64,000 bases of DNA, from positions 17,846 to 81,845 of IMG/VR virus record IMGVR_UViG_3300030202_002773; one strand, given 5' to 3'. The stretch is from a virus. A model generated the notes under the pieces. It ran no database searches. It was given only the letters and a program-made list of their open reading frames with translations, and had not been told where the DNA came from. A program made the translations under genes and the position numbers. The number at the start of each line of letters is the position of its first letter. Within the stretch, counting starts at the first letter, position 1. This document shows positions 1-64,000 of this stretch, one piece after another.

Positions 1-864
1 TCAAGTAAAGCAATAATAAGAAAGATTTTTAGAGATCTTAAACCAGAAGATGATAACTGGATTGATGATGCAATTGAGTGGATAGGTGAGGCTTTAGAAC
101 ATATAGGGTCTGCACCACAACTTATACAAAAACAATGTGTTTTAACAGTTGCTAATCATAAAGTTTTATTACCTACGGATTTATATTATGTAAATCAAGT
201 AGCTATAAATAATTCTGTATCTCCTACATCATCTTCTGAATTAGACACTTTAACAACTAAAGTAAAAGAATTAAAAGATGCTATTGTAGATGCTCAAGCT
301 AATGATTTAGAATATTCTGATACTGCTTCAGTTTTACATGAAATAAATAGTAGGATAGTAATTATTGAAAATATTTATTTTTCAGATGGTAACAGATTAC
401 AGCCATTACAGTATGGAGCAAGTACATTTCACAAAAGTATGCATTGTACAAACTGTGTAAATGAAAATGCAAACTATGAAGATACTTATATTATTGATGA
501 TGGGTATATAAAAACATCATTTGAAAGTGGAAAGATCTGTTTAAGCTATATGGCTTTTCCAACTGATGAAGATTGTTATCCACTAGTACCTGACGAAATA
601 AGCTTTAAAGAAGCAATGTTTTGGTATATATACAAAAAGATTTTATTATTTAATCCTATGTTTAAAGTTAATGGAATTAAATATGATTTTGCAGAACAAC
701 AATGGAAATACTATTGTACACAAGCAAGAAATGCTGCTAATTATCCAGATATAGATAAATATGAGTCATTTATGAATCAGTGGGTTAGACTCATTCCTAA
801 TATAAATAGACATGATTTAGCATTTGAACAATTAAACACAAGAGAAGATTTATATAGAGGATAA
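1..864 (+). CDS. Tail tubular/ring protein of crAss-like phage (5'-truncated by window)
   Basis: The frame of the 439..864 ORF is open back to base 1 (SSKAIIRKIFRDLKPEDDNWIDDAIEWIGEALEHIG...). It lies directly upstream of the muzzle gene. 'YIKTSFESGKICLSYMAFPTDEDCYPLVPD' resembles crAss ring proteins. Confidence 0.7.
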   Translation, partial: SSKAIIRKIFRDLKPEDDNWIDDAIEWIGEALEHIGSAPQLIQKQCVLTVANHKVLLPTDLYYVNQVAINNSVSPTSSSELDTLTTKVKELKDAIVDAQANDLEYSDTASVLHEINSRIVIIENIYFSDGNRLQPLQYGASTFHKSMHCTNCVNENANYEDTYIIDDGYIKTSFESGKICLSYMAFPTDEDCYPLVPDEISFKEAMFWYIYKKILLFNPMFKVNGIKYDFAEQQWKYYCTQARNAANYPDIDKYESFMNQWVRLIPNINRHDLAFEQLNTREDLYRG

Positions 865-3800
865 TGGCACATAAAAGATTTTTAAAAGGACTATTCAAAG
901 ATACTGCGCATATTGACCAACCAGAAGGAACTTGGAGATATGCTAGAAATGCTATTGCTAATGATAAGAAAGGATCTATTTCTAATGAAGGAGGTAATGA
1001 AATACAAGGATCACTTCCTAATTCTGAATCTGTAGTTATAGGTATTATAGAAATTACTAATGATAAAGCAATTATATTTTATATAGATAAATTTTCACAT
1101 TCACGAATAGGTAAATGGGAATCAGGAGTTTTTCAAAACGTGTATGTTCCTAATATTACATTACATGGGGATAAGGTTGATTTAAAATTTAATGTAAATT
1201 TTCCTATTGAAGGAACTTTTAATATTAATCCTGAAGGAGATTTAATTGTATATTGGACTGACGATTTAAATCCTCCACGAGCTTTAAATGTTACTGAACA
1301 GTTAAGTGGAAATAATACTTTTATATATGGAATAAATCCTACTACTTCTCATGATAATCATATAGATTTATTAAATTTATTTCCAAACTCAGGTCCAGTT
1401 CCACATATAACTTTAGGAGAAATATCTATAGGCCCATCTACCTATCAGACTGCAGTAAAAGAAGGAGGAGGTTTATTAACAGGAGTATATTATTTATCTT
1501 TAGCTTATGTTGATGATTCTTATACTGCTACTAATTTTTTAACAATGTCTAATCCTATATCTATTGTAGATGAAGGAGATCATACTAGACCTACTACAAA
1601 AAAAGATGGATCTAAAGAAAGTAGTCAAACTTCTAAAGCTATTACTTGGCAAGTTGATAATATAAATAAAGATTATAAATTTATAAGACCTGTAATTATT
1701 AGAAAAATGGCAGATGCTGTTGATGCTTATAGATTAAATGACATAGAAATTACACCTGCATCTCAATTAGATGTAGTATTTAGTGGTATAGAAGGATTTA
1801 CTGCAACATCTTTAGAAGATGTTATTATTGATACAGTATCTTATGAAACAGCTAAAACAATTAATCAATTAGATGGTATATTATATGTAGGAAATACAAC
1901 TAGTGTAGAAGATTTAGGATATCAAAAATATGCTAATAATATAAAATTAAATGCTGTTACAAAAACATTTGAAAATTTTGATGAAAATGTATTATCAGTT
2001 GATAATTTAGAAACAGGTTTTAATTCATTTCCTGTTGATCAGATGGGTCCTCCTGGAGCTCTTGTAGATGTAGATGTTGATCATAGTAAATCTTATAGAT
2101 ATATTCCTAATATATTTAAATATAAAGGATATATGAGAGATGAAGTATATGCTTTTTATATTGCATTTATTCTTAATGACGGTAGTATGTCTTATGCTTA
2201 TCATATACCTGGGAGAACATCGGCTGGAACAGAAAATAATCCTTTAGAAAATGAAGGATGGTTTAAAAAGTTTGAAAAATTAAGCCCTTCAATTATAAAA
2301 CAATTCCATCTTCATGATTTTAGTAATATTGCTCAAGGTTCTAATTTAATCCCAGGAACAACAGATGCTAGAAATATGAACTATTGGCAGAATGCTACAG
2401 AACTTTATCCTGAAACAAGTAATTTTGAAATATGGGATGGGGCTTCTGGATATACTGGTTTTGATTTAAAAGGTAGAAATGTTAGACACCATCATTTTCC
2501 TTCAAATGGAAATCCAACACATAAAACTATTCATGATAATACATCAGAAGTTACGCATTCTCAAGGTGTTTTGTATGATGTAATAAACTGGGAGTCAGAT
2601 GATGGGAGTAGTGGTACTAAAGATTTTAGAGTAGAATATGTCGATCCAAATTCAGGTTCTAGTGGTACTCATAATTTACCCTGTGATGTTTGGAAAATAG
2701 CTAGATTTGGTCCAGGACAAGTTGGTACAGATATTGTTGCTACTACCCCTACAGCTCCTTCACAACCAGGTATGTATACGGCATTATGGAAAAATCAAAA
2801 ATATTTTGTAGCAGATCAACCAATGCAAGTTAGAGTTAAATGGGCGATTACAATAGAGAGATCCAGTAGCTCTGATAATAAAGACCACTTTGGAGAAGCA
2901 CAGCTATTAAAAGAAGAAGTTGGAGGACAACTGACAACTATTCAATCTGATACATGGGCATTAGATGTGAATGGTCTTACTACTACAATAGCTCAACCGG
3001 GGGTTTTTTGTGCTGTTCAACATTTAGATACTGGAGATAAATTATATTTAAGAGTAAGGCAAACAACTGATGAACCAAATGGTGGGTCTGGAAGTAGTGA
3101 ATGTGGATATTGGGTTAGGCAAATGGGAGGTCAAATAATGGGTGGTAATAGTATTAGGTTTGAAGTATTATGTGAACAAGGAAATTATCTAGATACTGAT
3201 TTACATGATGTTAAATTATCTCATACTGTAAAAGCGTTAGGATTTGAATTAGAAGATCTTAAAATACCTAGGTCAATAGCTAATAAAGTACAAGGATTTA
3301 GAATATATAGAGCTAAAAGAAAACATGAAGATAAAAGAATATTAGGACAAAGTGTTTTAACTCCTATGTTACCAGATACTACAGTCTTAGGGCAGTGTGC
3401 AGAAACTGCTGGAAATATGGACGCTTCTCAAATAATGTCTTCAGCTCTTAGTTTAAGAGAAATGATTCTTACTAAAGATCCTTGGGCACAAGGATATACG
3501 CTCTATCCTGAATATCCAATTATGTATAGATATAATTCTACTTTTGGGTGGTTAGCAAATTTAGTAGATCAAAAAGGATATAAGTATTTTTCTTTTCATG
3601 ATTTTAATTTACTTCATACACAAAATACTATAGCGGGAGCAACACATATAAAGCCAGAATATTACATAAGAAATTTTGTATGGAATGCACCTACTTTAAA
3701 TCAGCCTAGAAAAATGGTTTCTAAAATTGTTGAGGATGATGGAAATGATGCGTATAGTGAACCTATAAAAAGGATAGAACAATTTTGGGGGTGGGATACA

Positions 3801-6272
3801 GATTTTAATTGCTATAGTAAAGAAATAAAAGGTGCTATTTTTGCAGGATGTTCTTATACAGCTGTAAATTCTTTAGCTGCTTTTGATGAAAATACTAATG
3901 ATATAAGACATCACTATGCAGCTCCTAGACTTATTGGGCAAAAATCAAAATCATACCTTCCGGGAGATAGTATATTTCAAGCTTCATCTTTAGGATTTGG
4001 AGGTAAAATAGCTAATGAACTTGGAGAAAGTTGCTTAGTGTTAGGATTGTCAGATAATCATGAATTTTATACATCAGGTTTAATTTCAAATCGAGGAGGA
4101 ACATCAGTTAATAGTGGACTATCTACTAATATTTTATCAAATTACGGACAATATCATGCTAATAGTCCTTCTATATTAATAAATCCTAATTTACTAAATA
4201 GCGATCCTTATGTTAATTATCTTTTTAATGATGTTGAAGAAGTAAATAATAGAAGAAGTCAAGTTTTAATGGCTAATTTACATGCATTTAAAACTGATAT
4301 GTATAAGTCTATAGATAATCAAGAATTAGTATGGACAGGATTTGAGGTGTTAGGAGATGATTTAGATAACTTTATATTTGAAGAAGTTCTTGGTAGAGAG
4401 CCGGGTGGAAATGCAGATTTTAAAACTAGTAGTATTAATAGTGAAGGAATATTTGGAGGAGATATATATATATGTAGATATGGATTTAGATCTACTTTAA
4501 ATAATAATAGTATAGATAAAGAGTCTACCCCATTAAGATCAATTCATTATCAAATAGTAGAGAGTGTAGATAATATTAATTTTAGACATTCAGAAAACGA
4601 TGACAGTTTATACTTTCCAGGATCTATAGCAAAAAGAGTTTTAGGTACAGACGGAGGTATAGATTTTACACATCAAGATAATTTAAAATATGATGAAAGT
4701 TTTTCAGCGGTAAATGATTTAAGACCTGCTTTTCCATTACCTTTAAAAGAAATTGAACAAACTGAATTTCCTACAAGAGCACATAGAAGTGTTAAAAGAG
4801 ATACAACTAGTTTAACAGATAACTATAGAATATTCTTAGCAAATGAATTTAAAGATATACCTAAAAATAGAGGAGATCTTTGGAAGTTATCTACTTTTAA
4901 TAACTTATTATATTTTCATATGGAAGAAAGTTTATACGTTACAAAAGGTAAACAGCAAATGCAAATGAAAGATGGGACTGAAGCATTTGTAGGAAGTGGA
5001 GATATATTCCAACAAGAACCTGATGAAATAATGCAGGCAGATAAAGGTTATGGAGGAACACAATCTCAATGGGCAGCATTAACTACTAATTATGGATACT
5101 TCTTTGTAGATGTTAATTCTAGAAAAGTATTCTTAATGAAAGATAAATTAAACGAGATTAGTACTGCGGGATTAGAAAATTGGTTTAAAGATAATTTACC
5201 TTTTAGGTTAGAAGCATTTTCTTATAATTCTCCATGTATATCTAAAGTATTTGATAATCCTCTAATAGGTCTTGGACTTACTGCAGTATATGATCCTAAA
5301 TTTAAAAGAATTATATTAACTAAAAAAGATCTTGAACCTACAGCAGCTTTTATAAGAGGTTATAATTTATATTTAACAATGACAAGTGGAAGTGGGGTAT
5401 TTGAATATGATGAAGGAATGATATTTTTTGATTGCGAAAAAGGTCAATATGTAAGAGTAACTGTTAATGAAAATCCTGGAGGGCCTACTACATTTAGTTT
5501 TTTTGTAATAGACTGGGACAATTACGCATATTTTACAGCTAAAGATTGGACAATATCTTATTATCCAGAATTTAATATTTGGAGTTCATTTCATGATTAT
5601 ACACCATATATATATTTTAATACTTCAGAAACGTTTTATTCTATAAATAAAGGATATTCAGGTATATGGGAACACAATTCAGATACTAGAGGCTCTTTTT
5701 ATGGTTCAACATTTCCATTTGAAATAGAGTATATCCATAATGAAACTAGAGAAGAAGATGCGTTACTAGCAAGTTTTAACTATACTTTAGAAACTTTCAA
5801 TCCTCAAAATATAAGTGTATTAGAACATGGATTTACTTCTTTCTTTGTGTATAATACTTTACAAATATCTGCAGATAGCATAGGGCCTAAAGGAGCTGTA
5901 ATTCCAACACCTCTTGAATATTTAGTTAATGTAAGACGAGTAGGTAATAATTGGAAAATAAATAACTTTAGAGATATGGCAGACATAGCTTTAAATAATA
6001 CAGCAGGTGGATATTATATGTCTACAAATACTAACATAATAGGTGGAATTAATACAGGAACTATAACAACTTCTTCTATAGACAATATGTTTATTGTTGA
6101 TGGAATGAGTGAGATTATAAATCCAGATTATATAAATATAACTAAAGAATGGCAAGATAGAAGGAAATTTATAGATAAATGGGCAGGAATTCGTCTAATT
6201 TATAACAACATAAGCAATAATTTACTAAATTTGTACTCTGCACAAACAGCAGTACGTAAAACATATAAATAA
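864..6272 (+). CDS. Tail stabilization/muzzle protein (P22 gp10-like), 1802 aa
   Basis: N-terminal 'KGLFKD..QPEGTWRYARNA', 'YWTDDLNPPRALN', 'GYMRDEVYAF', 'FGGDIYI' and 'WTISYYPEFNIWSSFHDYTP' are typical of crAss tail stabilization proteins; synteny fits. Confidence 0.8.
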   Translation: MAHKRFLKGLFKDTAHIDQPEGTWRYARNAIANDKKGSISNEGGNEIQGSLPNSESVVIGIIEITNDKAIIFYIDKFSHSRIGKWESGVFQNVYVPNITLHGDKVDLKFNVNFPIEGTFNINPEGDLIVYWTDDLNPPRALNVTEQLSGNNTFIYGINPTTSHDNHIDLLNLFPNSGPVPHITLGEISIGPSTYQTAVKEGGGLLTGVYYLSLAYVDDSYTATNFLTMSNPISIVDEGDHTRPTTKKDGSKESSQTSKAITWQVDNINKDYKFIRPVIIRKMADAVDAYRLNDIEITPASQLDVVFSGIEGFTATSLEDVIIDTVSYETAKTINQLDGILYVGNTTSVEDLGYQKYANNIKLNAVTKTFENFDENVLSVDNLETGFNSFPVDQMGPPGALVDVDVDHSKSYRYIPNIFKYKGYMRDEVYAFYIAFILNDGSMSYAYHIPGRTSAGTENNPLENEGWFKKFEKLSPSIIKQFHLHDFSNIAQGSNLIPGTTDARNMNYWQNATELYPETSNFEIWDGASGYTGFDLKGRNVRHHHFPSNGNPTHKTIHDNTSEVTHSQGVLYDVINWESDDGSSGTKDFRVEYVDPNSGSSGTHNLPCDVWKIARFGPGQVGTDIVATTPTAPSQPGMYTALWKNQKYFVADQPMQVRVKWAITIERSSSSDNKDHFGEAQLLKEEVGGQLTTIQSDTWALDVNGLTTTIAQPGVFCAVQHLDTGDKLYLRVRQTTDEPNGGSGSSECGYWVRQMGGQIMGGNSIRFEVLCEQGNYLDTDLHDVKLSHTVKALGFELEDLKIPRSIANKVQGFRIYRAKRKHEDKRILGQSVLTPMLPDTTVLGQCAETAGNMDASQIMSSALSLREMILTKDPWAQGYTLYPEYPIMYRYNSTFGWLANLVDQKGYKYFSFHDFNLLHTQNTIAGATHIKPEYYIRNFVWNAPTLNQPRKMVSKIVEDDGNDAYSEPIKRIEQFWGWDTDFNCYSKEIKGAIFAGCSYTAVNSLAAFDENTNDIRHHYAAPRLIGQKSKSYLPGDSIFQASSLGFGGKIANELGESCLVLGLSDNHEFYTSGLISNRGGTSVNSGLSTNILSNYGQYHANSPSILINPNLLNSDPYVNYLFNDVEEVNNRRSQVLMANLHAFKTDMYKSIDNQELVWTGFEVLGDDLDNFIFEEVLGREPGGNADFKTSSINSEGIFGGDIYICRYGFRSTLNNNSIDKESTPLRSIHYQIVESVDNINFRHSENDDSLYFPGSIAKRVLGTDGGIDFTHQDNLKYDESFSAVNDLRPAFPLPLKEIEQTEFPTRAHRSVKRDTTSLTDNYRIFLANEFKDIPKNRGDLWKLSTFNNLLYFHMEESLYVTKGKQQMQMKDGTEAFVGSGDIFQQEPDEIMQADKGYGGTQSQWAALTTNYGYFFVDVNSRKVFLMKDKLNEISTAGLENWFKDNLPFRLEAFSYNSPCISKVFDNPLIGLGLTAVYDPKFKRIILTKKDLEPTAAFIRGYNLYLTMTSGSGVFEYDEGMIFFDCEKGQYVRVTVNENPGGPTTFSFFVIDWDNYAYFTAKDWTISYYPEFNIWSSFHDYTPYIYFNTSETFYSINKGYSGIWEHNSDTRGSFYGSTFPFEIEYIHNETREEDALLASFNYTLETFNPQNISVLEHGFTSFFVYNTLQISADSIGPKGAVIPTPLEYLVNVRRVGNNWKINNFRDMADIALNNTAGGYYMSTNTNIIGGINTGTITTSSIDNMFIVDGMSEIINPDYINITKEWQDRRKFIDKWAGIRLIYNNISNNLLNLYSAQTAVRKTYK
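6226..6233 (+). promoter_or_regulatory. Possible Bacteroidota sigma-70 -7 box (TAAATTTG) upstream of cargo genes
   Basis: Matches TAnnTTTG about 40 nt upstream of ATG 6274. The same TAAATTTG precedes the portal and scaffold genes. Confidence 0.4.
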
Positions 6273-6273
6273 A

Positions 6274-8658
6274 ATGAACAAAAATATATATCAAACAGCC
6301 GGTCAAAAAGACGATGATTTCAGTAACCTAATAAACGTTACAAACGGAATACCAAAAAATTATAAACAAGTTGGTGGAAAATTAATGAATATTAATAAAA
6401 CAGGAACCGGAGAAAATAAAGTTTCAATAGGAGTATATCACGTAGTGAATGGAAAAAAAGTATTAGGATTCCCTCCTGTAAAAGGAACTGTTCCTAGAAA
6501 AGGAATGGGAGGAGCTAAATTATATAGGCAAGGAGGACTTAAATATTATCAAGAAGCTGGTATTAAAGAGGACACAAGGCCAATTGCAACTAGAAATATT
6601 AATACAGATTTTTTTGATCCTAATTTTAATCTTGGTGCTAGACCTTTTGGAGCATCAGGACTAAATGTTAATTTTAATCCAAGACTTGCTATAGGTCCAG
6701 ATAATAAATTTGCAAGTTTTTATTCTAAAGGTAGTGGATATAATACTGTACCTGGAGGAGATCAAGCTAGATTAACTATTGGTCCAAATCTTAGTAGCAG
6801 TATGCTTTATAAAAATTACAGTAATACATATCCTCACAAAAGTGTAGTTGAAGGAAGAAATACTCTTGGAGGAAGAATGAGTTTTAACGCTCCTATAGGA
6901 AATAGAGGTTTTATTGGTGGGATAAATGCAGAAGCTGGAACAGTATTAAGTGGTAGAAATGAAATTGATGATCAATCACAATCTCCATATCAAGGTCATG
7001 TAGTAAATCCTATTACAGGTAATGACAAAACTTATACACAAGTTGGAGCTGGATTAGGATATTATCCTAAAAATAAATATTTTGGAGGAAAGTTAAATAT
7101 TGGATATGGTAGTGAAGGGTCTGTAACACCTGGACTTAATTATGGAGCAACTGCAAATTGGGGTCCAGCTACATTTAATATAAATAAAGGTAGACATGGA
7201 ATAGGAGGAGGATTTGGAGTTAGTTTACCTATAGGTGGACCTTCTCGTAGAGGTAATCAAAATCCTTTAGAAAGACAAACAGGTGGAATGTATGGTTCAA
7301 ATACACTGTCAGCCGCAGGTCAGGGTGGGTCACCTCAAATAGGAACTACATCTACAATTGTAGGACGAGAAACAGATCCAGCTTTACAGGAAGCTAGAAT
7401 GCAAGGATTATTAGCATCTACTGAAGGATTAAATACACAATCACAAGGTCTTATAGATCAAACAAGACAACAAGAATCTCAAGATAAAATGATGGCTGAA
7501 CGAGCAGGAATGTCAGAATTACAAAATTTTCAAAGTGCTAGTAATGCAGGTATTGGTGCAGTTAGTAGAGGTGCTCAAATGATTGGAAATCAAGTAGATC
7601 CTGGACAAAATCCAAATACTTGGGCAGGAGCATATCAAGCTGGAAAAACTGCTTATGATTTATCACAGGCAGCTAATTTAGCAGGTCAAGGAACTCAAAT
7701 GATTGACGGTATGAATGTTATTACTGATGCAGCTAAAGCGGGTCAGGCAGCACAATTAGCAACAGATGCAGGAGGATTTATAGGTTCAAGTGCAGATGCA
7801 GCAAATACCGGTACAATAGTATTAGATGCAGCAGGAAATACAGTTAACGCAGGTAGTACTGCTGGAAATGTAGCATCTGCTGTTGGGTCAGCTATGCCTT
7901 GGGGTACGATAGCAAGTTATGCAGGAAAAGGACTATCAAATCTAGCAGATGATGATGATCCTACAAAATCTAATGTTGGAGAATATGCTGGAAAAATGGT
8001 AGAAAGAGCAGGACAAGGAGCTACAGTTGGGTCATTTTTTCCTGGTCCTGGTACAGCAATTGGTGCAGGTATAGGAGCAATAGTTGGAGGAGTTGAACAA
8101 GCAGTAGGAACAAAGAAAGCAAGAAGAGCAGAATCTGAGTATGAAGCAGAAGCAACAGCAAATAGAAATAAAGGAATATATGATCTTAATAAAAGAGTAG
8201 GTAGTTTATATGGATCACATTTGTCTAATATAGCGGCAGGTAATTTAGCACAAAAAACAATATCTGGTCAAAATCTTGGTAGAAATGTAATGTATCAACA
8301 AGGAGGTAAAAGAGCTCCTAAAAGCTTAGATCGTATGATGGATACAGCACAAAATTTTAGTGGAAGTAGAAACTTATCAGATAAAATGGATGTACCATTT
8401 TCTGTAGCAGGTCAAAGATTTCCATCTATACCTTCTGAAGAATATTCACAATTGATGCAGAACAGAATTACTTCTGGAGATATAAGTGATTATGGAGTTT
8501 TAAGATCAGATCATCCTGTTGCTATACAACAACAAGAAAATCAAGTAAGAAATAAAATGAACATGATTAGAGATTACCAAAAATCACAGTTAACTTATAA
8601 ACATGGAGGCAGAAAAGGAATGATGATGGGAATGCCAAGATATGGTTATAACTATTAA
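6274..8658 (+). CDS. Virion cargo/ejection protein, modular: beta-strand-rich module plus glycine-zipper membrane segment
   Basis: Gly/Ala/Gln-rich; 'GPGTAIGAGIGAIVGG' glycine zipper; repeated YQxGG-type motifs; located between the muzzle gene and the RNAP cluster. Confidence 0.6.
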   Translation: MNKNIYQTAGQKDDDFSNLINVTNGIPKNYKQVGGKLMNINKTGTGENKVSIGVYHVVNGKKVLGFPPVKGTVPRKGMGGAKLYRQGGLKYYQEAGIKEDTRPIATRNINTDFFDPNFNLGARPFGASGLNVNFNPRLAIGPDNKFASFYSKGSGYNTVPGGDQARLTIGPNLSSSMLYKNYSNTYPHKSVVEGRNTLGGRMSFNAPIGNRGFIGGINAEAGTVLSGRNEIDDQSQSPYQGHVVNPITGNDKTYTQVGAGLGYYPKNKYFGGKLNIGYGSEGSVTPGLNYGATANWGPATFNINKGRHGIGGGFGVSLPIGGPSRRGNQNPLERQTGGMYGSNTLSAAGQGGSPQIGTTSTIVGRETDPALQEARMQGLLASTEGLNTQSQGLIDQTRQQESQDKMMAERAGMSELQNFQSASNAGIGAVSRGAQMIGNQVDPGQNPNTWAGAYQAGKTAYDLSQAANLAGQGTQMIDGMNVITDAAKAGQAAQLATDAGGFIGSSADAANTGTIVLDAAGNTVNAGSTAGNVASAVGSAMPWGTIASYAGKGLSNLADDDDPTKSNVGEYAGKMVERAGQGATVGSFFPGPGTAIGAGIGAIVGGVEQAVGTKKARRAESEYEAEATANRNKGIYDLNKRVGSLYGSHLSNIAAGNLAQKTISGQNLGRNVMYQQGGKRAPKSLDRMMDTAQNFSGSRNLSDKMDVPFSVAGQRFPSIPSEEYSQLMQNRITSGDISDYGVLRSDHPVAIQQQENQVRNKMNMIRDYQKSQLTYKHGGRKGMMMGMPRYGYNY

Positions 8659-8669
8659 AAATAAAAATT

Positions 8670-11600
8670 ATGTATAAAAAATATCAAAAAGCAGGACCTA
8701 ATGACCCTTCAACTAGTACGCCAACTAATTTAGCACCTGATCCTACAATAGGTAATCAAATGGGTGTTGGGATGGAAGTAGAATGTGATACATCAACAGG
8801 TGCGGGATGTTCAGATAGACTAGGTCGTATGTTTAGATTAGGACTTAAAGGTAGCTTATATGGCCAAAAAGGAGCATATGGACAACCAACAAATCTTGGA
8901 CCAGGGTGGGATCCTGCTAGTGGACAACAGGTAAATAATAGAATAGGTACAAATTACGACTATGACATCACCGGTAATTTAGGTGCTTATCTTAGAACAG
9001 ATTTACAGCCATTACTTTTTCCTAATGATGCAACTAAATTACGTGGTAAAAATTGGGAGCCATGGCACTTAGATCTAGGATACAATAGAAAACAAAACTT
9101 AACAGGAACTAACATGGGAACAGGTAGTAATAATATTACTGCTAAACTAGCTAAGACTAGAGATCAAAAATATGGATCACCAGGATATGGAGGACTTTTT
9201 GGTAATAAAGGTGGTTCTAGTAAATCTGGATATTCATATGGTCTTCAAGGTAATTATAATTACGATACAAAACAATTGGATAATATAGGAGTATTTGGAC
9301 GAACAGGAATGATGGGTCCATTAGGGTTTAGTGGATATGCAGGATTTAATCCTCAAACAGGCAAACCAAATTTTGGAGCTGGTATGAGTGTAAAATTTAA
9401 AAAGGGAGGATTTAGAAAATATCAAAATGGAGGCCAAAATAAAATAAGTGAAAAACAGTATTTTGCTAATTATTTAAAAGAGGCAGAAGCTACTGACGCT
9501 GTAATGAAAACAACACCATCATTAGTTTTAAGACCTGATGGTAAAACTTATTATAACGCATTAGAAAATGGTATATATTATCCATATAATGATTTAAGAG
9601 GTAATGCAACTATTGGTTATGGTAGACATAATGCAACTATTTTAGCTGATTACCCAGATGGTATTTCAGCAGATAAAGCGAATGAATTTTTATTAGAAGA
9701 TATAGATAATAATTTTAACTTAGCTAAAAGACAATTTAATAATGAATATGGAGCAGGTCAATGGGATAATTTAAGTGAAAGAGAACAGTATATGGTAACT
9801 AATCATACTTATAATCCTGGCTCTATATATAAAAAATTTAGTGGTGCTTTACTTAATAAAGATGCTAAAACAGCTGGAGAAGAATATAAGATATACACAT
9901 ATACAAATAAAGGAAAAGAAAATGAAACAAAACAAGAACTTGGAAGAAATAAACTATTCTATGATGCGTATATAAAAGATTATGTAAATAGTATAAATAA
10001 TGCTGAAACACAAGCTCCTCCAGTGCCACAAGATACTGAAGGAAAACTTTATATATCTGGAAATTTTTATAATTCTCTTGAAGATTATCAAAAAGTAGTT
10101 AGAGAATTACAAGATAATCCAAATTACCAAAACGTAGTAGATCAACAAACAGGAGGAATAAAAAAACAAATGGGAGGATCTACGATGAGTAATCCTAGCA
10201 TGTATGCAAGGATGCAACAATTACCTGGAGGAGTTATGCAGCAAATACCAGGATCAGATGCAGTAGAGTTTATAGGACAAACTCATGATCAAGGAGGTAT
10301 TTTAATGGATGCACAAACAGAGGTTGAAGATGGAGAAACAATGGACAAAGTAATTATGAAAAAAGGAGGGGAAAAAGATTATTTCTTTTCTTCGTATTTA
10401 AAAGAAGGTGGTCAGTCTTATGCTGATATGCATAAAGAAATACTTTCAAGAGGAGGAAATCAAGAAGAGATTAATTACTTAGCTTCTATGCAAGAAAAAG
10501 CTGCTAAAAGAAATCCTAATAAAATAGCTAAATTAGGAGGAGTAATGATGTATGCAGAAGGAGGTGCAAAAGATGATATATCTAAAAAAGAAAAGAAAGA
10601 ATTTCAAAAAGAAAAATATAAATATTATAATGGACCTCTTTCTTTTAGAAAATGGAATAAACAAAATCCATTTAATATAGAAGAATATATGGAATATATG
10701 AATCCTGTAGAAGAAATAACAGAAGAAGCGCCTGTAGAAACTATAGGACTTAGACAAGATCTTCCAGGAGCATATGGATATAGAGCAGATGCTGGAGATG
10801 GATATACTATTTGTCAATCTGGTAACTGTCAAGATGGAACAGGAGTTATGTATACATATTATAAAGAGAATCCAGATGAATTGGGTGGAGGAACAGATGG
10901 AACAGTAATTGGTATGTATGAAGGAGAATTTAAAGATGGTAAGCCTGTAGGTCAAGGAAAATTTACATGGAATGATATAGATCAATCTTTAGAAGATGGA
11001 GTGCCATTTGTAGCATGGCAGTATTCTAGCGAAGGGCAGTTTGCAGTAGATAATACAGGACATCCTGAATTACAAAATGGAGTTAAAGATTGGGGAGATC
11101 TTGGCGTGTCGTCAGGAATATTTACTGATGGTAAATTAACTTCTGGAATGTTAGTTAAAGGCGGTGAAACTACTAATTATGAAGATGGAGAAACAACTAA
11201 GAAATTTTCAAAAGAATTAAAAACTAATTTAACAGATTTAGGAATATTAGAAAAAGTTCCTTTTAAATATTCACAAGGAGATATTGGTACTGAATACAAA
11301 GAAATGAAAAATGCTAAGGGTTATACGCAGCCTACAAAAGACGAATTAAATGCGTTTGGGTATAATAGTTTTGATGAGTTTAGAGCAGATTATGAAAGAC
11401 TAGTAGATGATTCTTATGATTGGAAAAATATTACACACTGGGGTAAACAACATGAAGATGCTTTAGGAGAAATACAAAATGCAATAGAAAATAATTCATT
11501 TACTACAACAGGTACATTTATTCCAAAAGTTAAAAAGGACCTAAAACTTGATGAAAGTAAAACAATTATAGGAGATTATATAAATACTGATGGTACAATT

Positions 11601-12479
11601 AGACCAAAATGCCCTTGTGAACCTATGTTATTTGCAGATCAACCAGAATGTGATTGTGAAGATGCTGATGATAATAATACTAAAAAAAGTAGACTGTTTG
11701 GATTTGACAATAAAACAGTTCCAGGGCTAGCTATAGCTTCAGGATTAGCTCAAACAATTCCTGCTATATATGCAATGACACACAATCAACCAACTCCTGA
11801 TCAAGTTCCATTTGCATCTGGAGTTACAAGTCCTGTAGTACCAGGAAGATTAAGAGCTGAAAAATTAAGTCATGTTAATATGAATCTTGAAAGATCAATG
11901 AATGACGCACGACTTAGAGAAATGAATCAGTTTATAGATACTTCTGGAGGAGGCCCTGCTAATTTAATAAATAGAATGGCAGCCTGGGGTAAAAAACATC
12001 AAGGAGATATGGAAATTGCAAAAGCAGAAAAAGAAGCTAATATAAATATATCAAATCAAAATGCAATGATGCAGAATCAAACAAATCTTCATAATATAAG
12101 AAATGAGCAAGAAGCAGCTTTAGGTAATATGCAAATGCAAGCGTCTGAAGCACAAAGACTTAACGAAGTAATGGCTATTAATACTGCAGCTAAAAATAAG
12201 ATTAAAGATGATGAAGAATATATGAAATATGCAGGAATTATATCTGCATCACAAGGAGTAGGTAGTATATTTGGAGACATGTTAGATTATCAAGGAGATA
12301 TGTACAGAGCTGAAGGTTACGATATAGAGGGTACTACACAACGTATGTTATTAAGAAGACATTTAGGTAAAAATCTTAAAGATCCAAATACTGGAGCTTC
12401 ATTTTGTGAAGGATGTACACAAGAAGATATAGCTAAATATTATAATACTTTTTATCCAAAACAACAATCAATTATATAA
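8670..12479 (+). CDS. Virion cargo polyprotein with lysozyme (GH24-like) and MORN-like modules
   Basis: 'YPYNDLRGNATIGYG' lysozyme motif; 'GQTHDQGGI..EVEDGET' segment resembling crAss cargo proteins; 'CQSGNCQDGTG...MYEGEFKDGKPVGQGKFTW' MORN-like repeats; C-terminal Gln/Asn-rich coil. Confidence 0.65.
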   Translation: MYKKYQKAGPNDPSTSTPTNLAPDPTIGNQMGVGMEVECDTSTGAGCSDRLGRMFRLGLKGSLYGQKGAYGQPTNLGPGWDPASGQQVNNRIGTNYDYDITGNLGAYLRTDLQPLLFPNDATKLRGKNWEPWHLDLGYNRKQNLTGTNMGTGSNNITAKLAKTRDQKYGSPGYGGLFGNKGGSSKSGYSYGLQGNYNYDTKQLDNIGVFGRTGMMGPLGFSGYAGFNPQTGKPNFGAGMSVKFKKGGFRKYQNGGQNKISEKQYFANYLKEAEATDAVMKTTPSLVLRPDGKTYYNALENGIYYPYNDLRGNATIGYGRHNATILADYPDGISADKANEFLLEDIDNNFNLAKRQFNNEYGAGQWDNLSEREQYMVTNHTYNPGSIYKKFSGALLNKDAKTAGEEYKIYTYTNKGKENETKQELGRNKLFYDAYIKDYVNSINNAETQAPPVPQDTEGKLYISGNFYNSLEDYQKVVRELQDNPNYQNVVDQQTGGIKKQMGGSTMSNPSMYARMQQLPGGVMQQIPGSDAVEFIGQTHDQGGILMDAQTEVEDGETMDKVIMKKGGEKDYFFSSYLKEGGQSYADMHKEILSRGGNQEEINYLASMQEKAAKRNPNKIAKLGGVMMYAEGGAKDDISKKEKKEFQKEKYKYYNGPLSFRKWNKQNPFNIEEYMEYMNPVEEITEEAPVETIGLRQDLPGAYGYRADAGDGYTICQSGNCQDGTGVMYTYYKENPDELGGGTDGTVIGMYEGEFKDGKPVGQGKFTWNDIDQSLEDGVPFVAWQYSSEGQFAVDNTGHPELQNGVKDWGDLGVSSGIFTDGKLTSGMLVKGGETTNYEDGETTKKFSKELKTNLTDLGILEKVPFKYSQGDIGTEYKEMKNAKGYTQPTKDELNAFGYNSFDEFRADYERLVDDSYDWKNITHWGKQHEDALGEIQNAIENNSFTTTGTFIPKVKKDLKLDESKTIIGDYINTDGTIRPKCPCEPMLFADQPECDCEDADDNNTKKSRLFGFDNKTVPGLAIASGLAQTIPAIYAMTHNQPTPDQVPFASGVTSPVVPGRLRAEKLSHVNMNLERSMNDARLREMNQFIDTSGGGPANLINRMAAWGKKHQGDMEIAKAEKEANINISNQNAMMQNQTNLHNIRNEQEAALGNMQMQASEAQRLNEVMAINTAAKNKIKDDEEYMKYAGIISASQGVGSIFGDMLDYQGDMYRAEGYDIEGTTQRMLLRRHLGKNLKDPNTGASFCEGCTQEDIAKYYNTFYPKQQSII

Positions 12480-12482
12480 AAC

Positions 12483-15257
12483 ATGGCAAGAATAAATATA
12501 CCAAAACCAATAAGTACATATAGAGATTTAGGAACAGTTGAATTAGCTAAATTAGCTAGAAATCAATATATAGAAGGATATTCTGCAGCTGATGAATTTT
12601 CAAACTCTGTACATAATATGCAATCTTTATCAAAAGATGATCATTTAAAAAATAAACTTTCTACTGAATATACACAAATGTTAGAAGGATGGTCTGACCG
12701 TGGAGATTACGAAACTTTAGGAATAGCTATAAATAAAGGAGCTAATCAATTTGTTAGAGATTATTCGCCTATAGAACAAAGTGTTAAAAGTAGAACTGAA
12801 TATCAGGAAAGATTACAAAAAGCATATGAAGATGGTAATATTAATTCAAGAACTTTAAGGGATAGATTAGCTCAATCAGATTATATGTATCAAGGTATTC
12901 AATATGGAGAAGATGGATCTTTAGATCAGCAGTCTGTTTATAGTGGTAAACAATTTTATAATGATGTAGATATTACAGAAAAAGTAATAGAGAGAATGAA
13001 AAGTATTAAGCCTTTTATTCGTGAAAATTTAGGTACTGAAGTTCCATATAATGAAAATATGGAAATTACTACTACTCAAGGATTACGAGGAGAACCTAAA
13101 TATTGGGTTACAACTAAAGGTAAAACATCACAAATTCCTGATAATATAATTCAAATGGTTGTTAATGATGTAATGTCAGATCCTGATGTTTCTGCTTCTT
13201 TAGCGCAACAGGTAGAATTAGATACATATCAACTTGGAGAAACAGATCCAACTACTGGAAATTCTCGTGCATTAGATTATATTACTAAATTAATAAATAA
13301 AGGAGATGTTAAACAAGAAGAAATAGCTCCTATAGTAGAACAGATGGGACCTCTAGTTGCTTTACAAAATTTATTATATCAAGATGCTGTTAATAGAGAA
13401 ACACAATTAGCATTAGGATCTTATGGTGGAGTTAGACAGCAGTCACATGGACAAACAATTGAAATAGATGATCTTTATAAATTAAACTATAAAGCTAAAA
13501 TAGATAAAGCTAAAAAAATAACAACAAGTGCAGATGATGAATTATCTTATAGTGCAACTGTTAGTACAAAAGCATTAACTACTACTTTTGAAGAAGGTGA
13601 AGAAATGTTAGAAACTGAAATAAAAAGTATGAAATCTAACTTATCTAAAGTTTCACAGCATTTAAATGTAAATCCAGATAATATTCAGTATGATGATCAA
13701 GGTAATGAAATTCCAAGTAAAGGAGAAGGTTTAGCTGTAGGTGATATGGATCCAAGACAAATTTATGAAAGTGCAAATCAGTTAGTAGATGCGTGGAGAA
13801 CTGCTTCTGCAAAAGCTAATATTATACCGTTAGATTATATGGGGTGGAGAAATTCAGGAAAAATACCTCCACAAGGAAAAGAAGAAGGTCAAGATGAATA
13901 TTTAGCACGTTTAGATGAAGCATACAATGGATATGTAAATAATCTTAAGACTCAATCACAAGCAGGACTTACATATTTACAAAATACTGCAGCAATTAAT
14001 GATTTAGATGTAGGTCAATTTAACAGTCTTATGGAAGTACTTTCTAGTAATACTACTACGTATGATGTAATTGATTCTAAACTGTATGGTAATATTGATG
14101 GTCTTAGTGTTCCTAATACTGAAGGATATGGTAATAATTTAAGTGTAGCTGAATTTAAAGATATTAGAGGTAATCAATTATTAGGAGCAGAAATGGGACA
14201 TGAGAATTCTGACTTAAAAATTTCAGGTCAAGACATTGTAGATGCATATAATTATATGGCTGCAAATGATATGTTAAAATTAGAAATGGAGGGTGAAAGA
14301 GATTTACCTAAATCAATATCTCATTTAGGAGAATTACCTGAAATGTTCTATGCAGGAAACATTTTTGAATCTTTTGCATTTGCCGGTAATTCAAATGAAA
14401 ATATTCATGGTTTAATTGGGGCCTTAGCTGAAATTAAACGAGGTCAAGGATACAAAGTTGCGGGAACTTACCAAAGAGGTACGGGAGAATATACATGGGC
14501 AGGAGTAGATAATGGGTATAGATTTGATGAAGGTAACCAGCAATATTCATTTAATTTAGGAATACAAGAATTTATTAATCAATTAAATGATGATACTAAG
14601 TTAACTAAAAATAAATTTAAAGAGCAGTATGCAAATTCAGAAGATGTTATGTTAGAGTCTTTTGTTATTACTAATTTTGGATCTAATTATGAAACATCTA
14701 GTATAGCTAAAAATGAGTTAGTAGATTTCTTTAAAGGTAATGCAATACCTCCTAACTTCTCAATAAGAGAAGCGCAAGGTCAAAGTCCTAATTTAGAATT
14801 TGAAGGAGGATTTATAAATTCTGAAAATGGCGAAAGTAATCATTTTGGATATAATGTAGAATATAATATTTTAGAAGATCAAATGGGTGTTTTAAATGTA
14901 CAATTAGGAGATGATGGAGTTAATGTGTATGTACCTATTAAAATTACAAACTCTCCACCATCAAACAGTAATGCTACTGACCATAAAGGTAAAGTATTTA
15001 ATATGTTAATTCCAACTAAAAACTTTAATCTTCCAGCTTTAAGTCAATATGTTAATAGTGCAGAAATGGAAATTAATACTTTATGGAATATGGGTGTAGC
15101 TAATAGAAATACTACATGGAGTCCTAAAAGATATTCAAATGTAACATTTAATTATAATAATGAAACTGTTGTTATTAATGGAGAAGAACACAGTAAACAA
15201 AAAGGATTATCAATTTTAGTACAAAATGAGCTTAATAGAAGAAATATTAAACAATAG
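12483..15257 (+). CDS. Virion cargo/ejection protein, 924 aa
   Basis: Long helical ORF in the position of crAss cargo genes upstream of the RNAP cluster; no catalytic motif recognised. Confidence 0.55.
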   Translation: MARINIPKPISTYRDLGTVELAKLARNQYIEGYSAADEFSNSVHNMQSLSKDDHLKNKLSTEYTQMLEGWSDRGDYETLGIAINKGANQFVRDYSPIEQSVKSRTEYQERLQKAYEDGNINSRTLRDRLAQSDYMYQGIQYGEDGSLDQQSVYSGKQFYNDVDITEKVIERMKSIKPFIRENLGTEVPYNENMEITTTQGLRGEPKYWVTTKGKTSQIPDNIIQMVVNDVMSDPDVSASLAQQVELDTYQLGETDPTTGNSRALDYITKLINKGDVKQEEIAPIVEQMGPLVALQNLLYQDAVNRETQLALGSYGGVRQQSHGQTIEIDDLYKLNYKAKIDKAKKITTSADDELSYSATVSTKALTTTFEEGEEMLETEIKSMKSNLSKVSQHLNVNPDNIQYDDQGNEIPSKGEGLAVGDMDPRQIYESANQLVDAWRTASAKANIIPLDYMGWRNSGKIPPQGKEEGQDEYLARLDEAYNGYVNNLKTQSQAGLTYLQNTAAINDLDVGQFNSLMEVLSSNTTTYDVIDSKLYGNIDGLSVPNTEGYGNNLSVAEFKDIRGNQLLGAEMGHENSDLKISGQDIVDAYNYMAANDMLKLEMEGERDLPKSISHLGELPEMFYAGNIFESFAFAGNSNENIHGLIGALAEIKRGQGYKVAGTYQRGTGEYTWAGVDNGYRFDEGNQQYSFNLGIQEFINQLNDDTKLTKNKFKEQYANSEDVMLESFVITNFGSNYETSSIAKNELVDFFKGNAIPPNFSIREAQGQSPNLEFEGGFINSENGESNHFGYNVEYNILEDQMGVLNVQLGDDGVNVYVPIKITNSPPSNSNATDHKGKVFNMLIPTKNFNLPALSQYVNSAEMEINTLWNMGVANRNTTWSPKRYSNVTFNYNNETVVINGEEHSKQKGLSILVQNELNRRNIKQ

Positions 15258-15262
15258 CCAAT

Positions 15263-18200
15263 ATGCCAATAGAAATAGATCCAAATATACAGTTTCCTAC
15301 TACAAAGGTTCCTAGAAATAAAACAAATGATCCTAAATGGGTAGATCCTAATACTCCACTTGTATATGGTCCAAAGAGTGGAAGAATAACTTCTCCTGCA
15401 ATACACAGTCATAGAGACTTATCATGGAAATTATGGGATCCAAATTCTGGAGAATATGAAAACGTTTCAAAGTATAGTAAATATGGAGTTATGTTTAGTG
15501 CTTATGGGCCTTCTTGGCAAGAACAAAGAGCAAGAGGACAAAGCACTGGAGAAAAATGGAATCACGGACTTAAAAAAGCAGCTGTAACTACTGGAGGAGC
15601 TATTGTAGAAAATACTTTAGGTGTTATAGCTGGGGTAGGAGAATTACTAAGTGGTGGTCAATATCATGATAATTCTATTGGGCATATGGTAGATGGGTGG
15701 AATGATTGGGCTAGAAAAGAAATGCCTAATTATTATACTGAAAAAGAAAAAAATATGGGACTTTATGGTAGAATGGGAACTGCTAATTTTTGGGCTGATA
15801 AAGTTGCTAATGGTGCAGGATATACTATAGGGTCATTAGCTACTATGTACCTTACAGGAGGATATGGTCTTATAGGTTTAAGTTCTAAAGCATTAAACAT
15901 GAGTAGTAAAGCTGCTAATATAACAAAAGCACAAAAAATATATAAACTATATAAATCAGCTCAAGGTACTAAAAGAGGAGAGAAATTATTATCAATGTAT
16001 AGTAAAATGAATACAGGACAAAAGTTTAGAAATGGACTTTTAACATTAGAAGCTGGAGCAATGATGTCTTTAGCAGAATCTTCTGTAGAAGCTAGAGAAA
16101 CTCAAAAAAATATAAAATCTCAATTATTAGAAGAAGCAAAAGAAAAATATCCTAATGGAGTACCTGAAAATGTGTTAGCAGAAATTGAATCTTTATCTCA
16201 ATCGGCAGGTAATAGTTCTTTTGTAGGAAATATGACTATTTTATCTTTATCTAATATAGCTATGTTTAATAGATTTTTAGCTGGAGGAGTTACAAAACAA
16301 AGTTTAAAGAGTGGGGTTACAGGTGGAGGATTAACAAAAACTGGAACTAAAACTGTCGTAGATAAAGGATCTTCATCTTTTTTTGGAAGAGCTAGAAAAT
16401 GGACAAAACCTTTAAGAAGAGGTGCACTTATAGAAAGTCTTCAAGAAGGAGGTCAATACGCAACAAACATAGCTTCTACAGAATACTATTCATCTAGATT
16501 TGACAATAAAGGAGGTATAACTATGATGCAAGCTCTTAATGAAGGAGTATCTAGAACATTTGGAGAAACAGAAGGATTAGAGTCAATGATGATAGGAGCT
16601 ATAATTGGGGGAGTTTCAGGAGGTGTAACTGGAACAATAGGTCCAATAAAACAAAGAAATAAATTAGCAAAAAAAGTACAAGAAATTATTAATGATGATG
16701 CTTTTATGAATATTGTTGATAGAAGTCAAGCTAATGCACGTACTTCACATTTTTTAGACAAAGCTGATAAATATAGAGCTGAAGGGAAAGATAAGTTAGC
16801 AGATCAAGCTATGACTCAAGCTTTTATAAGTGAAATATCTACTTTAGATAATGCAGGAACATTAGAATTTTTTACAGAAAGATTAGAAGATTTTAAATCT
16901 CTTTCTGATACAGAATTTAAAAAATTATTTGGTATAGCTGAAGATACACAAATAGATAAAAATCAAGTTATTGATAATATGATAGAAGAAACTGAAAGCA
17001 TAGTTAAAAGAAAAGATGCTTTAGATTTAATGTTTCCAGCTGAAAAAACAAGAGGTTTACCAAGACGTATGATGAGTGAAGAAGCTAAGGCTGAAGAAGA
17101 CCAAAGAATTAAAGAAACAATGATTTTAAAAGATCATCTATTGCAAAATGCAGTATTTTTAGATCAAGTAGAAAATCAAAAAAGAGATAAAGCAAGAGAG
17201 ATAGATGAATTATATCCAGGCATAACATTAAGTACTTTAGAAGAGCAAGCAGATTTAGCTACAGAAGAATATGATTTATTAGTTGAACAGTATATTAGAA
17301 AAGCAGGGGCAGCTGAAGAAGTAGATGAAAGTGGTACTCCTATAACAAATGAAAGTCAAATTCCTGAAGCAGATTTATTAGCTATGCATCAACAAGCTTT
17401 TGGTAATTTTGTTACTAGTGTAGCAGAATCTGTTAAAAATATTAATTTAAATCACCCTTTAGATAAACAAGCTTTAATGGGTAGTCTTCAAGAATACTAT
17501 GGAATACATCGTAGTTTACAAGGTCTTATGGAGTCTTTTAATAGACTTCAAACTAATGAAGGTAAAAATAACTATATAAGAGCAGCTTTAATAGATGGAA
17601 AACAAAGTATAAAAGATGCTGGTAATAGAAGAGCTGATGAAATTTTAAATAATGAATCTGATCCTGACAATGCTATGGATAATATTCCTCCTAATGCTAG
17701 TAAAGCAAAAAAAGCTGAAATAGAAGAGGAAGTTAAAAGAATGAAAAAAGAAGAGCTAGCATTGTTAAATAAGTATGGAGATCCTGGAGTTTCTGTAGAA
17801 ACTATAGATAAAGAAATTGAAAGACTTAAAAAAAATCTACAAGATATTAAAGATAATCCTAAAGCTGCTAAAGATTTAAATTTTAAAATTAAAGTTTTAG
17901 AAACTGTTAAAACTGTAAAACTTAGTCCTGAAACTTCTATAGCTGAAAAAGACGCTAAGTCTGAAGTTGCTACTGAAGAAGAAGTTACCGAAGAAAATAA
18001 AGTTGAGCAGACAGGAAGAGGAAGAAGACAAATTGATAGAATAAAAAAGAAATATGAAAGTGCAAAACAGCCTCAAGAAAAATTAGGTTTAATACAAGAT
18101 TTTATTAATAATGTATATCAAGGTGCTGAGGCTACTCAAGAAGAAATAGATTTCTTTAATAATGAAATAGAAGCTCTTAAAAAAGAAGGGTTTGAACTAC

Positions 18201-19237
18201 AAATGGAGACACAACCTGGGAATAGATGGAATGAAGGTATGAATGTAGAAGTTATATGGCGTCTAGATGATACTTTACCAGAAGGTGTTACAGTAATAGA
18301 TAGAGTAGATGAGCCTGGCATTATGAAAGATGGGCAATTACAAAGAAGAGCAAAAATAACAGTAAAACGAGGAGAGAAAAAAGGAACTGAAAGACCTGCT
18401 TTAGTTGAAGCTAGAAATAAAGCTGAAGCTATACCAGGGACAGGGAAAAAGAAACTAGATACAATAAAAAAAGCTAGTCAAGCTCTTAGTGACTTTGATA
18501 ATCAATTTACTAATCCTTTTAATCTTGCTGATTTAGCAAGTGAAGAATCAATAGTTTCTACTGAAACTGAAGTTGCTCCTATAGATCAAAGAGAGTATGA
18601 AATTCATTTAGAAGGTAATTGGGGTGAATTAAAACCTGGTTGGGGAGTATGGGAAGAGTTATCTATAGATGGAATAAAAATAGGAGATCAACGATTTACA
18701 GAACAAAAAGATATTTCATTTCTAGAAACAGAAAATAAAGATTACAGAATATTTACAATTACAGATAGAACATCTAGAGATACTTCAGGTAGAAGTGGAG
18801 GTGTTAGTGTGTCTATGGTGTTTCCTAAAGATACGTCAAGAACTTTAGCCGATGTTAAAGAAAATTTATTAACTTTGAACGCTGAAATACAAGGAACTAG
18901 AGATCGTATACATTTTGACAGCAAAGCAATACAGGCTATTCAAAGAATGGATATGAAAGAAATAGCTACTCCTACTGTGAATGAAGAAATAGTTATAGAA
19001 GATAACACTTCTAAAGAAGAAATAATTATAAAAGAGGAATTAAGTGCGGTAGAAGAAGATAGATTAAAAAACGAGCTAGAAACAGATGTACAAACAGATA
19101 TATCAACTGAAATGGCTGAAGTAGATCAAATACCTATTACAGAAATGAATGGTTACTATCAAGATCTTTTAGTTGAAGAAGAAGAGCTTCGTAAAAGGTT
19201 AGAAGAAGAAGATGATAATTGTAAAACTAAAAAATAA
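15263..19237 (+). CDS. Giant ejected protein 1 (RNAP-associated), with membrane-type N-terminal segments and a GrpE-like insert
   Basis: 'RARGQSTGEKWNHGL', 'NFWADKVANGAGYTIGS' and 'IGAIIGGVSGG' resemble the first giant gene of the crAss RNAP cluster; acidic C-terminus. Confidence 0.65.
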   Translation: MPIEIDPNIQFPTTKVPRNKTNDPKWVDPNTPLVYGPKSGRITSPAIHSHRDLSWKLWDPNSGEYENVSKYSKYGVMFSAYGPSWQEQRARGQSTGEKWNHGLKKAAVTTGGAIVENTLGVIAGVGELLSGGQYHDNSIGHMVDGWNDWARKEMPNYYTEKEKNMGLYGRMGTANFWADKVANGAGYTIGSLATMYLTGGYGLIGLSSKALNMSSKAANITKAQKIYKLYKSAQGTKRGEKLLSMYSKMNTGQKFRNGLLTLEAGAMMSLAESSVEARETQKNIKSQLLEEAKEKYPNGVPENVLAEIESLSQSAGNSSFVGNMTILSLSNIAMFNRFLAGGVTKQSLKSGVTGGGLTKTGTKTVVDKGSSSFFGRARKWTKPLRRGALIESLQEGGQYATNIASTEYYSSRFDNKGGITMMQALNEGVSRTFGETEGLESMMIGAIIGGVSGGVTGTIGPIKQRNKLAKKVQEIINDDAFMNIVDRSQANARTSHFLDKADKYRAEGKDKLADQAMTQAFISEISTLDNAGTLEFFTERLEDFKSLSDTEFKKLFGIAEDTQIDKNQVIDNMIEETESIVKRKDALDLMFPAEKTRGLPRRMMSEEAKAEEDQRIKETMILKDHLLQNAVFLDQVENQKRDKAREIDELYPGITLSTLEEQADLATEEYDLLVEQYIRKAGAAEEVDESGTPITNESQIPEADLLAMHQQAFGNFVTSVAESVKNINLNHPLDKQALMGSLQEYYGIHRSLQGLMESFNRLQTNEGKNNYIRAALIDGKQSIKDAGNRRADEILNNESDPDNAMDNIPPNASKAKKAEIEEEVKRMKKEELALLNKYGDPGVSVETIDKEIERLKKNLQDIKDNPKAAKDLNFKIKVLETVKTVKLSPETSIAEKDAKSEVATEEEVTEENKVEQTGRGRRQIDRIKKKYESAKQPQEKLGLIQDFINNVYQGAEATQEEIDFFNNEIEALKKEGFELQMETQPGNRWNEGMNVEVIWRLDDTLPEGVTVIDRVDEPGIMKDGQLQRRAKITVKRGEKKGTERPALVEARNKAEAIPGTGKKKLDTIKKASQALSDFDNQFTNPFNLADLASEESIVSTETEVAPIDQREYEIHLEGNWGELKPGWGVWEELSIDGIKIGDQRFTEQKDISFLETENKDYRIFTITDRTSRDTSGRSGGVSVSMVFPKDTSRTLADVKENLLTLNAEIQGTRDRIHFDSKAIQAIQRMDMKEIATPTVNEEIVIEDNTSKEEIIIKEELSAVEEDRLKNELETDVQTDISTEMAEVDQIPITEMNGYYQDLLVEEEELRKRLEEEDDNCKTKK

Positions 19238-22200
19238 ATGGGCTGTAATGAAAATAAAATAGGCAGTATAGAAGCTAGACTAGCTAAAATTGCTAGAATG
19301 AAAGCAGCTTTAGAAGAGCGTTTGCAAGAACAAACTCAAAAAGATAGTAGTACTATTACAATTGCTAATGCTAAATTTGATAATGAAATTCAAAATGTTG
19401 AGGGAACAATAAGGCGTAATGTAACTATAAAAAATGAGGAAATTGTACCTGTAAAACGAAATCCTAATACTATAAATAATCTTCCAGATGAAGTAGATAA
19501 TTCTAGATTAAATAGTCAACAAATTTTACCTGGAGATTTTGTAGATGTTGCGTTAATAGAAAATGACTATTGGGCAAACATTAAAAATGAAGTAGCAGAA
19601 CCATGGATGGAAGCTCCTTTATATATTATAGACAAAGAAGGTAATAAATTAGATTTACTTGAAGCTTATAAAGAACATAATTTAAATACACACGCAAGAA
19701 AAGCAATATACGAAGCTTTACAAGAAGATAAAAAAGTTGAATTAAAAGTAGAATCTAAAATACCTAATTTTAATAATATTAGAATTGGGGGTATGCCAGT
19801 ATTTTTTGATATTTCAGAACAGTTAAAAATGCATACTTTTAGAGATACTGATGGTAATTTTGTTACTGCTGTTAATGAAAATACAAAACCTATATTACTT
19901 GTTGCTACTGGTATAGGAAAAAATCCAAAATGGAATACTGGAGACTTAAGTTACTTAGAAACAAAAATACAAGAAGCTATTTATGGAGATTTAGGAGAAC
20001 CTAAAAGATTACCTAAATCAGAACACATGGGTAATGTATTTGCTTTAAGTCTTACTCCAGAAGGTAAATACTCATACGTTAAATTAAGTACAAGAAGTTT
20101 ATCTAATAAAGCATATGAATATGTTTTAAATGAGTTAAAAAATAATAGAAGTGAAAATATTAATCAAATTGTAGGTAATAATACATTAAAAGAAGTTTCT
20201 CATAAAGATCCTAATTTTTTATCTATTGAAACTATAAATATTGAAGAAAATAAAGATCTTACATTTATTAATTTTTATAGTCCTAAACATGATAAAGCTA
20301 TAAGAATAACTTCTGAAGAATTTAATAAAGGTCTTAACAAAGAAGTATTTAGTTTTAATACTGGTAAATTTATTATAACTAATCCAGAAAAACTAGTACC
20401 AGATTTTAAATGGCAGACATCTAAAACTATAAAAGTATCTAAATCTGATAATGTTAATCCAGTAATAAATGAATTTTTAGAAGTTCTTAAAAATAAAAAG
20501 CATCAAATAGATATAGATTTATTAACTAGTACAGAAAATTTTTCTATTCCTGGATTTACTAAACCTTCAGGATATAATTCATATCAAGAATATCTTTTTG
20601 ATGAAAATGCGCACGGAGATCCGTATGCTTATAATATACCTGTTAAAAATAATAAAGCAATTTTAAATACAGATATAAAAAATATAGAAGGTTCTATTTA
20701 TTACAATACTCATGTAGTATTTAATGATGTACTAATAGATGGAAAATCGATATTAAGTGATCCTACATTAATGCCAGAAGGAGGACTAAATCCTGCTATA
20801 GCTCCTAAATTAACAGGAGCCCCAAAAGGTCAATCTGTAGGTCCTAAATTAAATAAAGGTCCTAAATTAGGTCCTTCTGAATTAGAAGATTTATCTGCTT
20901 TTAGTGTTACTGTAGGGAATAAAAAAGCACCACCATTAAATCCTGAAAGAGCAAAAGCATGGTTAGAAGAAAGATTTGGAAAAGGGTCTACTACAATATT
21001 ACAAGGAGTTAATAAAATAGGTAATATAACTAGGCATGGATATTTTGAGAATATGGCTTTTTATTTATATCAAAATGCTAGAATAGGTGTAGAATATCAT
21101 GAAGGATATCATGGAATGTTTAGAATGTGGCTTACTGACAAGCAAAGAGAAGCTTTATATAATGAAGCTAGAAAAAAATATGGTATACCTACAGATAAAG
21201 AAATAAAAGAATTAAATGATACTAGAGAAAAATTTGGACTAGGAAGATTACCTATAAAAGAAGCTGAAGAATTAGTTTTAGAAGAAAAAATGGCTGAAGA
21301 TTTTAGAGAATACATGCTTACTGATGGAAACTCTTCCCCAGGAGGTAAAATAGCTAAATTTTTTAAAAGTATATGGAATTTTATTAAATCTATGTTTACT
21401 GATAGTATGAGTATTAGACAGTCTTATGAAATGCTTGAGTCTAATGTAGTTCCTGTAACATTTAAAAGGAATATTCAAAGATTTTCAGGGGATACAGCTA
21501 ATTCTATAGAAGGATATACAGATAAAAATATAAAAGAAGTACTAGATTATTTAACAGCTAGATATAGAAAAACTATAAATGATTATCAAGCAAAAGGTAA
21601 AAAAGTTCCTTATAAAAGTTTAAACACTAGAATAAAAAATTCTGTATTAAGAGAAGCTTTTTCTACTACGGAAGGTTTACCTATAGAAGGACCTCAAGAT
21701 TTAGAAGTATTGAGACAATGGTATGATTCAAGATTTGACGGATTATTAAAAGATAATAATATTGTTAAAGCTTCTCCTCAACCTATAATAGGAGAGCCAA
21801 AAACTCAAGGATATCCTGCACAAAATAATCATGATTATTTAATAAGTATTTATGAAAATTGGAACGATATAATTGATAATTCTAATACTGAAAATTTAAG
21901 ACGTATAGGATTTGAAAATTTAATGCAAGATACACTAAGAGCAAGAGGTTTAAATTTAAAATTAGGAGAAGTTATATTAGAAGAAATAGAAGAAGGCTCA
22001 GCCTATGAAAGAATATATTCTAGATCTAGAGTAGAAGAAGATATGAGAAGTAAAATAGGATCTAAAGTAAAAGAATTCTTATCTACTATTCCTACAGGAG
22101 AAGCTTCATATTTAGGGTATGAAGTATATATGGAATTTGACAAAGTATATAAAGATATACAAAATCTTTTAGCAGATTCTGCCTCTTTCCCTGTAATGCT

Positions 22201-25200
22201 TAAAAGGTTAGAAGATGCAGGACCATTAAAACCACATTTAGCTGAAGTACATAAAAGATTAAAAGAAACAAAAGATAATAATTTAAGAGCAGCTTTTGCA
22301 TTTACTTTTAAACAAAGTAAAAATAATTTCTTTTTAGTTAAAGAAACTGTAGAAGGATTACAATTTATAAATTCTGATCGTAATGCTGTTGAATCTAGAC
22401 TGTTAGACCAATGGAGAACTAATTCAGTACAGTATGAAGGATTTCCAAATGAAAGACATTTATATAAAATAAGACAAGTAAGAGATAATTTAATTTATAC
22501 TCCTAATAAAAATAGAGTTAAAAAAATAAATTCTACTTTTGACTCAATGAATAAAATATATGATGCTAATCCTACATTACCTGTTTCTGAAGAAAGGATT
22601 GAAGATTTAATTAATTTTTTATATATGCTTGGAATAGATATAGGAACTTCACCTGAAATATCTAAAAACCTATTAAGTACTTATTTTAGAGAAGGATCAA
22701 GAGATTTTTCTAAAACAGGAGAAAAATTAAAAGAAGTAGCTTTATATAAAGCAATGTTAGATAATAATACATCTACAGAAATATCAAGACTTGTAAAAGG
22801 TCTTAATGCTAATGAAAATATTTATAATAATTATAGAGGAGTATTATCTAGATTTGTTAACATAGCAATGAAAAGTGATGTAGATATTTTTACATCCTTT
22901 ATGAATGTTAAAAATAATTCTATGTTTCCTATAAATATGCCAACTGTATTTGATGATTTAATTTTAAATTTAAAAGGAAATAATAGAAACTTTTTTACAC
23001 CTTATTTAGAAGATAGTTTTTATAACCCTTCAGAGTATAATACTGCTGCAAGATCTTTATGGTTAACAATATATGGAGGACTTGCAGGTAATTTTTCTAC
23101 GGAAGCTAGACAAAATTTAAAAGCTGAAACTTTAGATGGATATAAAAAATTTAGCGGTAGAGGTTTTGATTTTGGTGAAATGAATGAATTACAATCTGCT
23201 TATATAAGACTTGGATTATTTATGGATAGATCTGGTAAAAGAGGATATGTTAATATAGTTGCTCCTAATTTTTCTGATAGATCTAAATTAAAAAAATATT
23301 CAGTTCCCTCTATAGATACTATAACAAAAAAATTAAATATATCTGAAAAAGATATAATAAAAGGTATTATAATTCAAGATTTAATGAGGTATCAACAAGC
23401 AGAATTAGATACTCAAACTGAAGAAGAAGGAGGATTACCAGTCAATCAATTGATACCTGGATTTCATTATTTAGAAACTCCTGGAGATGGTTTAGGTAGA
23501 GCTTTTCAATTAATGCAATTTACTGCAGTTGAAAATTCTGAAATATTTGGAACAAAAGTAGAAAAATATTTAAGTGATGTAAATTGGGAAGATTATCTTA
23601 GTGGAAATCTAATGTCTATAAATAGAGAAGCTGTAGATCAAGCTTTAAATACTCAAGTAGAAAATGTTATTGAGTCTATGAATAATAATATTGAAAAAAA
23701 TATGAAATATTATACTGATCAGGGACTAATGGCTAAACTTAATAAGTCTTCAACTAATCCATATACAAGTAAAAGAGAATTATTTAGACAATATGAATTA
23801 AATAATATGATTCATAAAATAGAACTTCAAAAATTTACTAGAGGTGGAATAGCATTTAATAAAAGTTACACAGATTTTTCTAAAAGATTTGGTAACATGG
23901 AAACTCCTGGATATAAATTATTAATAAAAGGAGAGTTAAAAGATGAAAGTTTTGGATTTTATAAAGAATTTAATGAAGGTTTAATAGAAGACTTTTTTAC
24001 TACACCTTTAATTTATGATGAAATTGGAGAATCTATTACAGCTACATTACAACAACAAGGGGATCCTGAAGCTGAAAGTCTAGGTAATTTATATAAAGGA
24101 GGACAGTCTAATAAATCAGATGCTTTTGGAGTTGTGTCTATAGATTTTTATAAAGCATTTCAGCAAGGAAAAGGAGAATGGCAAAAAGAAGATGAAGAAG
24201 CATTTCAAAATTATAAAAATGGAAAACCAGGAAGTAGATTTTTTAGAGACAATAGTGGCAGGCGTAGAAGAGTAGCTCCTATTAAAACATATTTTGATGC
24301 TATGATTGTTAAAAATGGTAGTATGATTCCTAGTAATACTAAAAATTCATATATGGTATTATTAGAAGAGTTTACACTAAGTAATCCTACTACAGAAATG
24401 ATAAGACAAAGACTAGAAAAAGAAAGTAATTTCTATCATTTACCTGAAATGCATGTATTAAATACTGTTAGTACTAAAAAATTAGCCTATAGTGGCGTAG
24501 AAGACCTTAATAATAAAGATAATGTATTAGAAAAATTAACTAATATGGCAGTAACATCTCATCCAGGTTCTTCTTTAAGAATTCCTCAAATAATTCCAGA
24601 AAAAAATAAAAATTCTGGAATATTTGCTAGGCAATTTATGATAAATATTATAGCTAATATGGATTTAAATAATCCTTCTCTTGATTATAATGTAAATGAA
24701 AATAGATCTAATTCTCTTTCACTAAATGCAAAACAAGTTTTTGATTTATATCAAAATTCTATTGTAAATATGATAGATAATAGCTTTAATGATTTTATTA
24801 CTAAAATAGGTTATAAAGGTTTAATAAATGCAACAGGACATGAAAATAGAATAGAATCACAATTAAATTTATTTAAAAGTTTAAGAGAAAGAATAAGTGA
24901 AGAATTAAAAGAAAGAGAATTATCTAATAATTATACAAATGCTTTAAATATAGAAAAAACAGAAAAAGGAAATTATAGATTTAAAACACCACTAGCTTTT
25001 CCTTTTATAAAGCGTAAAACAGAAAGTCTTGTTATGGGAATGCTTAAAAAAGATATTGCTAAGCAGACTATTAATGGAGGAAGCGCTAAGCAAATTGCAG
25101 AATTGGGAGGACATATAACTTATGAACAATCTACAGGTCTACCAAGTAATTGGACAGAATTAAAATTTATTAGAAATAAAGATGGAAGTATAAAACATGC

Positions 25201-27604
25201 AGAAGTAGCTATACGTGCAGATGTTGCTGCTCGATATGGTCTTAAACCAGGTCAAAATTTAAACTCTATACCTGAAAGTTTAAGAACTTTAGTAGCATAT
25301 CGTATTCCTAATCAAGGTAAAAATTCTATGCTTCCTATGATTATTAAGTATGTATTACCTGAAAATTATGACCAAGCAATTGTTGTTCCTGGGGGAATTA
25401 CAACTCAACAAGGAGGTGATTTTGATATTGATACATTATATTTAATGATGCCTAACACTAGAAGAAATTCTCAAACGAATAAAATAGAAAAAATAAATGT
25501 AGATTATAATAAATTATTTCTAGATGGTCAATTAAATTATATAGAATTAGAAAAATTAAATAGACAAGAATTAGAAAATATAATAATAGATTTATCAGAA
25601 GCTATTCTTAGATCTAAAAAACACTTTAAAGAAGTTGTACAGCCTTTAGATTCTCCGGATCTTAAAAATATTGCAGAAAATATAAAAGAGGTATTAAATT
25701 TAGAACAAACATTTGACCATAATGATTCATTTTCAGAAATACAATTAGAAAGAATGAATAAAGACGGTAATAATGGAATTGGTATTTATGCAAATGCGCT
25801 ATCCGGTAAAAATATTGCTGTTTATTCTGAATTACATTTAAAAGCAGGATTAGCTCCTATTATTGATAATAAAGAATATAATAATTTACAAGTATTTAAA
25901 GATGATAAAAGTACTTCTAAACGTACTCCAGACAGAGAAAGTGAGCTTATAGAGTATAATATATCTAAAAAATTAAGTTCTGCAGTAGATAATGCAAAAG
26001 CTCCTGATATGTTTTTTAGAAATGATAATCTTTTAACATCTCCTATAAATACTTTATTTGATTCTTTAGGAATTAATGAATTTACTACACATGATTATTT
26101 AAATCAGCCTATTATTAAAATGTTAACTAAAGTGTATCAAGATGGTGAGTATACACCTAATATGTTATATGAAGCTGCAAGTGCAACTTGGGATCAATAT
26201 ATAGATAAATATGATACAGGCGCATCTTTGAATATGCCATTCTCAGAACTTACAGATTTTGGATTTTCAGATATGTTTACTGAAAAGTTACAAAATATAT
26301 CAGAAGAAAATATAGATCATGAAGATCAACTTGGATATCTTAATAATTTTTTATCATTTCATAAAACAGGTAGAGAATTAACAAGTGCTTATGTAGTTCT
26401 TAATCAAGATAAAGGTGCAGATCAAGCTAGCTTTGGAGGATTACTTTCTTTTAAAGGAAGGAGAAATGTTTTATTACAGAATGATACTGTAAAAGGTTTT
26501 GATTCTGTATTAGATGGAACTTCATACCCTTTACAAGCTGCTTATAAGACATTAATTGACCAAATGTTAAATTTTGGATCCGAGTTTTTTATACACAATA
26601 AAAGATCTGTAGTTAAAACTAAAGCTACAATAGCAACTTTATTAAATAAAGAAAATTTAACAGATGTAGATCATAGAACTATTGAAGATGCTATGCTATT
26701 ATACATGATGTCTAAAAATGATAGCCCACTAAGTTCTATATTTACAGATTCAAAAATAAATGAATTATTAAGAGGTAATAAAACTAATTTATTTGCTAAA
26801 TTGCAAAAATTAAAATTAGAATTTCCAGAATTGAATGAAAATGCATTTATAAAAAACGTAGTAGAGCACCCAGAAAATATAAAAGAAGGTTCTCTTTTAA
26901 CAAGAGTTAAATTTCAAAATATATATTCATTTACTAAATCTGAAGTAGATTCTTTTATTAGAAGTTTTGGTAATTTAATGGTTCATGAAAATCCTCAAAT
27001 AAGAGAAATAGCTAATGATTTTATAAGTGTTTCTTTATTAACTAATGGTTTTACACCTAGCCATGATAGTTTTATAGATATAATACCTGTAGAAGCATTA
27101 AAAAGATCTTCTAATTATTTTTATGATCAATTCGATCTGTTAGACAATATAGAGTATTTTGATAATGATTTTGCACATGATTTTGTACGTAATTTTTATT
27201 ATACAGATATAGTAAATAATATTAGAGTTTCAAAAAACGTTGTAAATTCTAATGTAATCAAACTTAATTGGAAAGATAGTAGAATTTATTCTAAAAATTT
27301 AAATAAAACAGTAGATTATTTTACTGTATCTAATAATCAAGGAACTAAATTATTTGTTAAAAATGCAGAAGTTGGAAATGATGTATTTTATGAAAGATCT
27401 ACTACAAAAGGTATACCACATGGATTAAAAGAAATAAATATAAAAAATTCTGAAGGTATAAAAATAGAAAAATCAGTTATTCAATCAAATTATATAAATA
27501 AAAGTAATACAAAACCTGGACTAGCTCGAATACATGAAAATAAAGTTAATGAAGCAGTTGCAGATAATGAAGACGCAATTAAAAGATGTATAAATATAAC
27601 ATAA
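19238..27604 (+). CDS. Virion-packaged DNA-dependent RNA polymerase (crAss type) with N-terminal zincin-like domain
   Basis: Catalytic 'GGDFDIDTL' (nt ~25412-25440) preceded by 'YRIPNQGKNS'; 'SSAVDNAK'; HExxH 'YHEGYH' with downstream 'EEKMAEDF'; 2788 aa. Confidence 0.92.
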   Translation: MGCNENKIGSIEARLAKIARMKAALEERLQEQTQKDSSTITIANAKFDNEIQNVEGTIRRNVTIKNEEIVPVKRNPNTINNLPDEVDNSRLNSQQILPGDFVDVALIENDYWANIKNEVAEPWMEAPLYIIDKEGNKLDLLEAYKEHNLNTHARKAIYEALQEDKKVELKVESKIPNFNNIRIGGMPVFFDISEQLKMHTFRDTDGNFVTAVNENTKPILLVATGIGKNPKWNTGDLSYLETKIQEAIYGDLGEPKRLPKSEHMGNVFALSLTPEGKYSYVKLSTRSLSNKAYEYVLNELKNNRSENINQIVGNNTLKEVSHKDPNFLSIETINIEENKDLTFINFYSPKHDKAIRITSEEFNKGLNKEVFSFNTGKFIITNPEKLVPDFKWQTSKTIKVSKSDNVNPVINEFLEVLKNKKHQIDIDLLTSTENFSIPGFTKPSGYNSYQEYLFDENAHGDPYAYNIPVKNNKAILNTDIKNIEGSIYYNTHVVFNDVLIDGKSILSDPTLMPEGGLNPAIAPKLTGAPKGQSVGPKLNKGPKLGPSELEDLSAFSVTVGNKKAPPLNPERAKAWLEERFGKGSTTILQGVNKIGNITRHGYFENMAFYLYQNARIGVEYHEGYHGMFRMWLTDKQREALYNEARKKYGIPTDKEIKELNDTREKFGLGRLPIKEAEELVLEEKMAEDFREYMLTDGNSSPGGKIAKFFKSIWNFIKSMFTDSMSIRQSYEMLESNVVPVTFKRNIQRFSGDTANSIEGYTDKNIKEVLDYLTARYRKTINDYQAKGKKVPYKSLNTRIKNSVLREAFSTTEGLPIEGPQDLEVLRQWYDSRFDGLLKDNNIVKASPQPIIGEPKTQGYPAQNNHDYLISIYENWNDIIDNSNTENLRRIGFENLMQDTLRARGLNLKLGEVILEEIEEGSAYERIYSRSRVEEDMRSKIGSKVKEFLSTIPTGEASYLGYEVYMEFDKVYKDIQNLLADSASFPVMLKRLEDAGPLKPHLAEVHKRLKETKDNNLRAAFAFTFKQSKNNFFLVKETVEGLQFINSDRNAVESRLLDQWRTNSVQYEGFPNERHLYKIRQVRDNLIYTPNKNRVKKINSTFDSMNKIYDANPTLPVSEERIEDLINFLYMLGIDIGTSPEISKNLLSTYFREGSRDFSKTGEKLKEVALYKAMLDNNTSTEISRLVKGLNANENIYNNYRGVLSRFVNIAMKSDVDIFTSFMNVKNNSMFPINMPTVFDDLILNLKGNNRNFFTPYLEDSFYNPSEYNTAARSLWLTIYGGLAGNFSTEARQNLKAETLDGYKKFSGRGFDFGEMNELQSAYIRLGLFMDRSGKRGYVNIVAPNFSDRSKLKKYSVPSIDTITKKLNISEKDIIKGIIIQDLMRYQQAELDTQTEEEGGLPVNQLIPGFHYLETPGDGLGRAFQLMQFTAVENSEIFGTKVEKYLSDVNWEDYLSGNLMSINREAVDQALNTQVENVIESMNNNIEKNMKYYTDQGLMAKLNKSSTNPYTSKRELFRQYELNNMIHKIELQKFTRGGIAFNKSYTDFSKRFGNMETPGYKLLIKGELKDESFGFYKEFNEGLIEDFFTTPLIYDEIGESITATLQQQGDPEAESLGNLYKGGQSNKSDAFGVVSIDFYKAFQQGKGEWQKEDEEAFQNYKNGKPGSRFFRDNSGRRRRVAPIKTYFDAMIVKNGSMIPSNTKNSYMVLLEEFTLSNPTTEMIRQRLEKESNFYHLPEMHVLNTVSTKKLAYSGVEDLNNKDNVLEKLTNMAVTSHPGSSLRIPQIIPEKNKNSGIFARQFMINIIANMDLNNPSLDYNVNENRSNSLSLNAKQVFDLYQNSIVNMIDNSFNDFITKIGYKGLINATGHENRIESQLNLFKSLRERISEELKERELSNNYTNALNIEKTEKGNYRFKTPLAFPFIKRKTESLVMGMLKKDIAKQTINGGSAKQIAELGGHITYEQSTGLPSNWTELKFIRNKDGSIKHAEVAIRADVAARYGLKPGQNLNSIPESLRTLVAYRIPNQGKNSMLPMIIKYVLPENYDQAIVVPGGITTQQGGDFDIDTLYLMMPNTRRNSQTNKIEKINVDYNKLFLDGQLNYIELEKLNRQELENIIIDLSEAILRSKKHFKEVVQPLDSPDLKNIAENIKEVLNLEQTFDHNDSFSEIQLERMNKDGNNGIGIYANALSGKNIAVYSELHLKAGLAPIIDNKEYNNLQVFKDDKSTSKRTPDRESELIEYNISKKLSSAVDNAKAPDMFFRNDNLLTSPINTLFDSLGINEFTTHDYLNQPIIKMLTKVYQDGEYTPNMLYEAASATWDQYIDKYDTGASLNMPFSELTDFGFSDMFTEKLQNISEENIDHEDQLGYLNNFLSFHKTGRELTSAYVVLNQDKGADQASFGGLLSFKGRRNVLLQNDTVKGFDSVLDGTSYPLQAAYKTLIDQMLNFGSEFFIHNKRSVVKTKATIATLLNKENLTDVDHRTIEDAMLLYMMSKNDSPLSSIFTDSKINELLRGNKTNLFAKLQKLKLEFPELNENAFIKNVVEHPENIKEGSLLTRVKFQNIYSFTKSEVDSFIRSFGNLMVHENPQIREIANDFISVSLLTNGFTPSHDSFIDIIPVEALKRSSNYFYDQFDLLDNIEYFDNDFAHDFVRNFYYTDIVNNIRVSKNVVNSNVIKLNWKDSRIYSKNLNKTVDYFTVSNNQGTKLFVKNAEVGNDVFYERSTTKGIPHGLKEINIKNSEGIKIEKSVIQSNYINKSNTKPGLARIHENKVNEAVADNEDAIKRCINIT

Positions 27605-27608
27605 TACT

Positions 27609-30600
27609 ATGAGATGTAGATTTTATTTACACGGGAAACCTAGCCAATTTTTAACAGATTTATATAATGCTGTAGAAGAAATAAATCCTAATTTAGGTAT
27701 GATACATGATATACTTAAACATTATAAAGTTATACAACAAAGATACGGTAAGATGTTTATTTACCAAGGAGAAGATTCTAGTATAGCTTTAAATCATGTT
27801 CGAAGAATAAATAGAAGATATCCTAATTTAATAGCTTATGAATATAAAGGTCAAACTAGTAATAGGTTTGGACGGGAAAATAATGAAAAATATACATTTG
27901 AGATAAATACAGCTGTTCTTAATAATGTAAAAAATATGAGTTTTCCTGAAGACGCTATAGAAATAGAAAAGGAAGAACGATTAGCTGCTCAAGCTAGAGA
28001 GGAAAGGGATATGAAACTTGCTGAACAATCATTATCAGAACAAGTTAGGAGAGAAAATACATCAGAGAATAAAAGTTTATTTGGAAAAGAAGAAGAAAAA
28101 AGTGAATCTGTAAAAAAAGCAGATAAATTAAAACATCATTTTAAAGGAGTTGGAGTAGATATTAATGTAAATTTTACTAATGATTTAGCACCTAATGTTT
28201 CAGCAGATATTACAGGCACCGGCCCTAGATCTGCAGATGTAAGATTAAATAATACATATCTACAAGATGATGGTGTATATCATGAATTTGGACATGCTTA
28301 TATAGATCTTCTTGGTATAGATAATACTTTAGTTAAACAGGCTTTTAAACAGCTTAAAGGGTCTGAATTAGAAAAAACAGTACTTAATTCTTATCCTGGG
28401 TTAGAAGGTGTAAAATTACAAAAAGAAGTATTAGCAACAGCTATAGGATTAGAAGGAGCTAAGGTAGAAAAAAAGAATCCATCTAAAATACAAATTTTAT
28501 TAAATAAAATATTTAGAAGTATTGGAAAATTATTAGGTATAAATCAAAATGCTGCTGCTATATTAGCTGAGCAAATGTTTGCTGGAGAAATAAGATCTAA
28601 ATATCTTATTGGAGAAATAAGTGGATTTACACAAGAATCTAAAGATAGAAATTCTTTACAAAAGAAAATTGATGATGTTAGAATATATACGAGAAAACTT
28701 AAACGAATAGCAGAACAACGTAATGATGCAGCTAGTCAGGCAAGAGCTGAGGCACTAGAACAAACTTTAGAAAATATAAAATCACTAGAAGATTTTATAT
28801 CTTTTATAGATATGTCTGCTAAAATAACTTCTAATATTGCAAATAAATATCAGTTATTACAAAATAAAATAAAAGCAGGTGAAAAAATTGAAACTTCAGA
28901 TCAAGCTACTTTAGCTGAATTAAATCAATATATACAGGGTTTTGATATTCTAGAAGGATTAGAAGTACTTTTTACGGAAGAAAAGCAAAATAGAGTAAAA
29001 CAAACAACAGCTTTTAATACAGCATATGATAAACTTGGAGCTGTTGTTAGACAAAGAAAATATTTAGAACAGCAATATATAGATATTGCAATTCCAATAC
29101 AAGCAGAGTTTTTATCTCCATATATATCTCAAGAAGTTAATGAAAATTTAGATAGTTTAATACAAAATATTGATGAGCAAGAAGGTATTGATAATAAAGT
29201 ATTAGCTGCAAAAAGACATTTAGATAAAAAAGATAATAATTGGATTCAATTAAATAAAGATCTAAAACAAAAAAGAATTTCTGAAGAGGAGTATAAAAAT
29301 AATCTTATATCTTTAGTTAAAGAGCAGTTAGAAAATAAGAAAATGCATAAAAAAACATTAATTCAAATTTTAACAAGAGCTCATAAAGATGGAAGTACTT
29401 TTTCTTATTGGATGGATCCATTAGTTTGGTCTAACGATAATGCTATACAATTATTTGCATTAGCAGTTAAAGATGCATTATATGAAGGAGATGAAAAAAG
29501 TAGAGAAACTCAATATAAAATTCAAGAATTATATAATAATTTCACTGAAGGAGTTACAGGAATAAACAATGTTCAAAAGTTATATGAAGATTTAACAGAA
29601 GATATTAAAACTTGGGTAAGAGATGAAGATGGAAGTTATAAACAGATAGATAGAGCTGGATGGGTACAAGAATTAGATATGCCTAGATATCAAAAGAATA
29701 AACAACAAGCAGTCGAGCAAGCAAAAAACAAAACTTATTTTAGGGAAAGAAAGGATTTTGAAAGCGATGAGCTATTTGAAGACTATAAAAATAGTATAGT
29801 GGATTATAAAGTTAATGGTAAAGTTGTATATAAAGCTCAAACTAAAGAAGAAGCTTATAGATTAGTTAGAAGAGCATTTGGAGAGGCAATGGGGAAATGG
29901 AGACAAGAAAATACAGTACCTAAAAGAGATGCTCAAGAAATTATGAGAAAGCATGAAGATAAAATAGCTTATGTTTATAAAGAAATGAGACCTCTTCAAA
30001 AAAAGCTTGACGATAATACAATAACATCTATAGAAATAGAAAAATTAAATTCTTTAGAAATAGAATTAAGTATTTTAGACAATTGGAGACAAACTAATTA
30101 TTATGTTAACCCAAGATATCCAGATAGCTTAACTCCTAAAGGATCGTTAGTACAACCTTCACAAGGAGAAAAATTAGCAGGTGGTAAAAATAGAGTAGAT
30201 TATACTAATTCTAAATATAAAGCTATTATGGCTGATCCTAGGAAGAGAAAGTTTTATGAGGGAATGATATCTATATATAAAGAACATCAAGATAAATTAG
30301 GATCTGCAGGACATCAGTTAGGAAAAGATAGTTTTAGTGATATGGCCTATGCTTTACCGTCAATAAGAAAAGTAGATAAAGATAGAGCTATAGAACAAGG
30401 AGTACTTAAAACAATGAAAGAATGGTGGGTAGATGGAACAGATATAACTGATACTGATTATCATATATACGGACAAAGATGGGAAACTATTGGAGGTAAA
30501 CAGCGTAAAGTAGTACCTGCTTTTTTTACTAATGCTGTAGATAAAAATGAAATAAGTTTAGATTTAACTTCTAGCCTGTTAGCATTTGTAGGTATGGCTA

Positions 30601-32144
30601 ATACATATGAAGCTAAAGCAGGAATTCAAGCTCAAGTACAAATAATGTCAGATTTAATTGAACATAGAGAAACAGATTTAACATCTCCTTCAGGAATAAA
30701 AATTATAAATGATTTAGCAAAAGGACTTGGAATTGAACAAGCTAGATCTAAAGAAGGGCGTGAGAGTAATAACTTTAAACATTTAACATCTTTTTTAGAT
30801 CAAAATGTATTTGGTGAAAAAGCAATTTTAAAACAATTCTCATTTTTTGGAAAGCAATTTGAAGCTAATAAACTATCTGGTAAATTAGCTGGATATACAG
30901 CTATGAATGCTTTATCTTTCAATTTATTACAAGGAGTTAATCAAAATGTACTTGATAATATAATTGGATATAGTGAAGCCTCTGCAGGTCAATTTATAGA
31001 TAAAAAATCTTTACTTAAAGGTAAAAATACTTATTGGAGTAAAGGTGGAGCAATTGGAGATTTAGGTAAAATAGCTCCTACTACTTTTGTAGGACAAATA
31101 GCTGAAATGTATGATATGATTCAAGGAGAATTTAGAGATAATTTAGGTAAAAATGTAACAGGAACTAATGCTAAAAAATTATTTTCAAGTGATGCTATGT
31201 TCTTTTTACAGCACGGTGCAGAACATGAAGTTCAAGTAAGTAGAGGTTTAGGAATGTTGGCATTTATGAAAGCTAAAGATAAAAAAGGTAAGCAGCTTAA
31301 AAATCCAGATGGTTCTGATATGACAATGTTAGATGCACATAGTCAAGATAGCAAGGGTAGAGTAAAAGTTGATGAAAGAGTTGCTAATTTTGATAGAATG
31401 AGATTTATGAATAGAATACATGGTATAAATAAACGTACTAATGGTGTCTATAATGACTTTGATGCTGCACATTTAAAAAGACATTGGTATGGTAAATTAG
31501 CAATGTTATTCAGAGGATGGATGGTTCCAGGTTATAGAAGAAGATTTGGACACGGAGAGCCTTGGCATTCAGATCATGAATTAGGAGCAATAACTCAAGG
31601 AACTTATATGACTTTTTATAAAATGCTTAGAGACAGTATTAAAACTCAGAGTAATCAATATAAAAATATGTCTGAGCTAGAAAAACAAAATGTAAGAAGA
31701 GTATCAACAGAAATATACGCTTTAGCTACTACATTTGCAATTGCTTCTGCTGCAGCATTATTAATAGATCCTGACGATGAAGAGCCTAATAGCTGGGCTG
31801 TTAATTTCTTATTATATCAAAATAGAAGATTACGTTCTGAACTTTTCTTTTATGTAAATCCACATGAAACATGGAGATTAACTAAATCGCCTACAGCAAC
31901 AATTAGACCATTAGAAAATATTGGAGCATTTGCTTTATCTACTTTAGAAAATATGTATTATTTTGGACTTGGAAATTTAGGGGGATTAATACCTGAAAAA
32001 AATATTTATTACCAAAGAAAGTCTGGAGCTAATAAAAAAGGTGAACTTAAATGGGATAATAAACTTGAAAAAGCTATTCCTATATTAAAAGGTGTTGGAA
32101 CTAGTAAAACTCCTGGAGAAGCTATTAAGTGGTTTAATATGTAG
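27609..32144 (+). CDS. Giant ejected protein 3 (RNAP cluster) with zincin HExxH domain
   Basis: 'YHEFGHAY' motif; C-terminal 'RIHGINKRTNGVY...GKLAMLFRGWM' resembles the last crAss RNAP-cluster protein. Confidence 0.7.
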   Translation: MRCRFYLHGKPSQFLTDLYNAVEEINPNLGMIHDILKHYKVIQQRYGKMFIYQGEDSSIALNHVRRINRRYPNLIAYEYKGQTSNRFGRENNEKYTFEINTAVLNNVKNMSFPEDAIEIEKEERLAAQAREERDMKLAEQSLSEQVRRENTSENKSLFGKEEEKSESVKKADKLKHHFKGVGVDINVNFTNDLAPNVSADITGTGPRSADVRLNNTYLQDDGVYHEFGHAYIDLLGIDNTLVKQAFKQLKGSELEKTVLNSYPGLEGVKLQKEVLATAIGLEGAKVEKKNPSKIQILLNKIFRSIGKLLGINQNAAAILAEQMFAGEIRSKYLIGEISGFTQESKDRNSLQKKIDDVRIYTRKLKRIAEQRNDAASQARAEALEQTLENIKSLEDFISFIDMSAKITSNIANKYQLLQNKIKAGEKIETSDQATLAELNQYIQGFDILEGLEVLFTEEKQNRVKQTTAFNTAYDKLGAVVRQRKYLEQQYIDIAIPIQAEFLSPYISQEVNENLDSLIQNIDEQEGIDNKVLAAKRHLDKKDNNWIQLNKDLKQKRISEEEYKNNLISLVKEQLENKKMHKKTLIQILTRAHKDGSTFSYWMDPLVWSNDNAIQLFALAVKDALYEGDEKSRETQYKIQELYNNFTEGVTGINNVQKLYEDLTEDIKTWVRDEDGSYKQIDRAGWVQELDMPRYQKNKQQAVEQAKNKTYFRERKDFESDELFEDYKNSIVDYKVNGKVVYKAQTKEEAYRLVRRAFGEAMGKWRQENTVPKRDAQEIMRKHEDKIAYVYKEMRPLQKKLDDNTITSIEIEKLNSLEIELSILDNWRQTNYYVNPRYPDSLTPKGSLVQPSQGEKLAGGKNRVDYTNSKYKAIMADPRKRKFYEGMISIYKEHQDKLGSAGHQLGKDSFSDMAYALPSIRKVDKDRAIEQGVLKTMKEWWVDGTDITDTDYHIYGQRWETIGGKQRKVVPAFFTNAVDKNEISLDLTSSLLAFVGMANTYEAKAGIQAQVQIMSDLIEHRETDLTSPSGIKIINDLAKGLGIEQARSKEGRESNNFKHLTSFLDQNVFGEKAILKQFSFFGKQFEANKLSGKLAGYTAMNALSFNLLQGVNQNVLDNIIGYSEASAGQFIDKKSLLKGKNTYWSKGGAIGDLGKIAPTTFVGQIAEMYDMIQGEFRDNLGKNVTGTNAKKLFSSDAMFFLQHGAEHEVQVSRGLGMLAFMKAKDKKGKQLKNPDGSDMTMLDAHSQDSKGRVKVDERVANFDRMRFMNRIHGINKRTNGVYNDFDAAHLKRHWYGKLAMLFRGWMVPGYRRRFGHGEPWHSDHELGAITQGTYMTFYKMLRDSIKTQSNQYKNMSELEKQNVRRVSTEIYALATTFAIASAAALLIDPDDEEPNSWAVNFLLYQNRRLRSELFFYVNPHETWRLTKSPTATIRPLENIGAFALSTLENMYYFGLGNLGGLIPEKNIYYQRKSGANKKGELKWDNKLEKAIPILKGVGTSKTPGEAIKWFNM

Positions 32145-32155
32145 GAAATTAACGG

Positions 32156-32188
32156 AAAAAGGGGGGTAAACAACCCCCTCTTTTTTTT
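32156..32188. terminator. Bidirectional intrinsic terminator between convergent gene blocks
   Basis: AAAAA-GGGGGGT-AAACA-ACCCCC-TC-TTTTTTTT: GC hairpin flanked by A and T tracts exactly at the strand switch. Confidence 0.85.
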
Positions 32189-32582
32189 ACATAGACATTT
32201 TTAACAATAATAAATAACCAATTAAATCATCAACTGTATCCTCAGTTTCATCATTAATTCCTTTATTTTTTATCCTCATTATTTTATCATCAATTCTTGC
32301 ACATAAAGCTTCAGTAGCATTAAGCTTACTAAATATACCAGCAGGATTTAATGCACTATTTCCATATGATTTATTTTTTGATTTTAATAAATCTGTAACA
32401 GATTTTGCAATAATATCTAATTTTTCATCAAATGGAATATGTGCTCCTTTATTTCTATCAGGTTGATAGTAGTATTTACTATGTCCAAGTGTATTATTCA
32501 TAGAATAAGGAGTATTAAATTCCATTCCTTTTGGTGTAGACATTTGTACTTTGCCTTTACACCCGCAATCTTTATCTTTCAT
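32187..32582 (-). CDS. DUF1599 / nucleotide-modification-associated domain 1 protein
   Basis: 'KNKSYGNS...ARIDDKIMRIKN...EDTVDDLIGYLLL' matches the family pattern. Confidence 0.75.
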   Translation of the reverse strand: MKDKDCGCKGKVQMSTPKGMEFNTPYSMNNTLGHSKYYYQPDRNKGAHIPFDEKLDIIAKSVTDLLKSKNKSYGNSALNPAGIFSKLNATEALCARIDDKIMRIKNKGINDETEDTVDDLIGYLLLLKMSM

Positions 32583-33346
32583 ATTTTTAATTGTTTTTTA
32601 ATTTCATAAGTTTCTAAATCATAAAGCTCATTATCAAAATCTATAGCAGTTAAAAGTTCAGAATTTAAGTCTATTTTAGCATCTAGTTTCTTTTCCATAG
32701 CTTTTCTTCTTTTTTCTGATTTCCATAATACATGCGCAACTTGATCATTCATTTCTAATCCGTGAAATTCTAATATATGAAATTTATAATTTTCATCCAT
32801 TTCTGAATATTTACCTTGTTTTAATTTTTTATAGTTTTTAACATGCTCTTTTGGAATATCAAATATAAATAATACATGATATGGATCTATATCTATTTTT
32901 TCTGAAAAAGATCTAAAAGTTTTTAATGCTTTTTCAAACTTAAGGAATAAAGGATCTATTGAAAATTTATACAGTAATACTATACAATTTTTTTTATCTT
33001 CTATTCCAGTAAATGCATTCATAAATAATTTATTCCAGAAAAATAATCTTCTTTCTCCTCCTAGCATTGGTAAAATAAATGTAGAACTTTTTGTCCTTGT
33101 AGCAGTTAATAAATCATAATACATTACATTATTTTTTACAACTTTTTTAATAGTATTTATTTTATATTTGAATTTTTTAACTTCTGTAATACTATCAACT
33201 GTTACACATATACCATGTTCAGGACTTTCTAAAGATATTATTCTATCATCTATTTTGTGAGGTATTAAAGATGTTGTTCCCCCAGATACTCTGATAGCCA
33301 AAGCATTTATAGGAGTGTAAGTAAGTTCTGTACATTTTATTGCCAT
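32579..33346 (-). CDS. Hypothetical phage protein
   Basis: 255-aa ORF overlapping both neighbours; no function recognised. Confidence 0.6.
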   Translation of the reverse strand: MAIKCTELTYTPINALAIRVSGGTTSLIPHKIDDRIISLESPEHGICVTVDSITEVKKFKYKINTIKKVVKNNVMYYDLLTATRTKSSTFILPMLGGERRLFFWNKLFMNAFTGIEDKKNCIVLLYKFSIDPLFLKFEKALKTFRSFSEKIDIDPYHVLFIFDIPKEHVKNYKKLKQGKYSEMDENYKFHILEFHGLEMNDQVAHVLWKSEKRRKAMEKKLDAKIDLNSELLTAIDFDNELYDLETYEIKKQLKI

Positions 33347-34083
33347 AGATCATCAGAATTTATAGGTTCAATTTCATAAATTGTAGAAGGATTAAGTTCC
33401 ATATCTAGCTCTCTACGGACATCCGCTCTATCTTTTAGTATGTAAATAAGCTTAAAAGTTTCAGCAAATTTACTAATTCCTGCAGCATATTCAAACTTTT
33501 CTATATATTTATTTAAAACAAATTTTGGCATTTCATCAGTAGGTACATCTTTTAACCATGTGTCAGCTGTTTTTGGACCTACTTTTGGTATACCTTGAAT
33601 ACCATCAGTACTGTCACCCATAAGCATTTGTTTCCATAAAAATGTTAAAGCTCCTTTTGTGTCTTGTACTACCATTTCTGCTTTTCCATAATTATAATGT
33701 GTTCCTGCATTTTGATACAATACATCTTTATCAGGGCTACATATAACTGTATTGTCACCGTGATATATAGATACTAAATCATCTGCTTCTAATTCAGGAA
33801 TAGATGTAAAATGCCATTTTTGTCTTAAATATTCTTTAATAGCAGGAAAGATAATAGGTTTATCTCCATATTTTCTATTTCCTTTATAAGGTTTAGTTTT
33901 AGCTGCAGCATATCTAAAACATTTACCAGATGTAAGAAATCCTGCATAATGTGTAGCTCCTACCTGCTCAAACATTTGATGTAATCTTCCGTCTAAACTT
34001 TCTAAGGCCTCTTCTAGGGTAGGCTTGCCCATTTCATAATAGATTAAACTATCGCCATCTATTAAAGCTGTTTTTTGTGTCAT
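33337..34083 (-). CDS. 5'-3' exonuclease / flap endonuclease (T7 gp6 / RNase H-like)
   Basis: 'ALIDGDS', 'YKGNR', 'LEADD', 'SPDKD', 'GDSTDGIQGIPKVGPKTA' motifs. Confidence 0.9.
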   Translation of the reverse strand: MTQKTALIDGDSLIYYEMGKPTLEEALESLDGRLHQMFEQVGATHYAGFLTSGKCFRYAAAKTKPYKGNRKYGDKPIIFPAIKEYLRQKWHFTSIPELEADDLVSIYHGDNTVICSPDKDVLYQNAGTHYNYGKAEMVVQDTKGALTFLWKQMLMGDSTDGIQGIPKVGPKTADTWLKDVPTDEMPKFVLNKYIEKFEYAAGISKFAETFKLIYILKDRADVRRELDMELNPSTIYEIEPINSDDLWQ

Positions 34084-34234
34084 ATTTTAATTTTTATTAG
34101 GTTAAACATATCAGGGGAGGAATTGTAATTACACACAAAGTATAACAGCAATTATAAATTATTTGTATTACTAACCTCCCCCTCTATGCATCAATTAAAC
34201 ACGAGTTGGAAAATCACTAAACAACTCTTCTCAG

Positions 34235-35266
34235 TTATTTCATGTATTTTCTATACTCGGGTTTAACTTGAACTTTAAATGTATACAATTCCCTATTATG
34301 GATTTGTATTTCTTGTCTACATTGTACTTCTAATGCTCTAAAACATCTTGAATCTAGCATACCTTTATCTTCAAAATATTTAATAGCTCGTTCAGCATTA
34401 AAATTAGATAATGCATGTACATCATGTTTATCTAGCCAGTACTGAACATCTTTATTTCTATTATAGTGATATGATTTCTCATCTAAAAGACAAGAATATG
34501 TATATAATAAATACGGCTCACCAGTAGGATCAATAGTTGGGATAATTTTACCAGCCATTTCTAATTCTTCCGCAGAAACATTATACCCATCTATCATCTT
34601 TTTAAGATCTTCCATTAACTCTTCAGTCATAGGAATTCTATTAGCAGATTGATTAAGAATAGTATCAGTTTCAATTACTTGTAGTTCACCATCTTCAATC
34701 ATACTAGCTAATATAATAGACATTTTACTAAAGCAATAGCTGTCATAAGGAGCACTAGTATAATCTATGTTCCACTGCCCTTGATCAGCTAAAGCTCTTT
34801 TATCTAATAAAACATTATTACCAGTATCATTATGATAATCTTGAACTGCTTGTCTATGCTCATTAGAAAAATATCCATTATATATTTTAAACATTAGTTT
34901 ATTTTGTGGAATATTATCTACTTGAGTATATGTGTCATAGAAATTAGTATGAGGTATAATAAAATCAGCTTTTTCATAATCATTAGTAACACTAATCTTA
35001 TGTTCTTTAAGCGCTGCTTTTAATCTCTCAGTTGATACATTATGCATTGGTAATATAAAAGCTCTTTTAACTTGAGTTAAATCAGATGTTGTTTCTGTTT
35101 CTAAAAGCTCTATTATTTTATCATATTGAGCTAATGATTCTGATAAATATACTTCTTCTATTAACGTATTATTTACCATAAATCCAACTTGGTTACCGTC
35201 TTCGAATCCCAGATCAAGCAATGCCTGATCCGGAAATCCACCTGCGTGTATATTTTTACTTGCCAT
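34235..35266 (-). CDS. Hypothetical protein coupled to the MoxR-VWA pair
   Basis: Starts 2 nt after the ATPase stop; 'LKEHKISVTNDYEKADFII' is weakly BRCT-like. Confidence 0.55.
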   Translation of the reverse strand: MASKNIHAGGFPDQALLDLGFEDGNQVGFMVNNTLIEEVYLSESLAQYDKIIELLETETTSDLTQVKRAFILPMHNVSTERLKAALKEHKISVTNDYEKADFIIPHTNFYDTYTQVDNIPQNKLMFKIYNGYFSNEHRQAVQDYHNDTGNNVLLDKRALADQGQWNIDYTSAPYDSYCFSKMSIILASMIEDGELQVIETDTILNQSANRIPMTEELMEDLKKMIDGYNVSAEELEMAGKIIPTIDPTGEPYLLYTYSCLLDEKSYHYNRNKDVQYWLDKHDVHALSNFNAERAIKYFEDKGMLDSRCFRALEVQCRQEIQIHNRELYTFKVQVKPEYRKYMK

Positions 35267-35268
35267 AA

Positions 35269-36444
35269 TTATTTAATTGTCATTTTGACGATAGCTGGAT
35301 TCATCATCATTTTGTTAAACTTCTGCTTATTTCCAGTAAATATAGTTCTAACTACTAAATACTTTAAATCATTAGTAAAATAGTCTTTTGTGCACAGATT
35401 AATAAGACGCTCTTGCATTTTTGGCGTTACAGTGTCTGTTTTTGAAAAAGCAACAGAGAAATTAGCTATTCTTGTAGCTAAAAGACTAGCTATATCAGCT
35501 CTATAGTTATCGTCTTTACCTATACACTCAGTTACTTGAGCCAATACTTCTTCTGGTCCAGTTACTATTTCTTTAGGAGTTATTAGCTTATCTAATTTAT
35601 TATTGATAAATGTGGTAAACATAGATGCAAACTCATTACCTACGCTACCTTCACCAATCATTTGAATTAATGGCAACTGTTCCTCAAACTTTTTAATACT
35701 TGATATACTGTTAAAGAACGTTGAAATAGAACGGGCATTAGTCTCTTGCGTTACTAGCTCAGGGTGCATAAGCAAGAAATTAATACATCTAGTGTCTATT
35801 TCATTTTCTTCTGCCCATCTAGCCCATACATCTATATCAAATTTAAGATTAGCTGTGATGTAACGAGTTTTCTGCGCAGAATCTACAGAGTTAACCATAT
35901 AATCACCGTTGTCAGGATTAGCAGTCAATATAATATGCCAGTCTTTAGGTAAGGTCCACGAGATATAAGTCTGCCTGTCTACTAATTCCATGCATGCTTG
36001 GATAAATCTTGTGTCTGCACGATTCCAGTCGTCAAGTAGTAATACACCACCAGCTTTCTTATCAGCAATCCATTCCGGAGCTGAGTAAGACATTCTACTT
36101 TTACCTGTAGTTTGAAAACCTAGTTTAGAATGGTCGTTAACAGCTACCTCATCTACCCATTTACCTATTTTCTTACCATCTTTACTAGTCCACATTTGAA
36201 ATTGTTTAATAGGAAAACCTACTAAGTCACCTAATTCTTCTATCTGAGCTAGGTTAAGTTTAACAAAGTCTAAACCATGTTTAGCTGTCATGTCCATAAT
36301 ACTAGTAGTTTTACCAATACCGGACTCACCTACCACTTCTATTGCTACAGGCTTCTTACCGCCTGCCTGTAAGTGACGGTTGTTTGTTATGATGTGTCCT
36401 ACAAAATCTTGTAGTTCATCAATGTTTAAATTTACTTCATTCAT
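35269..36444 (-). CDS. MoxR-like AAA+ ATPase
   Basis: Walker A 'GESGIGKT', Walker B 'LLLDDWNRA', sensor 'TANP'. Confidence 0.85.
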   Translation of the reverse strand: MNEVNLNIDELQDFVGHIITNNRHLQAGGKKPVAIEVVGESGIGKTTSIMDMTAKHGLDFVKLNLAQIEELGDLVGFPIKQFQMWTSKDGKKIGKWVDEVAVNDHSKLGFQTTGKSRMSYSAPEWIADKKAGGVLLLDDWNRADTRFIQACMELVDRQTYISWTLPKDWHIILTANPDNGDYMVNSVDSAQKTRYITANLKFDIDVWARWAEENEIDTRCINFLLMHPELVTQETNARSISTFFNSISSIKKFEEQLPLIQMIGEGSVGNEFASMFTTFINNKLDKLITPKEIVTGPEEVLAQVTECIGKDDNYRADIASLLATRIANFSVAFSKTDTVTPKMQERLINLCTKDYFTNDLKYLVVRTIFTGNKQKFNKMMMNPAIVKMTIK

Positions 36445-36455
36445 GTTTAATTGTT

Positions 36456-37637
36456 TTAATTTAATTGTATTTTTATTCCAGTTAATTCCTCATTTATTTC
36501 ATAAGCTTTAGAGCTATGTACCCATAAAGCGTTTTTAGGGCAATTTTCAGGATTGCTTGCTTCACCATCTGTAAGACATATAAATCCTGAGTACTTATTT
36601 TTAGGATCATTGTAATGATCTACAACATCCTGAAAATCTGTACCACCTCTACCTTTAATTTCCCAATTTTTCTTAGGATCAAAATCAGATACATCTGTAA
36701 TCTCTGTGTCAAATTGTGCAACAGTAATTTGGTTACCAGTTTTATGCATATGTGCTAACTCGTGCATAAACTCTACTAACTCTTCACTGCTAACAGATCC
36801 TGATGTGTCAACGCCTACTAGTACGTGATTCTTATGCTTAATCTTAAGACCTGGATTAGCTGCGTAACGTTTGTTATCTTTACGTCTAAGCTTTTTAGTA
36901 TAGACTTTAGATGCATTGTTAACATAGCGTTTAAGAAAGGATTTCCAATTGAACTTAGGAGGCTCTATATGAAATAATCTTTCGATTATCTCTGCAAGTT
37001 CTCCAGGGATGGATCCACACTTCTTTTGGATCTCTTCTGCAGTCTGCTTCATCTGATGCTCATATTGCTTTTGTACTAACTTTTTCTCAGCTTCAGGTAA
37101 ATCACCAATTTCTTTCCATTCTTTATGACAGTATTGGCTATTACCATCCATTTGATCTAAGATTTTCTGAAGAGCTTCATTACATGATCCACCTTTACCG
37201 TCACAGGTATCATTAAGTATATCATAATACACTTTAGTACCTGCTTTTGGGTGTTTATGTATCTCAGTGCCTGGAAAAGAATGTAAAGTTAATCCGCCTT
37301 CTGGTAACATATGCTTATCAATATATTGGTTGATTTCTATATCTGCCGCAATATTAAAAAGCTTTTTATTAGGATATTTGTCTGCTAGTATAATGTGTCC
37401 AAAAGCTATATGTAGTAGCTCATGTTTTAGCAAACCGTGCTGATGGTCCTCACTTAGATCTCCAAAGAAATCTGGATTAATAACTAGTCTCATCCCAATG
37501 CCGTGTTTTCCTACACCTGCGGTAGCGCAACTCTTAGTGAACTCTTTTTGTAGTCCAATAAGAAAGATACCGTAGAAAGGCTCTGAAAATATCAATGTCT
37601 TAGATATTCTAGAGAGTTGATCTTGAACTGTTCTCAT
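36456..37637 (-). CDS. DUF2201-type metallopeptidase + VWA domain protein
   Basis: 'KHELLH', 'NIAADIEIN', MIDAS 'VDTSGS', 'GRGGTDF', 'LTDG'. Confidence 0.85.
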   Translation of the reverse strand: MRTVQDQLSRISKTLIFSEPFYGIFLIGLQKEFTKSCATAGVGKHGIGMRLVINPDFFGDLSEDHQHGLLKHELLHIAFGHIILADKYPNKKLFNIAADIEINQYIDKHMLPEGGLTLHSFPGTEIHKHPKAGTKVYYDILNDTCDGKGGSCNEALQKILDQMDGNSQYCHKEWKEIGDLPEAEKKLVQKQYEHQMKQTAEEIQKKCGSIPGELAEIIERLFHIEPPKFNWKSFLKRYVNNASKVYTKKLRRKDNKRYAANPGLKIKHKNHVLVGVDTSGSVSSEELVEFMHELAHMHKTGNQITVAQFDTEITDVSDFDPKKNWEIKGRGGTDFQDVVDHYNDPKNKYSGFICLTDGEASNPENCPKNALWVHSSKAYEINEELTGIKIQLN

Positions 37638-37648
37638 ATTTAATTGTT

Positions 37649-38503
37649 TTAAAATATATACCTAATTGTGTTCCAAGGTATAATTTGATTATGTAGTTGT
37701 TTGAATTCTCGTATATACTCAGCTTTCATACCAAGTTTGTATCGTATATTTTCTCCTCCATACTGAGAGCGTTTAATTTCTTGCTTATCTAAAACCCACA
37801 AGTCTATTTCTGTTTCAGGGTGTTTCCCTAAGTTAACTGTGTGCTTCTTAAAGTTATGTGTGAGAAAAATACATTCTGATAATACTTTATCTTTGTTTTT
37901 TACATAAGTATTTACCAGATTAAATAAATCTTTATAATCTTCTAACCACCCATCATACACTATAATAGGGCTGTAATTAACGTGTACATCGTAACCAGCA
38001 TCAATAAATCTATCAATAGCTTTTAATCTATCTAATATTTTAGAAGTTTTAGGCTCATGTAAATCTGATTTATGCTGTGGCATTAAACTGAATCTAATGC
38101 GTATCTTACTTTGAGGGTTAAATGAAAGAAGGTTATTGTTGACATATTTAGTTGCAAAGCTGCCCATAGCCATGGGGTGATCTCTAAAGAACTCAAAGAT
38201 CTTTTCCCATTGATGGTGTTTAGCGTGCAATGCAAAGTCTTCGTTACAACTAATATCATATGTTGTAAAGTCTGCGTGTGTTTGATTAGGTTTATCTACA
38301 GGTGTGAAGAAAGCATGGTTATTTATAGCTGTTAATATATCTCCTGTATTAGTTGCTACATCAAGACCACTATCTTTATGTCTTTTCATGTAGCAATAAG
38401 AACAGTTATATAAACAACCATAGCCAAAACTTGGACTAATAAAATCTGTAGATCTACCTGAAGGCCTAATAAGCATAGACTTTCTAGTGATCTTTTTTAT
38501 CAT
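37649..38503 (-). CDS. Spore photoproduct lyase-like radical SAM protein
   Basis: 'GCLYNCSYCY' CxxxCxxC; 'DISCNED' matches the SplB Cys-containing segment; 'SFATK', 'IRFSLMP', 'EP.TS'. Confidence 0.8.
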   Translation of the reverse strand: MIKKITRKSMLIRPSGRSTDFISPSFGYGCLYNCSYCYMKRHKDSGLDVATNTGDILTAINNHAFFTPVDKPNQTHADFTTYDISCNEDFALHAKHHQWEKIFEFFRDHPMAMGSFATKYVNNNLLSFNPQSKIRIRFSLMPQHKSDLHEPKTSKILDRLKAIDRFIDAGYDVHVNYSPIIVYDGWLEDYKDLFNLVNTYVKNKDKVLSECIFLTHNFKKHTVNLGKHPETEIDLWVLDKQEIKRSQYGGENIRYKLGMKAEYIREFKQLHNQIIPWNTIRYIF

Positions 38504-38718
38504 AAGCCTTCGTCTCTTTTTCCGTCTGCCATCATTTCAGCATGTGATTCTTTTTGCAATTCTTCATATTCATAATCTTCCATAGGTTCACAATGATCTT
38601 TGCATTGATAACAAAGACCTCTGTCTTCATCCATTTTTGCTCCGCAACAATCGCTTACCATGTCAGATCCGTAACCATCATCTATAGGGTTACTTAATTT
38701 CCAGTTATCATAGTTCAT
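38500..38718 (-). CDS. Small zinc-ribbon protein
   Basis: 'SDCCGA...LCYQCKDHCEP'; AT-rich leader. Confidence 0.6.
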   Translation of the reverse strand: MNYDNWKLSNPIDDGYGSDMVSDCCGAKMDEDRGLCYQCKDHCEPMEDYEYEELQKESHAEMMADGKRDEGL

Positions 38719-38745
38719 AATTTTTGTTTAATTGATTAATAAAAA

Positions 38746-38924
38746 AGAAAAGATAGTATAGGCTTGCCGTTGATTCACACTTATCTTAAACTGCTCTCCA
38801 TGTTCGCAGTAAAGTACTTACGCGCTTTCCTTCAATAAGTGCATCCGTTTTATCTGGACCTTCTATAGTGGCATCTTCTAACCACACGTAATGGGGCGGT
38901 ACTCATGTTCGCACTATACTTTCT
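38746..38924 (-). ncRNA. Candidate structured RNA (~180 nt)
   Basis: GC-richer intergenic block. Terminal pairing AGTATAG/CTATACT, internal CACTTAT/ATAAGTG and ACTGC/GCAGT stems, duplicated CATGTTCGCA. Strand is inferred from the flanking genes. Confidence 0.45.
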
Positions 38925-38927
38925 AAT

Positions 38928-39359
38928 CTATAATTGTGTTATAAGTTCAACAACTTCATCTACTTGCTTTTTGTTTCTTGGCATAAAAAGCACATATTGT
39001 TTGTTGTTGTCTTTAAGATGTTTTTTAAATAGCTTCCACCTTAAAGGAAAAGACTCATTTGCATAGCCTTTTGTTTCGATAATAAATTTACCGTTGGGAT
39101 CTACAAAATCAGGTGTATATGTTATAGGTCTGATTTTAGATCCTTTGTTATAAAGCTTTTTAGTTGTCCCTTCATAACAAGCCAATGGATAAACCATTGC
39201 AGGAAATATAGTAAATGTTTCCTCTTCGTATTTAACTTTAATTTTAGCTTCTTCTAATTTTTTATAACAATGTAACTCTAAATTAGATTTAAATTCGAGT
39301 CCTTTATACGTAGATTTTTTAGCATTCTTTACTTTAGATCTAGAGTACTTCCTCCTCAT
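38928..39359 (-). CDS. PD-(D/E)xK endonuclease (T7 endonuclease I-like Holliday junction resolvase)
   Basis: 'FKSNLE', 'YTPDF', 'IIETKG'. Confidence 0.8.
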   Translation of the reverse strand: MRRKYSRSKVKNAKKSTYKGLEFKSNLELHCYKKLEEAKIKVKYEEETFTIFPAMVYPLACYEGTTKKLYNKGSKIRPITYTPDFVDPNGKFIIETKGYANESFPLRWKLFKKHLKDNNKQYVLFMPRNKKQVDEVVELITQL

Positions 39360-40506
39360 AATTCATTACATTAGTTTGAAGGTACCCTTCCAGACCTCTA
39401 TTCTTATTCCAAATATACGCTTGACCACATCTAAGCGTTCCAACATATCCTTGTGTTTTATGCCATAAATCATTACCACAAATAGATGGGATAAATCTAA
39501 CTTTAGTTCCCATATATTCATTAAGCATTTCTTTATGTCTATGTCCACAGTGTACTTCTCTTACTTTAGCTCTACTCCACATAGCTGGTTGCTCTGTAGC
39601 TATAAGTAAAGGTAATTCTTGAGTTTTTTCTTTATCACCGTGTGTAAACATAATCATATTAATTCCATATTCATAGTATTTACGAGCATCTAAGCTATTA
39701 TCTACTGTTACATTCTTATTGTTTTTATATATAGCATCTAAAACTTCTCCTGCATAAAACATACGTTCGAAGTCATGGTTACCTTGTACAACAACAACAT
39801 CAACTGGCGCAAACTGAGCTAAGTAATCAATTGCTTTACTTACTAGGTGCCAGTATCCTCTAAAAGATTCACGCCATCGCATATTATCTTGCTGAGGTGT
39901 ACCTTTAGTAGTAGCTCGACTCATACCTTCTGAATTAAGTCCATCATTACCTACAGGTAATAAAAATCTATCTATTTCTAAACCGTCGGCTTTTTTATGT
40001 AGATCCATAATAGCTTGTATATAATGTTTTTCTATTATATTCATAGGCTCATCAGTTATCTTACCATAATGTATATCTGGGAGAGAAATCTCATAACAAA
40101 TAGGATCCTTATGTTTTTTGTACTTAACTTTAGGAACTTTAACACTCCTAGTTTTAATATAATCTAATAAATCTGCTTTAATGTTAGGCATTTCATGCCA
40201 CGAATTATGTGTAACAATACTAAATCTTTGTTCACCCATCATATTCTGCCAAAACTTTACAGATTTAACATCTGCTTGAGTTAAGCCATTTTCTTTAAGA
40301 TGGTCTAAATATTTAGTACTGCCTTTTAATTCATTTCCATTATCGTTATTCATTCTATCCTGAATACATTCTGCGGAAGTAACAGTTTTTTTACACTCTT
40401 GAATTAATACAGGATCTACGTCCCAATGTTCTGCTAACCAATCAACTCCTTTTTTCTGATAACTTTTTTTTGTTTGTAGTTTCTCAATAATTTCATCTTT
40501 TGTCAT
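39340..40506 (-). CDS. Calcineurin-like metallophosphoesterase
   Basis: 'PDIHYG', 'GND', 'GNHD', 'THGD', 'GHRH' motifs. Confidence 0.85.
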   Translation of the reverse strand: MTKDEIIEKLQTKKSYQKKGVDWLAEHWDVDPVLIQECKKTVTSAECIQDRMNNDNGNELKGSTKYLDHLKENGLTQADVKSVKFWQNMMGEQRFSIVTHNSWHEMPNIKADLLDYIKTRSVKVPKVKYKKHKDPICYEISLPDIHYGKITDEPMNIIEKHYIQAIMDLHKKADGLEIDRFLLPVGNDGLNSEGMSRATTKGTPQQDNMRWRESFRGYWHLVSKAIDYLAQFAPVDVVVVQGNHDFERMFYAGEVLDAIYKNNKNVTVDNSLDARKYYEYGINMIMFTHGDKEKTQELPLLIATEQPAMWSRAKVREVHCGHRHKEMLNEYMGTKVRFIPSICGNDLWHKTQGYVGTLRCGQAYIWNKNRGLEGYLQTNVMNYEEEVL

Positions 40507-41488
40507 TTATTATATTTTTAAGTTCATTAAAACTACCTACTTTGCTAACCAAATCAGAAGGATCTTTAGATTTGAATTTGTCAGGCAGGCAGATATTTTC
40601 GAAACCATATAAATCACAAATTTTATTAGCCATTATTTGGCCTGGATTATTTTCTTTGTTAAAATCGTTGTCATATAAAATTTCTATTGTATTGAATCTT
40701 GTTTTTAACTCACTTATTAAATTTTTATCAGGTATTTGCATTTCACTTTGCATAGCTATAGAATTATAGCCTGCGGCATATAAACACATAATATCTTTGA
40801 GGGAAGAAGTAATAATAAGTCGCTCCCCTTTATCTGGGAGTTGGTCATAGCCTTGTATATCTGTTTTCTTTGTATTGCTTAACCACTTATTTTTTTCTTC
40901 ATAAGGAGAATAGATTTTATATCGATTTTTAAATTTAAAAGCATAACTGATTGATTTACACGTAAATCTATTGTTATTTATCCAAAAATGACTTATCGGT
41001 TCCACGGCAAAAGTATTAAGTATTTTTTTACTAACCAAATATTTTCGCCAAAAGTTCGCATCTTGTTTATTCCAAGGTCTTGCTTTCTTTTGAATTATTG
41101 TAAGTTTTTCAACAAGTTTGGGTTGATTTCTTCTATAGCCGAGATATCCCATTGTAAATAAGGATTCTTCTTTTTTATTACTTAAATTAAGATTAAAGTC
41201 GCAATCAATTATTTTAAGAGCGTCTATAAATGTACAATTATATTTAAATTGTACATAGCCAAAGCAGTTAAAAGTATGATCAGGATGTCCAAAATCTTTA
41301 TAAAGTAAATTTCCATTCCACATGATAATAGATGCAGTTGGTGTTCTATCTTCACGTAAATCACTACAAAATTTTTTACTTAATTCTTTAAAACTAGGAC
41401 AGTAATACATAAAAATGTCATACTCAGAAATTTTTCCAAGTATGACATCCGTATGTAAATGATCTTGACTGCTTCTTGATCTAATCAT
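40493..41488 (-). CDS. DNA primase (TOPRIM, crAss type)
   Basis: 'LREDRTPT', 'YKDFG', 'IITSSLKDIMCL', 'LYDND', 'KDPSD'. Confidence 0.8.
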   Translation of the reverse strand: MIRSRSSQDHLHTDVILGKISEYDIFMYYCPSFKELSKKFCSDLREDRTPTASIIMWNGNLLYKDFGHPDHTFNCFGYVQFKYNCTFIDALKIIDCDFNLNLSNKKEESLFTMGYLGYRRNQPKLVEKLTIIQKKARPWNKQDANFWRKYLVSKKILNTFAVEPISHFWINNNRFTCKSISYAFKFKNRYKIYSPYEEKNKWLSNTKKTDIQGYDQLPDKGERLIITSSLKDIMCLYAAGYNSIAMQSEMQIPDKNLISELKTRFNTIEILYDNDFNKENNPGQIMANKICDLYGFENICLPDKFKSKDPSDLVSKVGSFNELKNIINDKR

Positions 41489-42309
41489 TAAAATGGAAGA
41501 TCCTCTTCAACTGTTACTTTTTGTCCATTGTCTTTATTAATAACCCAGTCTTCATTTTCATCAACAGTATCAGGAGTTACCAATGTAGCTGTAGAAACAT
41601 AAGGTCCCCAAGTTAACTCTGGACAAGCTCCAACATCAGCATTAAATGCACCATAATCATCATTAAGTTTCTCTATAAATAAATCATCACGCTGAGGTTT
41701 TACTCTACCAAAGTATTTAGTATATACTTTTTGATATTTACCATCTTTAACACCTATAAGAACTCTAACTTCATTAGTAGATAAAGCTTCAACTAAATGT
41801 TTAATTTCTGTTATAACTCCATTAGATATTGCAGGCATAGAATCAAAAGATACTTCATCTCCTGATGCTACATTAGCCCAAGCTTTAGTAAAATTAATTA
41901 ACGTTTCTTCACCAGTATAAGCTTTTCTTTCACCTTCAGATTTCCACCATGGATATTTAAGTTCTCCTTCTTCATTTAATTCTTTACTAGGTTCAGTATT
42001 AGACCATGTAGATTGTCCAATAGCATTCATCCATTGATATTTACCTGCTTGAGAAACTCTAGGTTTATTTTGCATTAGTATTTCTAATTTAAAATTACCA
42101 TCTGAATTAGCTAGCCAAAATACAATTTTATTGTATTCTTCTCCACTAAATTCTACTTTGTAGTTTGGTTCTTGTTTTACATTAATGTCCATTGCATGTA
42201 ATTCCTCCATTGTTGGATTTACTGCTCTAACTTTTACATTAGTTAAACCTGAGTAAGTTTTAACACCACCCATTACTTCTTCTGTACTTGCATTACTTTG
42301 TATTGCCAT
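41488..42309 (-). CDS. Probable single-stranded DNA-binding protein
   Basis: Acidic C-terminus ending 'EEDLPF' (SSB-type tail); located between the Sak4-like ATPase and the primase. Confidence 0.55.
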   Translation of the reverse strand: MAIQSNASTEEVMGGVKTYSGLTNVKVRAVNPTMEELHAMDINVKQEPNYKVEFSGEEYNKIVFWLANSDGNFKLEILMQNKPRVSQAGKYQWMNAIGQSTWSNTEPSKELNEEGELKYPWWKSEGERKAYTGEETLINFTKAWANVASGDEVSFDSMPAISNGVITEIKHLVEALSTNEVRVLIGVKDGKYQKVYTKYFGRVKPQRDDLFIEKLNDDYGAFNADVGACPELTWGPYVSTATLVTPDTVDENEDWVINKDNGQKVTVEEDLPF

Positions 42310-42337
42310 TTTTTATTGTTTTTGATTATTAATTAAT

Positions 42338-42949
42338 TTATAATTCGAACGTATCATCGTCCATTTCTAGTTCTTCTTCTTGCTGCTCTTTTACTACATT
42401 TAAAGTATCTTGAAAAGATGGAGGTTCTCCTAACTCATTTTCTAACTCTTCGTCAAAAGTTTCTTTTAATGTTTTACCATCTTCATTTACCATAGTTGTA
42501 AAAGCATCATTAAGAGCATCTTGAGCATCTTGATCAAGTTCTATTGGTTTTCCAGTTTCTGAATCTTCGGCTCTCCATTGAAGATCTTCATCAGGATCTG
42601 TAGGGCTAAGCAAATTTACAATATCTTTTTCAGTTTTTTCCATATTTTCTTGAATATCTTTAACTTCGTCTATAGTATCTTGTATAGCATCTTCTAAAGT
42701 CATTTGATTAGGATCTATAGCATCAGTCATATCATCTTCGAATGTAAAAGATAAAGGTTTCTTTTTACTAGGTCTTCTACCTTTAAGAAATGGATGCTTA
42801 AACATCTCATCTACTTCCCATGGTTTAATACCATACTTAATAGCCATCTCTGGTTTACTAATACCGTTTTTAAGATCTTGATCGATCATAGAAACAGTAA
42901 TTTTTTCAGGAGTTTCTCCTGGTGTTACAGTTGTTTTCATTTTAATCAT
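42338..42949 (-). CDS. Hypothetical protein: N-terminal HTH-like segment plus very acidic tail
   Basis: 'GISKPEMAIKYGI' followed by a D/E-rich C-terminus. Start moved downstream to avoid overlap with the ATPase. Confidence 0.55.
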   Translation of the reverse strand: MIKMKTTVTPGETPEKITVSMIDQDLKNGISKPEMAIKYGIKPWEVDEMFKHPFLKGRRPSKKKPLSFTFEDDMTDAIDPNQMTLEDAIQDTIDEVKDIQENMEKTEKDIVNLLSPTDPDEDLQWRAEDSETGKPIELDQDAQDALNDAFTTMVNEDGKTLKETFDEELENELGEPPSFQDTLNVVKEQQEEELEMDDDTFEL

Positions 42950-42963
42950 TTTTTTATGTTTAA

Positions 42964-43662
42964 TTAATCTATAAATATATCTGACCAATTCATAGGCATG
43001 GTCTTACCTTTTAAATGTGCACATCGAGATCCTGCAGTTATATCATCCATAGAGTCAAATGAAACCATAGTTTCTTCTCCCTCTCTAAATATATAGCCAA
43101 CAGCATCTGCATTAGCGCAGGTAATTTGCTTGATCTTACCAGTTAAATCAAGGTCTTTAACAGCAACCTCTTTACCTTTCTTTTCAAGCATCTTATCTTT
43201 TAAATGTCCAACTAAGATAATATGATCCGCTAGTTTATTCAGTTTATCTATCCATTCTTTGTAGGCCATTCTTAAATATAAATAGCCAGCACCGTTAGGC
43301 AGTGATAGTACTGATGCACCAGGGTTCTTAGTATCAAAGTTTTTACCCATAGGAGTTTTCATATAAATTTTTTTAGCATAAGCTTCACACATTTCTTCTA
43401 GTTTAGATATAGTGTCAATAGCTATATATTTATATGGTCTTCCTTCTTTCATAATTGCTGAACCAATAGTTTGTAAATCTTTTAAACTATGAGCTTTTAC
43501 TTTTAAAGCATCAATCATATCTGATCCGTCTTCTAAGTCAATAATTAAACAATCATCAAGCTGTGATAATATAGTAGTCTTACCTATTTTAGGTGGACCA
43601 TATATTATCATGTTTTTAGGCGATTTACGGCTAGCCTTTACCTTCTCTTTTGGTAATTCCAT
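42964..43662 (-). CDS. AAA_24 / Sak4-like ATPase (recombination)
   Basis: 'IIYGPPKIGKTT', 'IIDLEDG', 'IAIDTI'; probable start MELPKE at 43662. Confidence 0.8.
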   Translation of the reverse strand: MELPKEKVKASRKSPKNMIIYGPPKIGKTTILSQLDDCLIIDLEDGSDMIDALKVKAHSLKDLQTIGSAIMKEGRPYKYIAIDTISKLEEMCEAYAKKIYMKTPMGKNFDTKNPGASVLSLPNGAGYLYLRMAYKEWIDKLNKLADHIILVGHLKDKMLEKKGKEVAVKDLDLTGKIKQITCANADAVGYIFREGEETMVSFDSMDDITAGSRCAHLKGKTMPMNWSDIFID

Positions 43663-43663
43663 A

Positions 43664-43834
43664 TTATTTAGTTTTAAGATATTCTCTAATTCTACTTTCA
43701 CTTCTATCAAGAACTTCCGCAATATTTTTTATAGACATGCGTTTAGTCTTTAATTTTCTAGCAATTGTAGCCATTTTAATCACTGCTACAGATTTTAAAT
43801 CTGTCCATTGTTTTGTCTTACTGTTCCAATTCAT
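43664..43834 (-). CDS. Small HTH DNA-binding protein
   Basis: 'MSIKNIAEVLDRSESRIREYL' HTH pattern; probable start MNWNS. Confidence 0.6.
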   Translation of the reverse strand: MNWNSKTKQWTDLKSVAVIKMATIARKLKTKRMSIKNIAEVLDRSESRIREYLKTK

Positions 43835-43835
43835 A

Positions 43836-43973
43836 TTATGCTTGTTTTTTATACCAGACTCCCCTACCTTTAGCTTTACCGGTAAGTTCAACTGTTTTAA
43901 TTACTATTAATTCTTCTTCTTTAGAAGGATTATACTTTGGATTTTTGCTGTTCAGCTTTCTTTTTTTTGTCAT
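43836..43973 (-). CDS. Small basic hypothetical protein (45 aa, not in ORF track)
   Basis: MTKKRKLNSKNPKYNPSKEEELIVIKTVELTGKAKGRGVWYKKQA; fills the gap and abuts the next ATG. Confidence 0.5.
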   Translation of the reverse strand: MTKKRKLNSKNPKYNPSKEEELIVIKTVELTGKAKGRGVWYKKQA

Positions 43974-44085
43974 ATTTTATTATATTATCCATTAATTTAT
44001 TTATTCCTTGTCTTTTTACATTATAAGCATACAAACTAGTGCATATAGCAAATATTCCTATTACTATTGTTATTATATATACCAT
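43930..44085 (-). CDS. Small membrane protein (51 aa, not in ORF track)
   Basis: MVYIITIVIGIFAICTSLYAYNVKRQ...; TAATG coupling with the upstream ORF. Confidence 0.4.
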   Translation of the reverse strand: MVYIITIVIGIFAICTSLYAYNVKRQGINKLMDNIIKYDKKKKAEQQKSKV

Positions 44086-44198
44086 TATTTCTTTGTTCTT
44101 TTATCTATATGCTTATCTATTTGGGAAGAAAAGTACATTCCTGTTACTAATCCTGCGCCCCAAGCTATTAAATGAGTGATTATCCAAGTTATTTCCAT
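44085..44198 (-). CDS. Small membrane protein (37 aa, not in ORF track)
   Basis: MEITWIITHLIAWGAGLVTGMYFSSQIDKHIDKRTKK; overlaps both neighbours. Confidence 0.45.
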   Translation of the reverse strand: MEITWIITHLIAWGAGLVTGMYFSSQIDKHIDKRTKK

Positions 44199-44377
44199 TT
44201 GATATCATATTTTGTTATTAATTCATTTCTTTTTCTAATTAATTGTGATCTAGAAGCAGTTGGAGCTGAAAACATATCAGTTCTTTGTATATATCCAACA
44301 GCAGATTGCTTGCCTTCTAGGTTATTAATACTTTGAGTTAAGTTTTTTATTATTTCTTTTGCTTTTTGTTTTGACAT
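44189..44377 (-). CDS. Hypothetical protein
   Basis: Probable start MSKQK after AATTAAAATT leader. Confidence 0.5.
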   Translation of the reverse strand: MSKQKAKEIIKNLTQSINNLEGKQSAVGYIQRTDMFSAPTASRSQLIRKRNELITKYDIKWK

Positions 44378-44381
44378 AATT

Positions 44382-45338
44382 TTAATTTCTTTCGTTAATA
44401 GTAAATGTAGCCATTTCTGCTTCAAAGGGTATCATTCCAAGTAAACCATCTCTGTTCTTTTCTACATGAACAGCTAATAGTCCTACAGGATCCTCATTAC
44501 AGTATGTTTCTGTTATACCATACAAATCATATGGTCGTTGTAACATCATAACAACATGCGCATCTTGGCCAATACTATCACCACCAAACAAATCTGTTAG
44601 TAATGGTTGGTATTGCGCTTTAGCACGGTGTTCTTGCTCTATGTTACGATTAAGCTGTGATAGGAGTATATTTATAACTCCCATTTTAGCTTGCATCCAC
44701 ATACATCCTTTAGATAGCTCGTTAAGTCGTTGTAATTCTGACTCTGCTCTACCTACAACAAGACGTGAGTGGTCAAAGATATTTATAATTCTAGCATTAG
44801 GGTTTCTATTAGTTATTTCTACATTAGCTTCTTTAATATATTCTATATTTCTAGGAATATTATTAAAATAAATAGGATATTTTTTATATTTAGATACTTT
44901 ATCTTTATATAATTGATAGTCCTGTTCACTTAATTTTTCTTCTACAGATAATAGATCTAACACTTCTTTTTTAACATCTTTAGAGCCTGCACGTAATATT
45001 TGTTGATGACCAGGCATCTCAAAACTCCAGTATAATACTACAACTTTCTCTTTAAGTTCATTATCCAACAAGTCAAATATCATTTGATTACTAAATGCTG
45101 ATTTACCTACACCAGGTCTACCAGCAATTACGTACATTTTACCAGGCTGTAATCCACCTAATAAATTTTTATTTAGTCTTTTCCATTTAGTTGGGAAGAC
45201 AGGTCGTTTACCAAGCATACCAGTTCTAACTTCATTAATAGAAGTTGTTACAGACTGTTCTATGCTTTTAAATCCTCTACTCTTATAGGGATCTTGTGAT
45301 TCTTGGTTTAAGGGGGTCTTTTTGTATTGCATTTTCAT
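44382..45338 (-). CDS. DnaB-like replicative helicase (C-terminal ATPase domain)
   Basis: 'AGRPGVGKS', 'SFEM', 'LSQLNR', 'IGQDA', 'KNRDG'. Confidence 0.88.
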   Translation of the reverse strand: MKMQYKKTPLNQESQDPYKSRGFKSIEQSVTTSINEVRTGMLGKRPVFPTKWKRLNKNLLGGLQPGKMYVIAGRPGVGKSAFSNQMIFDLLDNELKEKVVVLYWSFEMPGHQQILRAGSKDVKKEVLDLLSVEEKLSEQDYQLYKDKVSKYKKYPIYFNNIPRNIEYIKEANVEITNRNPNARIINIFDHSRLVVGRAESELQRLNELSKGCMWMQAKMGVINILLSQLNRNIEQEHRAKAQYQPLLTDLFGGDSIGQDAHVVMMLQRPYDLYGITETYCNEDPVGLLAVHVEKNRDGLLGMIPFEAEMATFTINERN

Positions 45339-45840
45339 CTAAGTTTTCATACTTTTCCCAAGTATGGTTATTAATCCAGGTTTCTAAGTTTTGTAGATAT
45401 TCAAGACTATTTCTTTCAATTGCTAATTGTTTATCTAAACATTTCATTATATATTTATGTTTATATAATTTATTATTTACAATTTTTTTATACCTATCCC
45501 TAGCCTTTTTATTGGCCATAGCATCTGGATCTTTAGCATGCAACACCCTAACACCTCGTGAAGAAGAATTTACTTTCATAGGATACGTACTCACTAATTC
45601 AGCAAACATTGAATCAAAATCAGAAACAAAAAGATCGATGAATTCCTGTCTAATAACGTGAGTATCAACAGTTTCACCGATCTTTATGTATCCATTTTTT
45701 TGTAATTCTTCTAAATTTGGCTTTAAATTAAGATTGTTTAAATGGTTAAATCCTTTTCGATAGATGATAAATAAATATGTGAAATCATCAGCACTCATCT
45801 GTGTTTGAGTTAGTATTTCAAAATCTATATTTATCTTCAT
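45283..45840 (-). CDS. Putative replication initiator / helicase loader
   Basis: Immediately upstream of the DnaB-like gene; C-terminal 'YLQNLETWINNHTWEKY' resembles phage replisome-organiser tails. Confidence 0.5.
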   Translation of the reverse strand: MKINIDFEILTQTQMSADDFTYLFIIYRKGFNHLNNLNLKPNLEELQKNGYIKIGETVDTHVIRQEFIDLFVSDFDSMFAELVSTYPMKVNSSSRGVRVLHAKDPDAMANKKARDRYKKIVNNKLYKHKYIMKCLDKQLAIERNSLEYLQNLETWINNHTWEKYENLDENAIQKDPLKPRITRSL

Positions 45841-45877
45841 ATCAAAAATTCTTTTATAGTTAAACGGAACATGGGTA

Positions 45878-45885
45878 CAAATATA
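45878..45885 (-). promoter_or_regulatory. Bacteroidota sigma-70 -7 box (TATATTTG) for the initiator/helicase operon
   Basis: TAnnTTTG in the intergenic gap about 38 nt upstream of ATG 45840. Confidence 0.55.
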
Positions 45886-45926
45886 CAAATCTTTTTCATA
45901 TTATAAAACTTTTATTTAATTATTTT

Positions 45927-47117
45927 TTACATCCAATTTACATTGTCTAAATTCTTTGTAGAATTTTTTAGCCATTTTTCTTCTTGACTATCTTTAACAT
46001 ATAATATTATGATCTCACCAGTTTTACCTTCTTGAAATCTAACTAGTCGTCCTACTCTTTGTATCATAGGAAGAGATTTACTAGTAATACCGCATATTAT
46101 ACCCATATTAGCATCAGGAACATCTAATCCTTGATTTAATGCTTTTGTAGAACATAATATTTTTACTACATCATTTTTAAATGCTGTTAAAGCAAACTCT
46201 CTTTGTTTTTTTGTTTTTCCAGAATGATAAGACATAGCTAATGGAGATATTGATTCAGATAATCTATCTGTAAAAACATTAGCACCACTAAATGCAAGAA
46301 TCTTTTTATCTAAGTTATTCATTACTAATGATTTAAACTTAGACACTTTATTCTCTGCTAAATCTATAATAGCTTTTCTTTCTCTAATAGCTTGATAGAA
46401 TTTTGCTGCAGCTTTTTTATCTTCTGGATGAGAGTTTGGAGTACTCATAATAAATTTAGCTCTATTAAAAGCATCAAATTCACCTAACATATATTTGTAT
46501 CTAACAAATTGATTGTTTATACTTTTATATCTAGATCTTTCATCTGCTGTTAATTCTACAGGTATACATTGTATTTTATAAGGACTTATTAATCCTAATG
46601 CAACACATTCATCTAATGTAATATTATAAACTGTAGGTGCTAATTTACTTAAATATTCTGCATATTCTTCTTCTTCTGGTATTGTAGCAGTCATACATAA
46701 TAATTTATCATATGTATTATTATCAAAGAATTTTTTATACTCTTTACTTAATCCTAAATGTATTTCATCACATACTACTATATCATAATGCTCATCTTGA
46801 AGTTTATAAGCACTTTGATAACATAGAATATCTACATGATCTAGAAGGTCTTCTACCTCCCATTTGTGAAATTCATCACGAAATTGATCTTGAAGTTGTA
46901 TGGTAGGGACTAGTATGAGGGCTTTAGTTCCATATTTATCTAAATTATATCTATGTTCAAATACATGTTTTATTGCTAATATTCCACATCTAGATTTACC
47001 AAAACCTGTTCCTGCTATTATACTACCTGTATAATCAGCTTTAAACCAAGCATTTAATGCTCGTCTTTGTTCTATATCTTTTATCTGATCCATGTCAAAT
47101 AGTGTTAATGTTTTCAT
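45927..47117 (-). CDS. Superfamily 2 helicase (DExH, UvsW/Rad25-like)
   Basis: 'GTGFGKS', 'DEIH', 'TAT', 'QRVGRLVR'. Confidence 0.88.
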   Translation of the reverse strand: MKTLTLFDMDQIKDIEQRRALNAWFKADYTGSIIAGTGFGKSRCGILAIKHVFEHRYNLDKYGTKALILVPTIQLQDQFRDEFHKWEVEDLLDHVDILCYQSAYKLQDEHYDIVVCDEIHLGLSKEYKKFFDNNTYDKLLCMTATIPEEEEYAEYLSKLAPTVYNITLDECVALGLISPYKIQCIPVELTADERSRYKSINNQFVRYKYMLGEFDAFNRAKFIMSTPNSHPEDKKAAAKFYQAIRERKAIIDLAENKVSKFKSLVMNNLDKKILAFSGANVFTDRLSESISPLAMSYHSGKTKKQREFALTAFKNDVVKILCSTKALNQGLDVPDANMGIICGITSKSLPMIQRVGRLVRFQEGKTGEIIILYVKDSQEEKWLKNSTKNLDNVNWM

Positions 47118-47355
47118 TTTCTTTCTCTTTTTTTCTTATTCTTATTTCATGTAATGTATGACATTTACCGTTAGTATCATAAACAAATTTAAGAGCTTTT
47201 TGTGATTCAAATTGATAAATAGGTTTATCTTTCTCAACCTCTCCACTATATTTAAACCAGTCATCCATGTCTATATGATTTGCTTCCCAACGTTCGTACC
47301 ATTCTTTATCTTCTTTGCATTCCTCAATGAAATGTCTAACTAAGTCTTTATCCAT
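47095..47355 (-). CDS. Hypothetical protein
   Basis: 86-aa ORF with AT-rich leader, overlapping the helicase start. Confidence 0.5.
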   Translation of the reverse strand: MDKDLVRHFIEECKEDKEWYERWEANHIDMDDWFKYSGEVEKDKPIYQFESQKALKFVYDTNGKCHTLHEIRIRKKEKENENINTI

Positions 47356-47445
47356 ATTATTTATTTTAATTTAAATACTCCAGGGTGAACAAGAGTATTA
47401 ACCGTTATTGGCAAAATTGCCTTTATGTTCACCCCTTCGTAATAC

Positions 47446-49338
47446 TTATTTTTCCCAACACTCACTAACTGTTACTTCAGCTTTTAGTAAGCCATTTGTT
47501 ACTATTTCTAATGCAGCTTCTTCCATTAATCTTTGCATGTTATGTGTCCAATCAGGTAAATAATCATTTCTACATATTGTATCTATCTGATCATGAACAG
47601 TCATAACTAATTTAATAGGTAAATCAAACTCTTTGATATGATCACGCATTAATATTAAAGCTTTTTTAGTCATATCTGCACTAGCTCCTTGAATAGGTGT
47701 ATTTTTAGATGCTCGTTCAATACTACCTAATTGCATACTAGCTGATTTGTTATCCCATATTCTAGGATACCAACTAGTAAACCATCTCTTCCTATTATAA
47801 GGAGGAAATGTTTTAATGTAACCATATTTTTTACCAAAATTACCTAGTTTATCTAAGAATCCTTTGATTGCTGGGAACGCTTTGAAGTATTTTTTGATGA
47901 GTTCTTCAGCTCTATCCATACTGATGTTAAGAGTATCAGCAAGCTTATTAGGCCCCATCCCATAAGCAAGACCGAAATTAATTGTTTTGACATTATTTCT
48001 AAGTTTTTTATGTTGTTTACATTTACATTTTAATTTTTTAGTCATATATACACAATTATCTTCAGCTGCATCTATCCATTGATCACCATACACCAACTCA
48101 GCACAAGTAGAGTGTAAGTCCTGTCCTTCTTCTAAAGCTTCCAACCATACCGGATCCTTAGATCCAAAGGCAATTACATTTAACTCTTGGCTTGAGTAAT
48201 CTGCACTTACAAATGACCATCCCTCGGGAGCAACAAAACAATTTCTAAATCTATTATCTGCCGGTATCTGTTGCATATTAGGTTTAGATGAGCTTACTCT
48301 ACCTGTGTCTAAAATTTGGTGAAAATTAGTATGAATTTTATTATCTGAAGATAAGTTTTTAAAGAATTTATTACCATAAGATGTACATAATTTCATTGAT
48401 TCTTTATATTTCACATAAGTATCTATAATATTATGTTTAAATCTATATTTATACATTTCTCTACCATTTACATTTTCAAGTTTAGGTACAAGAACTTGGA
48501 ATACTTCTAACACTTGTTTAGGCGATGTCCATTTAATATCTACTTTCCTTAAATTTTCTATTGCTGTAAACATATCTGTTTGAATATATGTAGATACAAA
48601 TTTATTTAATTCATCAGTTTCTATTATTTCTTGATCTAAATTAAAAGCTAAAATATCAGCTTCATTAGTATTTATAATTTCTAATGTTTTCCATTGTTCT
48701 GTATCTAAATCTAAACCATTGTATTCTATATCAGCAAATGATAATACAGCTTCATTTTCTAAATCAACTACATTATTTAATTTATATTTATCTATTAGTG
48801 GTAATTGATGTTGTCTTACTCCTATTAAATATTCTACATCTTTAGCACCATAAACTATTTGATCATCTTTATAAGGTTGACCTGTTAAACCAATAAATTG
48901 ATTTCTTACATCTTTATTTAATTCTACATTTAAATATTTACTACATACATCTTTGAGTCCATATTTCATTCCATCCTTACCACAATTTAATATTCTTTCA
49001 GTAAGGAAGGTGTCATAGACACACTCAACTTCGATATTTGATGTTGCTTTTATAAATTTATAATCAAACTTGGCGTTATGAAATATTTTTATAATATCTT
49101 TAGACTCTAAGATGTTTCTTAAGGGTTCAATTGATACAAACCTTGTATCAACTATGTATTGATTTATCTCATCACCTATTTGAAACATAATCATTTTCTT
49201 ACAAGTGAAATCAAATCCTTCTGTTTCTGTATCTACTCCTAATACTTTCTTATCTTTACAATAATTTACTACATCATCTATTGTAGCAGACTGAAAACTA
49301 GAACTTAAACTTTGTGTTTTACTGATTAAATATATCAT
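47446..49338 (-). CDS. polA: Family A DNA polymerase with 3'-5' exonuclease
   Basis: Exo 'VDTET', 'HNAKFD', 'YGAKD'; motif A 'ADYSSQEL'; motif B 'RNNVKTINFGLAYG'; motif C 'VHDQI'. Confidence 0.95.
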   Translation of the reverse strand: MIYLISKTQSLSSSFQSATIDDVVNYCKDKKVLGVDTETEGFDFTCKKMIMFQIGDEINQYIVDTRFVSIEPLRNILESKDIIKIFHNAKFDYKFIKATSNIEVECVYDTFLTERILNCGKDGMKYGLKDVCSKYLNVELNKDVRNQFIGLTGQPYKDDQIVYGAKDVEYLIGVRQHQLPLIDKYKLNNVVDLENEAVLSFADIEYNGLDLDTEQWKTLEIINTNEADILAFNLDQEIIETDELNKFVSTYIQTDMFTAIENLRKVDIKWTSPKQVLEVFQVLVPKLENVNGREMYKYRFKHNIIDTYVKYKESMKLCTSYGNKFFKNLSSDNKIHTNFHQILDTGRVSSSKPNMQQIPADNRFRNCFVAPEGWSFVSADYSSQELNVIAFGSKDPVWLEALEEGQDLHSTCAELVYGDQWIDAAEDNCVYMTKKLKCKCKQHKKLRNNVKTINFGLAYGMGPNKLADTLNISMDRAEELIKKYFKAFPAIKGFLDKLGNFGKKYGYIKTFPPYNRKRWFTSWYPRIWDNKSASMQLGSIERASKNTPIQGASADMTKKALILMRDHIKEFDLPIKLVMTVHDQIDTICRNDYLPDWTHNMQRLMEEAALEIVTNGLLKAEVTVSECWEK

Positions 49339-49339
49339 T

Positions 49340-49567
49340 TTAAAATCCTTTAGTTATTAATTCTTCATATTCTTTAGCTAATTTATGTTGTTTTATTAAA
49401 TAATCATCTACAAACTTACATATATGTTTACCTAATGTTATATCACAATTTGCTCCTTCAAATTTAAAGAATTTATTATTATTTTTTAATGAATTTTCAT
49501 ATGATTGTTTAAAATGTTCATAACTACCATCTTCAATCATTTGTGCTATCCATCCCATTTTTGACAT
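49340..49567 (-). CDS. Hypothetical protein
   Basis: Probable start MSKMG; the upstream extension in the ORF track runs through a terminator hairpin. Confidence 0.5.
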   Translation of the reverse strand: MSKMGWIAQMIEDGSYEHFKQSYENSLKNNNKFFKFEGANCDITLGKHICKFVDDYLIKQHKLAKEYEELITKGF

Positions 49568-49593
49568 AATTTTACATTTTAAGTTAATAATTA

Positions 49594-49624
49594 AAATATA
49601 AGAGGGAGCTATTAACTCCCCCTT
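49594..49624 (-). terminator. Probable intrinsic terminator after the 49640..50278 gene
   Basis: Minus strand GGGAG-TTAATAG-CTCCC followed by TCTTATATTTT. Confidence 0.55.
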
Positions 49625-49639
49625 AATATTCATGATAAT

Positions 49640-50278
49640 TTACAGTCCAATATCATTAGACTCTAACTCACCAACCATGCTTTCTGTTGTTATTTCTACT
49701 TGTTCTTCAAGTTTAGATCCAACTGGATCAGATTCTAACAATGTATGTTTAACAGGTGATCCAATACTTAATACACCTACAGCAGCTGTATTTCTCCAAA
49801 CATAGTCACCTTTATATGTAATTGGTTCTCCACCTTGACCTCTAGTTTTACAAGTTGTTTCAACATTTTGTTCTTGATAAGAAGTAGGAACTGTAGTTTC
49901 AATAATTTGTACTCTAAAGTATCTTTTTAATATTAAACTATATGGATCTAAAATATTTAAATCCATTTGTAATCCCTTGTCTCCATCATACCAGCCTTCA
50001 CTCATTTCTCCAAAATCTATTCCAAAATCTTCAGTTGCAGCTTCTGCAGTAGTAAGTAACCATTTTCTTTGTGCTCCACTTGAGAAACTTTCATCATATC
50101 TCATAGTATGTGATAACATGTCTACTTGATCTGCATCTTGTTTAGGTTGTGCTGACGTATTAATTCTTTCTGCAAAATGTAGTTGTATTTTACCATCTTT
50201 AACTATTCTTGCGTCGATTAATAGACAATGTCCTTCTGTTAATGTTTGTAAACTTCCTGTGTTTAATTCGTTGTTCAT
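49640..50278 (-). CDS. Hypothetical protein (212 aa)
   Basis: Strong leader TAATCAATTAAACAAATAAATT-ATG, own terminator, acidic tail. Confidence 0.6.
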   Translation of the reverse strand: MNNELNTGSLQTLTEGHCLLIDARIVKDGKIQLHFAERINTSAQPKQDADQVDMLSHTMRYDESFSSGAQRKWLLTTAEAATEDFGIDFGEMSEGWYDGDKGLQMDLNILDPYSLILKRYFRVQIIETTVPTSYQEQNVETTCKTRGQGGEPITYKGDYVWRNTAAVGVLSIGSPVKHTLLESDPVGSKLEEQVEITTESMVGELESNDIGL

Positions 50279-50339
50279 AATTTATTTGTTTAATTGATTA
50301 TTTTGATGATTTCATAAAGGTATATCATCAACCTTGTTA

Positions 50340-50462
50340 TTAAATTGTTATTTCAAGACTTATAAATGGTATTAATATTACTAATACTTTATTATTTAGT
50401 CTTGAACCAACACCAATTCCTATTCCTAGGAACGGTGTGAATTCTACATGTATTCTATTCAT
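50340..50462 (-). CDS. Small hydrophobic protein (40 aa, not in ORF track)
   Basis: MNRIHVEFTPFLGIGIGVGSRLNNKVLVILIPFISLEITI; overlaps the upstream stop. Confidence 0.5.
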   Translation of the reverse strand: MNRIHVEFTPFLGIGIGVGSRLNNKVLVILIPFISLEITI

Positions 50463-50676
50463 ATAATACTGTATTTATTTCATTAGCATATGCTAAATCA
50501 TAAGAGATATCAGTGATTCTCTTGTTAACTATTCCTAGTGATAAATCTAGTAGTTGTCCTCTGACCTTACGATCATTTAGTTTAATTTCTTGAATTATTA
50601 TTTTTTGTAATCTTGTTAATTCTTCTAAACTGTTCTTTTTAATGTCTACACATTGTCCTTTTAATTTGATTTTCAT
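50455..50676 (-). CDS. Hypothetical early protein
   Basis: ORF with AT-rich leader AAACAACAAATTATG. Confidence 0.5.
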   Translation of the reverse strand: MKIKLKGQCVDIKKNSLEELTRLQKIIIQEIKLNDRKVRGQLLDLSLGIVNKRITDISYDLAYANEINTVLYE

Positions 50677-50754
50677 AATATTTGTTGTTTAAATGTTTAT
50701 AATTAGTTAGTTATTTGTCGTAATAAATGTTTAATTATAATAGTAACTAAATCC

Positions 50755-51108
50755 CTATTTTTCAAGGAATTTAATTACTTCTCTTAAATCTTGTGTTAAA
50801 CCTGATGATTTTACTTGTAAATGTCCTTTTACATCATCTTGAAGACTAAGTTTCTTTACAAGTTTAATGAAATCATAACATTTCTCCAATGTGTTTAACA
50901 TATGCATTGGAGTTTGTTCTCTTTGATTGTCTAATACTTTATGTAAATCAACGATATTGTTTAGATGTTCTCTTTCTTTGAGTAGGTTTTGTTTAAACTC
51001 TTCTTTTAATGCAACATAATCTGATGTTAAATCATCAAGTTGTTTAGTTATTCTAGTTATTTCTAAGTTTTTGTTTAAGATCTTAGTATCTAATTCAATT
51101 GTTTTCAT
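50755..51108 (-). CDS. Coiled-coil hypothetical early protein
   Basis: Leu-heptad-rich 117-aa ORF. Confidence 0.5.
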   Translation of the reverse strand: MKTIELDTKILNKNLEITRITKQLDDLTSDYVALKEEFKQNLLKEREHLNNIVDLHKVLDNQREQTPMHMLNTLEKCYDFIKLVKKLSLQDDVKGHLQVKSSGLTQDLREVIKFLEK

Positions 51109-51237
51109 CTCTTTATTTATTTAGTTAATGTTTAAGTTAAATAAAAGAATGAACATCCTCCACTACTTGTCAATGACAGTTACTATAGCCTCCATTGAGT
51201 TTTATAAGCTTCAAAGGTTAGTTCATTCTTTATGTTA

Positions 51238-51360
51238 AATAACAACAGTAAGTTTACTACAGTCTTTTTATGTTTTAAATGTGGTTCATATACCACTCAA
51301 CCGATACTCTTTCAACCGATACTTTTGAGAAGACCTCCACTTTACCTTACTGTTGTTATT
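51238..51360 (-). ncRNA. Candidate structured RNA (~120 nt) with 15-bp closing stem
   Basis: AATAACAACAGTAAG / CTTACTGTTGTTATT perfect inverted repeat; internal GTGGT/ACCAC hairpin; tandem TCAACCGATACT x2. Confidence 0.5.
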
Positions 51361-51364
51361 ATTA

Positions 51365-51481
51365 TTATGGACAAGTTGTTGGATTATTACAACTGTACAT
51401 CATACATAACCAAAACAGGATACCTAATGATAGTCCTGTTGTGATTAGTATGTATTGTATTGATTTTATTATTGTTTTCAT
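51365..51481 (-). CDS. Small membrane/lipoprotein-like peptide (38 aa, not in ORF track)
   Basis: MKTIIKSIQYILITTGLSLGILFWLCMMYSCNNPTTCP: basic N-terminus, hydrophobic core, S-C lipobox-like end. Confidence 0.4.
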   Translation of the reverse strand: MKTIIKSIQYILITTGLSLGILFWLCMMYSCNNPTTCP

Positions 51482-51581
51482 CTTGTATATGTATAAGTTG
51501 TATCAGTTTCTGTTTCACTTATCCATATTAACTTATCAAATCTAGTTTCTTTTTTCATAATTTTTTGTATTAATTTAATTA

Positions 51582-51824
51582 TTATTGTTCTAATGACGCT
51601 ACATATCTATCATATTGTTCTTCTCCCATGTCTAGACTATTAAGCATATCTTCTTTAAAGTTACGATCAATATTTGTCATTTTATCTTCAACTTGTTCTG
51701 ATATTGACTCAGGAAATGTTGATTTAATAAGTTCTTCTTTTAAGAATTCAAAATTTTCTTCATTAAAAGGTAACATATTAATAGTGTTGATTAGATTTCT
51801 TTTCATTCTATCTGTATATTCCAT
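51582..51824 (-). CDS. Hypothetical acidic early protein
   Basis: Leader TTAAACACAAACAATC-ATG. Confidence 0.5.
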   Translation of the reverse strand: MEYTDRMKRNLINTINMLPFNEENFEFLKEELIKSTFPESISEQVEDKMTNIDRNFKEDMLNSLDMGEEQYDRYVASLEQ

Positions 51825-51866
51825 GATTGTTTGTGTTTAATTAATAAATAATATTAAAGAACAGTT

Positions 51867-52046
51867 TTACACTTGTTCAGGTGTTTTAAGAGTTGTAAAA
51901 GCTCTTATGAAGTCTGCAAAAAATATGCATCTGTGTTGTCTAACATTATCTACATCAAACCAACAGTTAACTCCATTAGTTCCAATTTGTGACTTTGCTA
52001 GTTTACTACCTGGTTTAAGGTAATATTTTTCTATGATTTTATCCAT
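51867..52046 (-). CDS. Hypothetical early protein (59 aa, not in ORF track)
   Basis: MDKIIEKYYLKPGSKLAKSQIGTNGVNCWFDVDNVRQHRCIFFADFIRAFTTLKTPEQV. Confidence 0.45.
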   Translation of the reverse strand: MDKIIEKYYLKPGSKLAKSQIGTNGVNCWFDVDNVRQHRCIFFADFIRAFTTLKTPEQV

Positions 52047-52243
52047 TGTGTTATATTGTATTATATTAGTATTCTAGTTGATTGTCAAATTGTGGGAGAA
52101 TGTAGTGAATGTGACTTGGTTGTCACACTCACACACTCAAACTTCCAACAAGTATTATGAAATAATCTCGAGACTTACGTTTCAAAGACTATAACAAAAA
52201 AAACACACACACTATCTATGATGATAATGTGTATGTTATGAGA

Positions 52244-52468
52244 TTAATCTCTTGGTGTTGTGTTCATAAGAACATTAGTACCTTTACCAATTAATTTCTC
52301 GTACTTCTCTTTATTAGATTTGGTAATTAGTCTAGTGTTGAACTGTGTTACATGTAGTTCATTACCTACTTCTACCTCAGTATCCTCGAAGGTTACGATG
52401 AAGTAGTTAGTGTTTTTTGTTCCGATGAACTCAGATACCTGTACCATTTGTGAATTAGATTTGTCCAT
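52244..52468 (-). CDS. First gene of the minus-strand block, hypothetical
   Basis: Leader TTTAAACAATC-ATG; 74 aa, beta-rich. Confidence 0.55.
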   Translation of the reverse strand: MDKSNSQMVQVSEFIGTKNTNYFIVTFEDTEVEVGNELHVTQFNTRLITKSNKEKYEKLIGKGTNVLMNTTPRD

Positions 52469-52603
52469 GATTGTTTAAATTTTTAGGTTGGGTGATAAAA
52501 TTATCGGAACTAAGTAGGGGTCTTTGATGATAGTGGTCCACACGTTCACAACCCCTATGAAAAAAAATTTTTTAGATTTTATTTTTTTTTAACAAAGTTT
52601 TTA

Positions 52604-52611
52604 TATCTTTG
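52604..52611 (+). promoter_or_regulatory. Bacteroidota sigma-70 -7 box (TATCTTTG) in front of the ncRNA candidate
   Basis: TAnnTTTG followed by CA, preceded by an AT-rich tract; no ORF follows for ~330 nt. Confidence 0.6.
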
Positions 52612-52616
52612 CAGCG

Positions 52617-52870
52617 CAATAGCATTCATCCCCCAGTAACCAAAAACGGGATTAGACATCGGATTGTAGTCCTAAATAAGGATAGAGTTTTCTCCGGTAA
52701 TTGCAAAAGAACGAGCGTATAAGTTCTAGTTGGGATACATTTCACACAGGTATGTGAGGTGAATTAACACTAATTTTAGTATCCCTGGGTCCCTTGAAAA
52801 ATAGGAGCACTGCTAGATACGAAATCCAAGTTTGAAAAAGAAAATCAAGGGGGGAAGTTATATCCTATTG
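52617..52870 (+). ncRNA. Candidate ~255-nt multibranch structured ncRNA
   Basis: Begins just downstream of a -7 box; nested pairings CAATAG/CTATTG, TCCCCC/GGGGGA, GGATT/AATCC, GGGATAC/GTATCCC, AGAAC/GTTCT, TCCT/AGGA. Confidence 0.6.
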
Positions 52871-52888
52871 AAAAAAATATAAAAAATA

Positions 52889-52921
52889 TTTGGATTTATA
52901 AAAAAATAGTTTATATATTTG
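52889..52921 (+). promoter_or_regulatory. Bacteroidota sigma-70 promoter (-33 TTTG, -7 TATATTTG) for the late operon
   Basis: TTTG 52889-52892, 21-nt spacer, TATATTTG 52914-52921, 18 nt before the GroES ATG. Confidence 0.75.
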
Positions 52922-52939
52922 TAAAAAAATATATAGACT

Positions 52940-53209
52940 ATGAAATTTAAACCAAGCGGATCGTGGGTTGTCCTTCCAGACCCAGTAATTACAGAAACAG
53001 AATCAGGAATTATACTAGATGAAAAAACTGCTTTAGAAAACTCTAAGAGATCTAATGTATTAGAGGCATTAGCAGTTGGCCCTACTTGTCACTTTGTAGA
53101 AAAAGGAGATACTGTTATGGTAGATCCCAGATCAGAAGCTGCAAGAACAGAAATTGACGGACAAACTTATCTAATTATTTCAGAACATCAAATACTAGGA
53201 AAGTGGTAA
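52940..53209 (+). CDS. groES: Co-chaperonin GroES-like protein
   Basis: 'MKFKPSGSWVV', 'TESGIIL', 'LAVGP', 'VEKGDTVM', 'YLIISEHQILG'. Confidence 0.85.
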   Translation: MKFKPSGSWVVLPDPVITETESGIILDEKTALENSKRSNVLEALAVGPTCHFVEKGDTVMVDPRSEAARTEIDGQTYLIISEHQILGKW

Positions 53210-53448
53210 ACGGATCTGTAACTATATCTATTGAAGATTTTCAAAGTTTATTAGATGCTAAAGTTAAAGCTGAAGAAGTAAAAGAAGCAACTAAATTAGC
53301 AGCTAAAGAACTTCAAGTATTTTTATCGTATTTATGCGATAAGGGAGATATATCTAACTATATTGAAGAATTTAATAGACAATCTAAAACATCTACTATT
53401 GTTATAACTAGTGGTAGAGCTCAAATAAAATTTAATGATGCTAAATAA
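53203..53448 (+). CDS. Hypothetical protein
   Basis: Overlaps the GroES stop; 81 aa. Confidence 0.55.
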   Translation: MVNGSVTISIEDFQSLLDAKVKAEEVKEATKLAAKELQVFLSYLCDKGDISNYIEEFNRQSKTSTIVITSGRAQIKFNDAK

Positions 53449-53576
53449 ACTATTAAGAAAATATAAGTTTTTACATTATTTAGGGATACATAACAAAGAA
53501 TGTAAAAGAAGACTATTTACAACTAAAAGTAAATATATATGTCTGCGGACAGGAACCAAAATAAAAATATTAGACA

Positions 53577-53909
53577 ATGAAAAAAAAGAAAATAACAGTT
53601 AATATAAGTTCTACATATAAGTATATTCAACTGTGGAATGGAATATTTAAATTAACAGAAAAAGAATTAAGTATTTTATCTGCATTTATAGATGTAAATG
53701 ATATTACAAAAGAAGTAAATTTATGTAGTGTTAAAAATAAAAAAGAAGTATCAAGGATAGTAGGAATAAAAGATTATAATACTTTAAATAATTATGTTAA
53801 AAATTTTAAAGATAAAGGAGTAATGTTAAAAAAGAATAACACTTATAAATTAAATCCTTTTTTATATCCAGATACAGACATGGTAGAAATAACTATAAAT
53901 AAAAAGTAA
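53577..53909 (+). CDS. Winged-HTH / RepL-like protein
   Basis: 'LTEKELSIL...TLNNYVKNFKDKG...YKLNP'. Confidence 0.55.
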   Translation: MKKKKITVNISSTYKYIQLWNGIFKLTEKELSILSAFIDVNDITKEVNLCSVKNKKEVSRIVGIKDYNTLNNYVKNFKDKGVMLKKNNTYKLNPFLYPDTDMVEITINKK

Positions 53910-54011
53910 TGTTTTTTGGACTAGTCATGACTTTTTTTGAAGCAGATCCTTACGTTATAATTATAATTCAAGATAAAAACGGTAAATTAGTAAATATAAA
54001 AGTAGAAAACA

Positions 54012-54269
54012 ATGAGCAAGATATATCCATCAGTATTTAAAATGATAAGTAATTTTTCTAAAGAGTTAGGAACACACTTACTTAATGGTGCAGAAAATGT
54101 ATCAGAAAAAGATTACAAAGAAAGATTAGAAACATGTTTAATTTGCCCATCTTTAAAAAGAGATGCTATGAGATGTACTACGTGTGGGTGTAAACTAGAA
54201 CAAAAAGCAAAATGGAAAACTTCTGACTGTCCTGAAAAAAAATGGAAGCCTCAGTATGAAAAAAAATAA
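54012..54269 (+). CDS. Cys-rich zinc-binding protein (DUF6171-like)
   Basis: 'RLETCLICP...CTTCGC....KAKW....CP..KW'. Confidence 0.65.
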   Translation: MSKIYPSVFKMISNFSKELGTHLLNGAENVSEKDYKERLETCLICPSLKRDAMRCTTCGCKLEQKAKWKTSDCPEKKWKPQYEKK

Positions 54270-54477
54270 AAAAGAGATTATATATAGTTTAGCTAATAAA
54301 TATGATTTACCTTTGAAAAAAATAGAAGAAATTGTTAACTATCAATTTAAATATACAGCTAAAGTTATGAAAGAGGGTAAATTTGAAATTATACGTCTCC
54401 CATATTTTGGTAAATTCTCTGTAAATTCTAGTAGAGTAAAACATATAAACAAATTAAAAGATGAGTCTAAAGGATGA
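54256..54477 (+). CDS. HU/IHF-like DNA-binding protein
   Basis: 'KKEIIYSLANKYDL...IRLPYFGKF'; typical position upstream of the crAss terminase. Confidence 0.7.
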   Translation: MKKNKKEIIYSLANKYDLPLKKIEEIVNYQFKYTAKVMKEGKFEIIRLPYFGKFSVNSSRVKHINKLKDESKG

Positions 54478-54982
54478 TTTAATATATATAGATGATGATA
54501 AAGCTATACCTAGTGTATATGCACTATCTATACCAGAATTTAAAAAATTAAATACAGATGAACTTTCATTTGTATATTTTATGATAGATCATAGATCTCC
54601 TTTTTCAGTTTATGAATTAAATCAGCGTCAAATTGAAGTAAAAAATAATATATTTGGAGAAAAAAAGAAATGGACTCCTTCTGCAGAAGTATTAGGGGCA
54701 TGTGATAAATATGAAAAATTAATAGAAACTTCAGCAGTAAGATTATTAAAGGCTGCTAGAGAATCTATAATAAAATTAGAAAAATATTTTAGAGATATAG
54801 ATTTACATTTAATGGATGATAATGGTAAGCCTATATTTCATGCAAAAGATTTAATAGCTAATCTATCTAATATGGGTAAAGTTGTAGATGGATTAACTAG
54901 GTTAGAAGATATAGTTAAAAAAGAAGAACAGGCCGCTAATTCAAATAGAGGTGGAGTTGAAGTAAATAAATACAGTATGTAA
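54461..54982 (+). CDS. Conserved crAss protein upstream of terminase (possible small terminase)
   Basis: 'ELSFVYFMIDHRSPF', 'ETSAVRLLKAA', C-terminal 'RGG'; synteny. Confidence 0.55.
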   Translation: MSLKDDLIYIDDDKAIPSVYALSIPEFKKLNTDELSFVYFMIDHRSPFSVYELNQRQIEVKNNIFGEKKKWTPSAEVLGACDKYEKLIETSAVRLLKAARESIIKLEKYFRDIDLHLMDDNGKPIFHAKDLIANLSNMGKVVDGLTRLEDIVKKEEQAANSNRGGVEVNKYSM

Positions 54983-55257
54983 TGGATTTTTTAGAAGATT
55001 ATCAAATATATGATGAAGCAATGCAAAATGCTTATGCTATTATTACTAGGAGAAAAACTTTAGATGACATTTATAATGATTTTGAAAAAGAAGGTAAATT
55101 TGATAAATTTTATTTACCTTTTGATCCTATTAATGAGGATGGAAGATCTGCAGATATAATAGATATGGTAATAGACTATTATACAGGAACAGAAGAATAT
55201 GAAAAATGTGCAGAACTTTTAAAAATTAAAGATAAATGTCAAAGTTTAGAGATATAA
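54982..55257 (+). CDS. Hypothetical protein with UVR-like C-terminus
   Basis: 'EEYEKCAEL'. Confidence 0.5.
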   Translation: MDFLEDYQIYDEAMQNAYAIITRRKTLDDIYNDFEKEGKFDKFYLPFDPINEDGRSADIIDMVIDYYTGTEEYEKCAELLKIKDKCQSLEI

Positions 55258-57206
55258 ATAGAATAAGACCAGCAGCACTTTCATTTTTAGAGCACGGATA
55301 CTATACAAGAGCACTTCCTGGAACTAAAGAATATTATGATTTTTGGGATGAAGAAAAAAAACGATGCCTTTATGGATATACAATAGATGAATTACATGTT
55401 ACTGGATTTCATTATTTTTATTTAAATTATTGTCCTATTGATAGGGCTATAGATGAAATATTACCAGATGGTACTACCCAATCTAGACGTGAAAGGTCTT
55501 TTCCAAGATTTTATGATGGAGATTGGGATTATTTTCAAGAAATAGACAAAGCTAGAGCAGATAATAAACATATGATTGTTCTTAAAGCGCGGAGAAAAGG
55601 ATATTCATACAAAGCAGGATCAATGCTTGCTCGTAACTACTTTTTTGTAAAAAATTCTAAAAACTTTGTATTTGCATCACAAAAAGAATACTTAATTGGA
55701 GATGGACTATTATCTAAAGCGTGGGAATTTCTATCTTTTATAGATGATCATACTGCATGGGCTCAACCTAGATTAAAAGATAGAGAAATGCATAAAATGT
55801 CTGGATATAAGAAAAAAGTAAATGGATTAGAGATAGAAATGGGTATGAAATCTCAAATTATGGGAGTAAGTCTTAAAGATGCGCCTGATAAAGTAAGGGG
55901 TAAGGCAGGAGAGTTAGTATTCTTTGAAGAAGCAGGTTCTTTCCCAGGATTATTAAAAGCTTGGGAGGTAACAATGCCAACAATGAGGCAAGGAGCAAAA
56001 ACATTAGGAATGATGATTGCATTTGGGACTGGAGGTACAGAAGGTGCTGATTTTGAAGCAATGGAAGAGATATTTTATAATCCTGCAGCATATGATTGTA
56101 TGGATTATGAAAATGTATGGGATGAAGGAGCTTTTGGTACTAGATGTGGGTATTTTATTCCTATACAAACTAATTTAGATGGGTTTATAGACGATCAAGG
56201 TAATTCTATAAAAGAAAAAGCTACAGAATACGAAAAAGAAATGAGAGAAAAGAAAAAAGGTGCTGCAGATGCTAAATCTTTAGATCAATATATAGCAGAG
56301 CATCCTTTTTCTCCTCAAGAAGCTACTTTACAAGTAACAGCTAATCTATTTGATGTAGCTTCTTTGCAAGAACAGTATAATATTGTTAAAGCTAGGGGTC
56401 TTCAGTCTATTGGTACAGTTGGAAGATTATATCACAACTCTAAAGGTGAAATAAAATTTACAATAGATGGAGATTTAAAACAGATAACAAAATTTCCTCA
56501 TAGAAAAGATGATGATAAAACAGGAGCTGTAGTTATATATGAAGCACCTTATAAAAATCAAAAACAACAAATTCCTTTAAATATGTATGTAATATGCCAT
56601 GACCCTTATGGACAAAATCAATCTGCAGATTCTACATCTTTAGGAGCAGCTTATGTACTAAAACGACCTAATAATTTATCTCATCCAGATGATATTATTG
56701 TAGCATCTTATGTAGGAAGACCTAAAACACAAGATGATTATAATAGAAATCTATTTTTACTAGCAGATTATTATGGATGTAAGATAGGATTTGAGAATGA
56801 TCGTGGTGAAGTTATAGCATACGCTAAAAGATATAGAAAGTTAAATAAATTACAGGAAGAGTTTGAAATGCTAGATAAAAGAGAACTTAGAAGTAAAACT
56901 GTAAAACGTCAATATGGTATGCATATGACAGATGCAAGAAAGCGTCAAGGTGAAATATATATAAGAGATTGGTTAAATACTGTTAGAAATACTGATGAAA
57001 ATGGAAAACAATTACTAAATTTGCATAAAATATATGATCCTGCATTATTAACAGAGTTAATTAAATTTAATCATACAGGTAACTTTGATAGAGTTATGGC
57101 GTTTATGATTGGAATGTACCACACAAGAGAATTATACAATGCAGAAGTTAAAGATATATTAGAAGACAGAGCTACAGATAAATGGTTCGATCAAAATTAT
57201 TATTAA
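55236..57206 (+). CDS. terL: Terminase large subunit
   Basis: 'TGFHYFYLNY', 'LKARRKGYSY', Walker B 'FFEEAG', 'FGTGG', nuclease 'HDPY' and 'NFDRVMA'. Confidence 0.92.
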   Translation: MSKFRDINRIRPAALSFLEHGYYTRALPGTKEYYDFWDEEKKRCLYGYTIDELHVTGFHYFYLNYCPIDRAIDEILPDGTTQSRRERSFPRFYDGDWDYFQEIDKARADNKHMIVLKARRKGYSYKAGSMLARNYFFVKNSKNFVFASQKEYLIGDGLLSKAWEFLSFIDDHTAWAQPRLKDREMHKMSGYKKKVNGLEIEMGMKSQIMGVSLKDAPDKVRGKAGELVFFEEAGSFPGLLKAWEVTMPTMRQGAKTLGMMIAFGTGGTEGADFEAMEEIFYNPAAYDCMDYENVWDEGAFGTRCGYFIPIQTNLDGFIDDQGNSIKEKATEYEKEMREKKKGAADAKSLDQYIAEHPFSPQEATLQVTANLFDVASLQEQYNIVKARGLQSIGTVGRLYHNSKGEIKFTIDGDLKQITKFPHRKDDDKTGAVVIYEAPYKNQKQQIPLNMYVICHDPYGQNQSADSTSLGAAYVLKRPNNLSHPDDIIVASYVGRPKTQDDYNRNLFLLADYYGCKIGFENDRGEVIAYAKRYRKLNKLQEEFEMLDKRELRSKTVKRQYGMHMTDARKRQGEIYIRDWLNTVRNTDENGKQLLNLHKIYDPALLTELIKFNHTGNFDRVMAFMIGMYHTRELYNAEVKDILEDRATDKWFDQNYY

Positions 57207-57545
57207 ATGGAAAAATGTAAAGATAAAGAACCTTATAACCCTCTGCCGGAGTACTTAGCAATAGGACCATCAGACATTCATGGAGCAGGGATCCTAGCAC
57301 AAGAAGATATTCCGGGAGAGGTAGTTATAGGTATAACACATGTATATGATCCAAATTTTCAACATAATTATATTAGAACACCTTTAGGAGGATTTATAAA
57401 TCATTCTGATGTACCTAATTGTGAATTAATAGAAGACGAAGGAGATGATGATTATAAAAGATTAAAAACATTGAAAAAAATAGAGCAGGGAGAAGAATTA
57501 ACATTAAAGTATAGTTTATATGATATATGCGATTATCTTGAATGA
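57207..57545 (+). CDS. SET-domain protein (putative lysine methyltransferase)
   Basis: 'SDIHGAGILA', 'GFINHSDVPNC', 'GEELTLKY'. Confidence 0.88.
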   Translation: MEKCKDKEPYNPLPEYLAIGPSDIHGAGILAQEDIPGEVVIGITHVYDPNFQHNYIRTPLGGFINHSDVPNCELIEDEGDDDYKRLKTLKKIEQGEELTLKYSLYDICDYLE

Positions 57546-57605
57546 TATATTTATAATGTATATCTATAAATATTTTAATGTAGAGTAAAGTAATAAAAAT
57601 TTAAT

Positions 57606-57613
57606 TAAATTTG
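57606..57613 (+). promoter_or_regulatory. Possible -7 box (TAAATTTG) before portal
   Basis: TAnnTTTG in an AT-rich gap 7 nt upstream of the ATG (would give a nearly leaderless mRNA). Confidence 0.4.
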
Positions 57614-57620
57614 TCAGATT

Positions 57621-60050
57621 ATGGGGTATGATAAAATTCCTAGGCAGAAAATGCCTATTAGCAAAAAAACAAAAAAATGGGGAGAAGAATGTGTTGAAGC
57701 ATTTATAGATCTCTCTGATTCTGGTTCAGGATATTCACAAAGAAAAGATGAACTTAAGATATTATATGATTACTATAATGGTATAATTGATGAGGCGGAT
57801 TATAAATACGTATTGAAACCTTACGGGAAATCTCGTAAGAACTTTCCTTCAGAAATGCGTAATTACCCCATTATCAAACCCATAATTGATCTTCTTCTAG
57901 GGGAAAAATCTAAAAGACCTCTCAATTATACCGTTACAGTACAAAATTCAGATACAACATCTGTAAAAGAACAAGCTAAAAGTGAAGCAATCTTTATGAA
58001 TCTTCAAATGCATTTTATGCAAGCTATTCAAAATCAAGGTCAAGATATGGGGATGAGTCCAGAGCAGCAACAACAAGAAAACCCAATGCCTAAGCATATA
58101 GCGGAAATGTTTGAGACTAGTTATGTAGATCAAAGAGCTATTTTAGGACAAAAAGCTTTAAATTTTATTTTTCAAGATCAAGAAATATATGATAAAGTAC
58201 AAAAAGCATGGTTTCATTATTTAGTTAGTGGAGAAGCTTATACACATAGAGGAGTTAGAAATGGTGAACCTTTTTATGAAGTACTTAATCCAATAGATGT
58301 AGATTATGATTTAGATCCAGATTTAGAGTTTGTAGAAGATGGAGACTGGGCTTTAACTAGAAAATATGTACATGCATCTACTGTTATAGATCATTATTAT
58401 GATTCTTTATCTGAACAACAGGTGCTAGAACTTGAAGAACCTAGACATTCTGAAGCAGATGTTTCTTTTTTATATGCGCATTCGTCTAATAAAGATGCTA
58501 ATGCTTTTAGAAATAGATTAGTAGAAGTCATAAACGTTTATTGGAAATCTAGAAAAAGAATAGGATTTTTAACTTATTTAGATCCTCAAACTGGATCTAT
58601 AGAAGAACAAGAAGTTGCAGATGGATTTAGATTACCTAAAGAATTAAAAGAACAAGGAGCTACTCTTGAGTGGAAATGGGTTAATGAAGTGTGGGAAGGA
58701 ACAAGAATAGATGGTAGAGTATATATAAATATAAATCCTATATCAAATCAAAGACTATCTTTAGATAATCCTTCTAAATGTAAACTTCCTATTAATGGTA
58801 GAAGATACTCAGATATTAATTCTTCTAATATTTCACTAGTTAAACTTGGTATACCGTATCAATTAAATTACAATATTTATAAATATAGATTAGAATTATC
58901 TATTGCAAAATCAAAAGATATTATTGCTCAATTTGATATTAACATGATTCCTAAAAAATGGGATATGGATAAATTTATGCATTATGTTGAAGGAACAGGA
59001 ATTGCTTGGGTAGATTATAATAAAGAAGGTATTCAATTAAATCCTCAACATCAAGCTGTAATGGATATGTCTATTAAAACTATTCAACAATATGTTGCTT
59101 TATTAGAATCTATTTTAGTAGAATGGGAAAAGATATCAGGAGTAAGTAGACAAAGACAAGGTGAAATTGGAGCTTACGAAGGTAAAGCATCTTCTCAACA
59201 AGCTATCTTACAATCATCACATATTACTGAAGATTTGTTTAGAAAATTTGAAAGAATGGAACAAAGAGACTTTCAAGCATTATTAGATTATTCTAAAGAA
59301 GCATGGTTAACTGGTAAAAGAGGAACATATGTAATGCCTGACGGTACAACTGATTTTTTAGATATAGATAGTATGGGACATATGGAAACTAACTATGGAA
59401 TATTTGTTTCTGATGCTGGTAAAGATGCAGAAAAACTACAAAATATTAAAGGATTAACTCAAGCTATGATGCAAAACGGTGCTAAACCTGGAGACATAGC
59501 AGAAATGTTAGATTCAGATAGTTTTACAGAAATTAAAAAGAATCTTAAAAAAGCTGATAAAGCTTCTGCTGAATTAGAACAAGCTCAACAACAAGCTCAA
59601 GCTGAAGCTCAACAACAAATGCAACAGATGGAAGCTATGAAATTAGAAGCACAAAATATTGAAAATGAAAAAGAAAGACAAAAAGATATTGAAATAGCTT
59701 TAATTAATGCTGAATCTAAACAGCAAGCATCAACAGGTACTGAATCTTTACAACTACAAAAAATGATTCAAGATTTTGAACTTAAAGATAAAGAGTTAGA
59801 ACTTAAGGAAAGAGAATTAATAGAAAGATCTAGAGGTGATCAATCTAAAGAGCAAATAAGTAGAGAGGCAAACGAAATATCTAGAGAAGCAAATGAAATG
59901 AAAAGAGCTAGTGATATAGAAAGTAATGCATCTAAAAGAGAAGGTGAATATATTAAAAGGGATACAGCAAATAGGGATATTAGAGCAAAAAAAGATATAG
60001 CAGATAAACAAGCAAAAGCAAAATCTAAAGATGCCAACAAATCAAATTAG
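57621..60050 (+). CDS. Portal protein
   Basis: 'IPRQK', 'NYPIIKPIIDLLLGE', 'WVNEVWEGTRI', 'GVSRQRQG', C-terminal coiled coil; crAss portal pattern and synteny. Confidence 0.9.
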   Translation: MGYDKIPRQKMPISKKTKKWGEECVEAFIDLSDSGSGYSQRKDELKILYDYYNGIIDEADYKYVLKPYGKSRKNFPSEMRNYPIIKPIIDLLLGEKSKRPLNYTVTVQNSDTTSVKEQAKSEAIFMNLQMHFMQAIQNQGQDMGMSPEQQQQENPMPKHIAEMFETSYVDQRAILGQKALNFIFQDQEIYDKVQKAWFHYLVSGEAYTHRGVRNGEPFYEVLNPIDVDYDLDPDLEFVEDGDWALTRKYVHASTVIDHYYDSLSEQQVLELEEPRHSEADVSFLYAHSSNKDANAFRNRLVEVINVYWKSRKRIGFLTYLDPQTGSIEEQEVADGFRLPKELKEQGATLEWKWVNEVWEGTRIDGRVYININPISNQRLSLDNPSKCKLPINGRRYSDINSSNISLVKLGIPYQLNYNIYKYRLELSIAKSKDIIAQFDINMIPKKWDMDKFMHYVEGTGIAWVDYNKEGIQLNPQHQAVMDMSIKTIQQYVALLESILVEWEKISGVSRQRQGEIGAYEGKASSQQAILQSSHITEDLFRKFERMEQRDFQALLDYSKEAWLTGKRGTYVMPDGTTDFLDIDSMGHMETNYGIFVSDAGKDAEKLQNIKGLTQAMMQNGAKPGDIAEMLDSDSFTEIKKNLKKADKASAELEQAQQQAQAEAQQQMQQMEAMKLEAQNIENEKERQKDIEIALINAESKQQASTGTESLQLQKMIQDFELKDKELELKERELIERSRGDQSKEQISREANEISREANEMKRASDIESNASKREGEYIKRDTANRDIRAKKDIADKQAKAKSKDANKSN

Positions 60051-62325
60051 AAGAGAATTATTAGATAGAGTTAAAACTTCAAATTTTCCAGGAAGTATAA
60101 TTGATGTGTTCAATGCGGCAGATCAAGGTATAGATCTTATATCTCAATTTGAACAAGAGCAACAGCAAGAGCAAGCAATGCAACAACAACAACAAGGTAT
60201 GCAAGTTGCTAATACTCCAGAAGAACAAGAAATAGGTTTAAGAGAACAACATGCTATGGGAAACACTGGAGCATCTATGGCTTTTCCTAATGTAGAGCCT
60301 AATCAATCTTTTAATACGGTTGGTATGAAAGCTCCTATTAATATTGAAAAAGTAAATGATCAAGGACATTTAGTAGAAAGTTATAAGAATGTACCCCCAG
60401 GAATACAAGATTTACCAACTGGTCCTTATAAAGGAACTATAATAGAATCACCAGCTGGGTATCAAACAGGTGGAGTTAAAAAATATCATGCTGGAGGTTT
60501 ATATCATAATATAAATCACAAAAAAAAGTCAGGAACTTCTAGAAGTAAATCTAATAGTACAATATCTAAGAAAGCATATGCTAATATGAAGTCTGGATTT
60601 AAAAAACAAAAAGGTGGAGAATATGAATATGAGAATTTAATCCCTGAAATAGAAGTATCTGGATTAACAAAAAAATCATATAATAAATTAAGTGCTGCAC
60701 AAAAACAAGTTTATGATGCCTATACAAATCCTTATACTGGGGATTTTCAACAATATTCACCTTTTACATTATCTGACGGCTCAGAAGGATACATACATTG
60801 GAAAGATGCTATGGATATGGTAAAAGGATCTAAAGTGGGTAATATATATAACAACCCAGGGAGTACTAATTTTAAGGTGGATGAAGATGGTTACTTTAGA
60901 GCTCATGCTAAAGTAAATATGTATAGGCCAATTACAACTTCATTGGCAAACGCTCAACCTTGGGCAGGCTATCTTCTTAGTCAAATGAGTGACCATAACC
61001 CTTATAGTAGTGGCGATATTTACATACCTAAAATAGACGCTTCTGGAAAAGGAGGCGATCATCTTGGTTTGTACTTTAGAAATTCTAAAAATCCTGAGTA
61101 TGATACAAGTTGGAAGATAGAACAAGCACAGTATATGAATAAACTAATAGCAGAACTAGGACATTTAGATCCTGAAGAAGCACCTTTTTGGTCCTATTTT
61201 TCTATGCCTTTTAGTAGAATGAAAAGATGGGTTCAAGAAGGTAGTAACCCAGACGCGTCAAACTATGGAACCAAGTATGATATTGAATACCACACTCATT
61301 ATGGACCAAATAGTTCTGAACGTGGGTTACTTAAAAGATATTCTAAACAACCGTATACAGGAATAGATACTGAAGGAACTTATGGACACCTTAAGAAAAA
61401 AGGTGGTTTAAGAAAAAAATATCAAACTGCAGGGCTACCTGTGTCTAAAAAATTTGATTACGAAGAATTTATGAAAGAGTCTTATCATGAGCAATTAAAT
61501 CCTGGACCTAGGAAAAATTGGACAAGTGGAGGAAATCAGAAAGCAAGAAATTTATGGGACGAAGCTATGCAGTTTAATATAAACTGGTTAAATTCTCCTA
61601 TGGCTGAAAAGATGATGAAAAAAGAAGATCCTTATAATTGGAAGGAGTTAAAAAGAACAAGGATAAACAACATATATGATACTCCAGTTTTTCTTCATAA
61701 TAGGAATGAAAAAGGTACATTAGCACAATTTGGCCCTAATCTAGGGAATCTAACTAAACCTAATATAGATGGATTTGCGAAGGCATTTTATAGGAGATCT
61801 ACAGCAATACATGAAGGTTCTCATGCTGCAGATTACAATCGAAATAGTCAGTGGTCACTTAAGGATTTGAATCCGTTTCTTGAAAAAAGTAGCTTTGATA
61901 AAGCATATCCTGGTCGTCTAATTCCTAAAACTAGTCTAAACGTAATAGATACTATAGTATCTAATTTAAATAATACTGAGTATAAGCGAGAACTAAAGAA
62001 TATGTCAGGAAAAGAAAAAGAAGAAAGACTCAGGAAAATTAAATATTACGGCAAATTTACAGAATTAAGAGCAAGACTTAATGCGATAAGAGGATTGGCT
62101 AAACATAGAAAGATTTATGATCCTTTTACTCAACGAGTTACTGATGAAATTATGGATGAAATAATAGATAATTTAAAAACCAATGAAAAAACAAGATATA
62201 AAGGTAGTAATCCTGTAGAACAATTATTAAATCTAATGACTAAAAAAGAGCTTAAACGTTTATTAAATACAGTTTCAGACGCATCTGATGAAATAGGAGA
62301 TGTGCAAACTGGCACATCAGTTTAA
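60031..62325 (+). CDS. Modular virion protein with zincin-like domain(s)
   Basis: YQTGG/YHAGG/KQKGG/YQTAG punctuation; 'IHEGSH...TELRARL' HExxH module. Confidence 0.55.
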   Translation: MPTNQIRRELLDRVKTSNFPGSIIDVFNAADQGIDLISQFEQEQQQEQAMQQQQQGMQVANTPEEQEIGLREQHAMGNTGASMAFPNVEPNQSFNTVGMKAPINIEKVNDQGHLVESYKNVPPGIQDLPTGPYKGTIIESPAGYQTGGVKKYHAGGLYHNINHKKKSGTSRSKSNSTISKKAYANMKSGFKKQKGGEYEYENLIPEIEVSGLTKKSYNKLSAAQKQVYDAYTNPYTGDFQQYSPFTLSDGSEGYIHWKDAMDMVKGSKVGNIYNNPGSTNFKVDEDGYFRAHAKVNMYRPITTSLANAQPWAGYLLSQMSDHNPYSSGDIYIPKIDASGKGGDHLGLYFRNSKNPEYDTSWKIEQAQYMNKLIAELGHLDPEEAPFWSYFSMPFSRMKRWVQEGSNPDASNYGTKYDIEYHTHYGPNSSERGLLKRYSKQPYTGIDTEGTYGHLKKKGGLRKKYQTAGLPVSKKFDYEEFMKESYHEQLNPGPRKNWTSGGNQKARNLWDEAMQFNINWLNSPMAEKMMKKEDPYNWKELKRTRINNIYDTPVFLHNRNEKGTLAQFGPNLGNLTKPNIDGFAKAFYRRSTAIHEGSHAADYNRNSQWSLKDLNPFLEKSSFDKAYPGRLIPKTSLNVIDTIVSNLNNTEYKRELKNMSGKEKEERLRKIKYYGKFTELRARLNAIRGLAKHRKIYDPFTQRVTDEIMDEIIDNLKTNEKTRYKGSNPVEQLLNLMTKKELKRLLNTVSDASDEIGDVQTGTSV

Positions 62326-62394
62326 TTTAAGAGTGTTATATAATAATATAAAAACTGAAAATAAAAAAAGTATAAAAAATATCAATATAATTAG

Positions 62395-62402
62395 TAAATT
62401 TG
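62395..62402 (+). promoter_or_regulatory. Possible -7 box (TAAATTTG) for scaffold/capsid operon
   Basis: TAnnTTTG 23 nt upstream of ATG 62426 in an AT-rich gap. Confidence 0.5.
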
Positions 62403-62425
62403 TAACTTAATAAAACAATAAATAT

Positions 62426-63505
62426 ATGGACAATAATGAACAAATACAATTAGATGACATCACATTTGATGATGTTATTGCTGGCGATGGAGTGGCCACA
62501 GAAGAAATTGCTCCAGCTCAAGAAGATGAAAAAACAATAGAAGATCCTCAAGAAGTTGTTGAGGAAGAAGAGCAAGAAGAAATTGAAAAAGAAAATGAAG
62601 TTCAAGAACCTGTACAGGAACCTGACGAAGAAGAGGATGAAGAAGTAACTGAAAATGAAGAAGATAGTACAGTTGTTTCAGAAATATTAAGTGCTTTTGG
62701 ATATGAATCAGATAATAAATATGAGGATACATCAGAAGGATTAATTAATATGACTAAAGACATAGCAAACCAGGTAGCTGAAGAAAGAGTTGATGAAGTT
62801 ATGAATAAATTTCCTTTAGTAAGACAACATTTAGAATATGTCTTAAACGGAGGAGAGTCTCAACAATTTATGCAGGCATATGATCCTAATTTAGATTATA
62901 ATAAAATGTCATTAGAACAAGATGATGCTAGAAGTCAAAAAGCAATTTTGTCAGAATATTTTAATCTAAAAGGTCATGATAGAGAGTTTACATCAGAAAT
63001 GATTAATGATTATGCAGATTCAGGTAAACTTCATGCTAAAGCGGAAGCAGCAAGAAAAGCATTAGGAAAAGTTCAAGAACAACAACAAGCACAAATGGTA
63101 GAACAACAAAAACAAGTAAGAGCTCAACAATATCAAGAACAACAAAACTTTTGGAAAGGTGTAGCAGATACTCTTGAAAATTCTCAAGAATTTGCAGGAT
63201 TAACGGTTCCAGAAAGAGAAAAAAGTAAATTTTTTAATTATCTTTCTAAACCTGTAACTCAAGAAGGTTATACTCAAAGAGATGTTGATCATTCAAATGC
63301 AGAAATGGATAAGAAATTAGCCATAGATTATTTGATGTTTAAAGGGTTCAATTTAGACCAAATTATAAATACAAAAGCTAGAACAAAAAGTACAAAGTCT
63401 TTAAGATCTAAAATTGCTAAAAATGAAGAAACTGTAAAAAGTGCTCGTAAAGCAGGAAAGAGATCAAAAAACTTTGATATTGATGATTTAGATCTTAGTA
63501 TTTAA
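62426..63505 (+). CDS. Scaffold-like protein preceding the major capsid gene
   Basis: Acidic N-terminus, Q-rich coiled coil; conserved crAss position before the MCP. Confidence 0.65.
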   Translation: MDNNEQIQLDDITFDDVIAGDGVATEEIAPAQEDEKTIEDPQEVVEEEEQEEIEKENEVQEPVQEPDEEEDEEVTENEEDSTVVSEILSAFGYESDNKYEDTSEGLINMTKDIANQVAEERVDEVMNKFPLVRQHLEYVLNGGESQQFMQAYDPNLDYNKMSLEQDDARSQKAILSEYFNLKGHDREFTSEMINDYADSGKLHAKAEAARKALGKVQEQQQAQMVEQQKQVRAQQYQEQQNFWKGVADTLENSQEFAGLTVPEREKSKFFNYLSKPVTQEGYTQRDVDHSNAEMDKKLAIDYLMFKGFNLDQIINTKARTKSTKSLRSKIAKNEETVKSARKAGKRSKNFDIDDLDLSI

Positions 63506-63553
63506 AAATATACCTGAACAGGGAAATAGGTACCCTATAAAATTTTAATTAAA

Positions 63554-64000
63554 ATGGCAGTAAACGGAACAAATATAAGCGTCCAAAAGACGTTTTACAA
63601 TGACTCGCAAATGACAGATATGAACAGTCTATCAAATGCGTTATTGGCAAAACCTACTGAACTGTCTCCGATTATAACTCATTTAGCAGGAAAAGATGAT
63701 AAAAGATTTCCTTTATCCTTTTTAACAGAAGGTGTTGGTAACACAAAGTCTATTGACAGGTTAGAATATGAGTATCGTGTGGCAACACATAGAATGAGAA
63801 CGAGACCAGTATCAGCAGCAGGGCCAACAGGTGGAAGTATAGGATTAGGAGGTGCAACTTTTGAGTTGGAATTTCCTGATAAACATTTTGTATTCCCATA
63901 CGTATTAGTATCTCAATCAGGGGCACAAGCACGTATTATGAAAGCTCCAGAACAAGTAGCAGGAGGATCTTCATGGAAATACACTTTACAATTAATTAAT
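63554..64000 (+). CDS. Major capsid protein (3'-truncated by window, not in ORF track)
   Basis: MAVNGTNISVQKTFYNDSQMTDMNSLSNALLAKPTELSPIITHLAGKDDKRFPLSFLTEG...; crAss MCP-like N-terminus, open to the window end. Confidence 0.8.
   Translation, partial: MAVNGTNISVQKTFYNDSQMTDMNSLSNALLAKPTELSPIITHLAGKDDKRFPLSFLTEGVGNTKSIDRLEYEYRVATHRMRTRPVSAAGPTGGSIGLGGATFELEFPDKHFVFPYVLVSQSGAQARIMKAPEQVAGGSSWKYTLQLIN

Follow-up and report, generated by a model that had tools for sequence, protein, structure and literature searches.

The window analysed here is a 64,000-nucleotide stretch of a marine, crAss-like phage (positions 17,846 to 81,845 of IMG/VR record IMGVR_UViG_3300030202_002773). On its forward strand lie three giant open reading frames (ORFs), the middle one of which encodes a particle-borne RNA polymerase. 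The first gene, p1 (15263..19237), encodes a 1324-aa cargo protein of the family PHROG 32390 (E = 1.4e-28), with matches to g067 of phage phi14:2 (blastp, E = 1e-5) and gp47 of ΦcrAss001 (E = 2e-17). The polymerase gene, RNAP (19238..27604; 2788 aa), is related by tblastn and blastp to phi14:2 gp66, ΦcrAss001 gp50 and 86 Crassvirales records. Its catalytic motif, DFDID, is encoded at 25418..25432 (residues 2061-2065), and D2061, F2062, D2063 and D2065 are invariant in an alignment of 19 sequences (A2). The DFDxD motif has been named previously, and its position in gp66 corresponds to residues 1361-1365 (bioRxiv 10.1101/2020.03.07.982082). The third gene, p3 (27609..32144), encodes a 1511-aa RNAP-associated cargo protein homologous to phi14:2 g065 (blastp, E = 4e-28) and ΦcrAss001 gp49 (E = 2e-40). 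It contains a zincin-type HExxH motif, HEFGH (28281..28295; residues 225-229), for which the surrounding p3 consensus is YHEFGHIY in an alignment of 20 sequences (A1); according to the phi14:2 preprint, gp65 orthologues have a zincin-like protease domain. None of the three proteins matched a Pfam family at E <= 0.01. With a DFDxD protein, flanking giant genes of the g067/gp47 and g065/gp49 types and an HExxH motif, the window shows the sequence traits of the Crassvirales virion RNAP module.

A preliminary description of this DNA claimed that the three giant proteins contain only four cysteines, all at the gene junctions and with identical spacing, and that the two free outer ends have none. 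The cysteine count bears this out for this phage, in which no additional internal cysteine was found. The single cysteine of p1, Cys1320 (TGT, 19220..19222), is the fifth residue from the C-end (DDN-C-KTKK), and across the first junction RNAP begins M-G-C, with Cys3 encoded by TGT at 19244..19246. The only other cysteine of RNAP, Cys2784 (TGT, 27587..27589), is again fifth from the C-end (C-INIT), and p3 begins M-R-C, its single cysteine being Cys3 (TGT, 27615..27617); the codons of both junctions were read directly from the DNA. The outer ends, i.e. the N-terminus of p1 and the C-terminus of p3, have no cysteine. The peptides quoted earlier for the first junction are also present, and an acidic p1 end (net charge -3 over the last 20 residues) does face a basic RNAP start (+2 over the first 20). 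The identical spacing, however, is a property of this phage and not of its relatives, in which the distance of the cysteine from the C-end is 1-7 residues among 98 distinct tails, and its position counted from the N-end is 3-6 among 89 distinct heads.

Cysteine makes up 0.857% of the other 32 window ORFs of at least 100 aa, from which 48 cysteines would be expected in the 5,623 aa of the three ORFs; only four are observed (0.07%; Poisson, 3e-16). The probability that four cysteines fall one at each junction-facing end, within the terminal five residues, is 1.5e-11. TGY codons occur four times in frame versus 296 times out of frame in these ORFs, which places the depletion at the level of the protein, not of the DNA. 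The observation of terminal cysteines stands, and chance falls far short of explaining it.

The same placement is found across relatives. Among 139 database homologues (254,785 aa), 152 of 181 cysteines lie no more than 10 residues from an end. The only cysteine is 1-5 residues from the C-end in 66 of the 71 members of the p1 family, none of which has a cysteine within its first 10 residues; likewise, the only cysteine of p3 proteins is at position 3-6 in 38 of 40, and their last 10 residues are free of cysteine in all 40. The RNAP search returned 28 proteins, 18 of which have exactly two cysteines, both terminal. RNAP C3 and C2784 are invariant in alignment A2, as is p3 C3 in alignment A1. 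At the level of whole loci, 54 of 55 distinct intra-cluster junctions from IMG/VR have cysteines on both sides and none has a cysteine on one side only, the lone junction with neither being frameshift-like. The cultured phages phi14:2, ΦcrAss001 and p-crAssphage follow the rule. Conservation in homologues, which the preliminary description had anticipated, thus extends through Steigviridae, Intestiviridae and Suoliviridae and down to about 23-27% identity, and the pattern is kept at about 25% identity while the adjoining residues vary. Next to the cysteine, lysine and arginine are enriched, one or the other following it directly in 47% of the tails and in 57% of the heads; such a neighbour favours a reactive thiolate.

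Loss of the terminal cysteines where the genes are fused had been predicted, and this is what the fused genes show. A triple fusion (P0020), an RNAP+p3 fusion (P0022, for which blastp detected no p1 and whose N-terminus resembles p1) and six fused IMG/VR ORFs, non-redundant and at most 4,700 aa long, contain no cysteine at all, and two p1+RNAP fusions (P0023 and L052) retain the C-terminal cysteine alone. One locus (L022) has an additional gene split, with a new cysteine pair. The N-terminal module of RNAP (about 555 aa) occurs inside RNAP, free-standing or fused to p1, and whatever its context cysteines are present only at the real breaks; where a gene boundary is shifted, it takes the cysteine pair along. 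Cysteine and gene break were concordant in 41 of 41 rows at site B and in 52 of 54 at site C, the remaining two being one mapping artefact and one real exception. Trees (FastTree, with some long branches) place three independent changes at site B and three at site C, for which a sign test gives p = 0.25 for each site alone; on the p3 tree, all 59 split forms have the cysteine and none of the nine fused forms does. Compared in this way across genes, a peptide bond and a cysteine pair are seen to be interchangeable at three different sites, some of which lie in poorly conserved, linker-like regions. The p1 homologues of ΦcrAss001 and cr128_1 lie on the opposite strand and keep the C-terminal cysteine, neighbouring genes are spaced -4 to 17 nt apart in IMG/VR loci and as much as 130 nt apart in p-crAssphage, and the number of residues after the C-terminal cysteine varies; the pattern is therefore not one of DNA.

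There are exceptions to the rule. P0018 (4744 aa) has two internal cysteines and no terminal one, and two p1-family proteins (P0070 and P0093) have none. Internal cysteines occur in gut members (one in ΦcrAss001 gp50, two in the cr128_1 RNAP and seven in p-crAssphage gp44), and large Suoliviridae proteins have six to seven. Both p-crAssphage gp47 and crAss002 gp30 have a C-terminal cysteine that is followed by a gene without an N-terminal one, so some terminal cysteines may have other partners. Gut crassviruses nevertheless keep the cysteine pairs; their retention in the largely anoxic gut, where spontaneous oxidation is doubtful, could mean that the thiols have a role other than disulfide formation.

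Several known systems bear on the function of these cysteines. Among them are phi14:2 (g067-g066-g065) and ΦcrAss001 (gp47, gp50 and gp49), whose homologues of p1, RNAP and p3 have the same terminal-cysteine pattern, apart from the one extra cysteine and the inverted p1 homologue of ΦcrAss001. All of these proteins have been found in virions by mass spectrometry, and gp66 has been reported to enter the host and transcribe early genes. The view that a disulfide chain had not been described before holds for crassviruses, since no description of it or of the terminal-cysteine rule was found in the literature searched. The available text of the phi14:2 preprint has no match for cysteine or disulfide. 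That of the ΦcrAss001 atlas has none for 'cysteine' and describes disulfides for gp57 (a dimer) and tail proteins (hub and ring) only, with gp47, gp49 and gp50 lacking a resolved structure; structural disulfides as such are therefore in use in crassvirus virions. Outside the crassviruses, however, there is a published precedent. Cryo-EM of virions of cyanopodophage A4 (Anabaena phage A-4L) revealed a disulfide between gp27 Cys1715 and gp26 Cys5 (PNAS 2025, PMC12002296). Each is the only cysteine of its protein, the first three residues from the C-end and the second at position 5. As in the window, adjacent genes encode large internal or ejection proteins with sole cysteines at their facing ends. 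A4 gp26-gp29 had no phmmer match to the cluster proteins of the window at E <= 1, and the likeness is therefore one of mechanism and not of family membership. The A4 bond also differs in that a single link connects two proteins of a ring with five-fold symmetry, no RNA polymerase being involved, whereas the crAss chain would comprise three or four proteins. In the parts of that paper that describe the bond, the authors report it singly and draw no rule from it (PMC12002296). Covariation with gene fusion and fission was no part of the A4 work.

On the strength of these comparisons, we consider it rather probable that the cargo proteins are strung together by disulfides between them, as a thread that corresponds to the polyprotein encoded by other Crassvirales. 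In this phage p1 Cys1320 would pair with RNAP Cys3, and RNAP Cys2784 with p3 Cys3. All three proteins would be packed in the capsid as cargo, as judged by their homology to virion proteins of phi14:2 and ΦcrAss001. Their thiols would be free in the reducing cytoplasm of the host; once the particles had reached oxygenated water, the ends that adjoin would oxidise to give one covalent thread of 5,623 residues, which may serve as the functional counterpart of the single polyprotein. The tail channel admits cargo only in unfolded form, and so presumably nothing short of a covalent link would hold the proteins together, and in order, while they are ejected; placed no more than seven residues from a chain end, such a link would add hardly any bulk. 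Once inside a new host, whose cytoplasm is reducing, the links would be broken and the RNA polymerase set free. Disulfide-linked two-chain toxins and virus capsids that are reduced on entry follow the same principle, with a covalent bond that persists outside the cell and is broken in the reducing cytoplasm, although these proteins are unrelated and the bond there connects capsid subunits, or chains produced by proteolysis, instead of successive gene products end to end.

The purging of all other cysteines may avoid wrong cross-links and permit unfolding through the tail, a reason suggested by the parallel with ejection proteins of other phages. Those of Schitoviridae (N4 gp50-52 and DEV gp71-73) and of T7 (gp15 and gp16) show strong cysteine suppression, like the three proteins of the window: homologues of DEV gp71 contain 0.00075% cysteine versus 0.865% in the proteome, and T7 gp15 and gp16 contain none. 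Unlike the window's proteins, in which they are invariant (A1 and A2), those of N4, DEV and T7 have no conserved terminal cysteine pairs. The giant virion RNA polymerase of N4, ejected as beads on a string, unites three parts in one 3,500-residue polypeptide, whereas the window has separate genes, each of which ends or starts with a cysteine.

It is also conceivable that the disulfides form but are static, locking the cargo into a stable internal body (a pre-ejectosome), as proposed for A4, with no ordered threading through the tail. In a symmetric pentameric ring of A4, the C-terminal helix of gp27 does fit into a gp26 cleft and is described as 'further stabilized' by the disulfide (PMC12002296), and the cargo of ΦcrAss001 occupies a defined zone of the capsid. 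Continuity of a chain is nevertheless the better fit to the exchange of peptide bond and cysteine pair at three sites, linker-like regions included, and just 0-6 residues follow the C-terminal cysteine. We regard a static body as unlikely, although static and chain roles can coexist.

Considerably less likely is that the terminal thiols are not paired but bind a metal ion, or attach to the portal, the capsid wall or other cargo. Their retention in gut phages from anoxic habitats and the unmatched C-terminal cysteines of p-crAssphage gp47 and crAss002 gp30 would suit such a role. It is at odds with the occurrence of the cysteines two by two at IMG/VR junctions and with the cysteine-free outer ends of both the p1 and the p3 families. 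Moreover, in the tails and heads compared, no further His or Cys that could serve as a metal ligand is conserved beside the terminal cysteine, and the same signature is a disulfide in the A4 structure.

Protein ligation or splicing chemistry that makes one true polypeptide from the separate proteins is very improbable. The cysteine near the N-end of the following protein is reminiscent of the +1 nucleophile in splicing systems, and the C-terminal cysteine is preceded by Asn in 22 and by Asp in 17 of 98 tails. This preceding residue is variable, however, an intein or Hint domain is absent from the Pfam results for all three proteins, and only 0-6 residues lie past the C-terminal cysteine and 2-5 before the N-terminal one, such that split inteins, with Hint halves flanking the break, were rejected. 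Two modifications of terminal cysteines were rejected as well. The signal peptide of lipobox lipoproteins puts the cysteine about 15-25 residues from the start, whereas it is at position 3-6, with no hydrophobic leader, in 89 of 89 distinct heads; the CaaX prenylation motif has its cysteine exactly fourth from the C-end, as is the case in 4 of 98 distinct tails (range 1-7). Finally, the gene gaps of 0 and 4 nt in the window and the use of TGT at both junctions might recall a functionless pattern due to chance, shared ancestry or a boundary nucleotide signal (e.g. translational coupling) that encodes cysteine, but the comparative data reject this reading and leave it a negligible probability, given the placement in this window alone, the low identity at which the pattern is kept, the tracking of moved, new and lost junctions, and its validity for an opposite-strand gene and across a 130-nt gap.

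The preliminary interpretation, a disulfide-linked ordered chain, is thus partly supported. More tentatively, and with rather less confidence than in the chain itself, the disulfide-linked thread may be one form of a Crassvirales-wide covalent 'virtual polyprotein' (4,500-7,000 residues) in which peptide bonds and terminal disulfides are alternative ways of joining the modules. Such a polyprotein would leave the capsid unfolded, as one thread, and come apart in the reducing cytoplasm, which would act as a redox arrival switch, and its signature might be a general, sequence-only predictor of linked internal phage proteins and of their order. As a predictor the signature already has one success, in the cryo-EM structure of A4, an unrelated podophage. 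It also provides a simple annotation rule, which points to the probable true start of crAss002 gp33.

No phages are more abundant in the human gut than crassviruses. If the disulfide chain is true, a covalent head-to-tail link would be a mechanism for the co-packaging of their cargo proteins in equal numbers and for ordered co-ejection, the order of which is ascribed in the ΦcrAss001 atlas to packing and mutual interactions, as probable determinants. The link would also be a built-in release signal, with the redox switch signalling arrival of the proteins, and the thread would be the counterpart of the single giant polymerase of N4. Such a link would further explain how cargo genes have been free to fuse and split in the course of crassvirus evolution.

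The window comes from an IMG/VR viral record of 81.8 kb and belongs to a divergent crAss-like phage with near relatives in Tara Oceans assemblies. Its largest protein, the virion RNA polymerase (RNAP; 19238-27604, + strand, 2788 aa, DFDID at residue 2061), matches polymerases from 86 phage records, almost all of which bear Crassvirales or crAss-like names, and core identities among the 60 of 86 matches listed are 22-39%. The RNAP gene abuts the genes of two other giant cargo proteins on the same + strand, p1 (15263-19237, 1324 aa) upstream and p3 (27609-32144, 1511 aa, HEFGH at residue 225) downstream. The three proteins are homologous to g067, g066 and g065 of phi14:2 and to gp47, gp50 and gp49 of ΦcrAss001, and these homologues have been detected in virions by mass spectrometry, as stated in a record annotation and in the literature. 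According to the accessible part of the phi14:2 preprint, gp66 is delivered to the host cell, where it transcribes early genes (bioRxiv 10.1101/2020.03.07.982082).

Cysteine is depleted from this cluster. The preliminary description had reported only four cysteines, all facing gene junctions, and a computed count over the 5,623 residues bears this out: p1 C1320, RNAP C3, RNAP C2784 and p3 C3 are the only ones, each no more than five residues from the end facing the neighbouring protein. At the cysteine content of the other ORFs of the window (0.857%), 48 would be expected in place of the four observed (Poisson 3e-16), and the placement of the four has by itself a probability of 1.5e-11. In the cluster genes, 296 TGY triplets lie out of frame and only 4 in frame, which indicates that selection works on the protein. 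Four more sizeable ORFs in the window also contain no cysteine (12483-15257, 924 aa; 6274-8658, 794 aa; 60031-62325, 764 aa; 62426-63505, 359 aa). The 924-aa and 794-aa proteins, encoded a little upstream of p1, may be additional cargo or ejection proteins; since they have no terminal cysteine, a chain joined through such residues would end at p1. The 924-aa protein had no Pfam or PHROGs match, and the 794-aa protein had a single weak PHROGs match (phrog_28412, E 0.00068).

Three homologue searches of a 5.8-billion-protein collection yielded 139 proteins (254,785 aa) with 181 cysteines, of which 152 are no more than 10 residues away from a chain end; the remaining 29 are internal and restricted to 10 of the proteins. 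One cysteine, 1-5 residues from the C-terminus, is found in 66 of the 71 p1-family proteins, none of which has an N-terminal cysteine. Similarly, 38 of the 40 p3-family proteins contain one cysteine, at position 3-6, and none contains a C-terminal one, while exactly two cysteines, both terminal, occur in 18 of the 28 proteins from the RNAP search. Cysteine 3 of p3 is invariant in an alignment of 20 sequences, as are C3 and C2784 of RNAP in an alignment of 19. The sole close IMG/VR relative recovered with the RNAP query (L001, 70% identity) keeps all four cysteines, with the residues after them changed. Overall, the cysteine lies 1-7 residues from the C-terminus or at position 3-6 of the chain. 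Methionine aminopeptidase removes the initiator methionine when residue 2 is small, as it is in 76 of the 89 distinct heads; thus, the cysteine would usually come second in the mature protein.

Cultured or named crassviruses from three families also obey this terminal-cysteine rule. In phi14:2, the cysteine is the last residue of g067 (C1797), residue 3 and the second-to-last residue (C2179) of g066, and residue 3 of g065, so that the expected partners are C1797 with g066 C3 and C2179 with g065 C3. In ΦcrAss001, it is third from the end of gp47 and residue 5 of gp49, and gp50 has cysteines at residue 5 and ninth from the end as well as one internally. The gp45 protein of p-crAssphage ends in SCM and gp44 starts with MSC; cr128_1 and two Suoliviridae conform as well. 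In crAss002 (L078, MN917146; 12206-12310), the annotated start makes residue 35 the first cysteine of gp33. Translation from the internal Met33 would begin with MSC, like p-crAssphage gp44, so the annotation probably starts 32 codons too early. In the Suoliviridae records L079 (cr56_1) and L080 (cr4_1), the annotated coding sequences are interrupted in frame by 7-38 stop codons when read with table 11, which suggests stop codon reassignment and leaves the cysteine counts unaffected. Additional Pfam domains are present in several p1 or RNAP homologues, namely PF18760 (P0006, P0030) and PF08719 (P0013, P0015, P0026, P0068), and P0015 is listed by one source as a predicted ADP-ribosyltransferase of the DUF1768/YbiA family; effector-like domains may therefore ride on the ejected chain.

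The terminal cysteines are paired across gene breaks. Junctions were surveyed in 71 IMG/VR loci that the p3 alignment had retrieved, by classifying all + strand ORFs of 300 aa or more and excluding gaps above 200 nt and locus ends. Of 55 distinct cluster junctions, 54 have a cysteine on each side and none has a single unpaired one; the remaining junction, which lacks both, is an overlapping, frameshift-like break within p3 (L059 6126-6144). Where the genes are fused, the cysteines disappear: a p1+RNAP+p3 fusion (P0020), an RNAP+p3 fusion (P0022, whose N-terminus is p1-like, p1 itself being undetected by blastp) and six non-redundant fused RNAP+p3 ORFs from the IMG/VR loci contain none, over lengths of up to 4,700 residues. 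The p1+RNAP fusions (P0023, L052 and Suoliviridae) retain the C-terminal cysteine alone, and the following gene retains its N-terminal one. The pairs also follow breaks that are new or have moved. In L022, a separate gene product covers the first 585 aa of the polymerase, with a cysteine at each end, and in at least nine loci the same N-terminal polymerase module is the C-terminal part of a p1-like ORF, with cysteines where the break now lies and none at its former position. Retention of the terminal cysteines in relatives and their absence from fused genes had both been predicted in the preliminary description.

This covariation was also scored on trees. In a tree built from the C-terminal domain of p3 (113 rows dereplicated at 90% identity to 68, excluding 5'-open ORFs of unknown state and the N-truncated gene call P0109), the N-terminal cysteine is present in 59/59 split forms and the junction cysteine in 0/9 fused forms, with at least 3-4 state changes. 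On an RNAP-core tree (57 of 72 rows kept, counting only rows with an assignable site state), two junction sites were scored as split or fused; site B was concordant in 41/41 rows and site C in 52/54. The site C misses are P0018, a real exception, and L010, a mapping artefact via a frameshift. For each site, the starred branches provide only three independent contrasts, and all three agree (sign test p = 0.25); pooling the sites gives 6/6, but they are different sites whose lineages may be shared, and this figure is not relied on. With only three contrasts per site, the argument rests on the near-perfect pairing and the very low cysteine background. Neither tree showed a closely related split/fused pair, and when the 150 aa at the facing ends of four split pairs were compared with nine fused proteins, a single weak blastp match resulted (E 0.001), the junction-proximal regions being too divergent to identify the residue at the junction of the fusions.

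The break in the RNAP gene of L010 (9362-9371) was rejected as an additional split, as it is a frameshift-type break in which ORFs in different frames overlap by 10 nt and a cysteine occurs in the out-of-frame tail by accident. Neither this break nor the one in L059 (6126-6144) has a cysteine pair. Both are probably assembly errors rather than exceptions to the rule, programmed frameshifting being the other reading.

A signal at the DNA level was rejected on three grounds. The p1 homologue of ΦcrAss001 and cr128_1 lies on the opposite strand, apart from the gene of the polymerase, yet has its single cysteine at the C-terminal end; genes in the IMG/VR loci are separated by -4 to 17 nt, and in p-crAssphage by as much as 130 nt; and the place of the cysteine relative to the chain end also varies (1-7 residues from the C-terminus, position 3-6 at the start). 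Lipoprotein, CaaX and intein readings of the terminal cysteines were likewise rejected.

Three homologues break the rule: P0018, a 4744-aa protein with two internal cysteines, and the cysteine-free p1-family proteins P0070 and P0093. In addition, p-crAssphage gp47 (L076 1606-4179) and crAss002 gp30 (L078 1511-3184), smaller upstream proteins, have a single cysteine 2 or 8 residues from the C-terminus without an evident partner; the next genes lack an N-terminal cysteine, gp46 of p-crAssphage having none and gp31 of crAss002 one, at residue 699. Two features of gut crassviruses count as weak points of a disulfide reading: they keep the cysteine pairs in a habitat without oxygen, and they tolerate some internal cysteines. 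The gut records (L004, L076-L080) have some internal cysteines in the cluster proteins (1-7 per protein) and the window-related IMG/VR loci (L005-L075), whose near relatives include Tara Oceans sequences, almost none; selection against stray cysteines could be weaker without oxygen. Thioredoxin-like genes are annotated in p-crAssphage (L076 26996-27274, 27994-28263) and cr128_1 (L077 10328-10573); they may act on the redox state of the cargo or in nucleotide metabolism alone.

Suppression of cysteine in ejected proteins is described for N4 and DEV in the available text of the reports on them. T7 gp15 and gp16 likewise contain none, gp14 (L082 1229-1819) has a single cysteine at residue 2, and gp14-gp16 show no facing pairs. 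N4, DEV and T7 share with the window cluster a paucity of cysteine but not the terminal pairs. Cyanophage A4 does share the signature. Cryo-EM of its virion, as described in the accessible text, places a disulfide between gp27 Cys1715 and gp26 Cys5 in the outer layer of the pre-ejectosome (PMC12002296). These two are the sole cysteines encoded by the adjacent genes of the A-4L record, 3 residues from the C-terminus and at position 5. The A4 bond, observed experimentally, is the one described case of a facing-cysteine link; its authors, in that text, report the one bond and draw no general rule. No sequence similarity was found between the A4 and crAss cluster proteins, so the resemblance lies in the mechanism and does not imply a shared family. 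In A-4L (L081 25321-28497), gp28 has two cysteines, 20 and 23 residues from the C-terminus, and gp29 has none. For crassvirus cargo, a search of a limited collection of papers found no description of terminal cysteines or disulfides. In its accessible part, the phi14:2 preprint uses neither "cysteine" nor "disulfide" and notes merely that some phages encode the three proteins as one fused polyprotein, which is 'likely cleaved' (bioRxiv 10.1101/2020.03.07.982082). The ΦcrAss001 atlas gives disulfides for gp57 and the tail only, in the text available (Bayfield 2023). By its masses for gp47, gp50 and gp49 (262.5, 276.9 and 154.5 kDa), a fully linked ΦcrAss001 chain would amount to about 694 kDa, and its mass spectrometry of reduced and non-reduced samples may be relevant to such links.

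A peptide bond and a facing cysteine pair are interchangeable at three sites, and the simplest reading is that the pair forms a covalent bond, a disulfide. Depletion, pairing, the tracking of gene breaks and the relationship to known virion proteins are regarded as established, whereas free thiols during assembly, later oxidation, survival of the thread and its opening are inferred. On these sequence patterns, the balance tilts modestly towards inter-protein disulfides that join the cargo proteins into one covalent thread. Lysine or arginine beside a cysteine would favour a reactive thiolate, and one of the two stands at +1 of the terminal cysteine in 47% of tails and 57% of heads. A complex prediction for RNAP 2699-2788 with p3 1-130, made from single sequences without alignments and with the partner's own fold uncertain, gave an ipSAE of 0.00, a value that counts neither for nor against docking of the two ends. 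Ordered threading and reductive release are rated as less probable than the covalent thread itself. The reducing cytoplasm would keep the thiols free during assembly, and they would oxidise after release. The accessible text of the ΦcrAss001 atlas argues for partial unfolding of cargo at constrictions below 50 Å (Bayfield 2023). A link this near the chain ends would add almost no width, and a disulfide-linked thread would withstand the unfolding needed for tail passage, the link then being opened, it may be supposed, by the cytoplasm of the next host.
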